Origin: Fimbriosthenelais zetlandica
Taxonomy: Eukaryota
Reading direction: 5' to 3'
Assembly: GCA_977030845.1 (NCBI GenBank)
Contig: OZ365113.1
Location: 34,596,001 to 34,660,000, forward strand
DNA length: 64,000 nucleotides
This document shows, one piece after another, positions 1 through 64,000 of this stretch; within the stretch, counting starts at the first letter, position 1, and every line of letters starts with the position of its first letter. A program made the position numbers and the translations under genes. A model generated the notes under the pieces. It saw only the letters and a program-made list of their open reading frames with translations. It had not been told where the DNA came from and ran no database searches.

Positions 1-2949
1 CAGTGGTGACGTGGGTCCCTAATTGAACCAGAGGTCCCTTGATAATATCCCCATACATATATCCTCTCATCTCCATCCATGAAATGTCCAAAGTGGCTTC
101 AAACGAAACACAAAATTCGAAAGGAAAATGAAGCATGAAAAAAGGCAATGAAGTGCTGCAATATGCAGGCTGGGAGCCATATTTCCATGGCTATGGACCA
201 CACCTCCTCTAGTGGAGATTATGAGGGAAGGAGAGCTGAGGTCATAGACCCGGCCATAAAACCCACATTGTCAAGCTCCTGGCAATATGAACTTTGCTTA
301 AAGGCCATCCCGCCATATTCTATATGGCTCTAACAATAATGGGAAAACAACACCTTGTCTTTGCTCTTTCTCATCATTTCTATCATACTTTACACTATAC
401 AATATCTCACCATCCAAGCAGACAAATGGCTCTTTAATCATCCAAAAATATACTATGTTCTTCAGGTATAGATCTTTCTTTGGATTATCATTTAGGTTTT
501 TTTAACGTTTCAGTAGATCTATGTCTACGAGACATTGTAAAATTAAGCCTTTATTCGATCCCTTTATGGCCTGTGACAATGGAATAATCATTTTTATTTG
601 TACCTCTAAGGAGTAAATGTGGCAAAATGGGGGTGTTCGACCTTTTGATGGGTGTAAGTAGTATATGTAAAGTGTACTAAGTCCCGGGTCATTGATGGAA
701 GTAGTATACGAAAATGAACGATATTCTCTGGTACAAATTTCAAAACTTAACAGGAATATTTCTATCTTAGACATGACTTAAAATGTGTTGAAATGAGTAA
801 AGTTGGCGGAATAAAACGGATCATATAGCTTCCATACAATGTACCCCATATCCATCAAGAGCTAGCATACTAATTATAATACATTATTCAAAGCTGTATA
901 TGTCAGTTGCACTAGAAAATGTATATTGAGAATGTAGCCCAATAGGTAGTAGTATAATGAGGGGGAGTTTTATCATCTATATTGTTAACAGACAGGCAGG
1001 CTTTACGCGTGGTCTATGAGGCTTGTTACTGATGGGACGCTGACAAGCACGATTGCACCACTCAGAGTTCGTTATCTCCGTTAATGATAGTTACAAATTC
1101 AATACAGGCAGCAGAAGTGGCCGCCTCAGATCCAGTGGGGGATGGCTACTATGCTATTATATAGCAACTAGAGGGATTAACTCAATACATTTCCTCCCTA
1201 AGCTGACTGGTGATAATGACATAAAGGTTGGCCATATATCAGGCTCTAGAATATAGCTTCTCTCCCATGCATCAACATCTTTACCAGTGGTGAGACGCTA
1301 CATCCAATGCCACTCATTTGGATGCAAAACTCATATTGAAGCCACTTGGAAATTGGCATCATTGCGGCGCCTGGAATATTCCAGCTGTCTCCTATAAATT
1401 ACACTGTATCAAACCGATTCTCAACCGAGATTTCCTTTCCAGACGAAATTGGATCTTGTAAATGCTGTTTAAAGATATTACCATAGAAATCCGTTTGGTA
1501 CATCATCCATCTCCCTCGATGAAAAAGGGCTTGGTTACAATGTCTAGGACTTGAGAAGGGCAATACTATAGTCATTTCTACTTCATTGTATGCCTGCCCA
1601 AATAATCTTGTATCTTTATCTTGATACTTTTTCTATATAAGAGTAAGGGAGATGGAAAGGCAGGAGTGAGAGATGGGAGAGGGGAAGAGAGAGGGAGGGG
1701 GAGGAGGGAGAATGAAAGAGGAGAGGGAGAGAGAGGAACATGCACTTCAAAGGCCTTGTTCCATTGCCAAGACTTTAGGCTTTCAATAATACAATAAACC
1801 ACTGCCTTCAGAGACAAAGAGTCTGTGTTTAACGCCTTCCCCCAAACGTCAATCCATGCTATAGCTTCTAGAAGGAATTTTGAAAGCTTCTGTGTTATTC
1901 CAAAGCAGTATATTAGATCCAATGGCGAGCATTGGAAGGGACTGGCAATTGCATAAACTCAGTGGATGTAAATGTGTCAAAACACTAATGTAGATGTTTT
2001 TAGTTTTTGTAAATTTTTCTTCACATTTATTTTGTTCACTAAACATTTTACCTGAAAAAAAACTATTATTTCTTGGCACCTGTTGACGGTATCTGATACA
2101 TTGTTATACTGTAGAGATGTTGACAGGTGGTAATGCTTCATCCCCTTAGATTGAGACTGGCCACCTGTGACCATGTATGTAGTTATTTAAACCACTGCAC
2201 CAAAGTCTCCCATCGGGTGATTAAGACCTAAAATTGAAGCTGACACAAACCTATATATTTCCCCTTAAGAATTCATTACCAAGAAGGTGTCATCGGACCT
2301 GTGGCGTCTTGCCTGCATTAATTTGTGCAATTACAACTAAAATGAGTTCATTAAACAATGATGTTCTCGGCAAATTGACACCAAATCTAATTAGGAGACC
2401 AAAGACCGATCATGGTCCGGTCACCATCATTCACAGAGACACCTTTCGGGCATGATCTGAAGCATAAAACAAGTAGGGAGGAGTTTTTTTAAAGAGATGC
2501 TCCGGACCTTCGCCATGAAGCTAAGTCAATACTTGAGTGGGAACTGCTTTCTGAGCAAGACCAGGATTAGTATTCAGGTCGTTCGTGCTTTGCGCACACC
2601 AAAAGTGGGGAAAGGCCTGGGAATCAATCAGGAATACCTTTGTTGACTGATGGCTTGGGGGCTTAGAGGCGGGACCTCTTCTCACAAAATGTCATCCGCC
2701 TCAGGCATCTTACAGGAAAAAGGTGCAGGCGTCTGCTGGTATAGGGGGCACTGAGAGAGACGACGCTAGAGTCTCAAAATCATAAGGATTCAGTGGCTGA
2801 GTGGGTACCATGCAGGCATTTACCGATTCTCTCTGGTCTTGCTTATGTTTGTCTGGGGCTGAAAAAAATGGTCGTGTTTTAGCTTGGTGGTATTGATGGG
2901 TGCTGACTCTCAAACAGGGCTCTCAATAATCCTCCGACGCGCTCTGTTT

Positions 2950-3115
2950 GTAAGGATGGAGAGAAGAAAAGTTGCACGTGTGAGAGAAGAGAGGAATGAG
3001 GTGGTGGGATGGATGAGTAAAGAGAAGAGGGGGAAGAAGGGAAGGGAAATAATGGTACACATGGGTCGGAAAAGGTGAAAGATGGTGGCATGGGAAAAGA
3101 GACGGATCAATTACA
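2950..3115. repeat. Purine-rich (GA) low-complexity tract
   Basis: gagagaagagaggaatgag...gaagaggggaagaagggaagg; explains several overlapping spurious ORFs. Confidence 0.6.
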
Positions 3116-6100
3116 AGAAAATAGATCATGTTTCAGGGTAAAGGGACCTGGATACAAGTCATTTCATGTTTCTAGGTTAATACCCCAGCCTATATAATTG
3201 ACTTGCAAACACATATTTGCATGCTCGCCTTGCCCTTCTTACGCTACTCTATTCCTTAATACTTTCCTGTATGGATGCAAAATGGAAATTGAAAAAAAAT
3301 ATCTATGGGAGACTGACGGATGAGTTGGCCTGATCCCCTTCTGGATTGCATTACAATGTTTATGTAGGGAAACATAAAAACCCCGCATGAAAGCCTTCAT
3401 AGTGGCAAGTCATTAAATCCAAATTTAAATTGCTCTGGCTACAATCATAACAATGTCTACACTGGCTTTCTCTCTCCTCTCTCTAATCATTCCAACTCAA
3501 ACAAAAAAGAAACAAACAAATAAAAAAGTGTGAATGGAGGAGAGAGGGAGATAAATGGTTGGTTTGCACCACGGAAATCATATCTCTCTGTTGTAGCCGC
3601 TTTCATTTCCACCAATTTCCACTTGGAGGGGAATGACAGTCATAGATATATGGTTGAATTATGACGAGGCAGAAAAACCTTCCCCGGAGCCCTGGCATTC
3701 TGGTGCAGTAGGAGGATGCGGAGGGGGGTTGTGGGGGTTGCACCCCACTCCAAACTTGAACAATGTCTTATTATTTTATTTCAAAAACCCCAATCAACCC
3801 CATCCACCCCCCCCCTCCCAAAAAAGAAAGTGTGGGTTGTTGGAGGTTGGGGGGGTAGTAAATTTCAATTTCAAGCCCCCCCCCCCCCGTCTGGTGTATG
3901 TACTGCAAACCTTCTCAGCTCCTCTCTCCTCATTTATTGCCACATTTTTTAATACTTTTTTTTTGCTCCAGGCAAAAGTATGTATGCAAGTGATATGCAG
4001 ACCTAGGGGGATATGTAAAATAAGCAAGCTTGGAGACTTAACTGAAGCTGTTGAGAAATGAACCAGAATTAAGTCTGTGATATTTTATCCCTGTCCATGA
4101 CTAATAGTTGCGTATTTTACTGTCAGAATTCATGTCCATATCAAAGGCGAATCGGAATATTTTATCTAGAAATTAAGACTTTTTCTGTCGTATATTTGAT
4201 TCCAGTTATGTCTATACTGAAATTAAAATATCCTGAACCACTCTTAGACCGGCTCTTAGGCTGACTTGTAAGTGGTTTTAATGGCTTTAGTACACGTTGT
4301 GATTGGTTTTACGACATGACAGTGAATTATGGTCACAATAATCCACCGTTTTTGGAAACAATAGAAAACCAAAGTAAAGCATTAGTTGGGACGGTGGAAA
4401 TAATAGCCTCTAGTCATTCCCTTGGCATCTTACAGGGCGCGTCGATGATAGAGTAGACTGACTATCAGTATACTGTGACCCGAGTCTACTGTCCACTCTC
4501 ACCACACTAATCCCCGCCTATTCTAGATAGACAAATGAATCACAGCACAAAGCCCTGGTGTGGAAAGCTTCTAATTAACATCCCATATACGCCTACTCTT
4601 AATTAGCGGCGGATATTATGCAAATACAAGAAGCCAACAATAAATCTGCCCTGTTGTTTTGTGGTCTGGGCGAGAATCCCCAGGCTGGGGGTGATGGGGA
4701 TATAGATGGGGTGAATGCTGGTCGAGGATTCAACTTGCCTCTCATTCCCAGCTCTTCTCCATCACCTCACCCCTTCACTTTGCCCGGTACCTCTGATTAT
4801 CCCTCGATGGCCTTCTATATCCGAAGCCATTTCTGTCTGGATTTGAGGATATAGAAGGAAGAATTGGTCAATTTTACAAAATAGTGGGATCGGAGGTGGT
4901 ATGTCCAGTCTGAATATAGCCAAACATCGAGTCCTACTTTTGGGATTTCTCCCGTTCAAACTGAAAGAACGGTAGGCCATATATATATGCGATTATATAT
5001 GAAATAAAATAAAGTAAAATGTGACTAGTGGAACAAAATTTTCTTTTCTTTAATCTTCTTCTCCGTCATACTATGTAATCATATCTCCCAATATCACAAT
5101 CTAATTATATAGAATATGCATCATATACGGACATCTGAGAGGTCTTTGCAAAGTTTTGCTAAACCTTTGACAAATATTATGAGTCAACAATAGCTGCAAA
5201 CGTCGGCTATTGCCTTTCAAGAGATTAGGCCAGAAAGGCTCTATTGGCAACATGAACGCTTACTATAGGGATAAGTCTCACTGAGGTTAGAAGAGGAGCT
5301 TTAGGGAGAAGATTAAAGTGTTTGTATAATATTCTTTCAATGTCATTGGAAAAAGCTGAAGGACAAAATGTGTCGTTCCTTGGATGGCCAGCATCCTGCT
5401 TCCTAACAACTCTCATCTTCATTTTCTCCTGCTCTATTAAATAATCATGGCTTCTTAATTACCAAGCGTGAATTATTGAGGACTTGTAAAATGTACGACT
5501 AATTTGGGTTAATCTAGACGGCCCATATTGGAGACAGTGATAAGAGGGTGTGTGTCATTATAAGTGATTACGGTATGCAGATTGGAGGCACACTGATCCT
5601 TCACTTAGCACTATCTCATTAAGCCTTAATTCAATTTCAAGTTTCAAGACTCAAATTAATCTGTCCAAGAATGAAGCTGAGACGTAAAAAGTAGATTCTA
5701 TATGTTTTATGCCTTAATTTCTCCTACAATATTCTTCCAAACATACTTTCAATGATATGGAATGAAGTAGTATTACAAAATGGGAGTCGGTACCACCATC
5801 TGAATGCACCATCTCTGGACACAACACGATCTCCCAATATTTCAGGATCTGTTTGAAGAGATTTGATTAAATGCACACAAAAAGCCGGGAATTCATCAGT
5901 TTCAGACCCATTTATTGGGGAGTGTGATTCCAGGCCCGATGCTGGCTGGTCCCTGTATTTTGTGCTGCAGTTTATCTACGTATGCCTTGGGAATTCTTCT
6001 GATTCCAACACTAGTCCTGCAGACTCAGTTCTGGCTTCTGCCTTCGCAAATCTGTTTAGACGCCTTTCAGAATCTAATGATGTATTTCACATCAAAATCC

Positions 6101-6454
6101 AGGAAGCCACCACGTGGAAGAGTACACTTCAAACACTACCGAGTCTGTATTGACATTAAGATGCTTAAACTCAACACTATACTGCATTTAATTGTCAGGC
6201 GAACAGGATATTGGTCTTCATGAAAAAGCTTTTTACTCTGATTTATACAGTAGGTCTCTTTGTCATTATAACAAAAGGACGGAGTAATTTCCGAGTTTGA
6301 AACCAGCCTCCGGAGAAAAAAATCATATTAAAATGAGACAGGATATTGCCAATGTATATACACAAGAAGTGTTCGGCTGGTGTCATTTTAAATTATGTTG
6401 TGGGATGGGAAATGGGTGTTTCTGGAGAGGTGAGGAGAAAGGGAGAGTAGTGGC

Positions 6455-6510
6455 GGGTTGTGGGGGGGGGGGGGGGGGGGTAGGGGGATGGGGGGGGGGG
6501 GGGGAAGGGG
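6455..6510. repeat. Poly-G tract
   Basis: Runs of 19 G, 5 G and 14 G, visible directly. Confidence 0.8.
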
Positions 6511-9344
6511 TGTACTTAATGTAGCAGAAGTGGAATAGTTGGACGCCATCCATTGGCGTGGTTCCAGGCCTGTCGACCATCGGGCGACTTAATGTTGTTA
6601 GTTCTGAATCGAGCGCCAGCACACCCCCGCCAACACCCCTTCTTCTGTTCTTCCTGGTGAAAAATACATCAAGATGTGCTTACTTTATCCTAGCCTCTAC
6701 ATGCTAGCCGTGTAAAAGCCTCGCTTCTCCCGACCACTGCTGATCAATTCAACATTGATCCGTGGTCAATGAAACGCTTTTAATTCCCCCCGCTGCTGTG
6801 ATATGAAGTGGAGAGAAAGGGCTGTCAAACAAGACGGTCATAATTACATTAGGCATTATTTCATCATACTTTACTCTTCTGCTGACAAAACTATAACATT
6901 AAAAATATAAATGGGTTATCAGAGGAAGCCTATGTCTGCCATTGTCTGTGGTGGGAGCGTTATTCCTACCTATCAATTATCTAAAGCGTATTTCCTGCTC
7001 AACTCAAGGCAAGACTCTGACCATTGCTGCGACAATGATAACAATTTATGATTATAAGAAGTTTATTCCACTGCTTGATAGTTATTGACTCTCTTTGTGT
7101 GGGAATTCTACACAGCTTATGCTTTTCTGTGTGCATGCCATCTTGCTTCTCTCCAAAATGATGTGTGTATTCTTCAAGAGATATTTAAATTCTGAAGAAG
7201 ATGTATCTAATAATAAAGAAAGAAAGATTTCTAAGCATGTTATGCATTGATGGGAATGCTGATGAGAAAGAAATGCCGTTGCGATTGCATCTGAATTTCT
7301 CCACCATTTCTCTTTACAGCTGATTCATGCATGGGAACTTTTGCCATCAGTGAGCATTTGGCAAGACTGACTTTCATTTTCTCCATCATTTGATGAAGAA
7401 TCATGGCAAAAACCCCAAGCCATGAATCTCCTGCCCGTACCGCTACTTCGCGATACATGGGGGATTATTTCATTCATCGAACTCGTACCAACCTATCCTG
7501 AAAGCTTCCACGCTGGATGGGATTCACAGTTGTGTAAGCCCTCTTTCCATCCCATCATGATTATTACATAATATCATTGGAAGTGATCCCTGCAATAACA
7601 TCCCTCCTCTGGCCATATTGCCTCCAGCATTGCCCATGATTCATGAATGAAAGGACAGTATTCTGAGAGGCAATGATATGTAGGCCAAATCACCTTATAT
7701 AGGACACCCATCTCCCATTTACCTCTCGTTTTTTCCCTCGTATTACATTATTTCATTTCATGCTGCATTTACCTCAGGTATGTGCTATACTTTCTGCCAA
7801 TGTTAGTGTTGCATATCTTTGGGAATTTGGTCTTCCTAGTGGCACGTACCTGGAACAAAATGGATGGTCATTTTGATTGTTGACTTTTCCATTGACATTC
7901 AACGCATATTGCGTTCTTGCATCGTGTCCCTTTGGATTGTGAAATTCATATCAACAGGTTTTGTGGTCTTTGTGTAAATCTGTTGTCTTCAAAAACAGGT
8001 TTGATCAGGGGATGCAACGCCTCCAATGCATGCTTGAAACATGGTCATCTCTTCACAAATAGCAAGCCTCAATATCGTTCTCTTAAATAAGACCTAACCA
8101 CTTTTCTTAAAATTCTCTTAGTTTTCAGTTAATCTTCTCACAACAATATCAGAGGTTTTTGACGTGTTGAATGCACTAAATAAACTCTACAAGACTCATA
8201 TACATCTGATTAGAGTGTTGAGTGGGGCTATTTTTCCTATGTTGTGTGAGAATCATGTGTCTAGTATGCAGCAGCTGACAGATAAAATTAACCAATTTAG
8301 GCGGTGATGCACTTCAGCAGGCAGAAGAATCCGCTATCCATATTTCCCGGTGAAAATCAATCCGAGGGAATACTCTGCTGGAATATATATTAGGCCTAGC
8401 CTTCTGCACGCCGATGGCGTGCCTATATGGCATAATCCCAGGGTATTTTCCACCCTCTACACCAAAAATATTGCGTCCATATCGCCTTGTCTGTAACTGT
8501 CTTCTTTCTTTACTGTCTAATATATTTCGCAATACTTTTAGTTCAGTCCTTGGTTGAATACGAAGATATTCTCATATGACATTTCAGCTGTTAAACATTC
8601 ATATTCAGTTAAGGGATTTGAATTGAATTATTTGAATTATATCAGTCATTTTACAGATAAATCTGTGGAAATTCAATGATAGTTTTCTTATATAGGAATG
8701 GCCCTGTTGTGGATTATGTAAGGATAAGAATATAATCATGACGTTAGAATAGGAAAACTCTATGAAAACACATAATGAAAGCTGCCCTATAGTTGAATTA
8801 TATTTTCCTGGGTATCTTTTTTTCACAATGTCTTCGTAAATTTCAGTCCCAGTGGGACCCTCACTTTCTTCCATCGCAAATATTATTCTGAAGAAGCTGA
8901 TTGCGATCTCCTGTTGCCATGCGTAGTGAAGGCCCTCATCCAATTCTTCATCCCATCTCAAAGCCATCGGGAAATAACTGTTGCTTGCTAATTGGATGAT
9001 AAACCGACATAGGCACACTGCAAATTTCCCATATATAGCTCTATATGTAACTCTATCACCAAATACATCATTCCTGGAGATTTCTCCCGAGGTTCTGTCT
9101 TAAAGCCCGGGCTTGACTAAAACATCTCTTCCATCAGTTCCCTTTCCATATTTTCAGCACAGTTGACAATATCAAATTTACTTATTTTCTCACTTGATAT
9201 CATTTAGATATATATGTAGCCCTATATCCCCAAGGCAGAAGCATATTGCGGTAATTGGTCTAATGTATGACTGATGACTGCTTTAATTGTTACGATCTGT
9301 CACAATAGAGGTCTCCACTGGGAGAACTGTGTCTTGTTCTCCAT

Positions 9345-9560
9345 TGCAGATTGGGACAATACCCTAGCAGATTGCAGTCCAGTTCCCTGCAGATTGAGTC
9401 CAGTCCTCATGCATCAGACTGGGCCCATTTGCCAGACAGTCCCCAGCAGATTAAGTCATGCTCCCAGCAGATAAGATCAAGCCCCCTGCAGATTAGGTAA
9501 TTTCCAGCAGATTAGGTCCAGTCCCCAGCAGATTGGGTCCATTCCCTAGCCGATAGGGCC
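9345..9560. repeat. ~21-bp degenerate minisatellite
   Basis: gcagatt(a/g)ggtccagtcccca-like units; gcagat recurs about every 21 nt, roughly 10 times. Confidence 0.8.
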
Positions 9561-12500
9561 TGAGTTGAGTTGACTCCATTTCCCTGAAGACCAGGCGTCT
9601 TCCTGTATGTACACTCTATTACGCACATTGGATATTGCATGTATATCATACATGGTATGCTTGACAATGTGGCAAAATCTGTTGAAGATTCCATAATAGT
9701 GAATCCCAGCCCACTTGCCTATAATAAGGAGTATGGGTTCTTATTCAAGCTGTATACTTAGTGGGGAAGGTGTGGAGGAAGCCTCAGGGGAACACTGAAA
9801 CCTCTTACAGGAAGGGTGGCTAGAACAATAGACCTTACACTCTCTCAGTTGCTTTACGAGTGCAAAGAGGCCAGAAAATAACAGGTAACACTAAAACAGT
9901 GATCTCTTGCTCACTCACTGAGGCAGAGTAATGGCTAATTTGGCTGAGTAGGTGGATATATGTGCTGATTCCACCTGAATGTCTTATATCTTATCAGTCA
10001 TTTCATTCTGATTCCTTTCTCGTAGGAAGAGTAGAGGATATGAGCATTTTCGGCATCGACGTGATCTAATAGTAATGCTGCTTGTGGGGAGTATATTAGA
10101 ACTGCAGAATCGCAGAATTGGAAAAATTATATGATAGAGAACATCTCTCATTGATATCGAGAGTTAGTATTGTCCACAATTCCAAGATAATATGATGTGA
10201 TATTTCTTAAAGAAAAACTGGATTACAAGCATGTCTTCATAAAATATTCTAAACTCTGGTCGCACCCATAGAACAAATGACCATGATTAAGTCTAACCAA
10301 TGATGAATGACATAAAACATTATAATGATGATGGATGGACCGAGGGCAAATCCTTTTGTAAATATTCTTTTGGCTAAAAAGGAACTCCATCTCATTGGGA
10401 GAGCTTGAACTTTTTCAGGCACTTCTCATTTTGATCCCGGCTAATGTAGCATGGTGGGGTAATGCTCTTGAATGAAATGAGAAGTGTGGTCAGGATGGAA
10501 GGGGCAACTCTGTGATCTAGTCTCAATCACTCGCGGGTATTAATCCTCAACAAGAAATCCTCCCATGTCTCACGCTTGTTGATTCGGAACTACACAGTTC
10601 TTGGTAAAACTATCCCAAGGCGAAGGAAGCCGGACTATTTCTGGACATCATTTCATGAAATACAAAAACCGGTTTCTGCTTAAAAACCTGTTTCTGACTT
10701 CATTAAAATGATGGAAGCTTTGAAAAAAATGAGGAGAAAATCCTGACGTCTCAATGAAGGTAGGAACTAGTTGCAATACATGTATTGTGAATTTGATTCA
10801 AACAATTAGGGAAATTGCTATAGGGAGAAAGTGGTTCCAGCATGTTGTTAGATTTATCTGAATATGGCCATTCTACCGTGAGAAAATTGTTAAAATAAAG
10901 ACCTTTAGGAGTAATTGTCCCAACAATTGGGAAAACGCCCTTTGGTCATTATGGGAATATATACCCCTTATCACACTCCCACAAAGTCTGTATGATCGTC
11001 GTCTATCTGAGGCCCAGCTCCCTCAGAAATCACCGATTTATTCTTAAGTCCACTGAGCCATGAAACCTTACTCCAGTCTTTGCTTCTTCCGTCCTAAAAC
11101 TAGGCCCCTGGGCAGGTCGTCTTAAACCTGTCGGGAATAGCCTAATCAGATTAAAATCTTCCGCGGTGATATAGAGGAATAAATGAGGCAAAAACAGCAT
11201 TCTTAGACCATCTCAATTAGGAACGCTTCAGGATGAAGGCTAGAGAAAAAGGAGGGGAGGTATGCATTGGGGACTGCCTGGTGGAAGGCATATAACGATG
11301 TTGGTCTAAAAAAGGTTTTCAGACTCCTTATAGTCAGCCGATGGCGCTAGCAACTCGCCTTATCAACACAGGTTCTGACCCCAACTTCCGGTGCCACTTC
11401 CGGTCTGCGGCAGGCAGTGAATCGCTGTGAGAACAATTAGAGACCGTTTTGCTCCATGCTCCCATTACCCGGAAGCGGAAGCAGTCACGATGGACAAGTC
11501 CCGCAGAAAGAGGAGACAGCAGGTCCGCAGCTACAAGCCGACATTGGCCCGGGCCTTGTCACGTTCATTAAAGTTTAGCTAGGGTAAATTCTAATCTGTG
11601 TGGAGAAGGGATGGGCTGGGTGGAGTCGGGATCTACCGCTAGGATGAGCGTGTGTGTACCCTTCTGGGCAGAGGATCCACGTCTTGGATTACCCAGGCCT
11701 GCGAGTCGTGCGCGGGGTCAGCAGGTCGCAGCAGGTGGCTTGGATTTGGTGAATTTGACTGAGATAAATGAGAAATGGGAGGTTCAGGAGCCTGATAGAT
11801 GCTCGCCAGGTTCATGTGGGCCCTGAGTTGAGGTCAACAGTGGAAAGGGCCAGCAGCCTGGGCTGTATTGTGCATTTAATATGGGGCTGGGAAAGTGAGA
11901 GCTAGGTGCCAGCACTCTATGTCATGCCAATGCAATTAATGGTGCAGGCCAGCTATGGGCTAAAGGATAAAACTAATGGATTTTCTCCTAAGCTGGAAGG
12001 GTAGGGAGCCATATACAGGTACAGCTAGGAGATGGTGGAAGAGGCTATAGTGAATAAAAGGGCGCATAAAGACCAAAACAAGAACACATGTATTATATTA
12101 TGATATTATACACTTATTCACTGGGATACGTTTTCAATTCATTTTTTTTGTATATGACAGTTTGGGTTCTACTGTCCCACAGCAAAAGGCTCTCATTTTA
12201 TTTAACTTGAATTATTCTTAAGCTTAAATGAGGCGTTTCGAAAATTTCAGGGAGATGGCTCCCTTCAAGACAAGAGTGTCTCATATCAGATCTTTGTCGA
12301 TCAATCTTTAATTTCCGACCATACCTCTTATCTAAAGAAATGATAATTCCACTCGTTGAGCCTAGCCTTATCACCGCCAACACCTGATAGCCTATCATGT
12401 GTGGAAGTCATTCAGCCTTTCATTTCTTTCACCTAACTTTAGCATCGTCCGTGTAAAAAGCACTAGGCCTTTGTTTGCCCGATGGCTTGGAAAAAGCCCA

Positions 12501-15500
12501 AAGGAGTAAGGAGAGAGGCACAAAGGATTTCTTATATAAAGGAACTCCATTTTGAATATTGTGACGGGTCACGTCAGCTAAGAATGCCATAAGGAAGCTA
12601 CTACCATTGAGGCATGGTATTCCATATGAGTTACCTTGGTACTGTCGCTGTAGTAAAACACAATCAGACGAGTGTTGTAGACACTGGTAGGACGACAGTG
12701 TTTGCCCTCCTCACTCACAACGACAGATCAATGTCTTGAGATAAAATTCATACAAAGCAGTGGATGTAATCAATAGCGCCATTTTGTCTGGCCGCGGCCT
12801 GTTTAAGCCCGCCATATTGTCCTCTTTATATACCGGGAGAAAAAGGAGATATTCACCCTTGACTAAACAGTGACTGGGATTTGTGGACCGCAGAACTCAG
12901 TGGTCCTTGTAGTGACAGCAGGACATAAGAAGTGCTGTCAAGCATTGTTTTTGTCTGCAAAAAAGGCCAGGCTTTTTGACAGAAAAGCACCTTTAACTAT
13001 TTACTTTTTCAACTATTAAAACTAATCTAAGCAACAAGGGCATGAAACAACATTTCTTTATACGTATTCAGTATACGATATAAATGCCCATTTATCATTT
13101 TAAATCTCGTTGAATTTGTTTTTAATACCAAGAAGCCACCTTTAAGAACCTGTCACGATTCAGCCATCATCCAGGGATCAGCTTTAGTTGGACACAGACT
13201 CAGAATTAAATTTAAACAGTATAAATGTTATCCCACTTGAACCTGAACTATACATTCCAGCAGACAAACTCTTCTTTAATATCACAAGATCGTGGTAGGA
13301 GGGTGTATACTGGAAACTATTGATCTACCCGTCTAAGGTACTTAGGCTGTGAGAAATTGTATGACCCTCCCAGTGCCCCTCTGATCCATGGGTATTATGT
13401 ATTTAGTCCAGTAGAGAGAAACACGAAGAGCAGCTCACGAGCTAGCCACAGAAAAGGTCTGACTCAATGCTTCTATATTTACGCCGTAGACTATAGCTTA
13501 CCCTGCACCGCTTTCGTTGGTTTAACCCGGTCTACTTGTGATATATAGGACTCAGGCACGTATGCAAAAACGTCCTGCTTACAATATCTGCCATTATTCT
13601 TCACCACCCATGCCATGTTGAAATAGATTGTTGGAGTGATTGGTGGCTAGGTCGAGAGACCAATATTGATGCAGTCTTTATATTCCAAGAGGGAGTACCA
13701 GCCTTTTCCACTGTTTTAATACCATCCCTCTCGTGAATTGATGGTGTTTCTAATCATCTGATAATGAGATAGAAAAAGTAATGTACCCACACAAAATCTG
13801 CCTGGTTTTCCTCCAAACAGACCATTCTCAAATATCACTTGAAAAGGTTAGAGACTGCTTTTGACCTGGAGATCTGCTCATGTTTTTGCAGAAATTCGAT
13901 AATGTCAAAAAACCAATAGGTTTAAAAGTTCCCAAATTACAGCCTTTTCTATTGAAAATAGTTCAGATGCAATTTGTTATTGACTTAACAATTCACATCG
14001 TTCGTGATGGGCCCAAGCTAAAAATAAAAGTCACTATTGTTGTTGGAGCCTAATGGAAAATGGTGCAGTCAAACCATGATGGTTTCTAGATAATTCATTT
14101 AAATTATTCTTCATGGCATGAAATGATGCACTGTTTAGATTCGGTCATGAAATCTGCTGCCAGGCAGCACCCTGGTTGGTCCACAATGCATAAGAATTAT
14201 TAAAACTCAAATTCCCAATAGAGTACTTGAACAATGCATCTTTAAATAGGGAACGCTGGATGAATAATGAATAAAATACACAGAGATGCTTGATAGTGAA
14301 ACCGTATTATATACACCAGGCACAATAGAATTAGATTTAAACACGCTCGTCCCATCTCTAAGTGGCATATCAGGGAAACAGGCGCACAATAAATGCTTAT
14401 TCTGCCACTATTATCAATAACTAGCGCCTCCTGTAAAAAGACGAGCCAGACTATAATTGTGACCATTAATCTGCTTACCAAGGACTAACCCCCTGACAAT
14501 CAGGGACCATTGGCGTTTTAATCCAGCCCTCAACCTCCAGCAAATAGAGTCCCCAATTTTGTGTTTCATTATAACGAGGATTTTACTATTTTTATGCTTC
14601 AACGCAAGGTCATACTATGCCTCCGATTGCCAGAATTGTAGTAGTTTTCCATTGTGTCACTGTTGGAGCCTTAGGCGTAGTTTACGAGCTGTTTCGAGGA
14701 ATATCGTATCAGGTTCCACAGCTGAGTATACACAGAGCAAATCGTGCTATTTATAGACCTATCATGCGCTTGCTCGCGAGCGAGCAAGAGCTTTGGAAAA
14801 AGAGCAATTGCAGCAGTTGGATGCAATGGCATTCTGCCTCAATAGACTCCACAATTCGGAGCAAAATTCAGGCCTTACATGCCATGTTGAAAAGACTTAA
14901 AATCCCCAAATGATAATTGGGTTGGGAGAGAATAAAGTCAGATGGTCTGGGAATATTTTAGTGCCCCGTAAACACTTGACGCGGATCCTGGTTGAAACTG
15001 GAGGCATTGAACCAGACAGAATGGGCAGCTGTAAAGGAGGAGGAGGAGCGGGGAGAGTGTGGGGATTTTATCATCAGATCTGACCATCGCCTGATTCTCC
15101 GCCATGGTGGAGAGCACGCCGTGTTGTCATCAGATTGACGCCTGATGACAGACGTGAACCAATTCTGTCCCTTCTCTCTTTCTTCATGCCCATCTCACAC
15201 CTTATGACCTTCATTCTGCATCATTTAACACAATGTGACTGCCTGGGGAAGGTTTCAGCCATGAATTAGCTCAACACTGTAAATCAGAGCAGCAGGAATT
15301 GGCAAGAGTTGGCCTATCCACAGTGTATCTATGGGCCTTGCAGCTCAATGCTTTGAGATAGGCTGCATCATGAAAGCCTATCTCAAAGCACTGAGCTGCA
15401 AGCACAGATGCAAGCCCATATATGCACAGTGGATAACGGCTATATCGCCCAGTGATATGGCTACATATGATAACTATAGATTGCCATGTAGAACTTTCAT

Positions 15501-18500
15501 CGAGCGGAAAAGGTGTTTAGGGATTAGAAGGATTAGAATGTAAGGGATTATAATGTAATAGAAGAACTGCAAAAGCAATGATTACATTTTAACTCATTGT
15601 CAAATTAGAAGCACTTCTGTTCAGACCAACAGATAGAACGGTAGAAATGGGCCAAATCGGTTGGTCTGTTGGCTTTGTCTGTGATAACATCCTCATTGTC
15701 TATTCGACCGGTGTGTTCCTGGCTTAAATATCCTGGATGACATTATGATCGCCTGTGATGGGCAATATATCATCTTCAATGTGAAGTCAATGTGAACACG
15801 GTACAGGTTGAATAAATGCCATCTATGATATATATTATGGATATGATGATATAATCGATTCACGGTAGAATATCCCAAACCTGCCTGAAAAACCTGATGG
15901 CTGATTTATAGCTCTGTTATTTGGATCCCAATTTCGTAGCGTCCCTGCAGCATCAATCAAAGCCAATTGCATTTTTCCTTCCATCCAATATTGTTCTTGA
16001 AAGATGGCAAATTATTCTCTAAATGAGAAGGAATATCAATTTCAATGCTTAGAATGAAATTCTTAGTGAACATTGTCATTCCATCGGTCCGCTTAATAGG
16101 TCTGTAAATTGTATAATGATGCCTTCAAGGTGAATGTTGTAGTCGCAAGAATAAGTCTCAAGGACTGTATGAAAGATTTATTATGTTGGACCCGTGGTGT
16201 GGAACAAACAGCCCCGGGGAATGGGCCCCCATTACTGATGTATTCTCTTTCAAAAAAGCAAATTACGAAACAGCGATGGTGAATATCCAATGAAGAATAT
16301 GATTATCTATCATACTCATCTCTTCCCTTTAAGACTCATTTCCCTTTGTGTTTCACACTGTAATTCCCTAATGAATTAGTCTAATTACATTGGATGTCTT
16401 TTACCTTCACAGAGCATGTAATTTCCCGGCCCCACTCGCCAGGTAATTGTTAATATTGAGGCACTTGAGGCTGTACTTGCCATTGTTAAATATATTACTC
16501 CACTTGGCCTCATATTATTTATGGTGTTGCAGCATGAGCTTCCCGAATGCTTCCGAGTCTTATTTTGGTGTTGTTGAGTCATGTTAATATTGTGATTTAT
16601 TTCAAAATGAAAGCGAAGAAAACTCATGATTATCTGGTTCAATGGATTGCCATGGGATTTCAAGATTTCAAGCTGAAAGGTCTTATCTCAAATGCCATAC
16701 ACATTGTTCCATATGGCCTTGTGAAATAATCCCGCATATAAATTAACTTCTGTTTGAAATTCATAATTCCCACTAGCAATCAATCCTGTTTTATTGAAAT
16801 CCATTAAAAATCAGATGGAGTAGAGGAACGCCGGCGTTTTGCCCTCTTTAGGTTATTTACTATGGAAGTAATGTATGTGGGACATTATGGAAGGGAAAGG
16901 ACGAGACAGGCAGGTGGCACGTGAAAGGTGCCTTCATCTGTATGCTAAACCAGCAGGCACTAAACAAATGAACGGTGACTGTGCCAGAGCGAATGTCAAA
17001 CCATCTTGAGAGTGCCTGTCTTTGGGCGTTCCTCCAAATAACACCTCTGTCCCTGCTTCATTAGCACTGATTAATTGATCATGGACAGATTGCACACTGA
17101 CTCCATTATCTTGCTGGGATAAGAGATGCAGCAATATTTAATTATCTCCCAGATGTAAGGTTTAGGGAGTCTTTGAGGAAGCTGATCCATCCTCAACAAA
17201 ACCTTCCCCTGCTTTGCTGCAGATGTCTGTGTTACTTTTAAGCCTTTTTAGTCCTCATTTTGTAATTATATTGAGACTTAAATGTAGTGAGGCCAAATCC
17301 TTCCAATCCTAATCCTAAATTCTTATCACTCATCTTCATCTTGTGTGGTGAATAAGGAAGGTAAGGAATGGCTGAGTAACAACAGGAAATGTTCAGGAAA
17401 TGCTTAGGAGGATTTCCTATCTCCATAACATTTGTTTTGCCATTGAACAGGGTCTTAACATAACCAGGTGTCTGCATCTGAATTACCATGTTCCCATATG
17501 TTACCAAACAACAGTAACCAGCTTTCTCTACCGTATATAATACGCCTTCATCATTTTGGGTTAGCTCAAGAAAGATGTCCCCTGAAAGACCCCATGGAAT
17601 TACATGAAGCAAAAAAAAGACAATCAGATGGGGAAAACATCAGCATATGTACAGTACATGGCTTCTACCAAGACCCCATCCATCTACACCACTGCCACAT
17701 TCATTATTCTCAAATTCAGGTTGCACAGATGGGAATAGGCTTGTTCCTTACCACAGCACAGCTTCATGTACATATCACATTCTATTAATGAAGCCATCAA
17801 CAAGTAACTGTATCCATAATGTCCATAACACTATAGGTCTGAGCACATTTATCACCGGGCAACTAATTTGGTTAGACCTAAGAAGCAATACCCCTTATAA
17901 CTGAAGCATCTTAGGGTACTTGCAGCACCCGCACACCGCCCCTCCCCACCTCTCTAAGGTTTGGCCATGCCTTCTTTAATGCGCTATACTTGTGATAGAT
18001 GCTTTTACCGAGCACAGGACTCAGGAAACAAGATTAGCTTCAGCTAGCTTCTAGGAACAATCATACGCCTAACTGGTACATGGCTGAGAAGCATGCTGCG
18101 ACCGCCTCTCAATGCACCAAATACAAAGGAAGCGTGTTTTTACATGGGCGATGTGCCTTGCCAAGTGGGGCTCTTCAAAGAAGTGTAATTAACAGTCATA
18201 TTGCTTAATACTAAGCCCAGATAGCCCAGGCTGCGGTAGATATCAGAATGACAAACGCATGCAAGTCACGTAACTTTAACGCACATGCGTCACTTCATTC
18301 ACATTTGGACTTCAATGTTTATTGTCAAATAAAACATGCTTGATTGTTCCCAACTAAAACCTTGCACAGAATTTTCATTTTCATGCCAGGCAAATATTCT
18401 ATAATGGAGCAAAGTCCTCGTAGGCGAGCCGTGTACCAAAGTGTTGGACAAAGGCATTTCCGCGCTGCTATTTCTATACCACAATGAACGAAGCCAATGT

Positions 18501-19883
18501 GGCTTCATCAAGGAAAAATGGCTGGCATGGCTGCCTGGAGGGAGAGGGGTGACAGTGGACTAGTCGGCCAAGTATGGAGGTAATGCTTAGAGTAAACAAT
18601 CAGGGGATATTGTAGGCTATTTACATGGACTATGTTTATTCCCTGGTAAGCCTGGAATTAACTGTATGTCCCTGGAGAGCGGGCTGGTAAGGCTGGCTTC
18701 AGGCTAGCCGTGAGTTCACATCACTTATCCCGGGGACGACTTAATTACAGTTGAATTAGGGAATACATGCAGGCCTATAGGGAGACCTCTATACCGTGTG
18801 ACTGATACTCTACTTCATTGAGGGGATACGTGTCTAATTAAAACATCTCCTGTATCGTATCATATATAAAATACACCACCTAGAAACATTGATGAATAGC
18901 TTTTACCAAACACAGGTGGCTGCCAACTCGTATCTAATCACCGAAGTTATCCATCAAAAATGCTCCACACTGGTGGAACACAATCAAGTTGAAAGCATAT
19001 TGGGGTGACAAAGATTGGGCTAGATTAATGACCTCATTCTTTTACCGAGAGTAAACGGCTGGAATCTTTTGTTCCTGTAATCAAATAGGTCTACTTTAAT
19101 GCTATTTCCCCAGCTGCTGCAACGATGCTCTTGTGTCAAAACACCATAACCAGTTTTCTGCAAATGTGCTAAAAGCATTAGGTATGAAGGAAAGCATACT
19201 GCATGCATGAAGTAATTTGGTCCAGCAGCCATATGTGTTGATGTATAGGTTGCTGTGAATGATTACCACTTCATTTAGAGCCCCACCCCTTAATCTTTGC
19301 GCCCTTTTGCCTCCCACTATTAAATTAGCCCAGGAGTGAAAGCCTTGACATCCCGCCAGGCGTAAAATGCAACTGGGTGCAAAGATTAACGACCAATGAC
19401 TGTCAATGAACAAGCAATAACTTGCGGTGTTATTTCGAGCAAAATAACCTTCATTGAACACAATGGTCTTCCATTAAATATTACATAACCATGCTAATGG
19501 GTTCTTGTACTCTTATATAATATAGGCCTATGTTATAAGTCCTATGTTATTTGAGCATCATGTTGCATATATATGCGCAGAAGAACAAAATTCGAATCAT
19601 GAACATCAATTCTGTTCCATGAACCAACCAACAATACAATCATGCTGAATTCATATTAATTTCATCTGTATGCGAACACCAATGAGCAGGCCATTGAAAA
19701 ACAGCAAAGTCTTGTTCAGAAGGTTCCCTACTTTGCTGCATACAGAATAGAAGGTACTATTTCTGGGGGATTGTGCCCAGTTCTTATGGATCAAGATCTT
19801 TGGGCAACATCCTTGTATTGATTTCCCTGTCCTCTTTTTTCACCACCTATAAAGCAGGAAGACATTAATCAAAGGGAACTTAC

Positions 19884-20150
19884 CGCCTCGGGCGATCTTC
19901 CTTGCCCATGTTGCTTCTGGTAGTGGAGTCGGAGCCTATCCTTTATGTCTTGCAGGCATTGACAGTTGTCCTTGGGTACTTGGTATTTCTCCATCAACAA
20001 AAATCCCTCCCAGACCTCTTTAAGGTTGGTCACTTCTTCCAGAGTCAGTAGTGACCCCAGGCCCCCCTGGGCCGAGGCCCCACTGACCCTCCTCATGGGG
20101 CTGAGACGTTTAGGCGATGATAGGATATTTGAGGGATATCCTGTGGACAT
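19884..20150 (-). CDS. Orphan coding exon (89 aa) homologous to the N-terminal module of the dynamin-kinase gene; downstream exons not identified
   Basis: GCCACCATG Kozak start preceded by an in-frame stop, an upstream acceptor (tttgtctctag, about 20326), an open frame and a phase-0 gtaagt donor at 19883. Aligns ungapped with the exon at 22100-22297 (12/51 identities plus many conservative pairs). Confidence 0.55.
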
Positions 20151-20879
20151 GGTGGCCCACTTTTACTTTGCCTGCATCAAAGCCCACTTTGCCTACACCA
20201 CTTAGGGCTGCTGGGTTGGCCAGTGACTTGTTCCACGCGGCCGGGGCTCTCCTATCTACCGCCGATCTCTCCCACACAGGTTGAAGAAGAGGGAAGTAGA
20301 TTCTTGCTGACTTGACTATTTGGGCCTAGAGACAAAGATATTCACTGGCAACTGAGCTGATTTTAATTGCACTGATTAGCTGAAAGAAAACGGTCATAGA
20401 ATGTCAATGAAAGGGCTGTGTAACAAAGAGTCCTCTTCAAATGGCAACATCAATTGTGTTTGATTGCAAATGGGAGGATGAATCAATGCTAGCTCTGTTT
20501 ATATCTAACTAATTATCCCAGAGTCAAGAGCAATAAGTGCCATGGATTATACGATGGAAGAAAATGCCAAAGGAAGGCAATTTGTCTTAAATGCCACAAC
20601 GGTGACAACGGTATGATATAGATCAAGCATGGTAAAGCGTAACATGTGTATGACAGAATTACAAGGCCATATTTACCAGCAATAGTATGCGTGTCCTTCT
20701 TGTCGCTCCACACCTCAGATCTCTCTCCTTGAGGCTAATGTTTTTGTGCTGTCGTTAAACACAGAATGTAATATATTAACCATAAGCGACACTATGATAT
20801 TAAGCTAGTCAAGCAGGCCGTTTGTGTTAAGCCGGGGATGTGTGAGCAGTTCGCCCGAGCCACTCGCGCTCTACATCTT

Positions 20880-21500
20880 ACTCCAGATCCTATGCTTGGT
20901 GGTCGTGCTGATGAAGATGGAAGTCAGGCACAAATTCAGGCTTGCCTCTCTGTCTCATGCTGTCAAACCCAACCACTGTCCTTCCCCGAGTGACAAATGC
21001 CTGCCGTGTCACTAGATTGCCTTGGAAACCACAGCCTCTTGTCATCCGATAGTCTCAACTGTGGCGATGTCACATTGTTGTAGTCACTGCCTCTCTAATG
21101 AGTGCTTACGTCCCGGGTTTTCTCTGCAAGAGCCTCTGAGCCTCTCTGACCATGGAGTGTATAGTGAGCTGCTCAGACAGTTGTCCTCATTGTGAGGGTG
21201 GGAGGTAGACCACTGCTGCCACCCTGTGTCCAACATGCACACACTAATACATAAGGGTTTGGAGGAGTGTGTCTGGAGTGTTAACCCTGCACGATCCTAG
21301 GCCTGCCAGCAGTCCCACCCAGCAATATTGAAGCCAGCTTCTGCTGCTGCTGTTGCTGCCAGGACTCAGCTAGCTTCCCAGCTGCTGCTTGTGCGGCATC
21401 TGTTGTGGGAGAGCAGGTTGGTTGAGCATATAGCGGAGAGCAGCGCTGGATAGAGGGCAATGCAGGCACACTGCCACCATGGCAGATTGTTGTCCTCCTA
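20880..21500 (-). mobile_element. Decayed non-LTR retrotransposon (LINE) fragment, APE-endonuclease region
   Basis: Minus-strand translations across stops and frameshifts give KLASILLG, VAAVVYLPP, GSDYNNV (GDFN-like) and FVTRGRT (TRG..TLD-like) in the order expected for LINE ORF2 endonucleases. No RT motifs were found. Confidence 0.5.
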
Positions 21501-21819
21501 CCCACAACTCTGTAAGCTTACTTCCCTCCTTCAAGAGCAGCTGCTGGAGCAGATGGAGAGCAGATGGATAAACCCAGCAGCAGCCACTGCAAAATGGTTG
21601 GAGAGCAGACAAATCGATAATGTCCAGAAAGGAACCCAACATGCGTGTCTCTTGCGTGTCCCATTCATAGTCTTTAGTACAAAAATCTCCTATAAGGTCA
21701 TGGCAATCAGACCATCCGTCCGGAAAGCCAAAACCTGTTACATTTTAAACCTTTCCTCTGATATTTATGATTTATTCTATGATTAGTTTTACACGAGCAT
21801 GAGAAGCCATGGGTGAGCC

Positions 21820-22110
21820 GCTTCCGGACGGTAGTGAGCCGTGTCGTCTGCAAGTGGCTTCCCCATCGTCAGGCCTTGGCGGGAAGAAGTGACGGTAGCC
21901 GCTTCATCCAACTGCTGCTAACAAAAGCAGCCGTCCCTTATATCAGTGACAGTGTGGAGGATATCAGAAGGAAAACCCACCCCCGACTGCTATATTAAAG
22001 GCAGAACAACAGCCCAAACATCCACACACCTTCCTGTTTCCGGTCACATCTGGACCCCCCCAGTTCTGCTTCCAATGTTGCAGGAAACTGCTCAAAAAGA
22101 TGGCTGCTCC
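21820..22110. promoter_or_regulatory. Putative promoter of the dynamin-kinase gene, possibly bidirectional
   Basis: ETS-type cores (gcttccgg near 21827, tttccggt near 22038) and an AAGATGGCTGC YY1-like motif overlapping the ATG at 22100. Confidence 0.4.
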
Positions 22111-25100
22111 ACGATGTGGCGATGCGGGCCTTACAGAGGACAGTGTTAATGAGATCACAGATCTATTCCAGGCCTTCCAATGGATACAGAAGCTGGATAT
22201 CAATCCCTCAGGGATTACAGATATAGAAGGAGCCAAATGCAGGCTGCTGCAATATCTCCAGGAACAATATGGTGCTGGAAAACACCAACGTGCAGACGTA
22301 AGTTCACTCTGACACCATTACTACTACATCTTACTTCACAATCGCCATGTCACAATATCCCATCAAGGCCATCGCTTACATGTTCTCTCTCATTTCCTAC
22401 TGTAAACATCAAAACATATCAACACCAATATACCCACCACACTTTATATATAGATTGAGGAAGCAGGCCAGACTATTTGTCATTGTACAGTAGTGGCTTC
22501 CATATCGGTGTAAATATAGAAGCCATTATATATATAGAACCCAGCGGGGTATTTAAAGGTGCTGAATATAGCTCTCCTGATGCACATTAATGCAACAGAC
22601 AGGAACTATACTGGGGTATCCTAACGATTGGATGAACATAAAATCTCAATTTTATGGGATCTAGGGATTTTCAATTTCACAGATTTTTGTCTTTTAGTTA
22701 AGGCTGAACCAGATTTATCACATTGAACGTGATTGGTGATGCAATTAGCCTTCAATATGCCTGACCAATGGTAGGCTTTCCAATTCTTAGTAATATGTAT
22801 TATAAATTGAATGATTCGGGCACATAATGGTAGAAACCATATTATATTAATGGGATAATGATCAAGGTTTTTGGGGATACCATTTTATTGGCTGTCACAT
22901 GTTCCAACCCGGTGAGTCGACTGTTGCTGTCAATGGTAGTGTCAGACAAGGGGGCGGCCATCTTGGATTTAGTACCAGACATTGCCCTCAGCGTCTCTCT
23001 CATCGTGCAGATCGTCTGAAGAACTTGCCGCCTGTGAAGCCAATTAATCACGGAATAATGTCAAATCTATGCCCAGCTACAGTTGCATTGTCACATGCCA
23101 GGAAAATGTTTTATGATTCAGTTCTATTCAGAGTTACATGAATTCAAATCCCATTGTCTGGCTTCAGGTAGAAGCCATCTGGTTTGAACTGATCGTTCAT
23201 ATCACTTTTCATATACTACTGATGATAATAGTGGTAATAATAGTGAAACCAAATTCTGCCAATTATTTTCCTATGATTTGTGTAATTGCTTGAATCTTCA
23301 GTCTCGTTAGAAAAGGTTTATTCCCATAGATTATGAGCCCTACTACATTGACATAATGGGTTATTTCTCTATAGTTTTCCATCGGTTTGGAAATGCTTTG
23401 AGTGATTTCGCATTATCTCAACTCTCCCCACTCTCTCGACAGTATTCTTCCATGAACTTTCCCTTATACATTGTGGAAAGTTCAGTAATAAAACCCATAT
23501 ATAATGATGGTCGAGAGTGAGATGTGGGTTACGCATTAAGATGTCATCCTCATCCTCCCGTCATGTTTAATATGACACCATGTCTTTAGCCCCGTTAAAG
23601 CGACATCTCTGCTCTTATCACGAAGCAAAAATAGAAAAAAACCTGACAACCTCTCAGTTTTAACGTCACTCTGCCTTATCTGACATGACCTGGAATCCAG
23701 GAGAGCTTAAAAATAGAACAATATGTGCCTCCGAAAACTTTGACATGATTACTTGTCGAAAGATGAATTGGAAGGTGTTTTTCAATGTGGCGGCAGGGAT
23801 TCTAAGCCTGGCCTTGTCTGATGGCTTTATTTTTTCTCTCACATGAACACGGTGCCTCGTTTTACTCGGCAGGTGTCCGCCATAATGAAGGAAGTCCTGG
23901 ACAAAGACCGCCAGCTGCGCACGCAACTCATTGACCTTTATAGACAGGTGGAGACCTACGTCATTCAACTTCCGGTGTCGCGGAGAAAAGAGCTGGAGCA
24001 GAGTATTCCCGCGGTGGGTCAACAGATCCACGACAATGTCTGTAACCTGGAGCGGAGCGACTGTCACATATTAGTCGCCGGTAATTAGCATGTTTTAATT
24101 GGAAACTTATCTATGGCTAAAATATTAATGAGTGTCCCGTAAAAATGAATAAATATTCGATTGTTTAACATAATAAAGATGATGCTTCTCTGCTTTATAT
24201 ATTTGATAACTGGTAAAGACTTATTATACATACATAGGCTTTTAAAATAACATAGTGAAAAGATCAATTTGAGACATTTTCTAGGACATAATAGTCTGGG
24301 AAGGTCTTGTTTCCTTTAAAGCAATTTTCTTATGAATGAGCTGCTCAGGTGGAAGACAGAGCTCCATATCTTTATATGAGGTAAATATTAGAATACTGTG
24401 TAGATCTTTGAAGAGAGACGATCAGTGTCTGTGATTTCTTTCCTGACAGGTGAAGTATCTGCTGGCAAGTCGAGCCTGCTAAATTTAATCCTGGGAATAG
24501 ATTTATTACCTACCTCCCTGCTCAGCTGTACATCAACCATCTGTGAACTGAGGTAAGTCTCTTTTCTATCTCTTTCTCTCTCTCTCTCCCTCTCCCTAAA
24601 CCTACCCCTCGATCCCTCTCTCACTCAATCCACCCCTTCCTGTCTCTTTCCCATTTCTCTCCCTGTAGCTCCCTCCCACTATCTGTGTGTGTGCCTCTCT
24701 CTCCCGCCCCTCCATGTTTCTTTATTCTCAGGTGGCAGGATAAGGATCCCCTTTGCACTTTCATAGCGTGACTTCTGACTTTCCCTTGCGTGATCCCGAG
24801 TCACATGTCCCTCTGTTGTTTCTTTCTTTCTCAATTTTCTTATGAAGTTGGGTTCGGTTTACCCTTATCACAGGCTTGCAGTGGCAGTGGCATATTTTGC
24901 CTTGGGCAGCAAGATTTCTTACGAAGCAGCATACATGTTGCACCTTTGAATTCCCCTAAATTGGGATTCCCCAGACACAAAAACATACATTACATGGTCT
25001 TGGTTAGACTCCGCTAGATATCTTTTGATACTTCCTGTTGAAATGAACACATATTTAGCAGACCTAACCTACATTATATGGTAACTAATCTAATTATCTA

Positions 25101-28100
25101 TATATATCTATAGACATATGACCTGGGTCAATTAAATATCCTACTAATTTTGATTTTTATCTCACAGATATGCCTCTTCCAAGTATGCTTTGGCATATTC
25201 TGTGGATGCCAACCAACCCGCAGAAAGAGTGTCTCTGGACTCGGGCGATCCTGCTGAAATCTTAGCCAACTATGTTCATCACAGAGGCGACAGACTTTCT
25301 AAATTCCCATACAAGCGTGTCGAGATCTACTGGCCATTCCCTCTCCTACAGGTAACCATTTATATAGGACTCATTTCATAATATAAAATATGAGAATAGA
25401 TTATGAAACGGGCAAAGGATCACCTGTGAAAATGGGGACTGGGTTCTATTGATTTTCCTCTGGATGCAGCCCTGAGTTGACAACAGACCCCAAATAGGCT
25501 TAGTGGACTATGTTAAGTTAATCATCTAATATAATGTTGTACAGGGTGGAATCGTGATCGTAGACAGCCCTGGTATCGGGGAGAGCCGGGATATGACACG
25601 GGTCGTCAAGGAGTTCCTACCATCAGCCTTCGCCTTCATCTATGTTATCAATAGCAGCAATGCTGGCGGTCTCCAACCAGACCGGGTAAGTACATGATAC
25701 AACATTAACATGATCAATAGAATATGATAATTTAGCCTCGGGCGTTTTTCGCAGTTTTCCCACAGACATAACATGAGAGGATCAAACTAAAAAACGGACC
25801 CCTAGCTCGTAAAAATATACTAAACTAATGGTCTTCTGGTTTTCAGCTTCAAGATTTACTGGCTCAAATTAGCCGTCAAAATGACGATAACTCCGCCTTC
25901 AACCCCCGGTCGGCCATCTTTGTTTGTAACAAGTGGGACCTTGTGCCCCTGGAGGAAGTGGATCAAGTGAGGAATGACACATGCGCAAAGCTGCGCTCCT
26001 GCTGGAGTGGCGTTCATTCTTCACAGATTTTTGAAATGTCAACCACCAAGGTGAGGTTAAAGGTTATTTTTAGGGTTCATAGATGCCCTGGAAAATCCTG
26101 AGAGGCCCTGGAAAACAAGTCAGACTCATGAAAAAAGATTTGGACCTTGATCTTGGAAAAATTCAATTATGTGATGGAAATGCCCTGGAATTGTGGTTCC
26201 TCTGACACTACGAACCCTGTCCTTAATTCACAGATCATTACCCCTTGTTAAATTGTATGATTGTGTTCCAATTAATGATATTTTTACAGATAATCTTCAA
26301 GAAATAGGACAGGTTATTACATGAGAAATCGTAATAACAATATATTACATTTGCACTGCTCTGATCAGTGAAGTTCTGTTTGCTTTCAGGCCAGTAAATC
26401 ATTGAAGGAATCAGATTACGTCACTCAGGATCTGGCTCATTTACTAGAAGGCATAGAGGCTCTGCTTCCAATCAGCCTCAGATGCAAGCTGGAGGTCCAC
26501 TACAGGTAAAGGAAACATTATATTATGTACCTGAGGTTGAATATCTCACCTTAAATGCATCTGTCCCTTGTTGATGTGTCCCTGCTCAATTTGACCTGAA
26601 AGTTCTGAAACCCTTTGACTTTCTTGAAACTTAGTACATTCATAATAGTTAAATTTATTCCAGCAAATAGCTGATTTCAGTATAACTATTGGAGTATGCA
26701 TATTTAGGGGGAGGGGAGTTCGCTTGGTTAGTTAGAGATTTAGGGGGTTGCCATTTAGGGTTGGCGCGGTTCAATCCCCGACCTGTCCAAAGCATTTTCA
26801 CGGCCTCCTTCTTCAGGGTGTTGGAAACGTTGAACTTTTATACATTCTATTTTCACCTTCAAAATGTCATTATAATTGTAGATGGTTAATCCAGCTGCTT
26901 CGCCGCTCGGCCTTCTACCTTCGCGTCCACATTGCTAACGAGACGCGTTCTGACGAGGAACGGAAGGAACTGACGGAACATCTCACCAACCAGCTCGACC
27001 GACTTCACACCGAGGCTAACCGGGTCATGGCGGAACTGAAGGCCGAGGTGTACGAGCGTGCGCAGAAAGCCTGCGACGATCTCATAGCACACCTGGATGC
27101 GCCTGCTACAAGGGCTAGGCTGCTGCTATGGCAGGTAATATTGCATCCATGTTTTCCTTTGACATGCATGCATAGAACTTGGTATCGTTGAATTTATTTT
27201 TTAAATGTGCTAGAATTTTGAGAACAAGCCCAGAGAAATTGACTTGTGATATTTTAAGGTAAATACATATTACTTGAAACACATGAAATGAACATTGCAC
27301 TGTAAATTTAGGGATGACCTAATAGGATGAATGTGATTTCATTTAATAAACGTTAAGAAATACATACTTGAAATTGCTCATGGCCTCAATTGCCTCTCTA
27401 ATTGCTAATGATTATATTTGGCGAATATAGAATGATCGTGTCGCTATAAAACCAGCAGTGGGAACTTGTTTAGCGTTGACAATAGGTGACTTTGATCTGT
27501 GGGCGTGTGATTTCATTGTACAGGAGAGTGAATGCCCTGATGGCAGTGACTGGGAGGCACTCCAAGAGCTGCTCATCGCCAAGGTCAATAAGAGAATCAG
27601 ACGCGAGGTCAATGACTGGGATCAGAGGAACGGGGTCTTCCAGGTAAATAGTTCATCCCTTCTCACAACATTGCTTTTTTATGGGAGGTATTTGGGAGGT
27701 GTGTGGCGGGGGAGTTCATATTACGGATAGAAAACCTCGTTAATCTGCCAGTGTATTTCCAGTTAAGCCTGCTGTAACTATGCATTGCTGTTTGCTACTA
27801 ACAATTAGCACTGTATTTCAAATTTCATTCATTTTGTTTCAACATTTGGTTCTAAATGCATGCCCATTTACTGCTGCAAAATGTATTGCTCTATCAGAAA
27901 TTAATGCATTCTCATTGAAGGAGCATTTTGCTCGATCACATGCCATGCATGAGAGATTGTTACATCGATGTCTCATTATATTCACTAGGAGATTCAGATG
28001 AGCATGCTCCACAAGTTCCAACAGGAGTTTGAGCTAATGGAGGACCAACTGGGCGTCATTGAGGGTAACATGATCGGCTCCCGTTGTTCGAGAATTGACA

Positions 28101-30682
28101 CCCACGCCGCGCTGCGACAAATGCACCTCCAGCAGCGACCCAATCTCACCACAGGTCAAAAAATAGCACTTGGTATGGCTGCCCCCATCCTTCTCCCACT
28201 CGGGGTGGTTGCCGGATTTTTTGTTCTTCCAGTTGCCGGCGTTCGAGCGATAAGGAACAAACTAAGTGAGATGAAACTACTGAAAAGTTACAGAGAAAAC
28301 AAAGAGAAAACCTTAACCACAATGACTCAGGAGATATTGGACAGTTTCATTGAAAAGAGTGCACTCTCTCGTCTGATTAGGGAACAATTGCAGGTCGTGA
28401 CTGCCAACATGGAAACAATGCTTTCCAGTATACCTAACATTGTAGCTGCAGATCGAATACTCATAGAACGGTTACAAAACGAAAGGAACCAATCAGAGGT
28501 TGCCTTAGCTGAACAACTATTACCCATGTATCAAAAATGCATTGAGCACCAAGGAAGACTAGATTTATTTTATGCCGAAAAGATTAGGACTTATGATGTG
28601 GATATGGCGGATTTACAGTGGGATCCCTCTAGGCCACCTATTGCCTCAGGCACTTTTGGTGATGTTTACGCCGGACTGTGGAAAAATGGAAATGATAATG
28701 AAATACCCGTGGCTGTAAAGTTACGCAGAGAAGTGCTGGACCAAAGCAATATTACTGAGCTATTGATAGAGGAAGAAAACCTGAAGTAAGTTCACTTTTG
28801 TTACATCCAAGCTCCCATAATGAATGTTTCAGAGAACACAGACTTGACGGTTTTATTTTGTGACTAGTGTCTATATTATTGCTTTTGAAGGACCCACGGT
28901 CTTGTATTTGTGAAGGACCTTAGGTCCTGTATTTGGGAAGGCCAATAGGTTCTGTATTTGGAAAAGACCTCAGGACCTCAGAACCTTGAGTAGGTTCTGT
29001 ATTTTGGAAAGGCCCTTAGGTCCTGTATTTGGAAAGGAGCTACCTTAGCTAAAAGATACAATTCAAAATCTTTTGGTAGGCCCCATACCAGTCCTGATCT
29101 AATCATTTTTCCTTTTTATACTTCAGGAGACTCCATCATGAAAATATAGTTAAATATTTTGGGACCTGCGCACGCAGACAGGAACCTGAAGGTCCCCTTC
29201 AGATCCTGATGTTAATGGAGAAATGTGAAAGCACTTTACGTGCACGTATCATCGGAAAGAAGGCCAAGAGCCCCGGTAAACTGGGCGACAACAAAGCCAT
29301 GATGCTCGAGGCACAAAGACGTGTACGCAGCTACTGCAGCCAGCTATGTGCAGCTTTAATGTACATGCACGAACGTGGCTTAGTACATAGGGATCTCAAA
29401 CCGCAAAATATACTGGTAAGGTTCTGATTATTTCTTCTAAAACTATGCATTCCATACATTAAATATAACATGGGTTGAAAATCATGAATATCGCGTTTTG
29501 TAAATGAAACGAAATATTTGATTTTCTGATCTGCACATAGAAAAATTGAAGTATTGTAGGTTAATTCATAGTTCTAATATATTTAGAATTTGTTGTGTTT
29601 TCAACAGTTAAATGTTGCCTTGCCTGCAGCTCATGAGATGCTAAGATTTCTTTGGTTTATTATTGTAATGGCTATATTCCACTTCAATGTTGTAGAAAAT
29701 GAGGTCAATGACCTAAGGGACCACCTATTGAAATTCAATGAAAGTAAGTTATTAACAAATCTGGAAATATTGCCTGTTAATTCACCATCTTTTATATGCA
29801 CCAATGAAGCCAAAGAAGTCTCAATCCAAGCTTTCTTTTGTCATCTGTAGAAAGGAGTCAAGAAATTGACGTTTGAGCAAATAGGTTACTAAGAAAAATC
29901 AATCATTATTCCCTTCGCCTACTCAGTGAAGTTATTGCCAACTCTAGACACCCCCCCCCCCCCCCAACCCTCCACCAGGTGACTCCAGATAGGCATTTTT
30001 CATTAGGTTTTGTTTTCAGAGGGAGTAGGCCTAAATACATTCTGCTAAAATCCGTTGCATTCCCTCACTCTCTTGCCACACACCCACTCTCACTATCGCA
30101 CCCATTCACTCGCTCAACACCATGGTATACCATCTCTCCAGAAGATTAAAATCTGTGAAATGTTATTTGTAGGTTAATTTTAAATCAACTGAAAGCCCAT
30201 GAAATACATTATGCTACACCTATTCAGTTCCATTCATACCTATATCATAAATATCCAAACTGTCTTAAAGGCTTTTCTCTCATCTTATTTCACAGCTGAA
30301 CAAACTTGAAGTGGTGAAGATAGCCGACGTGGGTTTAACCAAACCAGAGCGGGATATATCTGGAACTATCTGTGGTACCACTGCCTACTCCGCCCCAGAA
30401 GTCATGGAAGGCATTTCATATGACAAAGCAGCCGACATGTACAGTTTCGCCATTATCGCCTGGGAGTTATGGTACGGTAGGGGAGTGGGCGATGAAATTC
30501 TCTCCCTCCAGAAGGGGAACATTGAGACGGCCATCAGATCGGGAGCGAGGCCGAGATTCAGTGCGCATGCGCCGAGCACTGAATGGCGGGATGTGATTGA
30601 ACTGTGTTGGAACTGTGACCCAAGGAAAAGGTTGACTGCCAAGCAGTCGTACGACTACTTCACTAGCCTCAAAGATATATGA
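22100..30682 (+). CDS. Dynamin-like (mitofusin/BDLP-type) GTPase fused to a C-terminal protein kinase, DSTYK/Dusty-like architecture; 12 exons, 999 aa
   Basis: Exons with GT-AG ends and consistent phases: 22100-22297, 23873-24080, 24450-24552, 25168-25351, 25545-25685, 25847-26050, 26390-26505, 26882-27134, 27524-27643, 27989-28785, 29127-29415, 30296-30682 (sum 3000 nt). GTPase motifs: G1 GEVSAGKS, G2 region SCTSTICE, G3 DSPG, G4 NKWD. Kinase motifs: ASGTFGDVY, VAVK, HRDLKPQN, DVG, GTTAYSAPE, DMYSF. Linking exon 1 to exon 2 is inferred from matching phase-0 splice sites. Confidence 0.9.
28887..29037. repeat. ~25-bp degenerate tandem repeat in intron 10 of the dynamin-kinase gene
   Basis: gaaggaccttaggtcctgtatttgg-like unit, 5-6 copies. 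Confidence 0.8.
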
Positions 30683-32846
30683 AACATATCCAATAGAACA
30701 ATGATGATATCATTTAATTATTGTACATTTATTAATTGAATTATATTCCTCGCGCATATTTTATTACTTATCATAAATTTACAACATTCTGCTGAAGTTG
30801 TTTTCCCCTTCATTTTTTACAAGGCCTATTTTATCATTTTATATTTTGTTATTAATAACTCATCGTCTTTCAGTTGATACATATAGCTTGAAGCCATTTG
30901 TTTTTGTTATCAACCACGTGATGTATTCTGTCTATATTGAATCTTAATTCATTATTTAATGAATAACTTTATGATCTGCGTTCAAAGAGTATTTTGCTGA
31001 TCTTACCATTGCTGTAGCATTTCCCCCAAGATTTAATTCTTCATATTTTAAATTGTATATTTGTGCATATTGAAAAAGGATGCAATCTTCAGCGCGAAAA
31101 TATTCTTAACACTATTACGAATTGCTAAGCATTAGATCGTAATTTTGTTATGTTAAGACGGCATCACATTAGTCAGATTTTCGTTATAATTTACTTTATA
31201 AGTACAACTAGCTTTTGAAAATAGGAGCATCTGCAAAGTTAAACACGAACCTGAGACAGATGCTCAAGTAAGACCTAAGAGCAATGTTTAACACAATACT
31301 TTAACCTTTGGAGGAAATCCATGCATGTCCATAAGACTTTAGTCGATTAAGTTGCTGGGCTCGAAAACATTGGAGTGTGGATTCATTATTTCTGGTTACT
31401 TTACCTTCTGTGGTCAAGACACTTTTTGAGGTTCAACCCTCTGTTGAGTCGCTTTGTGAACCAGTGTTAATTCATTACTATTGTTTGTATATATGTGTGC
31501 CAAATAATACATACAACAAAACTGTATTATATAAAGGTGCTGTTAACTTTAGCTATAATGTGAAATAAACAACTGAATGTCAGTTGTAATCTAAATGTTA
31601 AAACTCAATGGTTTTATAACCATTATCTATTTGCTACGCATATGATAAGGCAACTGTTGCCATGATGGGAGATCTCATTAATCCCATACCTGTTATCAGT
31701 TATCGCTACCTGCGATTATCAGCATGTCTTCACATGCATATGGCTAAACTTACAAGGTTACATCTTTCTAACATTATCGTCTACTTTTAGGAAATGTTGT
31801 AAATGGAATTGCTTCATCACGAAGAAAAAAACACTAGTTTTTAGATTTTTTTTATATGTCGATAGCCTCTATACTATTATAGCAGTCGTGTGATGTAATG
31901 TAAATGTACGCAGAAGACTCAATGTGATAGCCTATAAATCTGATACAATCCTGTAGACTCATTACTGATAAGATAGTGTATGCACTGAATATCCTGTCCA
32001 TTCCCGAGCTTTCAGGATAGTAAACTTAGAACTAATTCCAATTATAAAATCTTGAGAAGATGTGTAATTTTGCCGTGTAGTTTGTTGGTTCCGAAGGTTT
32101 GAAATGCACTGTTGGGTCTCTTTTTAGTCTTGGATAATAATAACATTTTTCTAAATCATTAATTTATTGTGTAAGGAATTGTTACTATGGAAATCTTTTT
32201 GATAGAAAACTGGGGTAAAGCTTGGAGAATGCCTTCTTACGCAATTGTTGCTTGTTGTAATGATATGGGATATAAATGCTTTCATTTAAAACAAAACGTT
32301 TTTATTCATTTATTTAGTTTATCCGAATATTTAATATTGGTAGAAATGTCTAATATACAGGTATTTTATTTATTTAGTTCAATATAGTGTGTCAATAATC
32401 CTGGTCACTTTAGATGTTACAAGGGTTATTTTTTTTATCCAGGTATGACATTCCTTATCAGTCATATTTATCTGAACCCAGGTTAGTTTTGGTGCACTTA
32501 TATAATAGGGGACAACTTTCCAAATGTTCTACCTATATTTCCTGATATATTTTGATCATATCTACCCTTTATTAAGTATACTTGACCGTGGCTTTCCATA
32601 CTATTTTTCTTTCTATATCATTTAAAAACTATCCTTCTACATGTAGTTAGTTCCATCGTTTTTCTTTCTGATAATTTTTGTTTTCAGATTATCAGGAGGT
32701 ATGATTAATTTTTGTGGAGTGCCCTCCACTTAGTTAGGATCACCAGGACGTCAACCTCTATATCTGTAGCTTATATTTAGTTCATCAGATCTAGTATTAA
32801 TCTTTGTGAAGCAGCTGACGTTCCCACACACACCTCTACAGCAAGC

Positions 32847-35800
32847 ATGCCTCTACTACCGGGTGTCCAGGACGGTGAGTTACCTTATACATCTACATTA
32901 TATACATTATACATTATAGGGAATCAAACGCGTCTACCATAGGGAATTTATAGGGAACAAACCCCTCTTCCATAGGGAAACCAGAGGGTATCATTCGCGT
33001 CTACCATGGTACCATAGGGAATAATCTAGAGGGTATTAGACGGGTCTATCATAGCCCTCATATAGGCCTACATATAATTATGTATATCCAGCGACTGTTT
33101 AGATTAATGTAAAATACATTATCTGTTCCTCAAGGTGATGTCACCAAAGCAGCCGACCCACAGGATGAGGTGACAGGTAAGTTAAATTTGTCTCCAGTAT
33201 CTTTATGACCATGTATTATGATAAAATATATACTACTCGGAGGAAGATGTTTCTGCTATACCACTTTTGGTTGGGGTCTGATTCCAGGTACATTCAGAGT
33301 GAAGTCTGGTTTAGCCCAGATGGTCAAAGGTGGGGTGGTCATGGATGTGGTCAACGCTGAACAGGCGCGTATCGCTGAGGAAGCTGGGGTAGGTTCTGTA
33401 CTTTGAAAAAACAAATTTATTCACATAGATGTAAAACGTAGGACCTTACGAAAGTTCTTAGGACGTCATTGATGGGTCCAGAGGTGTCTTCCACGCCTAG
33501 AAATGGCCAGAATCTTTTCTTACTCTTCAGGCATGCGCTGTGATGGCTTTGGAGAGAGTTCCTGCTGATATTAGAAAGGATGGTGGTGTGGCCCGTATGG
33601 CAGATCCTAAGGTAATTTGCCATGATTTTAGACAATTATTTCATTAAATTTGTAGCCATTGGTTACCCTTGGCGGGGTACCCATTGCTCAGTCAGGAATA
33701 ATTAAAAGGTCCCGAAGGACGAAGTCAAACAATTTACAAAAATAAATGTAATACAGGAAAAAACTTTACTTGTAGATGATCAAGGAAATCATCAACACAG
33801 TGACCATCCCTGTGATGGGGAAAGCCCGCGTGGGACATTTTGCAGAGGCTCAGATTTTAGAAGTTCTAGGAGTAGATATGGTTGATGAATCCGAAGGTAA
33901 GATATGATAAGATTGGAACATGTGAACAGATATGCACATTTATGCAGGACTAATCTACAGTAAAGTCTGTATCACAACACTCTAATCAAGATACCATTTA
34001 TAATTACTATCTTACATTTTGTAACAGTATTGACATCGGCTGACGCAGAAAACCACATAGATAAGCGCCGGTTCAAGACGCCATTTGTGTGTGGAGCTAG
34101 GAACCTGGGTGAGGCCCTGAGGAGAATAGCCGAGGGTGCTGCCATGATCAGAACCAAAGGCGAGGCAGGAACAGGTAAATTACATGTACTCACAATTTTA
34201 TGATAAAGTTTCTTTCCCTCTCAATATTGACATGATTCGTGACGATGATTAATCATATACGGGGTTGCCTCTTCAAAATTTGTTTAAAAGGTTTTGGATG
34301 GGGGGGGGGAGAACCGTCTTTCTACTGTTTCTTAATCCTGAAAAAAATCCAGAGATCACTGAATGATCAAGGCACTTGGTCTTGTTGTCAGGTAATGTGA
34401 TAGAAGCAGTGCGACATGCTCGTCGTATCAGGAGGGAGATAGCCCTGGCTCAGGCCATGGATGAGACAGAACTCTACTCTTATGCCAAACAACTCCAGGT
34501 TCCTCATGATCTCCTGCGACAAACTGCCAAAATGGGCAGACTCCCTGTCGTCAATTTCGCTGCTGGTGGCATTGGTAGGTATAAATTTGTATCATACAAG
34601 AAAATATCTATTTGTATAATATTGAATGAAAGTAAAATATGTATAGTGCATTTAGGAATGCTACAGAGATATTACGGAGATAACGTAGACTGTTTATGCC
34701 TATACATACTACATGTATGATTGAACATCGCGCCCCGTTACGATACTAAGAACTACTAAGGCGCCACCCTCGGCTGTAGTAGGAACTAAAGCTCAGACCT
34801 CTATTATCGCTCACAACAACGCTACTTCTTTCCTCTCGCCATTTCCATAAATCGTAGCTCTGTTCTTTTATATGTGATGAATTCTCCATGTAAATCTACC
34901 GACTGATTTCAATTTTAAGCCATTTAGGAATTGTATTTGATCTACAAACGTCGTCTGAAAATTCTGAGCGACGCCCCATTCACTCAACATTGAGCATTAG
35001 TTCCCACGTTTGCCGTATTGGTCGAGAGGGAGCCACCAGACTGTCAACTTTAATTCACCGTAGAGTTTATACTAGTCGCGCAGTTGAGAGCACCGACCCT
35101 TCGGCCAAATCCCCTATTATCGGTCACAACAAAACCGCATGCCGTTTATAGGATTACACACAGTTTACCTCTGTTATTTTGCATGCCATGAATTTTTCAT
35201 GAAAATCTACCTAAGGATTTTAATTTTGGTTTATGTGGTTGCTTTCATAAATCTATAAACGCCGTCTGGAAATTCCAAGCGACGCTCCATTGATTCAGCA
35301 TTGGCGGTTAGTTCTCAGTTTAGCCGGTGGTGGGGTAGTAGCATGAGGCCGAAAGAACTAACCTCAGTTCATTCCTTTGCCGTATAGATCGGGAGGGCGC
35401 CACCGGACAATTCCTTGTAGAGTGTTTATAAGTAGCGCAGTTGCGAGCACTGACCGATCGGCCAAATCCCCTATTATCGGTCACAACAAAACCGCTTGCC
35501 GTTTATAGGATTTAACACAGTTTACCTCTGTTATTTTGCATACCATGAATTCTTCATGAAAATCTACCTAAGGATTTTAATTTTGGTTTATGTGATCTTA
35601 TGTGGGTGCTTTCATAAATCTATAAACGCCGTCTGGAAATTCCAAGCGACGCTCCATTGATTCAGCATTGGCGGTTAGTTCTCAGTTTAGCCGGTGGTGG
35701 GGTAGTAGCATGGGGCCGAAAGAACTAGGCCTAACCTCAGTTCATTCGTTTGCCGTATTAGATCGCGCCACCGGACGATCAACTTTAATTCCTTGTAGAG

Positions 35801-36678
35801 TCGGCACTGAATATAGGCCAAAGCCATTATCGTCACGCCTCAATGCGCTAAGCCGAAAGGCCTACTGTAGCACTAACAGACCAGTCGCGCACAGTCCACT
35901 CGAGAGTAACGTAACGTTAGCCTAGGCCTATTTAAGGAAAGTAGGTAGGCCTATGCCCAATAAGCTTATGGGTGGATCTAGTGTTTAGGAGGGAATTTAG
36001 TGGGTAAACTGCGAAAGGGGTTTAGAGGAAGGGGTGGGGTGGGGGTCCAGCACAAGTTGTGACCAAAGAAAATTACTATTTGGGAAAAAGATTCCTCATC
36101 AGCAATTATGGACTAATATTCCATTTTCCCCTCTCCCCCCCCCCCCCTTATACTTTTCTCACCCTCTCTCTATCTTCCATACATCTCTCTCTCTCCCGCT
36201 CTCTTCCTCTCTCTCTCTCCCTCTGAAAACCTATGCTGAATTTAAGGAAATATTCAGGTAGGCCTAGCCTATATTGAGATACAAATCAGACTGCTTTATG
36301 TCATGAATTTATATATCTGTTTACAGCCACACCTGCTGACGTGTCTCTCATGATGCAGCTTGGTGTGGATGGCGTCTTTGTCGGTTCAGGAATATTTAAG
36401 TCCAACAACCCAGAGAAGAGAGCAGCCGCCATCGTACAGGCCTGCACTCATTATAAAGACCCTAAAGTCTTAGCTCAAGTCAGCGAGGACCTGGGAGAAG
36501 CTATGGTAGGTTTTCTTTAGTTTTCGTTTGAGGATATTTTGACACTATTGCTCCGATTTCAATAAATTTGCTTAGCAAATACACGTGTTTTAAAATTTGA
36601 AATGTTTTCCTCCAGGTTGGAATCAACTGTGATGATCTAAAGACAAAATGGGCCATCAGGGAGAGCAAGATGGATTGA
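32847..36678 (+). CDS. PDX1: Pyridoxal 5'-phosphate synthase subunit PDX1 (SNZ/PdxS family); 9 exons, 314 aa
   Basis: Exons 32847-32874, 33135-33176, 33288-33388, 33531-33611, 33776-33896, 34028-34174, 34392-34574, 36327-36505, 36616-36678 (945 nt). Family motifs: [84 protein letters not shown]. The start codon and first micro-exon are less certain. Confidence 0.95.
32925..33050. repeat. Short degenerate repeats in PDX1 intron 1
   Basis: Recurrent (cgcgtctac)catagggaa motif, about 5 partial copies. Confidence 0.5.
34800..35840. repeat. ~355-bp tandem repeat, about 3 copies, in PDX1 intron 7
   Basis: The anchor ctattatcg(g/c)tcacaacaa recurs near 34800, 35113 and 35472, with a remnant near 35825. 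Units 35101-35459 and 35460-35830 are nearly identical; the first unit is diverged. Confidence 0.85.
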
Positions 36679-36974
36679 TCTGACGGTCTTAATTTCACCA
36701 GGATTTTCCATCTGATTTCAAAGTGAAAATTATCAGCTGAAAATATGGAAAAAATAACTGTGAACCCATAGAAATCTGATGCGCTGATCAGTACGACTCC
36801 CATATTGTCAAAGATGTCCCATAGGTGTTTTTTGAGAGTAAAAAATAAATTGTTTCTATCTTCCATTGACTTAGTGATAACTTCAGGATAAAGAAAAGGC
36901 AAGACAAATCTTGAAGCCCTCGTAAGAAAAAAGAACGAATTCATAAAAGCAGATCCTTTCTGGTAAAATAAGCC

Positions 36975-37045
36975 ATGCCAGATCGGTGTTCGAACCCACG
37001 ACCTCTCACTTCGTGTGCCATCGCTCTAAACGCATGCCCGCAGAG
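36975..37045 (-). mobile_element. Degenerate tRNA-derived SINE-like head
   Basis: The minus strand reads ...gcgtttagagcgatggcacacgaagtgagaggtcgtgggttcgaacacc..., with a B-box-like GGTTCGAAC and a degraded 5' part. Confidence 0.35.
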
Positions 37046-38700
37046 CAGAGGACTGACGGCATGGTGTCCAAAGATTGGTCTGATGGCTGAGAGAGCTCCA
37101 CCACTTGTATAGGCTATAGGAACGATAGTCCAATGTTAACTCTATGGGAGTCCGCACCCACACTTCCCGCCCAAACCCGGCCGTAATCGCTACTGCTAAC
37201 CGGCATTAGTGCTTTGTTTATGACTTCAATCGACTGCCCATAGAGCAAAAATTATTTTGCCCCCCCGTACCCCTCCCAGGCCCCCAACCTTCACCCCGAG
37301 CCCCATGTCCACCCCAGACACCCATCCAAACCTGCCCCAAAAATTTCAGCGCTAAGCGTTATCGTTAACATGTCTAAATCCGGCGAATTCATCAAAAGTG
37401 TCCCGTCCATAGGCTCAATGTTAAAAATCACTCACGATTACATGGATGTGTGCTACTGAGCCGGTTTGTCAGTCCACTCCAATCGGTCTTTTACTTACTT
37501 CCACTTAATCTGTATTATTTTCACTCAAGACTACGGCTATTTCATAAGTATAACGCCTCCTAACATATATCACAAGAACAGAGAAGAAAAACGAGTAAAA
37601 CACCGATTTCCGATAAAGTTGACAAATCGGCCTCGCGTATACCGGCCTATAATTTGGCCTTTTAAAAACCTTAACAGCGCCCTCTCACTAAAAGTCGAAA
37701 ATGTTGAATAACTTTGTAAATAATGGGTCTAAAATTACAATTCAAACGGATTATTTTTAGTTGAGAGACCCTCCAGAAGTCTATGTGGTTTTCGTCCCAA
37801 TAAAATCAATTTAAAATTTCGGATTTCCAAAATGTACTGAATTTCTTCAATTAGCATTGGAGTGAATGGAAGGAGGAACCCGAGCGCCTGTGGCGACCCG
37901 AGATGCCCTAGCGGCGAAAACTTGAACTACTATACCCAAGCCAGCACAGCCTGAATGAGAGAGTGGAGTGACAAGCCTCGCTTTCCAGCCGGGAGTGACT
38001 TGGGGCCCGAGCTTAGCAGCGGCAAACGGAAATGTTAGGAGATGCTTTTTGAATGAATAAAATTGATTTAAAACTTAAGATGGTTAAAATGTGCGTTTTG
38101 TGCGAGTTCCAAAGTTTTCGGGGGTTGGCAAGGTTTTAAAGCACCTTCTCATGGGTGGACACCTAGCTAGTAGTAATAGGCTTTAGGGCTGGGTGGAGTA
38201 TCTGTCCCGGTGAGGCTAGACCATGCTGGGAGGCGAGGCTTGTTTACAGGCTAGCGGACACGATACCTCCACCCACCACCTGAGGGCGCCACTGTGCCGA
38301 TAATTTAGCTTATACCAGTCATGGCCTGACTTCGCACTCATGAGATTGGGAACCTTGAAAAATGCATCATTTTCGAAAATCGAAAATTTTAGAAGCAGTT
38401 ACCACCTTTATCATCTACACCACCCGTTAGACAATTTCCCAACTAAGATTTTTCATTTTAAATTTTGAAAAAAGACATAGTGGTTGCGGAGATATTAAAG
38501 ATTTTCGAAATCAGAGTCGTGACACAGATTGTTCACGTCCTTGTCCGACGGAAAATGACACCCTCCTCTATTTCATGTTTAGCTTGATTCCAGTCGTGAG
38601 AGGCGGAAGTGGGTGCCTCGGTAGGATTATGGGTAGGTCTACCTGGATGTGCAATGAAGCATTTGTACTGACCTGAGAGGTTGGGAGATTAGCCTATGTA

Positions 38701-38771
38701 AGCCAAGTGGTCTAGAGGTAGAAGTCTCGCCTCGACCGCGAGAGACCGGGGTTCGATTCCCTGTCTGGCCA
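38701..38771 (+). pseudogene. tRNA-like sequence (tRNA pseudogene or head of a tRNA-derived SINE)
   Basis: A-box TGGTCTAGAGG, B-box GGTTCGATTCC, anticodon stem CTCGC/GCGAG with loop CTCGACC, T-arm CGGGG/CCCTG. The acceptor stem AGCCAAG/TCTGGCC has two mismatches. Confidence 0.65.
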
Positions 38772-40293
38772 ACCCCTGCTCTCTGGGTTCTAATCTTGAC
38801 AACTTTATTATTTTTAGGAAAGATGACACTCTGATGCCATATGATGTTAAGTTCAATATCCAATGGCTATTTCTTTTTCTATTGCCTTGAGTTATTTCCA
38901 TCGCAAATTTTGCATTTAATCCACCAACTAATTACATTACGGGGTGAACTAGAATGGCTATATACATGTAATAAGAATGAATAATCCCAACTACCATTAA
39001 TTTTCAGCTCATTTATTCTTCCATTTGTTCATTACACTATAACTTTGTTAAATTAAAATATCAAACACGGTATTAAATCAAAATTCTTGAATATCAAAAA
39101 TCGTTTTAATAAGTCTCAAACAAAGTCTTTCACAATTATAGGCCCTACATAACTTCCTATTCAAATCACAGATATTATGAAATCATACTAAAAGGTTCCC
39201 CAGTCGCTTATCTAGGTCAAGGGATCAAGGCGAATGACAGATGAATTCGCCATGAGTAAATGTTGAATATGAGTGCATAAAAATATTTGACGCCATTTAG
39301 GGTTCAGAACCAAACCGACCATGATTGTATTATAGAGGTGACAGGTCCAGCCAGTCCAGGTCAGGTATTCAAGTGAAAGGCAAGGTCGGGCAGAATGCTT
39401 GAGAAACACGTATCATACAACTCGGTATTCGGGCAAATTTAGTCAGGTACAATTTTACTAATGTGACATATGATCTAAATGTATGTTTGTCTTACCATGG
39501 TTAAACTGGTTAAAGTGTTATAAGTGTTAATCTGTAAATGTCAGAATATATTATATATTTTCTTATGTAACATTATATAACTCAGGTCCTACCTTTCTTT
39601 CTGTGCTGTATGGCCTTTTTGAGAATAGACTCTTCCACACATAAGGGGTGTTATAGGTTAGTGCTATATACTTTCAACATTGTACACTACACTACTATTC
39701 TTAGAATCCCCCCTTTTTAGCTATATTAGACCATGCAACCACTGAAGCATAACAGTTAATATATATACACCAAACTCAACGTATAACAGCAGAGCCTAGG
39801 AAACTCTCAACCAAGAACCAGCTCCACATTGGTACTGCTAGCCTGACTTCCATGGACATCACCTCACCACCGCTTTCTTGATTTTGGTAATGTTCACTTT
39901 AAATTTGACCTTTTGACCAATGCCTCATATATTTTGTAACAAATGTCTTTTCTATTGTTTCTGGGAAGAAAGATTTAAACATCATTTGTTGTCTGTTGTC
40001 TTTGACCCGTAACACTAATGTTGGCTAGAAAGTTTACTAGGATTACTAAGTTTGAGGAAAGGTTGGGGGGAACTTTTTCATGAATAAATATCACATTTTT
40101 ATGAATAAATATGAAAGACAAAAACGAATGGTCTGTTACTGTTAGCCGAGTCTGTTAGTAACTAATGCTCCTTGAAAATCCTGGTTTTGGGAGCATTACC
40201 TATCAATGGAATGAATGGAATGAATTAACCTTATACATAATAACATGTACGAATCGATATAATACTATACATTGCTGTAATTAATCATTGAAT

Positions 40294-43200
40294 TTACATA
40301 ATAAGGCATGCACGGCTGCCTTTCTGTTCTTTCCCCTTAGACTTGACTTCTCCATTAGATTTGGCGGCTGCTTTCTGGCCTGTATATTCCTGAAAAAATT
40401 AAAGGTACATATTTAAATCAAAATTTATAAATACTGACTTTATTAAATAGTAATATTAAAATTATCCTGAGATTAAGAACTCGAACCTATTCATTTATAT
40501 ATTACACAGTGCTCAGTGATGGAAAGTTATTTCCTAGAAAGATACAAATACGTGTGAAACATAATTGTATAGGTACTGGAATGTAATTATATTATTTACA
40601 GTTTATAATAATCATAATTATTGAGGTTAGTTGAGTAGAAAGTGCACCACACAAGACATGCATGTGAATAATCTAGAAATGTGCAAGATGTGAGAGAGTT
40701 TTAGTAAGTTAGTAGATTCATGCAATATACATGTAACTTATGAATAATAAAGCTTGTATATTTACAGTGAAACTCTTAGAGCCTATATATACATCCATAT
40801 TGACATAATTCTACCTAAAATAACTGTCTTAATGTTTCCATTTTCTATGTGTATTGCTTTAAAGAATTCTGATATAAGATTTCAAATGTGTTGAAGTCAT
40901 TGTCCCTTAGTCTAAAACTGAGTTGTGAGATACGTCCATTAAGCAGTTTAATTATGACAGTTTCCTCGCTTGCTATTGTGTCTGTGATGCAAGATAAAAA
41001 CTTCAATTCACAATAAATACGAACTAGGATCTACTAGGCCAAGATTTAGCCATCATAATAATACATCTAAATAAACCAAAACATTATTTTGCGAAGTAGC
41101 TATGGTGTGTGAGAGGACAGCTTGGCTTTTCTGAATGCATAAAATGTCGGCAAAGCAAATATATTATATAGGTCAAACTAATTCATTATTAATTTTTCTT
41201 TTTTAACCCATGGAGGGTTTACTGGAATTGTAGGTCAAGGGTCAGGGCCATTGAGGTGAGGACCGGACCCTTGATAAATATTGTCAAAATCAAAATATTC
41301 TTTTAATATTTTAGAGTAACGTTCTAAAGGAAACATCTGTAAAAGAATGGATCCAATTTTATTTCATGAGCAAATTGCGAACTGATATATGCTTTACCAT
41401 TGGGACAGCGCGTATAGCCTACGCTTAAATCATAAAATGCAAAACTGAATGCCAAAGCAAAACTTAAATTGTGCTTCACCTTCTAAATATACCTATATTC
41501 ACTCCGGGGATTTCTCAACCCGTATAAAGCCATTTAATGCAATGAATCAAGCATGTATTATATCATTGCCATCACTGATTGAATTCATAACATCTTTTAA
41601 AAAGTCTTTCGACCACGTGCTGCATGCTGGTGGTTCCAAGCAATACTTGTGAAATATCTCACATGAATAATGTCATCAGAATAGAATTTCCTTAAATCGT
41701 CCAGGCCTACTAAGCCACCATTTTTCTCAGCTTCATATGCTACATCGATTTCTTCTTCTCCAAAGGCAAACACACTGACTATGTCATCAGAACTTTTGTC
41801 CTTCTTTTCATCCTGCTCCTGTTGCTAGGGGAAAGGTTAGTGAAATATAGGAGTGAGTTATGGGCTCGTTTAAATATGCTTTCTTTGAATACCATGCAAG
41901 GGGATATCCAAATGACATAATGCTGGAATGAAGTGCGTATAAATATGATTCTTTCGCTAGCCATTTTCAATTTCTATAGTCCATATAAAAATGAACACAT
42001 CATATTAATGGACCCGAGGATATGAGGGAAAGAATAGGGAACTGTTATCTTCTCTGTAGTTTTGAAATAAATATCCATGTGTAAATAGGTTGCCTCACTG
42101 ACTGGTATTTCTTGAGATGGGAGATCTTATAGCTTATCAGAACCAAACAAGCAAATATAAAAACTCATCACAAAATATTAGTTCCAATTATGACAACTTC
42201 TTATGAAAACTATTCGTCTCAACTTTATGACTAAAATGACTTATGTCGTGGGTTATATCCTATCACAAAACTGTCTCCTGTAAATGTGGCGGGACTTAAT
42301 TTACCGTAATTTGTCTCAAAATATGTCCTTGTACTAGGTATCAGTTTTGGTATTGAAAGTGGGATTGAAGGGAGAATTCAGTCCGGAAGATTGGTTACAT
42401 TGTATTTATGATTGAAGTGTCGTAATGGGAATGATCTGTATGCGCAGAATGGGATGTGGACTTTGTGTAATTATCTTAATAACAATTGGGTCATGCAGGG
42501 GTAGAGTTAGTTCTTACAGGGTTAGTTTCACCCATAGGCCTTTGTGGCCATGACCCCAATGGTGTCAGTAGCCTAGGATTTGGGCCAACTGATTCCCCCA
42601 CCTGCGATCGAAGCAATTTGTGACCCTGCAGCACCTAGAAGAAAAATGTCCCTGAAAATCTTATTTCCTTATTATACTATTGTGTGCTCACTTTAAGCAT
42701 ACAGATCTTTCCTGAAAATAATGCGACAAGTTTCTGGCATAAGGCCTAATAACATAGGGGTGTGACTAAGTTTTATCTTTCCCGGTCTGAAGAGCAAGTG
42801 ACCAAGTTAACGCTGTTCTATGACGTCACTTCCGGTTCAGTGACCTGTGATTACAGGCTGACGATATATAGGCCTAGGCCTACTTCAAAATAAAAATAAT
42901 GAAACGTAAAAGGAAATGGCCATCTACAATTCTATACATCCTAGTTGTGTTGGTTAGAAGTTTGTCAGGTATTTTTTCCTCTGCTAAACCTTTTTTTACC
43001 TTCAAATCAACTTCATCTTCGTCCTCAGTATCAATGTCAAGCATCAGGCTCTAGTGGTTATTGTTAGATAACAAAATAAGTATGGAAAATATTGATCAAT
43101 ATAATTTGTAGGATCCTTCCAGATTTGCTTAATTAATGAGTCATAAATAATTCACGCCTTATTAGAATGTCAATACTGAATTTCAGGCCGAGGAATATTA

Positions 43201-46200
43201 CGTACACAACCAAGACATCCCATGTATAAAAATGTATTACAAAGTTTCATTCACACGAAATAAATGATCCAAAATAACTAGTTTAGAATTCAAGAACCGG
43301 AATTTGTATAGAAAGAAATTGTCAAAAAGTATCCATCGGACAGAAATTCAGTTGAGGCATCCTAGTTGTCACATAATGATACAGTATGTCATGATAAAAT
43401 AATGATTAAATCTTGATGTGGTGAAAGATATTCCACCAAACTCCAAATAGTGAACAAAAACTGGTTTAGAATCACAACATTATTAAGTGAGGCTTGTTGA
43501 GACCAATGCATTTATAAGATATATTGCAAAATTGCTATTGTTCAAACTAGAATTTCCTGTTAGATTATATGCAAAATAGTTCATGATATATAATGATATA
43601 AATTAACTAATCTGCAGTACTCGCAGATATTAATTTTATTAGTCGGTCTCAACAAACCTCAGACTTTCTCTACACATATCTTAATGCTGATAAAATCGAG
43701 TCTTCATATTGACCAGCTTATCAATCATCCATATACATGTGTGCAGATTTTTCAGTATGACTTGTAAACACACATTACTATCGTATAAGTTCACAGGGGG
43801 ATTTATACACTACAAGGCCCTGCAAGTCTTTCTGCGGTCCTATTATTATATAGACAGGAGACGCGGATTTATTAAAGCACTTCTTCCAGTGCCTTAATTG
43901 GCGCCTTGCTAACGGGTCTTCCTTTTACTTTTGGTTTTGTGGCAAAAACATCTCACAGGTTGATCAGATTGGACAATTTTCCTATCTCCACAATGCTAAA
44001 AAGGTGACCGGAAGTGGTGCTTTCTGACTTGCAGGCCCTATGTAGTATGACATTCAGATGGGGAGTTTTCTTACGCTATTTTGGGAACCCTGTCCGAGCA
44101 TCCTGTTCATCTTTAGAAACTAATGAAATGAGAATATTATTTCATTATAAAGCATTATTTCTGGAGTCAATAGTTCATTCTGAACTTTCGATTCACATTT
44201 CACACCCATTTTGTGATGTTGTGATTCATTTACAAATAATTGTTGGTCTTACCTTGTTAAGAATCTGTACTCTTGTCTTGAGCTTGGTTCCTGAACTGTA
44301 TGCTACTGCACTAACCGCATTGTAGAACGGTTGGTATTGTTTATCCTGATCTGCCTTTGAATCCCACTGCTTACAAAGTTCCTGAAATTCACGAAGAAAT
44401 TTTCAAATGAGATTTTAGCAAATTAATAGAAGGAGGGAAATTTGTTTTACTGATCAGATATCTTTAGGAAGAATTGAGAAATTTCGACATACTCCTTTTC
44501 ACGATTCCTTTCCTTTATATGTATCAGAGGATAACAAAAGGAAATGTAACTCACCTGGAGTCTGGCTTCTTTGGCTAGGAGACGTTCATATCTCTTTGTC
44601 ATTAACACTAGTTCAGCTTTAACTTGTGGCGCTGACGCATCATTACTGTCAATAGTGAAACTTGTACTCTTTAGTCCTTGACCTGGCTTTTGCATCTGTT
44701 CCATTTGCCTCAATTCCTGAAAAAGAGTTTACCAGTCAATTACACAGCATTGGACCAACAGACAGGGGCAGACAGAGACATAACGGACAAAAATTAATAT
44801 TAAAAGATAACCGAAAAGATCATGGTCATCTTCGTTTATAAGTTAAAAAGAAACACGGTCATATTACGTCAATCCTAAGTAATTTCTACCATTTCAAAAA
44901 GGTGTAAATGTTTGTAACTCACCTTTGTGGTTAGTTTATTTAACTTGGGGTCAATGATATCCTCCTGTATGCCATAGATCTTTATTGTGATACATGAACT
45001 GTCAAAATAATCCAGTAGATCCTGATCCACTTTGTTAAATTTGAATACTTTAGAGAAGTTGAACTCTGGCGACAGAGTATCTCGGATGACAGGCGTCACT
45101 GTTTCATCCTTATCTTTGTACACCGTGTACTTACAATGAATACCTTTAGAGAAACGGGCTTTGTTGATTTCTGCGCTCCTTATTGTGACCTGAATGAAAG
45201 AAAGGCATATTTCATAAATCTCTATATTCATTTGGCGACACTAATTCCAGGGAATCTCTACTTGGAAATTCATTGGGGAAGTTTTTATATAAGTTTCTTG
45301 CTTCTAAGGACATCCATGGAGTTGTGGATTTTAAAGATGTTTGACTGTTGAATCATTCTTACCTTGAAAGCATAAGGCTTATTGAGTAACTCAGATGGGT
45401 CGTCCACAAAGGCATCCTCTGGTAGTGGTTTACCTTTGTCTGTCACGGGACTAACATTAAGGACTACTGTGCCTTCATCTTGGCCCTTATAATCCGTCAC
45501 TGCCAACTTATCATCAAAGTCCAGGGAATAGGATAAAGACTTGAAAAGAAAACAAAAGAAATATGATAGGAATATTGTTAAGGGGATATTAGTCTCTTAA
45601 ATTGCAACCTAATTTCTCTCTTATTACATGTTGCGTTACTGCGATATTCATGTATGAGCTAATGTTATGAAACAGCCCAGAAATATTTACCTGCAAAAAG
45701 ACATTGGCAGCCCCTATGAGCACATCCTCTGTTGGTTCCCAGAATGGGTCCTCTTCCTTCTTTATCTTAGACAGATCTTCTCCATCCAGGAATCGTTGGT
45801 ACAGTTCCTGCAACAATAATGATTATAATATAGTTTCATACCCATGTTGTCCAATACCTCCCCAGACAGGAGGAGACTGGGGTTACAGATGTCCAGTCAC
45901 CTGGTCTTGTAAATCAATGTGCAGCATTTGCTGCAAGAATGATCACTGGCAGGTACCCAATTTGTGTAAAAAGTCGTTAGAGTATCCAATAGATATTCAT
46001 GTCTTGCAATTCTTGCAAAGTTTTCTACCCGTATCCTCCAATGTCTCCCCACACAGGAAGGGTCTGGGGTTACAGATGTCAGTTACCTATATGGACTGGG
46101 ATAGATACGGGTCCGCAATCTGCTGAGGGAGATTGCGTCCGATTCTGGCAACATATTATTTTTGGGTAGCAATTGGTGCACTTGCAGTTGATGGTCTTGT

Positions 46201-49200
46201 ACGTGGTCTTTAACGTGCAAGAATCACTGCAAGAATCACAAGGCAATGATCCCTGGTATGCATCCAATTAATGTACCAGGTCATTTGAAATATCCACTAG
46301 ATATTCAGGACTTGCAATTCTTGCAAACTTACCTACACCTCCTCCAATGCCCCCCTACACAGGAGTGGGCTGGGGTTACTAATACCTGTGACTGGGGTGC
46401 ATGGGGCCACATTCTGTGGCAACATATCATTTTCGCTGTGACAGATCAGCGACAGTGGTACAATCTTTAGCCTACTATCTCAGTCTCATGTCCAGCTCTG
46501 GATAAGTAATTATCATACAGTGTATTATTCTCTTTTCTTACCTGCATGAGGTAGCGCCTGTTCATGAATTTTCCTCTTTCCCAGAGCCACGTATTTCCAT
46601 TCAACAGGTTCTTCATTTTGACCATGACCCTAATGAAAGGAACAAACGCATTTAGTGGACAAAGAAATCAGCAAATTAAAGAATGTATATCAATAGATAT
46701 TTTCTCGCAGAGGAAATTCATTCAGATGTTCCTTACTGTGTGCCACGCTCTCGTGAATTGCTGGGGTCCTGTGCCATAGTTGACAATAAGACCACCTCAA
46801 ATGTTCTCTGTTTGTCTAATTCTTCAGATACAGCATTCACTTCAGACACCATCGGCAGGATTTCCAGCACCTGTTCTTGTGCTATTTGTTGATCTGTTCG
46901 GGAAAAGATAACAATTTTTAAAATGTAAGAGCAATTCATAATTATTAATGGTCAATGCTAAGAAAGAGTGGAGAGATAGAATGCGGTAGGGTTCTAAATC
47001 TTTGCGTTTAAGTCCATATATCATGTACGTTTTATCATTTAATCCCCTCCTGTGCAAAAATGTGAGAGAAAAAGAAAAATAAGATTTATTAAGAAACTAA
47101 GTTATTAGGGTTACCTTTACTTAATCCAGCCCCTAATCCGGTGGCAAAACCTTTGGCCTGAGCTATTTCCTTCTGGGCCAGTTCCCACGTGACGTCCTCT
47201 GGTAGATTGGCCGGGTGCGCCTTGGTCGGATCCACAAAGACATACATGTGATTGGATCCTGGGAAAGAAAATATTAATTGAAACAAATAAAGTAATGAAT
47301 GGAAAGAATACAAGTGGGATGATTCTAGACTTAATTGATTATAATCATAAGCGATAATTTTATCCAATTTGTTAATTTCTTGTTTATGCCTTCGTAGTGT
47401 TTTGGCCTTTCGAGGTAAAGTTCATTATTAAGTGTAAGCGTTTCTGAAAATAACATAAAATTGCCAGCTTCCGCCTGCTCTGGTACAAATAAACGAGGGT
47501 TGGCTAGTGGTAATTATTAAGACTTACCAAACAGGACACGATCTTTGTTCTCTAGAGTTTGAGTGCCGGTCACCGGTGAGCCGTTCACCTTGATTTTGGC
47601 TCCTGTAGACGCGGGCTTGATCTCAAACTGATCTCCACTTCTAGAGATCTCAGCATGCTTCTTAACAATACTGCAAGAACATATAACAATAATGAAATGA
47701 AAATGAAATATACTTTTACGTGGAAGACTTTTAGTAGGGATGGATTGTAAATCTAAACATATTTCTAACTGTTCCACCGACTTTGTTTGGCCACATTTTT
47801 TTCTTTCTTCCTCTTTTTTTTTAAAGTGGGGTTCGACTGAACGCACCTGGATTCTAAAGCAAAATTCACACCCTACTTTTAGAATTTTAAAACGACAAGA
47901 CGTACCTAAGGCCACTCAAACAGACATTAGGTTGAGGGTCGGCATCTTTACGACCTATCGTTGTGGTGTCATTCTTGAGTAGATGGAATACCACACCAGA
48001 CAACATGGGATCTTCATTTAAGTTTAACAAGTGAGGTGTACTAGTCTTCTCCATTCTTGTGTCTGGTGCTATGTCGTCCGTTTCTTTACGAGAAGCTTCA
48101 AGCTGAAATTGTAGTCAAGCATTTGTTATGGTTGTGCTTGATATAATTCTGGTGTACTTGTTTTGGTAGCATACCGCTAAGTTATATGAAATATAATTTT
48201 TCAGACATTTTTTTTCATGTTAATTAAGTGTGTTGTACCTCCTTGTAAAGTAGGTAAATACAAAAATATATAAGTCCTAATAAATAAGTTATGAGAGAAT
48301 AAAACAGGGGTTTAAAAGATAATGTTAATGTGTATGTAAGCTATAGTCTTGTCGTCTAAATGATGTATGATAAACTGTATTACCCTAGATTCCCAGCTCC
48401 CCATCATTTCCTGGTTGGCCAATAGTTGTGCTCGGATTTCCTCCTCCATATCCTTCCTCATTTTGTCCATGTCTATCAGAAATCAGGGACAGAATAACAT
48501 ATTATAATAAATCAGGTCTTGGTGTTATTTGTGTTAAATATTAATTCATACCAGTTATTATTAAATATAGACCTGCAAAATTTGATATTTATTACTTAAA
48601 TAATATACACATGAATGTTGTAATCAAAGTAGGCCTAATCATATTACATGTACCAAACTGATTCTATTTGTTTGAAAATTGTTGACAAATTGTCACAGTC
48701 AAAGTTATAGGGCAAGGCGTCAGATTGCAAAAACAAGTGGAAGCATAGATATCATAAAAGCACTGCCCTATGTGTACATGTAGCCTATGGAGTTCATTTC
48801 ATTAAGTCAGAGCAGCAAAATATTGTGCATTTTGACTATGAGCAGCTAGGACAGGGTTTGGCAAATCCATTATAATTAATTAGGCTTATAATTATTCTTG
48901 AAACGTGCAACTATATGGTAGCAAAAAGTATTACACTTTAAATGCATTTGAAATGAACTATTGAGCGTACAAACTATATTGTTAACATCGACTATCCTTT
49001 GTCACAGTCAGACAGAAACTCCATGTATACCATTGATTTTCTCAGTCCAATACATTCATTATAATGGTTTACTGTGTATTAACAAGAACTATGTACGTGT
49101 ATCTAAGTGCATGCATTTAACTGTTCAATCCTTACCCTTTCCTGAGACTACAAAAAAGGAGTATAGGAAGAAAATTGTGAATAAAAATCATAGGACAATA

Positions 49201-52200
49201 TATTTTAAGGAAATATTCCGTAGTTTCTATTAGAAACCATGTATTTAAAATGGATATTTCCAATAATCTCTATTTTAAAATGGATATTTCCTGCACATTA
49301 TCTTACAATTTAACTTATAGATGATTGCATTTAATATAGTAAAGATGTCTACCTTCTTTACTGAGCCCCGCCGTGCCAGGGGCGACTCCTCCCTCCATCA
49401 TCTTCTTTAGTCTCTCATTTTCTTCCTGAAATTCGAGTGTTGCAAACATGACATCGGATTCAAGAAATACTGGGGATGCAAAGGGTCATTCAATGGTAAT
49501 TAATGTTTTTCTACAGACTTATATCTGACTCACAAAATACTTAGCAACGAGGTTATTTTACTCTCGTTGGCATTAGTAGGAATATTTTAATAATGATGAA
49601 AAGATATTTCATGGAAAACAAAGCTCAAAAGATGAAAGTTTAACATGTAATTTATATCTTACCCTCAGTTCCCTGACGAGTTTGTCCATAGGGTTTTCAT
49701 TGACAACAGCGTTGTTTTTAATTTTCTTGGCTCTATCAGCATAACGCAGTGTGGAGAGGGTCTCATCATAGTTTATATCAGCTGGCGATAGAGCAGCTAT
49801 CATCACTGTCTTACTGGAAACAGAAAAAGATTTCAGCATGTTAGCCTCAAGAAATGACTGGAGGAGCTTAATTAATTTGGTATTCTAACGCTGCTTGTGC
49901 CGCCATTGGTTGATAAGCAAGCTTTCCGAGTGAAATCCAGCTCAAGCTTGATCTGTGTACATTATGTAAATTATGCAATGTTATTCCTTTTTTTAATAAT
50001 AATATATAATGCATGCATACCTGTTGCCACCAAGAGCATTCTGAAGCAGTTTTGTGAGTACAGAATCTCGATAAGGAACCATAACCTTCTTCCCCATCGA
50101 TTGATCTGCCAGAGCCTGAAATAATGGTGAAATACATGTATGAATATAGGAAAATAACTTTACAGTTAGTGTTGTAGATCCGTATATTATATATAGTTAT
50201 TTCTTCTTACATAATGTTTTGAAGCATATCAAAATTGTAATTAGTTAGGTATTAAAACAAATAATTCAAATGTGGTATTATGATTTGTAATGGTAAGCGA
50301 TGCAACGTACAGAAATGACATTGCCTAGAGAGGACAGTGATTTGTTGATGTTTGCTCCCTCCTTCAGTCTGTCACCTGTTGCCCCAGTACTGTCAGCTCT
50401 CTCTGAGCCAGCCAAGTCCACCAGATTAATAACACTGCTCTTCTTGGTCTCCTTCCCATCCTGTTTGATGATTTGATCAAAGGTAATGGTGACCACTGTG
50501 TGGGCTCGACTGCTGGTGGCATTCATGTTGGTAGAAGCCACAGTACGGTTAGCAGTTCCTGAAAAATGAAAACCAGAATGAAATTAAAATAGAAAAAACG
50601 CCAATTATATGTGTATAACAGATGCCAAAAGTACAATATTTGGTACATTGCTAAGATGAACCAAAGGGTTCGGGTTCGAATTTGGCAAATGCGAATGGAA
50701 CTTCAATATTTGCAAGCAAGGTGTGAAAAGGGTTTCAAAGGGTTACATACCTTGGTCCGTTCTCTTCTCTATCTCCTTGTAGCTACCTACTGGCACCTTT
50801 TTCAGACCAGGCACATAGAATAGGCCTAGCTTAGGATTCTGACGTACAGGTAAACCTCCCTTTGGGTTTTCTTTGGATAAAAGATCCCTAACCTGTTCGT
50901 TATAGATCTCCATCATGGAAAACGTGACCTCATACCTCTGAAATTGAAATCAGATCATATTGGTTATGATACTCTGGAATCTAAAGGGATAACGCTGACA
51001 CAGTATTCTTATTACAAATATGGCTTCAGGTTCTGAGATATTTTCATTTTGAAATTGCGTTTGCAACATTCAAAAAGCCGTGGTGTAGATAGGAATGGTG
51101 TCCAGGAAGAGGATTTTGGCAGCCATTTTAGAGGAATCATGCCTGGGAAGAAACCTGAAATGTGCTCTTGTGGAAGCAGGAACAAAGATAGAAAACCAAG
51201 AAGAAAGATTAATGTGCTTCATGACCAATGATAGAGTTGTCCTCAATTCTGTGAACCAGTGTACAAGTGCATCGATGAAAGTAGGCCTAATTTGTTCACA
51301 CTGAATCGCTCGAAAGACTATGGATTTTGTATAAAATCAGATCAAGTTATACAAATTGTCGCATGTGGAACCAAACACCAAGATGGCACCCTAATTGGCA
51401 GGCAATCCATCTGATAACATGCAAATTGCCAAATAGAACAAATTTCAATAATGTAAAATCTCTCTGAGCAATGTGTGAGGACCTATATAGCCTATATACA
51501 TTGGGTCGGCTGGCCTTGTGGTGGCTTGAGGTCGTCTTTCGTTCAGAACTTTTCATAGCTTGAGGCTCAGGCCAAAACTCAAGTCCTGCACCACATCAAA
51601 ATTCTTAATATTCCCTGCAACTGGCCTCAAGTCCCTTGATCGCAAAGCCAATCCCAAGACTAGCCGCACTCTAATGGAAATAGGCTATTATGGATCTCCT
51701 CGATTTGGATCAACTTTTAATCCCTACCTTTGTCTTTTTTTTCTTCTTCGGGTTCTTTGTAAGCTAGCGTTAATACTGCACAGTTAATACATAATGTAGA
51801 CCTGCATGGTTCATAAAGTTTTACAAGTACGGTACCTAATGTATTATCTATAATCCTCGTCAATCTTACATCAGTTATAAATATTTTCACATCAATTAAC
51901 AAACTGAAGACTCACCTGTGTGTCGCCTTTATTGGAGTCCATGGCTTTGAACAACTCGTCACATGTGATTGGCACAATACCCCTGGAAAATAGTATATAG
52001 TAATTGTAACGTTAGGGGGAAAAATATTTTTCTTTCTGATACTAAAATAATACCTCCTAACATTTGTGGTAACCTGACTGTTTAAACTTTACTGTTAAAT
52101 GTTCAAAACTGCAAGACAGACACTTATTATTCAATTCTATTAGAAATTTGTAGACAATGGGAACTTTCAAAGATTATGATAAAATCAAGTTTGAAAATCA

Positions 52201-55200
52201 TATTTACTTATTTGCACCATATCCAACCATGGAGTATGATTTTCCTGAACCTGTTTGTCCATAGGCGAAGAGGGAACAATTGTATCCTGAAAGCAACCAA
52301 AGTATAATTATTATTATTATTCTGAAGTTTGATTTACCAGTTGAATTACACTAAACAATAATGGATATAGCGCATTTTTTTTTATAAAGTTCATGTCTAA
52401 ATTGTCATTAAGAGATAGGTAAGGTTGGTACCTTGGAAAGCATTGTCCAGCACACCTTGGCCCAGATCTTCAAACACTCGGCGTTGACTGGCATAATTAC
52501 TGCCACCGTCGGGTACTGATATACCATCACCGTCCACTGTAAAGCCATCATGGGACCTGTAAATTCAAAGGTGAAATATGTCATTCAACAAATACAGCTG
52601 CTATAACCTGTATCTCATGCCATGGCCGCCATGTTTAGGAACTCGCAGCAGGAAGTGACGTTTTCTGTGCTGCTGTTCAACTCTGACCAATCAGAGGTGA
52701 CTGAGCTCTGCTGTGTACAAATGTGGCCTTCAGTGTTAAAGATCAGTTCTATCCCATTCATTCTGATTGAACTAGAGTTGCTTTAATTGATATTTAAGCT
52801 TACTTACCAGTAAGAGTAATCAAAGGCAAACTGAAAGGGAAAAAAGAAAATTTTAAGTCTCAATATCAAATTATTGATTGCAGGGAAGAATGTGAATTAT
52901 TCTTCAAGTACAGCATTAAATTCCTGCCTTGCAATTATATTGATATATCTTTTTCTTCACTTTCTAGGTAATTGCATTGTCCCTTTTGTGTTACTATAAG
53001 ACATTGCTGTCAGCTTATATCATTCTATCGACAATATAATGTTGCTTAAGAACAAAATAGGAGATATATAAGCAGTTCTGCTAAGGTGAATGAGTGTATT
53101 GCAATTCACATAATTAATATACCAGATACAATCAGGCTATACAAGTCGTGATTGACTGGAATAATGCATTGAATTTGGTGATAAAGAGGTGTACCGAAAC
53201 TAGTACATGTTCAAAGAATGAGCGTCTGTGTAATGTAAATAGATTAAATCACTTCAGAAACAATGTGGAACAAAAGAAATGTTGGATATGCTTCCTGATA
53301 CAATTTATAGAGCATTTATATATGAGGCAAAAAGATTTGCCTCATATGAGTAATATGCAAGCAGTAGGCCTAATCTACGGTTAAATTCCTAAATGGTGTC
53401 CAAATTTTAGTTTTATTAGAAATCACTGCATAATAGACTTATACAAATAGTCCTATAGATTTCCAATATAGACCTAAAATTAGGACGTGGCTATTTGTTG
53501 TTGAAATAATACCTTACCTTGAAGTGAATAATTATAAATAAATAATATTTTAATGTTTTACATCATCATGTAACAAAATATAAATTAATAGGTCCTAAAA
53601 TAAGGGGTAGATTTCATTGCGGAATAATAATAGATGTCACATTAACCATAATGGGGCAAAAATACTGTTTATGATAGAGGGCAACTACTAAGATGGTTTT
53701 TGATGAAATGGCAAAAATGATGTGCGCTTATAAATAAGACCCATGCAAGAAAGATTGTACAAATTAAATTTGAGCACCATACAGACCGACTTTCGCTTCT
53801 TTGCAATATTTGAAAAAGTAACAGGGTTAGAATATATCGACATTTTCAGTATTCATTAGGATAAAATCAAGCAAATATAGTAATTTGGTCATGTTTTGTT
53901 AGAGATAGGCCTATGGTTATTTATTTTATACATATGACCTTCTGATATTTTCATGAAAGATGTCAAACAGGATCTAACTTAAACCTAACTTAAGTTATAG
54001 ACACCAGATATTATAATAACTTACCTTCTTTGGTTCTTCCTCTAGAAAATTGTAAAAAGAATAAAATATTAGAGTAGTTCATATGGTTTATAGAAGTGAT
54101 AGGAAACAAGTTTGTTTTCCATTTCTTTTTCTTTTTCCTTCCCTCCTTTTACTTTCCCATATCTATTACCTTTTTATTGAATTTTTAAGGGTGGTTGTAA
54201 TCCCCCAAACACATTGGATCTAGCCAATATTGGCTGACACCGAACTTTTATTGCCCATAATATTGTTATAGTTATAGGAGGCCTGGTTGTCATCTCTGCA
54301 TGTCGGACTTACTGCATATAATAATATAACCGTATCTAATGACTACATAAGTTTACTCTGACTTCCTGTAACTGCATTATTTAGGAAAGTAGAATGGTAA
54401 CAAAGACATGATGGGTCTATAAGGGAATTAGCTATTGTAGTGGGAACTATACAGTCAGCTTCTAGTAATACATGATTGAACAAATGGATTCCCATTCAGT
54501 CAATGCCACGTCAAAGTGGCGAGACATGCATTATTTCGTTTGTATATTTACACAGTTTATAGTTCCTCCTGGAGAGATCGATACTACACACATTCTGCTT
54601 TGTACGGGACGCACCTCCCATTCCCCATTGTCAATGATCATATCTGGTTCTACATTGAATAGAACCTTCTTTCTAATAATTTTAGTGAGTGTACACAGAA
54701 CCTCAATCGCAATCTCATCATCCATTTTCTAAAAAGGGAAGTTTGCATTAGATTTGTCCCTTGGAATCAGTACTTTTAATCTTTGAAAAACAAGATTTAG
54801 TTTGGTTGAATGACACCCATTCCAAGAAGGAGCACAATCGCTCTCCGATTTTGCTCTACCTATTATCCTAACTTTTGTTTCAGAAGGGAACTTTGCGCAA
54901 AAAAAGCCAACATTTTTTTCTTAAAACACATACTCTTATTTTCATTATTGAGCGATTTAAAAAAAGGTCCTTATGTCCAATACTAAAACAACCACTTTCC
55001 ACTAGATCAAATGAGAACGAGCCAATTATAGGTTACAATTTTGCTTCTGAGTGCCCCCCTTCCCCCACAGGAGAACCCATGGGAAAATGCAGCTGCAGAA
55101 GAGTGGGTGTTCCTGACGAGGATGGTAAATTGAGTGAAGATTTAAGAATCGAATGATATCGTGATACCTGCTGTGAAAGTGATGGATAGCAATAAAAAGG

Positions 55201-57024
55201 ACAGATAGCAGAATAGATTTACATTTAGGGATCAATCTAATGAGGTTTTGCTGATGTCTGCTCAGAATTATATAAATCTAATAGGCCTACACCAAAGAAA
55301 TTAGGCCTACCCAAAAAAAATCTAAATAAAATTTGGTATTTTGCTATACAAAAGTAATGTTGCATATGTAAGCTTTCACAGGTTGATTTTACTTAGTTAA
55401 ATCGTTAAGAGCTGAAAAAAACTAATCTTGTTGACCTCATGTAATACTTATGTAAAGTCCATGCATGTAACATTGAGGAATTTTAATGCGATATTGAGTG
55501 GGCGCTTTATTGTGGATACGCCCTTATGGAAAATATTTTTCTGGGTGATCGGATATTGAGTAACGTCACTCGGTCGGCCAGCATTAACTTTGAAGCTGAA
55601 AGCTTACTGTAAAATCCTTCTAGAAGCTATTATAACTATTACTATTCAAAATAATATAGCAGCTTTCTTCTTGGCAATCATTTATTATAAAGCAAACAAG
55701 ATTAATCCCTAATGAAAATCCAGTCGTCAGTGCGAGGGTTTATCCAAAGCCAAATCTTTACATTAAATCCAACATAAATCTATAGTCATTAACGGCTTTA
55801 GCGTGTGGAGGAACTAGGCACATTGATTGCGGATTTTATGGATATTGGACTATTTCCTCGTGATTATATTCAATTTCTCTTCTCCACTGGAATTTTTGCA
55901 AAGATCAGCCCCCGAATATGACTTATTACCCATATAATTTGGATCCGTGAATATGTCTATCCATTATGCCATTACATGGCCTAGTATTTAAAAAATCTGG
56001 GCTAAAACTTTGCACCAACACTCGTGTTTTGGCAATCTGTTTGCCCAAGGGGTTGCATCTCTCATTTCGTTTTATCTTAGTCATCCGGATCATTTAGAAG
56101 AATTACAAAACTTACTTGAGTCTGGATGGGCGATTGAAGTGGTCTTTCCATTCATTTTAATTACAAGACGCGCTTTTCTGTCCAGTTCCCTAAATGAAAA
56201 AGTGAAAATAACCAATGAGTTTATCATTGCCATTGAAATTAAAAATTTAAATAATTAAAATACATTTTTGAAGAGATAATGCCATTTTCGAGATTGCTTG
56301 TCAACTTAGTTATTATCATCAAATGTATGTATTATCCAATAAAAATCTGGTCAAAGTTTAATTTAGAAAACATAAGGTCAATACATTACCTTTGATTAAA
56401 GGGACGGACGCGCACAGCGACCTTAACTCTGCAAGATAAAGAAGGTGAGCATTAGTTCCAATTCTAGATAAAAGGACAGGAAACTTACTACAATAGTTCT
56501 CTTAATATGAGCAACTTGGTTTCAAATAACTTTTTCTTTTATAATATTATAAATTGTTGAATATCTTTTCACTAGATTAATTGTATGATTAGCGTATGTG
56601 TGTATTAGATAAGGAATCAGAAGTGCTGCATGGATTAAGACTAATGATAACCTAAAGCTATTTATTACTATCATGTATGCCAAAATATGCCACCAAAATA
56701 ATAATAAAAAGAGAAATACATTAGTGATCCAAGTCGGATAACAATTTTAAAATTGAAGCCTATTATTGAAATGTTGTTTTGGATAGTAGCCAAGGCATAA
56801 CAGAACATAACATAACATCGATGTCATCTGTTATTCAACCAGACACATGTTAGATGATGAATAAATTACTTCATATGAATAAGAAATTACTCATCACTAC
56901 CAAATATGAAGGCAACAAAGCCTGTATCCTAACTGTTACAAATCCTATATCAGTTACACAGCTGTCCTAATATTAATACTGGTAGGAAGAAAATAAAATG
57001 TACTTACGATTCTCCTTCAGGCAT
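40294..57024 (-). CDS. KIF28: Kinesin-3 family motor, KIF28-like (motor, FHA and KIF1-type tail); 27 exons, 1057 aa
   Basis: Exons in transcription order: 57024-57008, 56428-56390, 56189-56116, 54041-54025, 52830-52808, 52556-52432, 52286-52208, 51982-51916, 50937-50751, 50558-50311, 50115-50021, 49813-49663, 49425-49353, 48472-48384, 48102-47906, 47670-47528, 47258-47115, 46893-46737, 46629-46542, 45807-45691, 45539-45363, 45189-44923, 44716-44555, 44381-44253, 43050-43000, 41824-41663, 40389-40294 (3174 nt, phases consistent). Motifs: [61 protein letters not shown], an FHA region and DPFWEP. Kinesin-3 is certain; the KIF28 subfamily call is from recognition only. Confidence 0.9.
43488..43661. 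mobile_element. Small MITE-like element with 17-bp inverted termini
   Basis: tgaggcttgttgagacc (43488-43504) versus ggtctcaacaaacctca (43645-43661): 16/17 match as an inverted repeat around a 140-bp AT-rich spacer. No target-site duplication was established. Confidence 0.45.
45845..46400. repeat. Degenerate tandem duplication (three partial copies) in a kinesin intron
   Basis: tccaat..cccc..acagga...ctggggttac recurs near 45850, 46040 and 46343; atatcca.tagatattca...cttgcaattcttgcaaa recurs near 45983 and 46290. Confidence 0.65.
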
Positions 57025-59997
57025 CTTAACTGAGGGTGGAACACAAAACTGTCTTCCTCGATCCTAGCCCCCAATATCCAATTAATAATAAATATTTCCA
57101 GCTCGTACTTCCTTAGCAAACTTATTCCTCATGCACATACTTTGTGCCACAAAGTTTAGTTCAATATATAGGCCTATAATTATAGGCCTACGATGTGTTA
57201 TTAGTTAGTGCCAATATTTCTATTGGAAGTTTGTGTGTATAACTGAGTGCTTGAATAGTGGAGCACTATTGTAGTGCATGTTAACCGGGCACGGTGATCA
57301 CACAGGTATAAGCAGGGCTAATTCTCTACTGGGAGTAGGCCTAATATGCACATAACCGGACCCTATAGGCCGACTCTAGTGGCGGCACCGAGGCGAACTC
57401 CCTAGCAACCGCCGTAAACAGTCATACTGCAGGGACGGATACAGTTTGGGTTGGGGGGGGGGGGGGGGGAGGGGCCGGGATTGGAGGGGGCGGGGTGGGA
57501 TTGAAGAGGGAGGGAGGGAAGGTGTGGATGTATTGGATTACGTAATGGTGAAGGTTGGGGAGTGGAGGCGGGGCGGGTGGGGTAATGTGTGTTGATTGGA
57601 TGGGAGGGGGTTAATAAATGGTTAAAGTTGCGACGGACAAATCCCCTCCCTCACCGCCCGCATTTTTATTTTTATTTTTTGTTTTTCAATATTAAAAAAA
57701 TCAAGGGGGTGTAGCCGCACCGCGCCCCCCCCCCCCCCCCAACCGCCAACTGATATGCCACTGGTCAAAGAGTTATTGCCATTCTGTGCCAAACACCATC
57801 ACATAGTCTGAGTCACCTTATGACACAATATTCACTAACCGACACTAAGCTTATGACAGTTGACACGTTTCATTTCATTTTAGCCTAAATGTGTGAAATA
57901 TTCCTAACGACATTATGTCCCAAATTGTAACAAACACCCATTATATTATTATACTTAAATTTGGCCTAGAAGTTTTCTGGTTTAGGTTATCGACAGGTTT
58001 CGGACACTTTTCCTTTTACTATTTGAAATATAAATATGAATACAGCCTAACAAATGTAGAAACTTTTCTCGATGGCCACAATCAGTATAAAGGATAGGCA
58101 ATAACAGAATATTCCTCCCCTAAATTTATATTGAAAGAAAGTAATTTACAAGTTTTTTGTTTATGGACTATCAGACTATTTAACCGTCAATTGATGTTGT
58201 ATAACCTAGGTACATACATTTGCTATGACTTTTGAAAATGTCAAAAGCCACTTTTTAAATGTTGGTCAATTCTCGTATTATACTGTAAAAATTATTCCTA
58301 AACCGAATGAGAGAAGTCTTGCCGAATGTTACACAAAGGCCTATGTTTCACAAGCTGATTTTCGCGAGCAGAGATATGAAACGTTGACAGACAATTACGG
58401 TACAGTAACATTCTATTCATTTTATTTATTTCAACATAGGCCTATATCATCAGCAACCATATTGATACAACAAATAAACATTAAATTAAACATATTTAAG
58501 AACATATACACAGAAATCCATACCGTACACTAATCTTTTGTTCAAAATCACGGAAAATGACTGGAACTAAGACCTTAATTATTAAATACCCTTTGAAACC
58601 ATTATTAATAAGAGTAAGGAATTAATGGATTAAATACCTTTAGTCTAGAACTTTCTGAATAAAGAAAATTACGATATTCGAATTAAGGGTATCCACAAAG
58701 TTCATACCTCTACAATAACTTCTGTTCTAAGTATTTTTTTCCTTTTTATCTTAAATTCTTAAATAACCATCTTAACTAAGATATATATGGCACCTCAGTA
58801 AATATTAAGATCTACAATGATCTCGTTATATATATTCGCATCATAAAACAGTTTAGTGGAGCATATAGAAATTCTTATATTGAGATAGAGATTCATAATT
58901 TTTATGGAATAAAGATAACAATTGGAAGGAAAATATCTCCTTGAAACCGGTAAGATCATGGCAACTTAAGTTCGCTGAAATGTTCTTTAACAATTTCTAA
59001 TAAATAACTTAGCAAAACTTAAGCAAAAGGCTATGAAATATATACAAAAACACACGTTTGTAACAATCCAAAAAATAATGCTTTTACGAAGATATAAACT
59101 CGAAATAATATAATGACTACGGTACATAGATAATCAACTCTCACTTTTGAATAAAATTAAAAACGAAACAAAATATGACAACGACCCTTGAGGTAACAGT
59201 TTTAAAAGGCAGTTAGAACTAAATCTACTTCTAAATATACTACTAAAACTTCACAGATATAAGGCACTCGTTTCATGAAATTTCCACGAGTTGCCAAACA
59301 CAAAGCGATCTATTATATTTCTAGCAAACTCTAGTGTTGAGGTAAGAATTTGCAACAGCAAAATAACTGTCATATACCAACCAAAACATGGCACATACAG
59401 TATATTTATGTTATGTGTAGACTAGTTATACAATACCAAGACACGGTACTAAAATGTCCCAATAAATAAGAACGTAACATATTCAAAATTACACTTCTTT
59501 ACAATGTATCTCTCACAGAAATACTGTACAAGTACAGTCTAAAACCATATGAAATCTTAGATCTATATAACTGAATAGGTCTGTAGATTAACATATATGT
59601 TTGATCCATTATTTATATTTCTAGTTATTTTGAAATTTAAGCATGGACAACGGCTTGGATACACTGCAAGATATGAATGCATGACCGGTACTAATACACA
59701 TCACATCAGCATTGAATCAAAGCTTCAAACCTAGTTTGGAAATTCCAGCTTCCATCTGACAATACACAATAATTAGCCTTTTGTATAATATTGTATCGGC
59801 TTATTGTGATTAAAATAAATATTTCTACATTCATCACTGACTAATTTAATACTCCTGGTATTTGCAGCATAAGTCCGTAAACTTTGTGACTATCAGATTA
59901 AACGTAGCTTTCACAATAATACAATGTCAAACAATGGTGCACTCGGTAGCATGATAACTATCAGTCTGTCTGGTATCTTTGGTAAAGATGAGTTGGT

Positions 59998-62900
59998 TTA
60001 GTTGACCACTGACTCTTGAGTACTTGAGATGGAGTTGGCCTGCGACATGACGAGAGGTGTCAACGTCTCCTCTAAGTCATCCTCCGCCTGAAAGATAGTC
60101 AACAACTCACACGTCATACAAGATGAAACAAAGAACAAATGATGGCAATCAACATTAACACGCCATAAATAAACCATAGTTAATTGAAAATTTAGAATCT
60201 AAAAATTTAAAATCTACCAATGTCATGAATTGAAGAAGAATGAGATAGTGGTCTCAGCTATATTTATATTAATAGTAATTAACATGAAACATGCTCCGAG
60301 ATATTTCCAAAGTGAAGAGAACTGTGTTATAAATCTAGAGTACTGATAAGTATCCAAGATGACCTAGTTGACTAAGCTTAGATCATTCCTATAAACTAGA
60401 ACTAGATTATAACCATCCCTCAACCAATCTCCCTGAACATGCAATCAGTTTAACAATGACAATCAAGACAGGAGAGACGAAGGCCGATTGGTTCCTATTA
60501 ACAAAGCAAGTTCATGTCTACCAGGTATTTAAGCAAGGCGTTTGGCAAATAATTTCAAGCTCGCCCTGAACATGCCCTAAAGGATATTCCCAAACACTGT
60601 GACTATGAAGTCAAGCACTTAAAATAAGGTACTTATGACTATTGCAAGTTGAATGCAAGTACATGTATGGTTCTTTTATGGGGCAGACTTATGACTATGA
60701 CATTTCAAACATCCTGAAGTTAAATCCTCCAGCATTTTTCCAAAGAATTTCACTTTTTCATTTGCAGGATTCTTCTACTATAATTTAGGAGTGAAAATCA
60801 TTTCCCAGCCATGGCTCAACAGACAGTAATTTCAATTTTTTTTAACATTGAAAATGGTGTTAGTTGACAATATAAGTGTAACATTGGGATACTAAAATAG
60901 AGATATTAGTAATAAGTGACTTTTTGTTAACAGCTAAACCCTCCACAAGTCTATAAAGTCCAACTAAAATGTCTTAACACTAAACATTAAAGCAGCTTTA
61001 TCACCGACCATTTCTATGTAGAGAGGGTTTGCCCCACTACTCTTGTTTTGGGCATCAACAAGATTAACTTTGGAAGACCCAATTCGACTTCACAGATCTT
61101 GCCAGCCAATGCCCAACGTATTATGTGGGTCAAAGATCATGAGTCTAGGTTGAACTGGCCTAGATCGTCCCTGATTGGGAAATGGGAAGTTTAAAATTCA
61201 TCGATGATCGGTGATAGTGCCACTTAAGGTTTGAAGTGCCAGTTTAGGCTACAGCAGCAGGTAGGCAAGCTGTATTGAATGTAATAAACCTGTGGTTACC
61301 TTTAAAGGCCTCTCAGCTATAAGACATTGCCCATATACGTCCTGGCTTCAAATATTGTGTCAATACCTTACTTCAAATGTATGTCAGAAATGCATCCATT
61401 TGAAAAACTCTCACACCAAACCAACCAGTGCCAACAAAATATTACATCTTAGCATGTACCAATGCGAATAAAGGAAGCTTTGAGGACAATGGTAAAAAGG
61501 ACCAAGTCTCAATCCAAGAGAATAGATCTTGATCAAATATAATTTTTACAACACAAGCTGGTGTTGACCTCTTTTGACAAAAGAAACTAGAAAAGATTCT
61601 ACAGTGTTACTCTGTACAATTAACACTAAAAACATTATTAGGCTAGTAGATACACACAGAAATACTGAGAAATTCAGCGACAAAAACCAATTAGTTACAA
61701 TTAGACAACGCAATTCAAAATTACAGGATTTATTTTCTGCAAACTATTCCACAAAATATACAACTACTCGCTACTTTACATCACTCTCGGGAATCCATAT
61801 AGAAGTAAACACAGCTCTTGATAGCAAAATAAATTAGAGTGCGTAGCCTAGGACACGGTTTTGCCATATTAAACTCAAAATTTGGCTAAAAGTAAACTGC
61901 TAAAAGTAAATTTTATATATTAAAATCTTCACACAAACACGTCTATAAAGATGAGAGTAAAATCTTGTCAAAAACTACGGTATACATAAAAGCAAGTTAA
62001 CAAAAATACGTACACACAAATATACAAAAATGAATGTTAAATCATCTGTGAGCTATCTCGAAACGAAATACTACCATTCCTACCATTTCTTCAAATATCT
62101 ATGTAAAATGAACATACTAGTAACTTTTCTCTTTAATCAAAAATCAGCTCAGAACCCTCTAGTACTAAAAAGCCACGTATATAAATGTATGACAGTCCTC
62201 CTATAAATTTAAGCCAAAAAGAATTACCAATAAAAGGCAAGTAAGGAATGTCCCACTGCGAAGTGGCAGAAATATAAAGACATAAATGACCATCTTCATG
62301 CTGAAGTGTTTTGGGTAAAAATCCGTATTGTACAAACTCCTACATAGTGCCTTATAAGATAGGGGTAACATGCTTCTGTTCTTGGATAGCACCAAATAAA
62401 CACACCATAAAAGAAATAAGGTAAATCATTGGACATTTCAAGAATTAATACACAAGAAGAAAACCTCAGAAAAAAGACACCAAGCAATAGTAATGGTCAC
62501 CAACATGTGAACAGTCATGCAGAGGATGTACAGCACAGCTAGAACCAGCACAGGGTTTGTGTAGAAGGTGCACTTTACTACACCGGGAATGAGGGTACAT
62601 TCATGAGAGGGTACAAACACCAAGTAGGTACTAACAATAATGGTACCAGTCAATCTGGTACTAACAGTGAAGGGCAGTATTAGCACAGTCATAGTCTGTG
62701 AGGGCAGGGTGAGTGCACACCATCGGGTGAGTGCCGGGACAGTGGGACAGACCAATGCCCAGTGTGACTGGGACAGTATCAGGACAATGCCCAGTGTCAG
62801 GACAATGCCCAGTATCAGGACAATGCCCAGTATCAGGACAATGCGCAGCGTCAGGACAATGCCCAGTATCAGGACAATGCCCAGTGTCAGGACAATGCCC

Positions 62901-63947
62901 AGTATCAGGACAATGTCCAGTGTCAGGACAATGCCCAGTATCAGGACAATGCCCCTTGTAAGTGCCCAGTGCCTTGTAAGTGCCCAGTGCCGGGTCAGTG
63001 CCCAGTGCCGGGTCAGAGCCCAGTGCCGGGTCAGTGCCCAGTGCCGGGTCAGTGATTAAGCAGTGTGATCGTCGCTCGCCCCTTCTCCACACGCGCCCCT
63101 CTGTTTCTCAGCTGACCCCCGGCTTACTGTAGGGTTGTTTTTTTTGGGCGTGTTGTAGCCACTCTGATCGAGGTGCTCTAAGTTCCACATGTAGATACCT
63201 ACCTTGGATGGCCGCATGTTCCTTTCCTTACACCACCTGGCAAAGAGGATGTTGGCCTCGTGGACGCTATCCTCGTCTCCTTTCTTCAGGAAAACACGGA
63301 TGAGTTGCTCGTGGAAGTTTTCAGGCAACATGTGCGATACCTTGCCAGAGAAGAAAAATGTATCAATTGTAAGAATCAAACTTATGAAACAAATTTTTTA
63401 TAAGGTTATGAGTGGAGTCTCATGTAAAAATACTCCCGTCTAAGGCAAAAAATGGTGAAGAGTGATAGCAATAATAATGAATACTTACATCTTCTCTACG
63501 GATATTGATGGGTTTCCCCGGATCTGCCTTCATATAGAACCGAACGTGATCGATGGGGTTCTTCTCCTTCATACCAAAATCTAAACTAACGATCTACAAA
63601 AACAACAACAGCAGAAGCGTTTAACACCAGAAATGTAGTTTAAAACAGATTTTTCTTTTGGACAAAATACAATTATATTTTGCATTTTTCCACATATCTG
63701 TATAAGAGACAAACATAGAAAGGTTTATTTTTAAAGCGGCTCTATCACTGATTTTCAGTTCAGGTCTGCTCCACTGATTTTCGCAGCTAATACCTTACTT
63801 AGAGTCTGCATAAAGAGGCGAAATTTACATGTATGCCACAGCTGATCTGTTGTAAATTGTGAATTTCTGTTTTACCTGTATCACAATATCGTCTGGTGAG
63901 AGGTTGGAGTCGGCCACTATTTCCTCCGCTATTCGCCGCTTATCATC
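59998..63947 (-). CDS. SAMHD1: SAMHD1-like dNTP triphosphohydrolase, 3' portion (last 4 exons; 5' part beyond the window end)
   Basis: Exons 63947-63876, 63593-63489, 63340-63203 and 60087-59998, all phase 0. The translation LDFGMKEKNPIDHVRFYMK...VSHMLPENFHEQLIRVFLKK...FARWCKERN matches the known SAMHD1 C-terminal lobe (human DYGMQEKNPIDHVSFY...VSQLLPEKFAEQLIRVY...FVQWCADRN). HD catalytic residues are not in the window. Confidence 0.88.
62774..63054. repeat. 18-bp minisatellite in the last SAMHD1 intron
   Basis: About 10 copies of cagt(a/g)tcaggacaatgcc, then 2 of ccttgtaagtgcccagtg, then about 4 of ccgggtcagtgcccagtg. Confidence 0.95.
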
Positions 63948-64000
63948 CTGATGAAGAAATCACAGAAAACATTAGAAATAGTTGAGCTATCGACATTTGT

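What the first reader, a model, noticed from the sequence alone, without database searches (positions are those of the whole stretch)
19884..22297. Head-to-head pair of genes sharing an unnamed ~50-aa N-terminal module
Seen: exons 20150-19884 (-) and 22100-22297 (+) diverge from a 1.95-kb spacer. LTLEEVTNLKEVWEGFLLMEKYQVPKDNCQCLQDIKDRLRLHYQKQHGQGR aligns without gaps to LTEDSVNEITDLFQAFQWIQKLDINPSGITDIEGAKCRLLQYLQEQYGAGK (12/51 identical, hydrophobic pattern kept), and both exons end in a phase-0 gtaagt donor at almost the same position. I cannot assign the module to a named family. Inference: it is an exon-shuffled homotypic interaction module, and the two genes are a co-regulated pair whose products associate through it, by analogy with head-to-head plant NLR pairs or death-fold adaptors.
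Basis: partly seen in the sequence, partly recalled or inferred. Interest (0 to 1): 0.72.

Follow-up and report, generated by a model that had tools for sequence, protein, structure and literature searches.

The report
Head-to-head paralogous GTPase-kinase gene pair
The two diverging exons are the first exons of two ancient, back-to-back duplicate genes for a dynamin-like GTPase fused to a kinase (one copy an apparently dead kinase), so the shared 50-residue piece is the family's own unnamed N-terminal domain and was not shuffled between unrelated genes.

Summary
Both exons, their ATGs, their phase-0 gtaagt donors and the gap-free alignment are there. The similarity is real: BLASTP E 1e-5, 0 of 40,000 shuffles reach it, and profile-profile E is 8.5e-13.

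The module is not exon-shuffled. Gene A (+, 22100-30682) and gene B (-) are full-length paralogs: module, helical exon, Dynamin_N GTPase, stalk with a hydrophobic hairpin, kinase. Gene B's exon 1 is 20150-19884. Its exon 2 lies about 62.3 kb downstream, outside the window, in the same phase and aligned position as A's exon 2. A compact genome (L020) shows the B-type module spliced, across a 134-nt intron, to B-type GTPase exons.

Every context found for the module is this one family. The head-to-head A/B layout recurs in four other organisms. B lacks the catalytic kinase residues (HRD to HME, DFG Asp to Asn), and the Asn is conserved in 8 orthologs.

The module has no Pfam or PDB sequence match. 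It is predicted as a three-helix unit with a weak SAP/HeH-like fold.

No RNA runs were listed, and the complex prediction gave no verdict. Co-regulation and association through the module are therefore untested. This is a solid annotation result of moderate interest.

The parts
19884..20150 (-). Exon 1 of gene B (B-type module exon): ATG at 20150, 34-residue Ser/Pro/Gly-rich lead, then the module; phase-0 donor
   Evidence: An 80%-identical ortholog lies in L009 with conservation confined to the exon. dN is 0.077 with dS saturated.
19884..20048 (-). B-type N-terminal module (55 aa): predicted helices at residues 3-7, 12-21 and 32-48
   Evidence: Alignments A2 and A6. AF2 model m917c66ebc20c, pLDDT 79.
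19878..19883 (-). GTAAGT splice donor of gene B exon 1
   Evidence: The donor is conserved as GTGAGT in L009. A 'VS' read-through follows the exon in all genomic ORF hits.
1..19877 (-). Proximal part of gene B intron 1 (about 62.3 kb in all, running on to C19:34553597, outside the window)
   Evidence: No conserved or coding-looking minus-strand exon here. Exon 2 was found at C19:34553596-34553380.
20151..22099 (.). 1,949-bp divergent spacer between the two start codons; presumed to hold both promoters
   Evidence: GC is 0.49 against about 0.41 around it, with no CpG enrichment. No block is conserved with the spacers of L009, L019, L020 or L021.
22100..22297 (+). Exon 1 of gene A (A-type module exon), phase-0 donor GTAAGT at 22298-22303
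   Evidence: Orthologs lie in L009 (67%), L019, L020 and L021.
22130..22294 (+). A-type N-terminal module (55 aa): predicted helices at residues 3-7, 12-21 and 32-47
   Evidence: Alignment A5. AF2 model m6d5dd0d9da40, pLDDT 84.
23873..24080 (+). Exon 2 of gene A: helical segment ending ...CHILVA|G; phase-0 acceptor, phase-1 donor
   Evidence: Gene B exon 2 has the same phases and the same aligned start.
24404..26098 (+). Gene A GTPase exons: P-loop GEVSAGKS (open frame 24404-24553), DSPG (25530-25694), NKWD (25829-26098)
   Evidence: Pfam Dynamin_N scores 39.2 bits against a cut-off of 27.
26900..28786 (+). Gene A stalk or coiled-coil exons, a hydrophobic hairpin, and the start of the kinase N-lobe (GTFGDVYAG, VAVK)
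29098..30682 (+). Gene A kinase exons (HRDLKPQN, DVG, APE) and the stop codon
   Evidence: Pfam Pkinase. The nearest solved kinases are of the TKL type: Roco4, TAK1, MLK.

Best explanation
The two exons are the first coding exons of two ancient, inverted (head-to-head) paralogous genes of one family. The family architecture is: N-terminal ~50-aa module, helical exon, dynamin-superfamily (Dynamin_N, mitofusin/BDLP-like) GTPase, helical stalk with a hydrophobic hairpin, and a TKL-type protein kinase.

Gene A (+ strand, 22100-30682) keeps all the kinase catalytic motifs. Gene B (- strand) starts at 20150-19884. It splices across an intron of about 62.3 kb to exon 2 at C19:34553596 and ends at C19:34540651. 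Its GTPase motifs are intact, but its kinase has lost the catalytic residues, so it is a pseudokinase.

The shared module was inherited by whole-gene duplication. It was not shuffled as an exon. It is the family's own N-terminal domain, predicted to fold alone as a small three-helix unit of the helix-extended loop-helix (SAP/HeH-like) type.

Inferred, not shown: it acts as an N-terminal docking or regulatory domain. The conserved divergent arrangement lets the active copy and the pseudokinase copy be expressed together and work as a hetero-oligomer, as paired dynamin-like proteins and kinase/pseudokinase pairs do.
For: - Homology of the modules: BLASTP E 1e-5; no shuffle reaches the score; hhalign E 8.5e-13; a gap-free 39-sequence alignment that splits into A and B clades with 98/97 support.
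- Whole-length paralogy: minus-strand copies of the GTPase, stalk and kinase exons lie at C19:34.5536-34.5407 Mb. Dynamin_N and Pkinase are hit for both genes.
- Same exon structure: exon 1 has a phase-0 donor; exon 2 has a phase-0 acceptor at the same aligned residue and a phase-1 donor after ...ILVA|G.
- Compact genome L020 (GCA_029979725.1): the B-type module exon, a 134-nt intron, and then exon 2 (AEEMIS...) and B-type GTPase exons 74-80% identical to gene B lie on one strand. The A-type module and A-type exons lie on the other strand.
- The same contigs carry the B-type module exon and the B last exon on one strand, 100.3 and 98.5 kb apart, in two other organisms.
- The own genome has exactly two module exons and two such GTPase genes.
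- Purifying selection on both module exons: dN 0.077 and 0.172 with dS saturated, and conserved donors.
- Head-to-head A/B pairs occur in L009/L010, L019, L020 and L021.
- Pseudokinase: HME replaces HRD, NLG replaces DFG, and there is no Gly-rich loop. Asn at the DFG Asp position is conserved in 8 orthologs.
- Fold: AF2 pLDDT 79 and 84 with identical helices. The top AFDB and Atlas matches are N-termini of Dynamin_N(+Pkinase) proteins. SAP, Rho_N, ARMET_C and LEM domains follow.
Against: - No transcript evidence: no sequencing run could be listed. The 62-kb splice in this genome is therefore inferred from phase, homology and other genomes.
- An in-frame ATG sits 6 nt upstream of the exon 2 acceptor (ATG TTG CAG | GCA), so a module-less B isoform from an internal start is possible.
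- The SAP-like fold rests on low scores (Z 4.5-5.6, Foldseek E about 1) that are usual for small helical units. No Pfam SAP hit was found.
- The domain may pack into the dynamin-like neck bundle and not stand alone.
- No conserved non-coding block lies in the spacer.
- The start codons are 1.95 kb apart, which is wide for a classical bidirectional promoter.
- Nothing tests hetero-oligomerisation.
Confidence: 0.85

Rival explanations
1. A mobile, exon-shuffled homotypic interaction module has been placed on two otherwise unrelated genes. Their products associate through it, like NLR pairs or death-fold adaptors.
For: The modules are homologous and sit on phase-0 bounded first exons. The genes are a conserved divergent pair.
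Against: The genes are paralogs over their full length. Every context found for the module is this one family. The own genome has only these two copies. The fold is three helices of about 48 aa with no death-fold match.
Confidence: 0.03
2. Exon m1 serves a separate transcript, either a short module-only protein or one spliced to unseen small exons inside the 62 kb. Gene B in this genome would then start at an internal promoter with the ATG just before exon 2.
For: An in-frame ATG lies 6 nt upstream of the exon 2 acceptor. The intron would be unusually long. There is no RNA evidence.
Against: The compact genome L020 joins the B-type module to B exon 2 at exactly the junction proposed here. The long separation on one strand recurs in two other organisms. 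A good polypyrimidine acceptor (tcctttatgttgcag) is in matching phase. No other conserved exon lies in 60 kb here or in 15 kb of L011.
Confidence: 0.08
3. The module is not an autonomous domain. It is the first helices of the dynamin-like neck or helical bundle (as in mitofusin HD1 or the dynamin BSE), so its conservation reflects intramolecular packing and not docking of a partner.
For: In mitofusin/BDLP-type proteins, helices N-terminal to the G domain form part of the neck bundle (established knowledge of the family). Exon 2 right after the module is a long helical segment.
Against: AF2 folds the 55 residues alone into the same compact unit for both paralogs, at pLDDT 79-84. A Gly/Ser/Pro-rich linker (GQGRSPEA, GAGKHQRAD) and the exon boundary separate it from exon 2. 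SAP-type domains dominate the fold matches.
Confidence: 0.2
4. Exon m1 is a decaying relic of a partial inverted duplication of the 5' end of gene A, and the similarity has no present function.
For: No downstream exon lies within the window.
Against: The ORF, ATG and donor are intact. It is 89% identical in the module to an ortholog although synonymous sites are saturated. At least 16 B-type representatives (clusters at 50% identity) exist in other assemblies.
Confidence: 0.01

Closest known systems
SAP / HeH (helix-extended loop-helix) domains, e.g. Tho1, Ku70, PIAS1, Hcc-1, the MANF/CDNF C-terminal domain, the Rho N-terminal domain, LEM
   Same: Predicted helix, ~10-residue extended loop, helix core of about 40 residues. 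VIA-align gives Z 4.5-5.4 with rmsd 1.6-1.8 A over 42-43 residues to several SAP domains. SAP, Rho_N, ARMET_C and RNF34 HeH recur in the AFDB, Swiss-Prot and Atlas searches. A-type modules have an invariant loop Gly followed by the helix start LEDAK-RL, which recalls the SAP G-K--L--RL pattern.
   Different: No sequence match to Pfam SAP in any of 39 members. There is an extra short N-terminal helix. The B-type usually has Asn instead of the loop Gly. The context is cytoplasmic and membrane-associated (GTPase-kinase), not nuclear. The scores are in the range that small helical units reach by chance.
Dynamin-superfamily GTPases of the mitofusin / bacterial DLP type, including paired adjacent DLP genes in bacteria
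   Same: Both genes carry Dynamin_N with intact G1, G3 and G4 motifs, a helical stalk and a hydrophobic hairpin. Two adjacent paralogs possibly work as a hetero-oligomer, as known for bacterial DLP pairs (established knowledge; analogy only).
   Different: They are fused to a C-terminal kinase or pseudokinase. They are eukaryotic genes with introns and probably cnidarian (Atlas taxa). They carry a family-specific N-terminal module. Pairing of the products is untested.
DSTYK (dual serine/threonine and tyrosine protein kinase, 'Dusty')
   Same: Lead from memory only: a ~900-1000-aa protein with a C-terminal divergent kinase and an N-terminal region whose sequence, as I recall it, resembles a degenerate version of the P-loop exon seen here. 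The literature describes DSTYK as a divergent kinase with a domain layout unlike the RIPKs (PMC10492769).
   Different: Not tested here. No named homolog was returned, and no paper linking DSTYK to dynamin-like GTPases was found. I do not recall the N-terminal module in the human DSTYK sequence.
Active kinase / pseudokinase paralog pairs and head-to-head paired immune genes (plant NLR pairs)
   Same: A conserved divergent orientation of two paralogs, one catalytically competent and one degenerate.
   Different: No death-fold, NB-ARC or LRR parts. No evidence yet for co-expression, physical association or immune function.

Membership tests
SAP domain (Pfam PF02037) | Significant sequence match to the SAP profile | tested here: not met
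   No SAP hit at E <= 1 for either exon or any of 39 members.
SAP domain (Pfam PF02037) | Helix-extended loop-helix fold of about 35-45 residues | tested here: inconclusive
   AF2 models have helices at 12-21 and 32-48 with a 10-residue loop. Z is 4.5-5.4 and rmsd 1.6-1.8 A to solved SAP domains, below the level that excludes chance.
SAP domain (Pfam PF02037) | Nucleic-acid (or defined partner) binding | not testable with these tools
   Needs biochemistry.
Dynamin superfamily (Pfam Dynamin_N PF00350) | G1 P-loop GxxxxGKS, G3 DxxG and G4 (N/T)KxD motifs, with a profile match above the cut-off | tested here: met
   Gene A has GEVSAGKS, DSPG and NKWD. Gene B has GETSSGKS, DSPG and NRWD. Dynamin_N scores 39.2 and 42.8 bits against a cut-off of 27.
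Active protein kinase (Pkinase PF00069) | Gly-rich loop, VAIK Lys, HRD Asp, catalytic Asn, DFG Asp | tested here: met
   Gene A has GTFGDVYAG, VAVK, HRDLKPQN and DVG.
Active protein kinase (Pkinase PF00069) | The same catalytic residues in gene B | tested here: not met
   The fold matches Pkinase, but HRD is HME, LKPQN is LSLDT, DFG is NLG, and there is no Gly loop. Asn at the DFG position is conserved in 8 orthologs. Gene B is a pseudokinase.
Exon-shuffled mobile module | The same module joined to different, unrelated domain architectures | tested here: not met
   All contexts recovered are Dynamin_N(+kinase) genes. The own genome has two copies, one per paralog. A search of 1.84 billion representatives gave about 37 real-looking hits, all as first-exon ORFs; the genes checked (5 loci) are all of this family.
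Death-fold (DD/CARD/PYD) homotypic adaptor | Six-helix bundle of about 85-95 residues | tested here: not met
   Three helices in 48 ordered residues. No death-fold entry appears in any fold-search list.
Bidirectional-promoter gene pair | Head-to-head orientation conserved across species | tested here: met
   L009/L010, L019, L020 and L021 have ATG-to-ATG spacers of about 1.8-7.8 kb.
Bidirectional-promoter gene pair | Transcription starts less than about 1 kb apart, and correlated expression | not testable with these tools
   No RNA runs could be listed. The start codons are 1,949 bp apart and the UTRs are unknown.
DSTYK family | Orthology to vertebrate DSTYK over the kinase and the N-terminal region | not tested
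   No DSTYK sequence was available through the tools. This is a lead from memory only.

The most novel reading that the evidence does not exclude
The conserved divergent pair encodes an obligate two-part machine. One part is a dynamin-like GTPase with an active kinase, and the other is its pseudokinase paralog. They would be co-expressed from a shared control region and assemble on membranes as a hetero-oligomer. The unnamed SAP-like N-terminal domains would act as the homotypic or partner-docking contacts. This would be a eukaryotic counterpart of bacterial DLP1/DLP2 pairs, wired to kinase signalling.
Probability: 0.2. Interest if true: 0.6.

Novelty: new variant of a known kind. Interest (0 to 1): 0.38.

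Why it matters
The result turns an apparent 'mystery module on two genes' into a clear gene model. It extends gene B across a 62-kb intron that automatic annotation could easily miss. It also defines a conserved, unnamed N-terminal domain of a little-studied animal family that joins a dynamin-like GTPase to a kinase.

One copy is a conserved pseudokinase, and the head-to-head layout has survived deep divergence. Together these give a concrete, testable hypothesis that the two proteins work together. If the family proves to be related to DSTYK, a human disease gene with a poorly understood N-terminal region, the intact invertebrate GTPase could help explain that region. That link is untested here.

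Tried and rejected
- RNA evidence: the look-up of sequencing runs on 19700-22400 (rna) and on 19884-20180 (any) listed no run (one earlier try was busy). Read laying could not be used.
- Complex prediction on the two modules: no verdict (score 0.02; the chains' own folds had pLDDT about 44). This is neither for nor against binding (first try busy).
- Named family: Pfam on the exons and on 39 members gave nothing. A PDB sequence profile gave nothing significant; the best hit was a 21-residue stretch of an RNA helicase A dsRBD at E 0.11, judged chance. Foldseek against PDB gave nothing at E <= 0.001.
- More copies in the own genome: searches with m1, p1 and the two-sequence profile found only the two exons. 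Weak window hits at 48452-48523 and 63274-63200 were judged noise.
- Gene B exons near m1: ORF lists and tblastx of 60 kb against L009/L011 found nothing. The exons were finally found with the GTPase exons as queries.
- Names for the family: two homologous-protein searches returned only unnamed ORF fragments. The Atlas gave only 'hypothetical protein', Cnidaria.
- DSTYK link: two literature searches found no paper on a dynamin-like domain in DSTYK. The Dusty kinase paper PMC4277547 is not held.
- Conserved non-coding elements in the spacer: none. CpG observed/expected is not raised.
- An EF-hand-like reading of 'LTEE..F' was considered and dropped. There is no Pfam support, and the predicted loop lacks the calcium-binding pattern.


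Full report
**Observation**

On the minus strand an ATG at 20150 opens 89 codons that end at 19884, directly before GTAAGT (19883-19878). On the plus strand an ATG at 22100 opens 66 codons that end at 22297, before GTAAGT (22298-22303). The start codons are 1,949 bp apart.

BLASTP aligns residues 35-89 of the first exon with residues 11-65 of the second, without gaps. It finds 13/55 identities, 25.4 bits, and E 1e-5 for the single comparison. The Smith-Waterman score is 61 against a shuffle mean of 22.4 (sd 4.2), and none of 2 x 20,000 shuffles reaches it. Among 430 six-frame ORFs of the window, each exon is the other's best non-self match. Both donors are phase 0 and sit one codon apart in the alignment.

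**The module is a conserved family with two branches**

I searched 1.84 billion representative proteins with a profile of the two sequences. This returned 41 hits. I took about 37 as real and fetched 38. All were short ORFs predicted on genomic contigs.

In all of them the similarity stops at the same place, and 'VS', 'VR' or 'VG' follows. That is the translation of a read-through GT(A/G)AG donor, so the exon boundary is conserved.

The 39 sequences align without internal gaps over 55 columns; two rows have a 1- or 3-residue gap near the C-terminal end. They split into two branches with 98/97 support:
- an A type, like the plus-strand exon (DLFxAF...G.t.LEdAKCRLL);
- a B type, like the minus-strand exon (EVWEGF.LM....v.K.NC..L.DIK.RLRLH).

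A profile-profile comparison of 19 A-type and 16 B-type sequences gives 97.8% probability and E 8.5e-13 over 53 columns.

Against the nearest other organism (L009), the B-type module is 49/55 identical and the A-type 40/55. Synonymous sites are saturated (dN 0.077 and 0.172), and the flanking introns have diverged (exon-limited conservation). Both exons are therefore under purifying selection.

**What the two genes are**

Downstream of the plus-strand exon lies a multi-exon gene, here called A:
- a helical exon at 23873-24080, ending ...CHILVA|G;
- GTPase exons with GEVSAGKS, DSPG and NKWD (Pfam Dynamin_N, 39.2 bits against a cut-off of 27);
- coiled-coil or stalk exons and a hydrophobic hairpin;
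- a kinase with GTFGDVYAG, VAVK, HRDLKPQN, DVG and APE.

Its nearest solved kinases are of the TKL type: Roco4, TAK1 and MLK.

Nothing comparable lies on the minus strand within the window, nor in 40 kb beyond it. Searching the whole genome with the GTPase exons found exactly one paralog, on the minus strand of the same chromosome. This is gene B, mapped exon by exon:
- exon 2 at C19:34553596-34553380 (AQEVIQ...CPILVA|G);
- a P-loop exon (GETSSGKS; Dynamin_N 42.8 bits);
- DSPG and NRWD exons;
- a 375-codon stalk and hairpin exon;
- two kinase exons ending at C19:34540651.

B's exon 2 has a good acceptor (tcctttatgttgcag) in phase 0, at the same aligned residue as A's exon 2, and the same phase-1 donor. 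Joining 19884 to it is in frame and gives an intron of about 62.3 kb.

**Proof from other genomes**

- **L020** (NCBI GCA_029979725.1, a 9.9-kb contig of a compact genome). The B-type module exon ends ...TIDA|gtaagt. After 134 nt comes tttcag|AEEMISTL..., the ortholog of B exon 2. B-type GTPase exons follow, 74-80% identical to gene B and only 51-67% identical to gene A. On the opposite strand, 1.9 kb away, lie the A-type module and A-type exons.
- **L009/L011 and L019 contigs.** The B-type module exon and the B last exon lie on one strand, 100.3 and 98.5 kb apart. The very long gene B is therefore not peculiar to this genome.
- **L012** (a more distant organism). A module that groups with the B side of the tree on a long branch is again followed by the helical exon and Dynamin_N exons.
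- **L021.** A compact gene A of about 4.5 kb lies head-to-head with a B-type module exon.

The divergent A/B arrangement is thus seen in four other organisms. Their B modules are 47-89% identical to this one. The own genome has two module exons for two genes.

The module was therefore inherited by duplication of the whole gene. I found no case of it on another architecture, so 'exon shuffling' is not supported.

**The pseudokinase**

Gene B keeps its GTPase motifs, but its kinase reads HME for HRD, LSLDT for LKPQN, and NLG for D(F/V)G, and it has no Gly-rich loop. Eight orthologous last exons, 48-91% identical, all have Asn in place of the DFG aspartate. B is an old, conserved pseudokinase, paired with a kinase that looks active.

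**The module's fold**

AlphaFold2 with the 39-sequence alignment gives the same three helices for both paralogs (3-7, 12-21, 32-47/48), at pLDDT 79 and 84.

The best AFDB-cluster matches are residues about 5-55 of an uncharacterised protein and of two 'Dynamin N-terminal domain-containing' proteins. By shape, the ESM Atlas returns a cluster of 1017-aa proteins with Pkinase (100%) and Dynamin_N (98%), mostly from Cnidaria, at TM 0.74 and rmsd 1.2 A over residues 1-48.

Beyond relatives, the lists are dominated by helix-extended loop-helix domains. These include SAP domains of Hcc-1, E1B-AP5, Tho1, Ku70, PIAS1, MKL1, SLX4 and FAN1, the MANF/CDNF C-terminal domain, the Rho N-terminal domain, the emerin LEM domain and the RNF34 HeH domain. 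Their Z values of 4.5-5.6 are within what small helical units reach by chance. No member hits Pfam SAP. I therefore call the fold SAP/HeH-like and do not file the module as a SAP domain. No death-fold protein appears in any list.

**How it most likely works**

Shown:
- two full-length paralogs in conserved divergent orientation;
- a conserved, selected N-terminal domain specific to the family;
- one paralog is a pseudokinase.

Inferred:
- The module is an autonomous docking or regulatory domain, set off by a Gly/Ser/Pro-rich linker and an exon boundary.
- The pair is kept together because the two products act together. Shared regulation from the spacer is plausible, and so is hetero-oligomerisation through the G domains, stalks or N-domains.

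The main rival for the module's role is that it packs into the dynamin-like neck bundle. Whether the two modules bind each other is open, because the complex prediction gave no verdict. No RNA run could be listed, so the 62-kb splice, the transcription starts and co-expression remain untested in this organism. An in-frame ATG 6 nt before B's exon 2 leaves room for a module-less isoform.

**Comparison with what is known, and verdict**

The genes belong to the dynamin superfamily by their G domain, and to the protein kinases by their C-terminal domain. Gene B meets the kinase fold but not the catalytic residues.

A relation to vertebrate DSTYK is a lead from memory that I could not test. The searches returned no named homologs, and the literature held here does not link DSTYK to dynamin-like GTPases.

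My results agree and add the paralog.

The finding is real but more ordinary than proposed. It is a divergent pair of ancient paralogs sharing their family's own N-terminal domain. The new points are the unnamed SAP-like domain, the conserved active/pseudokinase pairing, and the 62-kb first intron of gene B.

Noticed in passing
outside the window: G000 C19:34540651-34541613 (L016:4651-5613, minus strand): The kinase domain of gene B is degenerate (HME for HRD, NLG for DFG, no Gly-rich loop). Asn at the DFG Asp position is conserved in 8 orthologous exons from other assemblies. It is an old pseudokinase paired with an active-looking paralog.
   Followed up: yes
window 1-19877 and on to C19:34553597: Intron 1 of gene B is about 62.3 kb. 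In two other organisms the B module exon and the B last exon are about 100 kb apart. In the compact genome L020 the same intron is 134 nt. Gene A stays compact (8.6 kb here, about 4.5 kb in L021).
   Followed up: partly
L012:7150-8097 (+): In that organism the start of the DTPG (G3) exon of the family's GTPase is embedded in a tandem array of about seven 113-bp repeats. Each repeat carries an acceptor-like stretch and the codons GVTFVDTPGIGES.
   Followed up: no
window 33218-34720 (+): Exons of a PdxS/SNZ-type pyridoxal-5'-phosphate synthase ([27 protein letters not shown]...; ...[12 protein letters not shown]). Most bilaterian animals lack this enzyme. It fits the cnidarian signal from the ESM Atlas taxa.
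   Followed up: no
window about 44400-50541 (-): A kinesin gene: motor-domain exon ([12 protein letters not shown]...VDLAGSERA) at 50278-50541 and an FHA-like exon at 47517-47915. This suggests a kinesin-3 type.
   Followed up: no
window 62640-63092: A minisatellite of 18-bp units that is open in both strands (PSIRTM.../GHCPDT... repeats).
   Followed up: no
L019:3676-4140 (-): A reverse-transcriptase (RVT_1) fragment is inserted in the A/B spacer of that organism. This helps explain its 7.8-kb spacer, against 1.8-3.3 kb elsewhere.
   Followed up: no
window 24404-24553 (+): From memory only: the P-loop exon (GEVSAGKSSLLNLILGIDLLPTS) resembles a degenerate stretch in the N-terminal region of human DSTYK. 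If so, DSTYK would be a pseudo-GTPase relative of this family. Not tested.
   Followed up: no

What the first reader, a model, noticed from the sequence alone, without database searches (positions are those of the whole stretch)
22100..30682. Mitofusin/bacterial-DLP-like GTPase fused to an apparently active kinase
Seen: complete G1-G4 motifs (GEVSAGKS, T, DSPG, NKWD), helical regions, a hydrophobic stretch and a kinase with the VAVK lysine and HRD. Established: this GTPase motif style belongs to the dynamin superfamily (mitofusin/BDLP branch), and other members of the superfamily (Mx, GBP, some bacterial DLPs) act in antiviral defence; vertebrate DSTYK has a related overall layout. Inference: a membrane-remodelling or oligomerising sensor coupled directly to kinase signalling, a candidate for an uncharacterised invertebrate innate-immune or membrane-damage system.
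Basis: partly seen in the sequence, partly recalled or inferred. Interest (0 to 1): 0.7.

Follow-up and report, generated by a model that had tools for sequence, protein, structure and literature searches.

The report
Membrane GTPase fused to a kinase
This is an intact 12-exon animal gene for a mitofusin/bacterial-dynamin-like GTPase fused to an apparently active protein kinase, one member of an old, unstudied animal family whose degenerate vertebrate relative is DSTYK, and it sits head-to-head with a kinase-dead paralogue in an arrangement also seen in amphioxus and probably in abalone.

Summary
Window 22100-30682 (+) holds a clean 12-exon, all GT-AG, 999-aa ORF. It carries G1 GEVSAGKS, G3 DSPG, G4 NKWD, a Pro/Gly-rich hydrophobic hairpin (aa 568-594), and a kinase with VAVK, HRDLKPQN, DVG and SAPE.

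It aligns end to end (37-39% identity) with about 1000-aa Dynamin_N+kinase proteins of amphioxus, hemichordates, molluscs, corals, a nemertean and a brachiopod. At least 248 database proteins match and none is characterised.

The N-terminal 700 aa of a homologue fold like BDLP and mitofusin (Z 22-24). The full-length model's best Swiss-Prot matches are DSTYK, collinear over the whole length but only 16-17% identical. The gene is therefore a GTPase-competent relative of DSTYK, not its orthologue.

New here: the gene is head-to-head with what is most likely exon 1 of a GTPase-intact, kinase-dead paralogue. The same pairing occurs in Branchiostoma; in Haliotis the neighbour is also a family member, but its clade and kinase state are unresolved. 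A third paralogue has lost both sets of motifs. Against a sister-species orthologue, dN/dS is below about 0.08.

The immune-sensor idea is untested and not favoured. A nucleotide-gated, membrane-anchored kinase on an organelle membrane is the best reading.

The parts
22100..22297 (+). Exon 1 (aa 1-66): start codon and a small helical N-terminal module with no Pfam family.
   Evidence: Gene model. The family N-terminal profile hits it at E 1.8e-8. It aligns from residue 1 with homologues. No Pfam match.
23873..24080 (+). Exon 2 (aa 67-135): long neck helix leading into the G domain. It ends in phase 1 inside the G1 glycine codon.
   Evidence: Profile hit at E 1.7e-11.
24450..24552 (+). Exon 3 (aa 136-169): P-loop G1 GEVSAGKS and the conserved SCTSTICEL segment that holds the G2 candidate T163.
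   Evidence: Pfam Dynamin_N at 2.3e-8. G1 is nearly invariant in 129 family members.
25168..25351 (+). Exon 4 (aa 170-231): variable G-domain insert and strand.
25545..25685 (+). Exon 5 (aa 232-278): G3 DSPG.
   Evidence: Pfam Dynamin_N at 1.5e-3. D, P and G are conserved in 127-128 of 129 members.
25847..26050 (+). Exon 6 (aa 279-346): G4 NKWD.
   Evidence: N in 128 of 129, W in 127, D in 125. NKWD is kept in the sister-species orthologue.
26390..27643 (+). Exons 7-9 (26390-26505, 26882-27134, 27524-27643; aa 347-509): long helices of the neck and trunk bundles.
   Evidence: The AF2 model of homologue P0153 shows helices 359-407, 410-457 and 480-539. BDLP aligns over 521-546 residues.
27989..28785 (+). 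Exon 10 (aa 510-774): end of the trunk, the hydrophobic Pro/Gly hairpin (aa 568-594, 28163-28243), the returning stalk helices, and the kinase N-lobe with the Gly-loop and VAVK (28709-28720). This one exon physically joins the GTPase stalk to the kinase.
   Evidence: The hairpin is 32 of 33 identical in the sister species.
29127..29415 (+). Exon 11 (aa 775-871): kinase alphaC end to the catalytic loop HRDLKPQN (29386-29409).
   Evidence: Pfam Pkinase at 7.8e-14. Motif census.
30296..30682 (+). Exon 12 (aa 872-999 plus stop): DVG (30326-30334), activation loop, SAPE (30389-30400) and the C-lobe.
   Evidence: Pfam Pkinase at 2.3e-14. The best PDB sequence hits are Roco4, TAK1 and MLK, that is the TKL group.
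19884..20162 (-). Divergently oriented family-type first exon (ATG near 20150, donor after ...SPEA). It is most likely exon 1 of the GTPase-intact, kinase-dead paralogue, whose remaining exons lie at G000:C19:34540699-34553602 on the minus strand. That would make the first intron about 62 kb.
   Evidence: The family N-terminal profile hits only four places in 134 kb: one E1 and one E2 on each strand. Splice phases fit. Best blastp hits are the N-termini of pseudokinase-clade members. The paralogue's exons cover about aa 61-1000 without stops.
20163..22099 (.). Intergenic region of about 1.9 kb between the two divergent start codons; a putative bidirectional promoter.
   Evidence: GC is 0.484 against about 0.40 nearby, but CpG o/e is only 0.43. 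Promoter function is inferred, not shown.

Best explanation
The locus encodes a 999-aa cytosolic protein that is anchored in a membrane. It belongs to an ancient, uncharacterised metazoan family.

The parts, in order, are:
- a small N-terminal helical module;
- a BDLP/mitofusin-class dynamin GTPase with intact G1-G4;
- two helical bundles (neck and trunk) with a conserved Pro/Gly-rich hydrophobic hairpin at the trunk tip;
- a C-terminal TKL-type Ser/Thr (possibly dual-specificity) kinase with all catalytic residues.

Vertebrate DSTYK is the degenerate relative of the same architecture. It is structurally collinear over its whole length, but Pfam does not recognise its G domain.

Proposed mechanism (inferred, not shown):
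1. The hairpin inserts into one leaflet of an organelle membrane. By analogy with DSTYK the endolysosomal membrane is the leading guess.
2. GTP binding drives G-domain dimerisation and the closed-to-open stalk change known for BDLP and mitofusin.
3. This tethers or remodels membranes and at the same time brings the kinase domains together for trans-activation. Kinase output is then gated by nucleotide state and membrane state.
4. The head-to-head paralogue (GTPase intact, kinase dead) is the likely obligate partner. The model for this is bacterial DLP pairs and kinase/pseudokinase pairs.
For: Shown:
- Clean gene model, with the stalk and kinase joined in a single exon.
- Dynamin_N and Pkinase hits.
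- End-to-end collinearity with at least 248 database proteins from six phyla.
- G motifs nearly invariant in 129 full-length members. 93 keep both motif sets and 29 are GTPase-only pseudokinases.
- Profile against PDB: BDLP 1.5e-22, CjDLP 9e-16, MFN2 2e-14.
- AF2 model of homologue P0153 with pLDDT 86 and pTM 0.84.
- Foldseek and VIA: BDLP over 521-748 aligned positions, Fzo1/MFN Z 23-24.
- DSTYK entries are the top 16 full-length hits, and the DSTYK N-terminus [2-634] matches the N-terminal model alone.
- ESM feature neighbours outside PF00350 are DSTYK clusters carrying Pkinase only.
- The hairpin pattern SPxWxPxG...LPxxG is conserved and 32 of 33 identical in the sister species. dN is 0.147 with dS saturated.
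- The head-to-head pseudokinase partner is present here and in Branchiostoma. In Haliotis the head-to-head neighbour is also a Dynamin_N+Pkinase gene, but its kinase state is unknown.

From papers:
- DSTYK sits on late endosomes and lysosomes, and its overexpression fuses and enlarges them (PMC6981171).
Against: - There is no expression or protein data. No sequencing runs were listed.
- The structure is of a 39%-identical homologue, not of this protein.
- The hairpin region has low pLDDT (below 50), so its membrane topology is inferred from hydropathy and from the stalk helices pairing on both sides of it.
- The G-domain dimer prediction gave no verdict.
- The neighbour's exon 1 to exon 2 link needs a 62-kb intron and is unconfirmed.
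- The target membrane, the substrates and any GTPase-kinase coupling are all analogy.
- DSTYK sequences could not be fetched, so no joint tree was built.
Confidence: 0.55

Rival explanations
1. One reading: an innate-immune or membrane-damage sensor. Oligomerisation of the dynamin-like part on a damaged or pathogen-containing membrane switches on the kinase to start defence signalling.
For: - DSTYK phosphorylates STING S366 at late endosomes, and knockout mice are more susceptible to a DNA virus (PMC11933320).
- The family is strongly expanded and clustered in amphioxus and corals.
- One coral member carries an N-terminal HEPN_DZIP3 domain.
- The N-terminal region hits the LeoA and LeoBC models of the bacterial Eleos defence system at 1e-9 to 1e-13.
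- Mx and IRG relatives appear lower in the fold and profile lists.
Against: - This genome has only three family loci, each in a different old clade.
- Against the sister species, dN/dS is below about 0.08 and the motifs and hairpin are conserved.
- Conserved head-to-head microsynteny across bilaterians is typical of core cell biology, not of arms-race genes.
- The LeoA hits reflect general BDLP homology.
- No induction data exist.
Confidence: 0.2
2. A mitofusin-like organelle fusion or tethering factor. The GTPase does the work and the kinase domain only regulates or scaffolds locally, with no downstream signalling role.
For: - The G motifs are far better conserved than the kinase motifs. 29 of 129 members are pseudokinases with an intact GTPase, and a whole old clade is kinase-dead.
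- DSTYK overexpression fuses late endosomes and lysosomes.
- The fold matches fusogenic and tethering DLPs best.
Against: - 93 of 129 members, this gene and its sister-species orthologue all keep every catalytic kinase residue.
- The DSTYK kinase has a real substrate.
Confidence: 0.15
3. It is simply this organism's DSTYK orthologue, one that happens to retain the GTPase motifs.
For: - DSTYK is the best full-length structural match.
- NCBI names many family members 'DSTYK-like'.
- The nearest ESM clusters are DSTYK.
Against: - It is only 16-17% identical to every DSTYK, including those of sea urchin and honeybee. Family members from cnidarians to chordates share 28-39%.
- DSTYK-type clusters without Dynamin_N also exist in molluscs, where the family is present as well.
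- The family has several old clades.
Confidence: 0.07
4. A gene-model artefact: two neighbouring genes, a GTPase and a kinase, joined by my splicing.
For: There is no transcript evidence for this genome.
Against: - Exon 10 is one uninterrupted 797-nt exon that encodes both the stalk and the kinase N-lobe.
- More than 100 annotated proteins in other phyla have the same collinear architecture.
Confidence: 0.01

Closest known systems
[quoted passage not shown]
   Same: Same overall architecture and length, collinear over the full model (query 53-995 against DSTYK 2-908, E 5e-29 to 5e-25). Its N-terminal 630 residues also match the BDLP-like N-terminal model on their own. The kinases are of a related type, and DSTYK clusters are the nearest ESM neighbours. 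DSTYK acts on late-endosome and lysosome membranes and promotes their fusion.
   Different: Only 16-17% identity. DSTYK clusters carry no Pfam Dynamin_N. From memory, not tested here, its P-loop is degenerate. This protein keeps G1-G4 and a conserved hydrophobic hairpin, belongs to a separate multi-clade family, and comes paired with a pseudokinase paralogue.
Bacterial dynamin-like protein BDLP (Nostoc punctiforme, PDB 2j68/2j69) and mitofusins/Fzo1
   Same: Best sequence-profile hit (1.5e-22) and the widest structural coverage (521-748 aligned positions). Mitofusin and Fzo1 give the top Z scores of 23-24. The order of parts is shared: G domain, neck, trunk, then a membrane-binding element at the trunk tip.
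   Different: Neither BDLP nor the mitofusins carry a kinase. Mitofusins are mitochondrial outer-membrane fusogens with longer transmembrane segments. Here the hydrophobic element is a hairpin of about 27 residues, and a TKL kinase follows the last neck helix.
Bacterial DLP pairs (C. jejuni DLP1/DLP2, PDB 5owv; LeoA/LeoBC of the Eleos defence system)
   Same: Homologous G domain and stalk. Like these, the animal gene has an adjacent paralogous partner gene.
   Different: The pairing here is a divergent eukaryotic gene pair, not an operon. A heterotypic complex is only inferred. The LeoA and LeoBC hits are modest (1e-9 to 1e-13), and no defence context exists.
ROCO proteins (LRRK1/2, Dictyostelium Roco4)
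   Same: The same functional logic: a GTPase that dimerises and a TKL kinase in one polypeptide. Roco4 is the best PDB sequence hit of the kinase C-lobe (1.1e-11), and LRRK1 appears in the fold list.
   Different: The GTPase here is a dynamin-superfamily BDLP type, not Roc-COR. There are no LRR, ankyrin or WD40 repeats. This protein is membrane-anchored by its own hairpin.

Membership tests
Dynamin superfamily, BDLP/mitofusin class | G1 GxxxxGK[ST], G2 Thr, G3 DxxG and G4 [NT]KxD motifs, with a match to Pfam Dynamin_N. | tested here: met
   GEVSAGKS, T163, DSPG and NKWD are present. Dynamin_N scores 2.3e-8 and 1.5e-3 on single exons and 1e-13 to 1e-25 on full-length homologues.
Dynamin superfamily, BDLP/mitofusin class | The G domain is followed by neck and trunk helical bundles, with the chain returning to the neck. 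| tested here: met
   This was tested on the 39%-identical homologue P0153, not on the window protein. The AF2 model has pLDDT 86. BDLP aligns over 723-748 columns. VIA gives Z 22-24 to Fzo1, MFN and BDLP.
Dynamin superfamily, BDLP/mitofusin class | A membrane-binding paddle or transmembrane hairpin at the trunk tip. | tested here: inconclusive
   A hydrophobic Pro/Gly segment lies at aa 568-594 (Kyte-Doolittle 2.4). It is conserved in the family and sits where the BDLP alignment reaches the paddle region. Its pLDDT is below 50, and insertion into a membrane was not tested.
Dynamin superfamily, BDLP/mitofusin class | GTP hydrolysis stimulated by G-domain dimerisation. | not testable with these tools
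   The dimer prediction gave no verdict. This needs biochemistry.
DSTYK orthogroup | Full-length collinear architecture: BDLP-like N-terminus plus C-terminal kinase. | tested here: met
   Foldseek against Swiss-Prot puts 16 DSTYK entries at the top. With the N-terminal model alone, DSTYK [2-634] scores 1.7e-12.
DSTYK orthogroup | Sequence-level orthology with DSTYK of vertebrates, sea urchin and insects. | tested here: not met
   Identity to every DSTYK is 16-17%, against 28-39% within the family. DSTYK-type clusters without PF00350 coexist with the family in molluscs. No joint tree was possible because no DSTYK sequences were obtained.
Active eukaryotic protein kinase (TKL-like) | Gly-loop, VAIK Lys, alphaC Glu, HRD Asp, catalytic Asn, DFG Asp and APE. 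| tested here: met
   ASGTFGDV, VAVK, the acidic EEE run in LLIEEENLK (alphaC Glu candidate), HRDLKPQN, DVG and SAPE are all present. D[VI]G is the family norm. The best PDB hits are Roco4, TAK1 and MLK. Catalysis itself was not tested.
ROCO (Roc-COR-kinase) | A Roc GTPase with a COR dimerisation domain. | tested here: not met
   No Roc or COR Pfam hits. The GTPase is Dynamin_N and BDLP-like.
Eleos (LeoA/LeoBC) anti-phage system | LeoA plus LeoBC proteins encoded together in a prokaryotic defence locus. | tested here: not met
   There are only modest HMM hits (1e-9 to 1e-13), consistent with shared BDLP ancestry. This is a spliced eukaryotic gene.

The most novel reading that the evidence does not exclude
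The gene and its head-to-head pseudokinase paralogue form an ancient, pre-bilaterian heterotypic pair of membrane-anchored BDLP-like GTPases. Together they act as a GTP-gated membrane-tethering and kinase-signalling machine on endolysosomal or other organelle membranes. This would be the ancestral, enzymatically complete form of DSTYK. It would explain how DSTYK promotes endolysosome fusion and phosphorylates STING there, and it could be an invertebrate STING-pathway or organelle-damage kinase.
Probability: 0.25. Interest if true: 0.8.

Novelty: new variant of a known kind. Interest (0 to 1): 0.6.

Why it matters
DSTYK is a human disease gene, linked to urinary-tract malformations, spastic paraplegia SPG23 and scoliosis models. 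It is also a reported STING kinase. In the open literature I could search, its large N-terminal region has no assigned fold or mechanism.

This locus belongs to the invertebrate family that keeps the same architecture in a catalytically intact form: a BDLP/mitofusin-type GTPase with a membrane hairpin, joined to the kinase. That gives a concrete and testable model for DSTYK, in which nucleotide and membrane state gate a kinase on endolysosomes. It also adds a GTPase-kinase fusion that is independent of the ROCO/LRRK proteins.

The conserved head-to-head pairing with a kinase-dead paralogue suggests an obligate two-component machine. This echoes the way bacterial dynamin-like proteins work in pairs.

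Tried and rejected
- **Expression.** The look-up of sequencing runs listed no RNA or DNA run for exon 10. Read laying was therefore not used, and neither the splice junctions nor the 62-kb intron of the neighbour are confirmed.
- **G-domain dimer.** Complex prediction with the G domain of P0153 (two copies plus GTP) gave no verdict. It is not evidence either way.
- **DSTYK sequences.** I tried a length-restricted search with P0153:470-1000. It returned family fragments and generic kinases but no DSTYK. No joint DSTYK tree could be built, and the state of DSTYK's G motifs rests on memory plus the absence of PF00350 in DSTYK clusters.
- **Literature.** Seven searches found no paper on the Dynamin_N+kinase family. 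None links DSTYK to the dynamin, BDLP or mitofusin folds.
- **Neighbourhoods in other species.** The look-up of encoding contigs had no record for P0179, P0153, P0052, P0090 or P0251. Octopus and Potamilus show no divergent family exon within 10 kb upstream.
- **Other checks.**
  - No second family member lies inside the window beyond the divergent exon 1.
  - The N-terminal exons match nothing else in the genome at E below 0.01.
  - blastn between the window and the sister-species locus found nothing, because nucleotide divergence is too high. dS is saturated.
  - The intergenic region is not a CpG island (o/e 0.43).
- **Readings rejected.** Mitofusin orthologue: this protein has a kinase fusion, belongs to a distinct family, and the genome has a separate G1-type hit elsewhere. 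ROCO membership: there is no Roc-COR.

Full report
**1. The observation**

Three-frame reading of 22000-30800 shows a chain of open segments on the + strand. I set the boundaries at canonical splice sites and obtained a 12-exon model with GT-AG at all 11 introns. It has 3000 nt of coding sequence and encodes 999 aa, from the ATG at 22100 to the stop ending at 30682.

- G1 GEVSAGKS (aa 136-143)
- a conserved Thr (T163) in SCTSTICEL, the G2 candidate
- G3 DSPG (238-241)
- G4 NKWD (306-309)
- a hydrophobic stretch at 568-594
- the kinase motifs ASGTFGDV, VAVK (750-753), HRDLKPQN (862-869), DVG and SAPE

Pfam on single exons gives Dynamin_N (2.3e-8 on exon 3, 1.5e-3 on exon 5) and Pkinase (about 1e-14 on exons 11 and 12).

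The fusion is not a splicing assumption. Exon 10 (27989-28785) is one uninterrupted exon that encodes the trunk end, the hairpin, the returning stalk helices and the kinase N-lobe with VAVK.

**2. The family**

A library-wide phmmer search with exon 10 found only 192 hits. The full-length hits (about 950-1060 aa) come from Branchiostoma, Ptychodera, bivalves, gastropods, Octopus, Lineus and Lingula. They are all named 'uncharacterized' or misnamed as MAP3K, Fer-like or FGFR4-like.

A search with the Ptychodera protein gave at least 248 proteins and added many corals and octocorals. Several are named 'DSTYK-like', 'mitofusin-like' or 'bacterial dynamin-like'. Each of those I scanned has Dynamin_N at about 130-290 and a kinase at about 730-1000.

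My spliced model aligns over aa 1-999 with these proteins at 37-39% identity, which validates the model.

I counted the motif states in 129 full-length members:
- The G motifs are nearly invariant.
- 93 members keep both motif sets.
- 29 keep the GTPase but have a dead kinase, for example H[AI]ELSLDT with NIG.
- 6 have minor G-motif variants and 1 has lost both.

The GTPase is therefore the constant core, and the kinase is active in most members but not all.

**3. Fold and relatives**

A profile of the N-terminal 700 residues hits these PDB sequences:

| Target | E-value |
|---|---|
| BDLP | 1.5e-22 |
| C. jejuni DLP | 9e-16 |
| MFN2 | 2e-14 |
| MFN1 | 1.6e-13 |
| IniA | 8e-11 |
| SynDLP, Fzo1 | weaker |

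AF2 on the closest named homologue (P0153, with a 93-sequence alignment) gave pLDDT 86 and pTM 0.84. Only the hairpin region (545-606) is poorly modelled.
- Foldseek against PDB puts full-length BDLP first, over 723-748 columns.
- VIA-align on an N-terminal-only model gives Fzo1 Z 23.8, MFN2 23.3, MFN1 23.0, SynDLP 22.3, BDLP 22.2 (521-546 residues aligned), IniA 20.3 and LeoA 16.2.

Against Swiss-Prot models, the 16 best hits of the full-length model are DSTYK from human to sea urchin and honeybee. The alignment is collinear (query 53-995, hit 2-908, E 5e-29 to 5e-25) but only 16-17% identical. With the kinase removed, the DSTYK N-terminus [2-634] still aligns over query 53-699 (1.7e-12 to 4e-11), ranking below BDLP and the mitofusins.

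ESM-feature neighbours, after excluding clusters that carry PF00350, are DSTYK clusters of chordates, molluscs and arthropods. These carry Pkinase only.

I conclude that DSTYK shares this architecture in a degenerate form, and that this gene is not its orthologue.

**4. This genome and the neighbouring gene**

The genome (447 Mb) has three family loci:
- **The window gene**, with both motif sets intact.
- **A multi-exon paralogue at C19:34540699-34553602 (minus strand).** It has GETSSGKS, DSPG and NRWD, but its kinase catalytic loop reads HMELSLDT, so it is a pseudokinase.
- **A paralogue on C10.** Its G1 is degenerate (GDLTSDKN), G3 and G4 are lost, and the kinase reads HYDLSLDS. The hairpin is conserved.

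I tested that lead.
- The family N-terminal profile hits exactly four places in 134 kb of contiguous sequence. On the + strand these are E1 and E2 of the window gene. On the minus strand they are one E1 (the divergent exon) and one E2 (the first detected exon of the C19 paralogue).
- The splice phases fit.
- The best blastp hits of the divergent exon are N-termini of pseudokinase-clade members.
- The paralogue otherwise covers about aa 61-1000 with no stops.

The two paralogues are therefore most likely arranged head-to-head, about 1.9 kb apart, with a 62-kb first intron in the pseudokinase gene. This is an inference, and I put it at roughly 65%.

The arrangement also occurs elsewhere.
- **Branchiostoma lanceolatum.** P0012, which is in the window gene's clade, lies about 500 bp from a divergent P0281-like gene. 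That neighbour has intact G motifs and an SFGLSQDT pseudokinase.
- **Haliotis cracherodii.** P0062, in the same clade, lies about 800 bp from a divergent 1065-aa Dynamin_N+Pkinase gene. The clade and kinase state of this neighbour were not resolved.
- **Octopus and Potamilus.** No such exon lies within 10 kb upstream.

**5. Evolution**

A FastTree of 84 rows gives these placements:
- The window gene sits with its sister-species orthologue (support 100).
- Both sit inside a starred 22-row set (support 97) made of molluscs plus amphioxus P0012 and P0179.
- The C19 and C10 paralogues fall in an 11-row clade (support 100) that the motif census shows to be entirely kinase-dead. The C10 copy is sister to a Lingula protein.

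This suggests the three paralogues belong to separate old clades rather than a recent expansion.

The orthologue in a related species (L014, an ENA assembly) covers exons 6-12 at 79% amino-acid identity. dN is 0.147 and dS is saturated (about 2 or not computable), so dN/dS is below about 0.08. The hairpin is 32 of 33 identical and all motifs are kept.

**6. Mechanism**

What is shown is the architecture, the intact motifs, the fold class, the family's conservation and the gene pairing.

The rest is inferred from established knowledge of BDLP and mitofusin: GTP-dependent G-G dimerisation, a closed-to-open stalk change, and paddle insertion into the membrane. The hairpin would anchor the protein in one leaflet with both enzymatic domains in the cytosol. 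A single-pass topology is unlikely, because the helices before and after the hairpin pack into the same bundles in the model.

Nucleotide-driven dimerisation would tether or remodel membranes and bring the C-terminal kinases together. The pseudokinase paralogue is the likely partner.

The DSTYK papers give the nearest functional analogy. DSTYK localises to late endosomes and lysosomes, and its overexpression fuses them (PMC6981171). It also phosphorylates STING S366 there (PMC11933320).

**7. The immune reading**

Points in favour:
- the DSTYK-STING link
- the expansions in amphioxus and corals
- a coral HEPN_DZIP3 fusion
- the LeoA and LeoBC similarity

Points against, for this particular gene:
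- low copy number
- membership of an old clade shared across phyla
- strong purifying selection
- conserved microsynteny

I rate the immune reading at about 0.2.

**8. Novelty**

The family exists in databases only as unnamed predictions. In the open literature I could search, nothing describes it or assigns a BDLP/mitofusin fold to the DSTYK N-terminus. I file the gene as a new variant of a known kind: a DSTYK / dynamin-superfamily protein with an intact GTPase, a membrane hairpin and a conserved pseudokinase partner.

**Limits**
- There are no transcript data.
- The structural models are of a homologue.
- No DSTYK sequences were obtained for a joint tree.
- The complex prediction gave no verdict.

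Noticed in passing
G000:C10:56078131-56082539 (loci L013/L002; outside the window): This is a third family paralogue with few introns. G1 (GDLTSDKN), G3 (TIPE), G4 and the kinase catalytic loop (HYDLSLDS) are all degenerate, but the hydrophobic hairpin is well conserved. It is a 'double pseudoenzyme', and it is sister to a Lingula protein in the tree.
   Followed up: partly
G000:C19:34540699-34553602, minus strand (loci L004/L010/L005; 42-55 kb upstream of the window start): This family paralogue is GTPase-intact and kinase-dead (HMELSLDT). Its exons run in family order without stops. It lacks only exon 1, which is probably the divergent exon at window 19884-20162.
   Followed up: yes
window 34376-34717 (+): An open frame here has a SOR/SNZ (PdxS, pyridoxal-phosphate synthase) match at 1.6e-16. 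This gene is absent from many animals. It is probably one exon of a downstream gene.
   Followed up: no
window 47520-47915 (-): An open frame with an FHA domain match (5.4e-7). It probably belongs to an unrelated gene on the minus strand.
   Followed up: no
window 24557-24763 (intron 3): A CT/GA-type simple repeat that reads as SLSLSL... when translated. A similar repeat lies upstream of the C10 paralogue (c10 coordinates about 11400-11800).
   Followed up: no
L014:3628-9265 (sister-species orthologous locus): The intron between the exon 8 and exon 9/10 equivalents holds a retroelement ORF (endonuclease plus RVT_1, 930 aa) and a NADAR-domain ORF (473 aa). Neither is present at this position in the window.
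   Followed up: no
P0256 (Oculina patagonica, 1297 aa): This coral family member is annotated with an N-terminal HEPN_DZIP3 domain (1.8e-32) in front of the Dynamin_N and kinase domains. It could be a real domain fusion or a merged gene model.
   Followed up: no
G000:C19:19180248-19180430 (-): A separate hit to the G1 region of the family profile (1.2e-8). It may be this genome's mitofusin or another dynamin-like GTPase.
   Followed up: no
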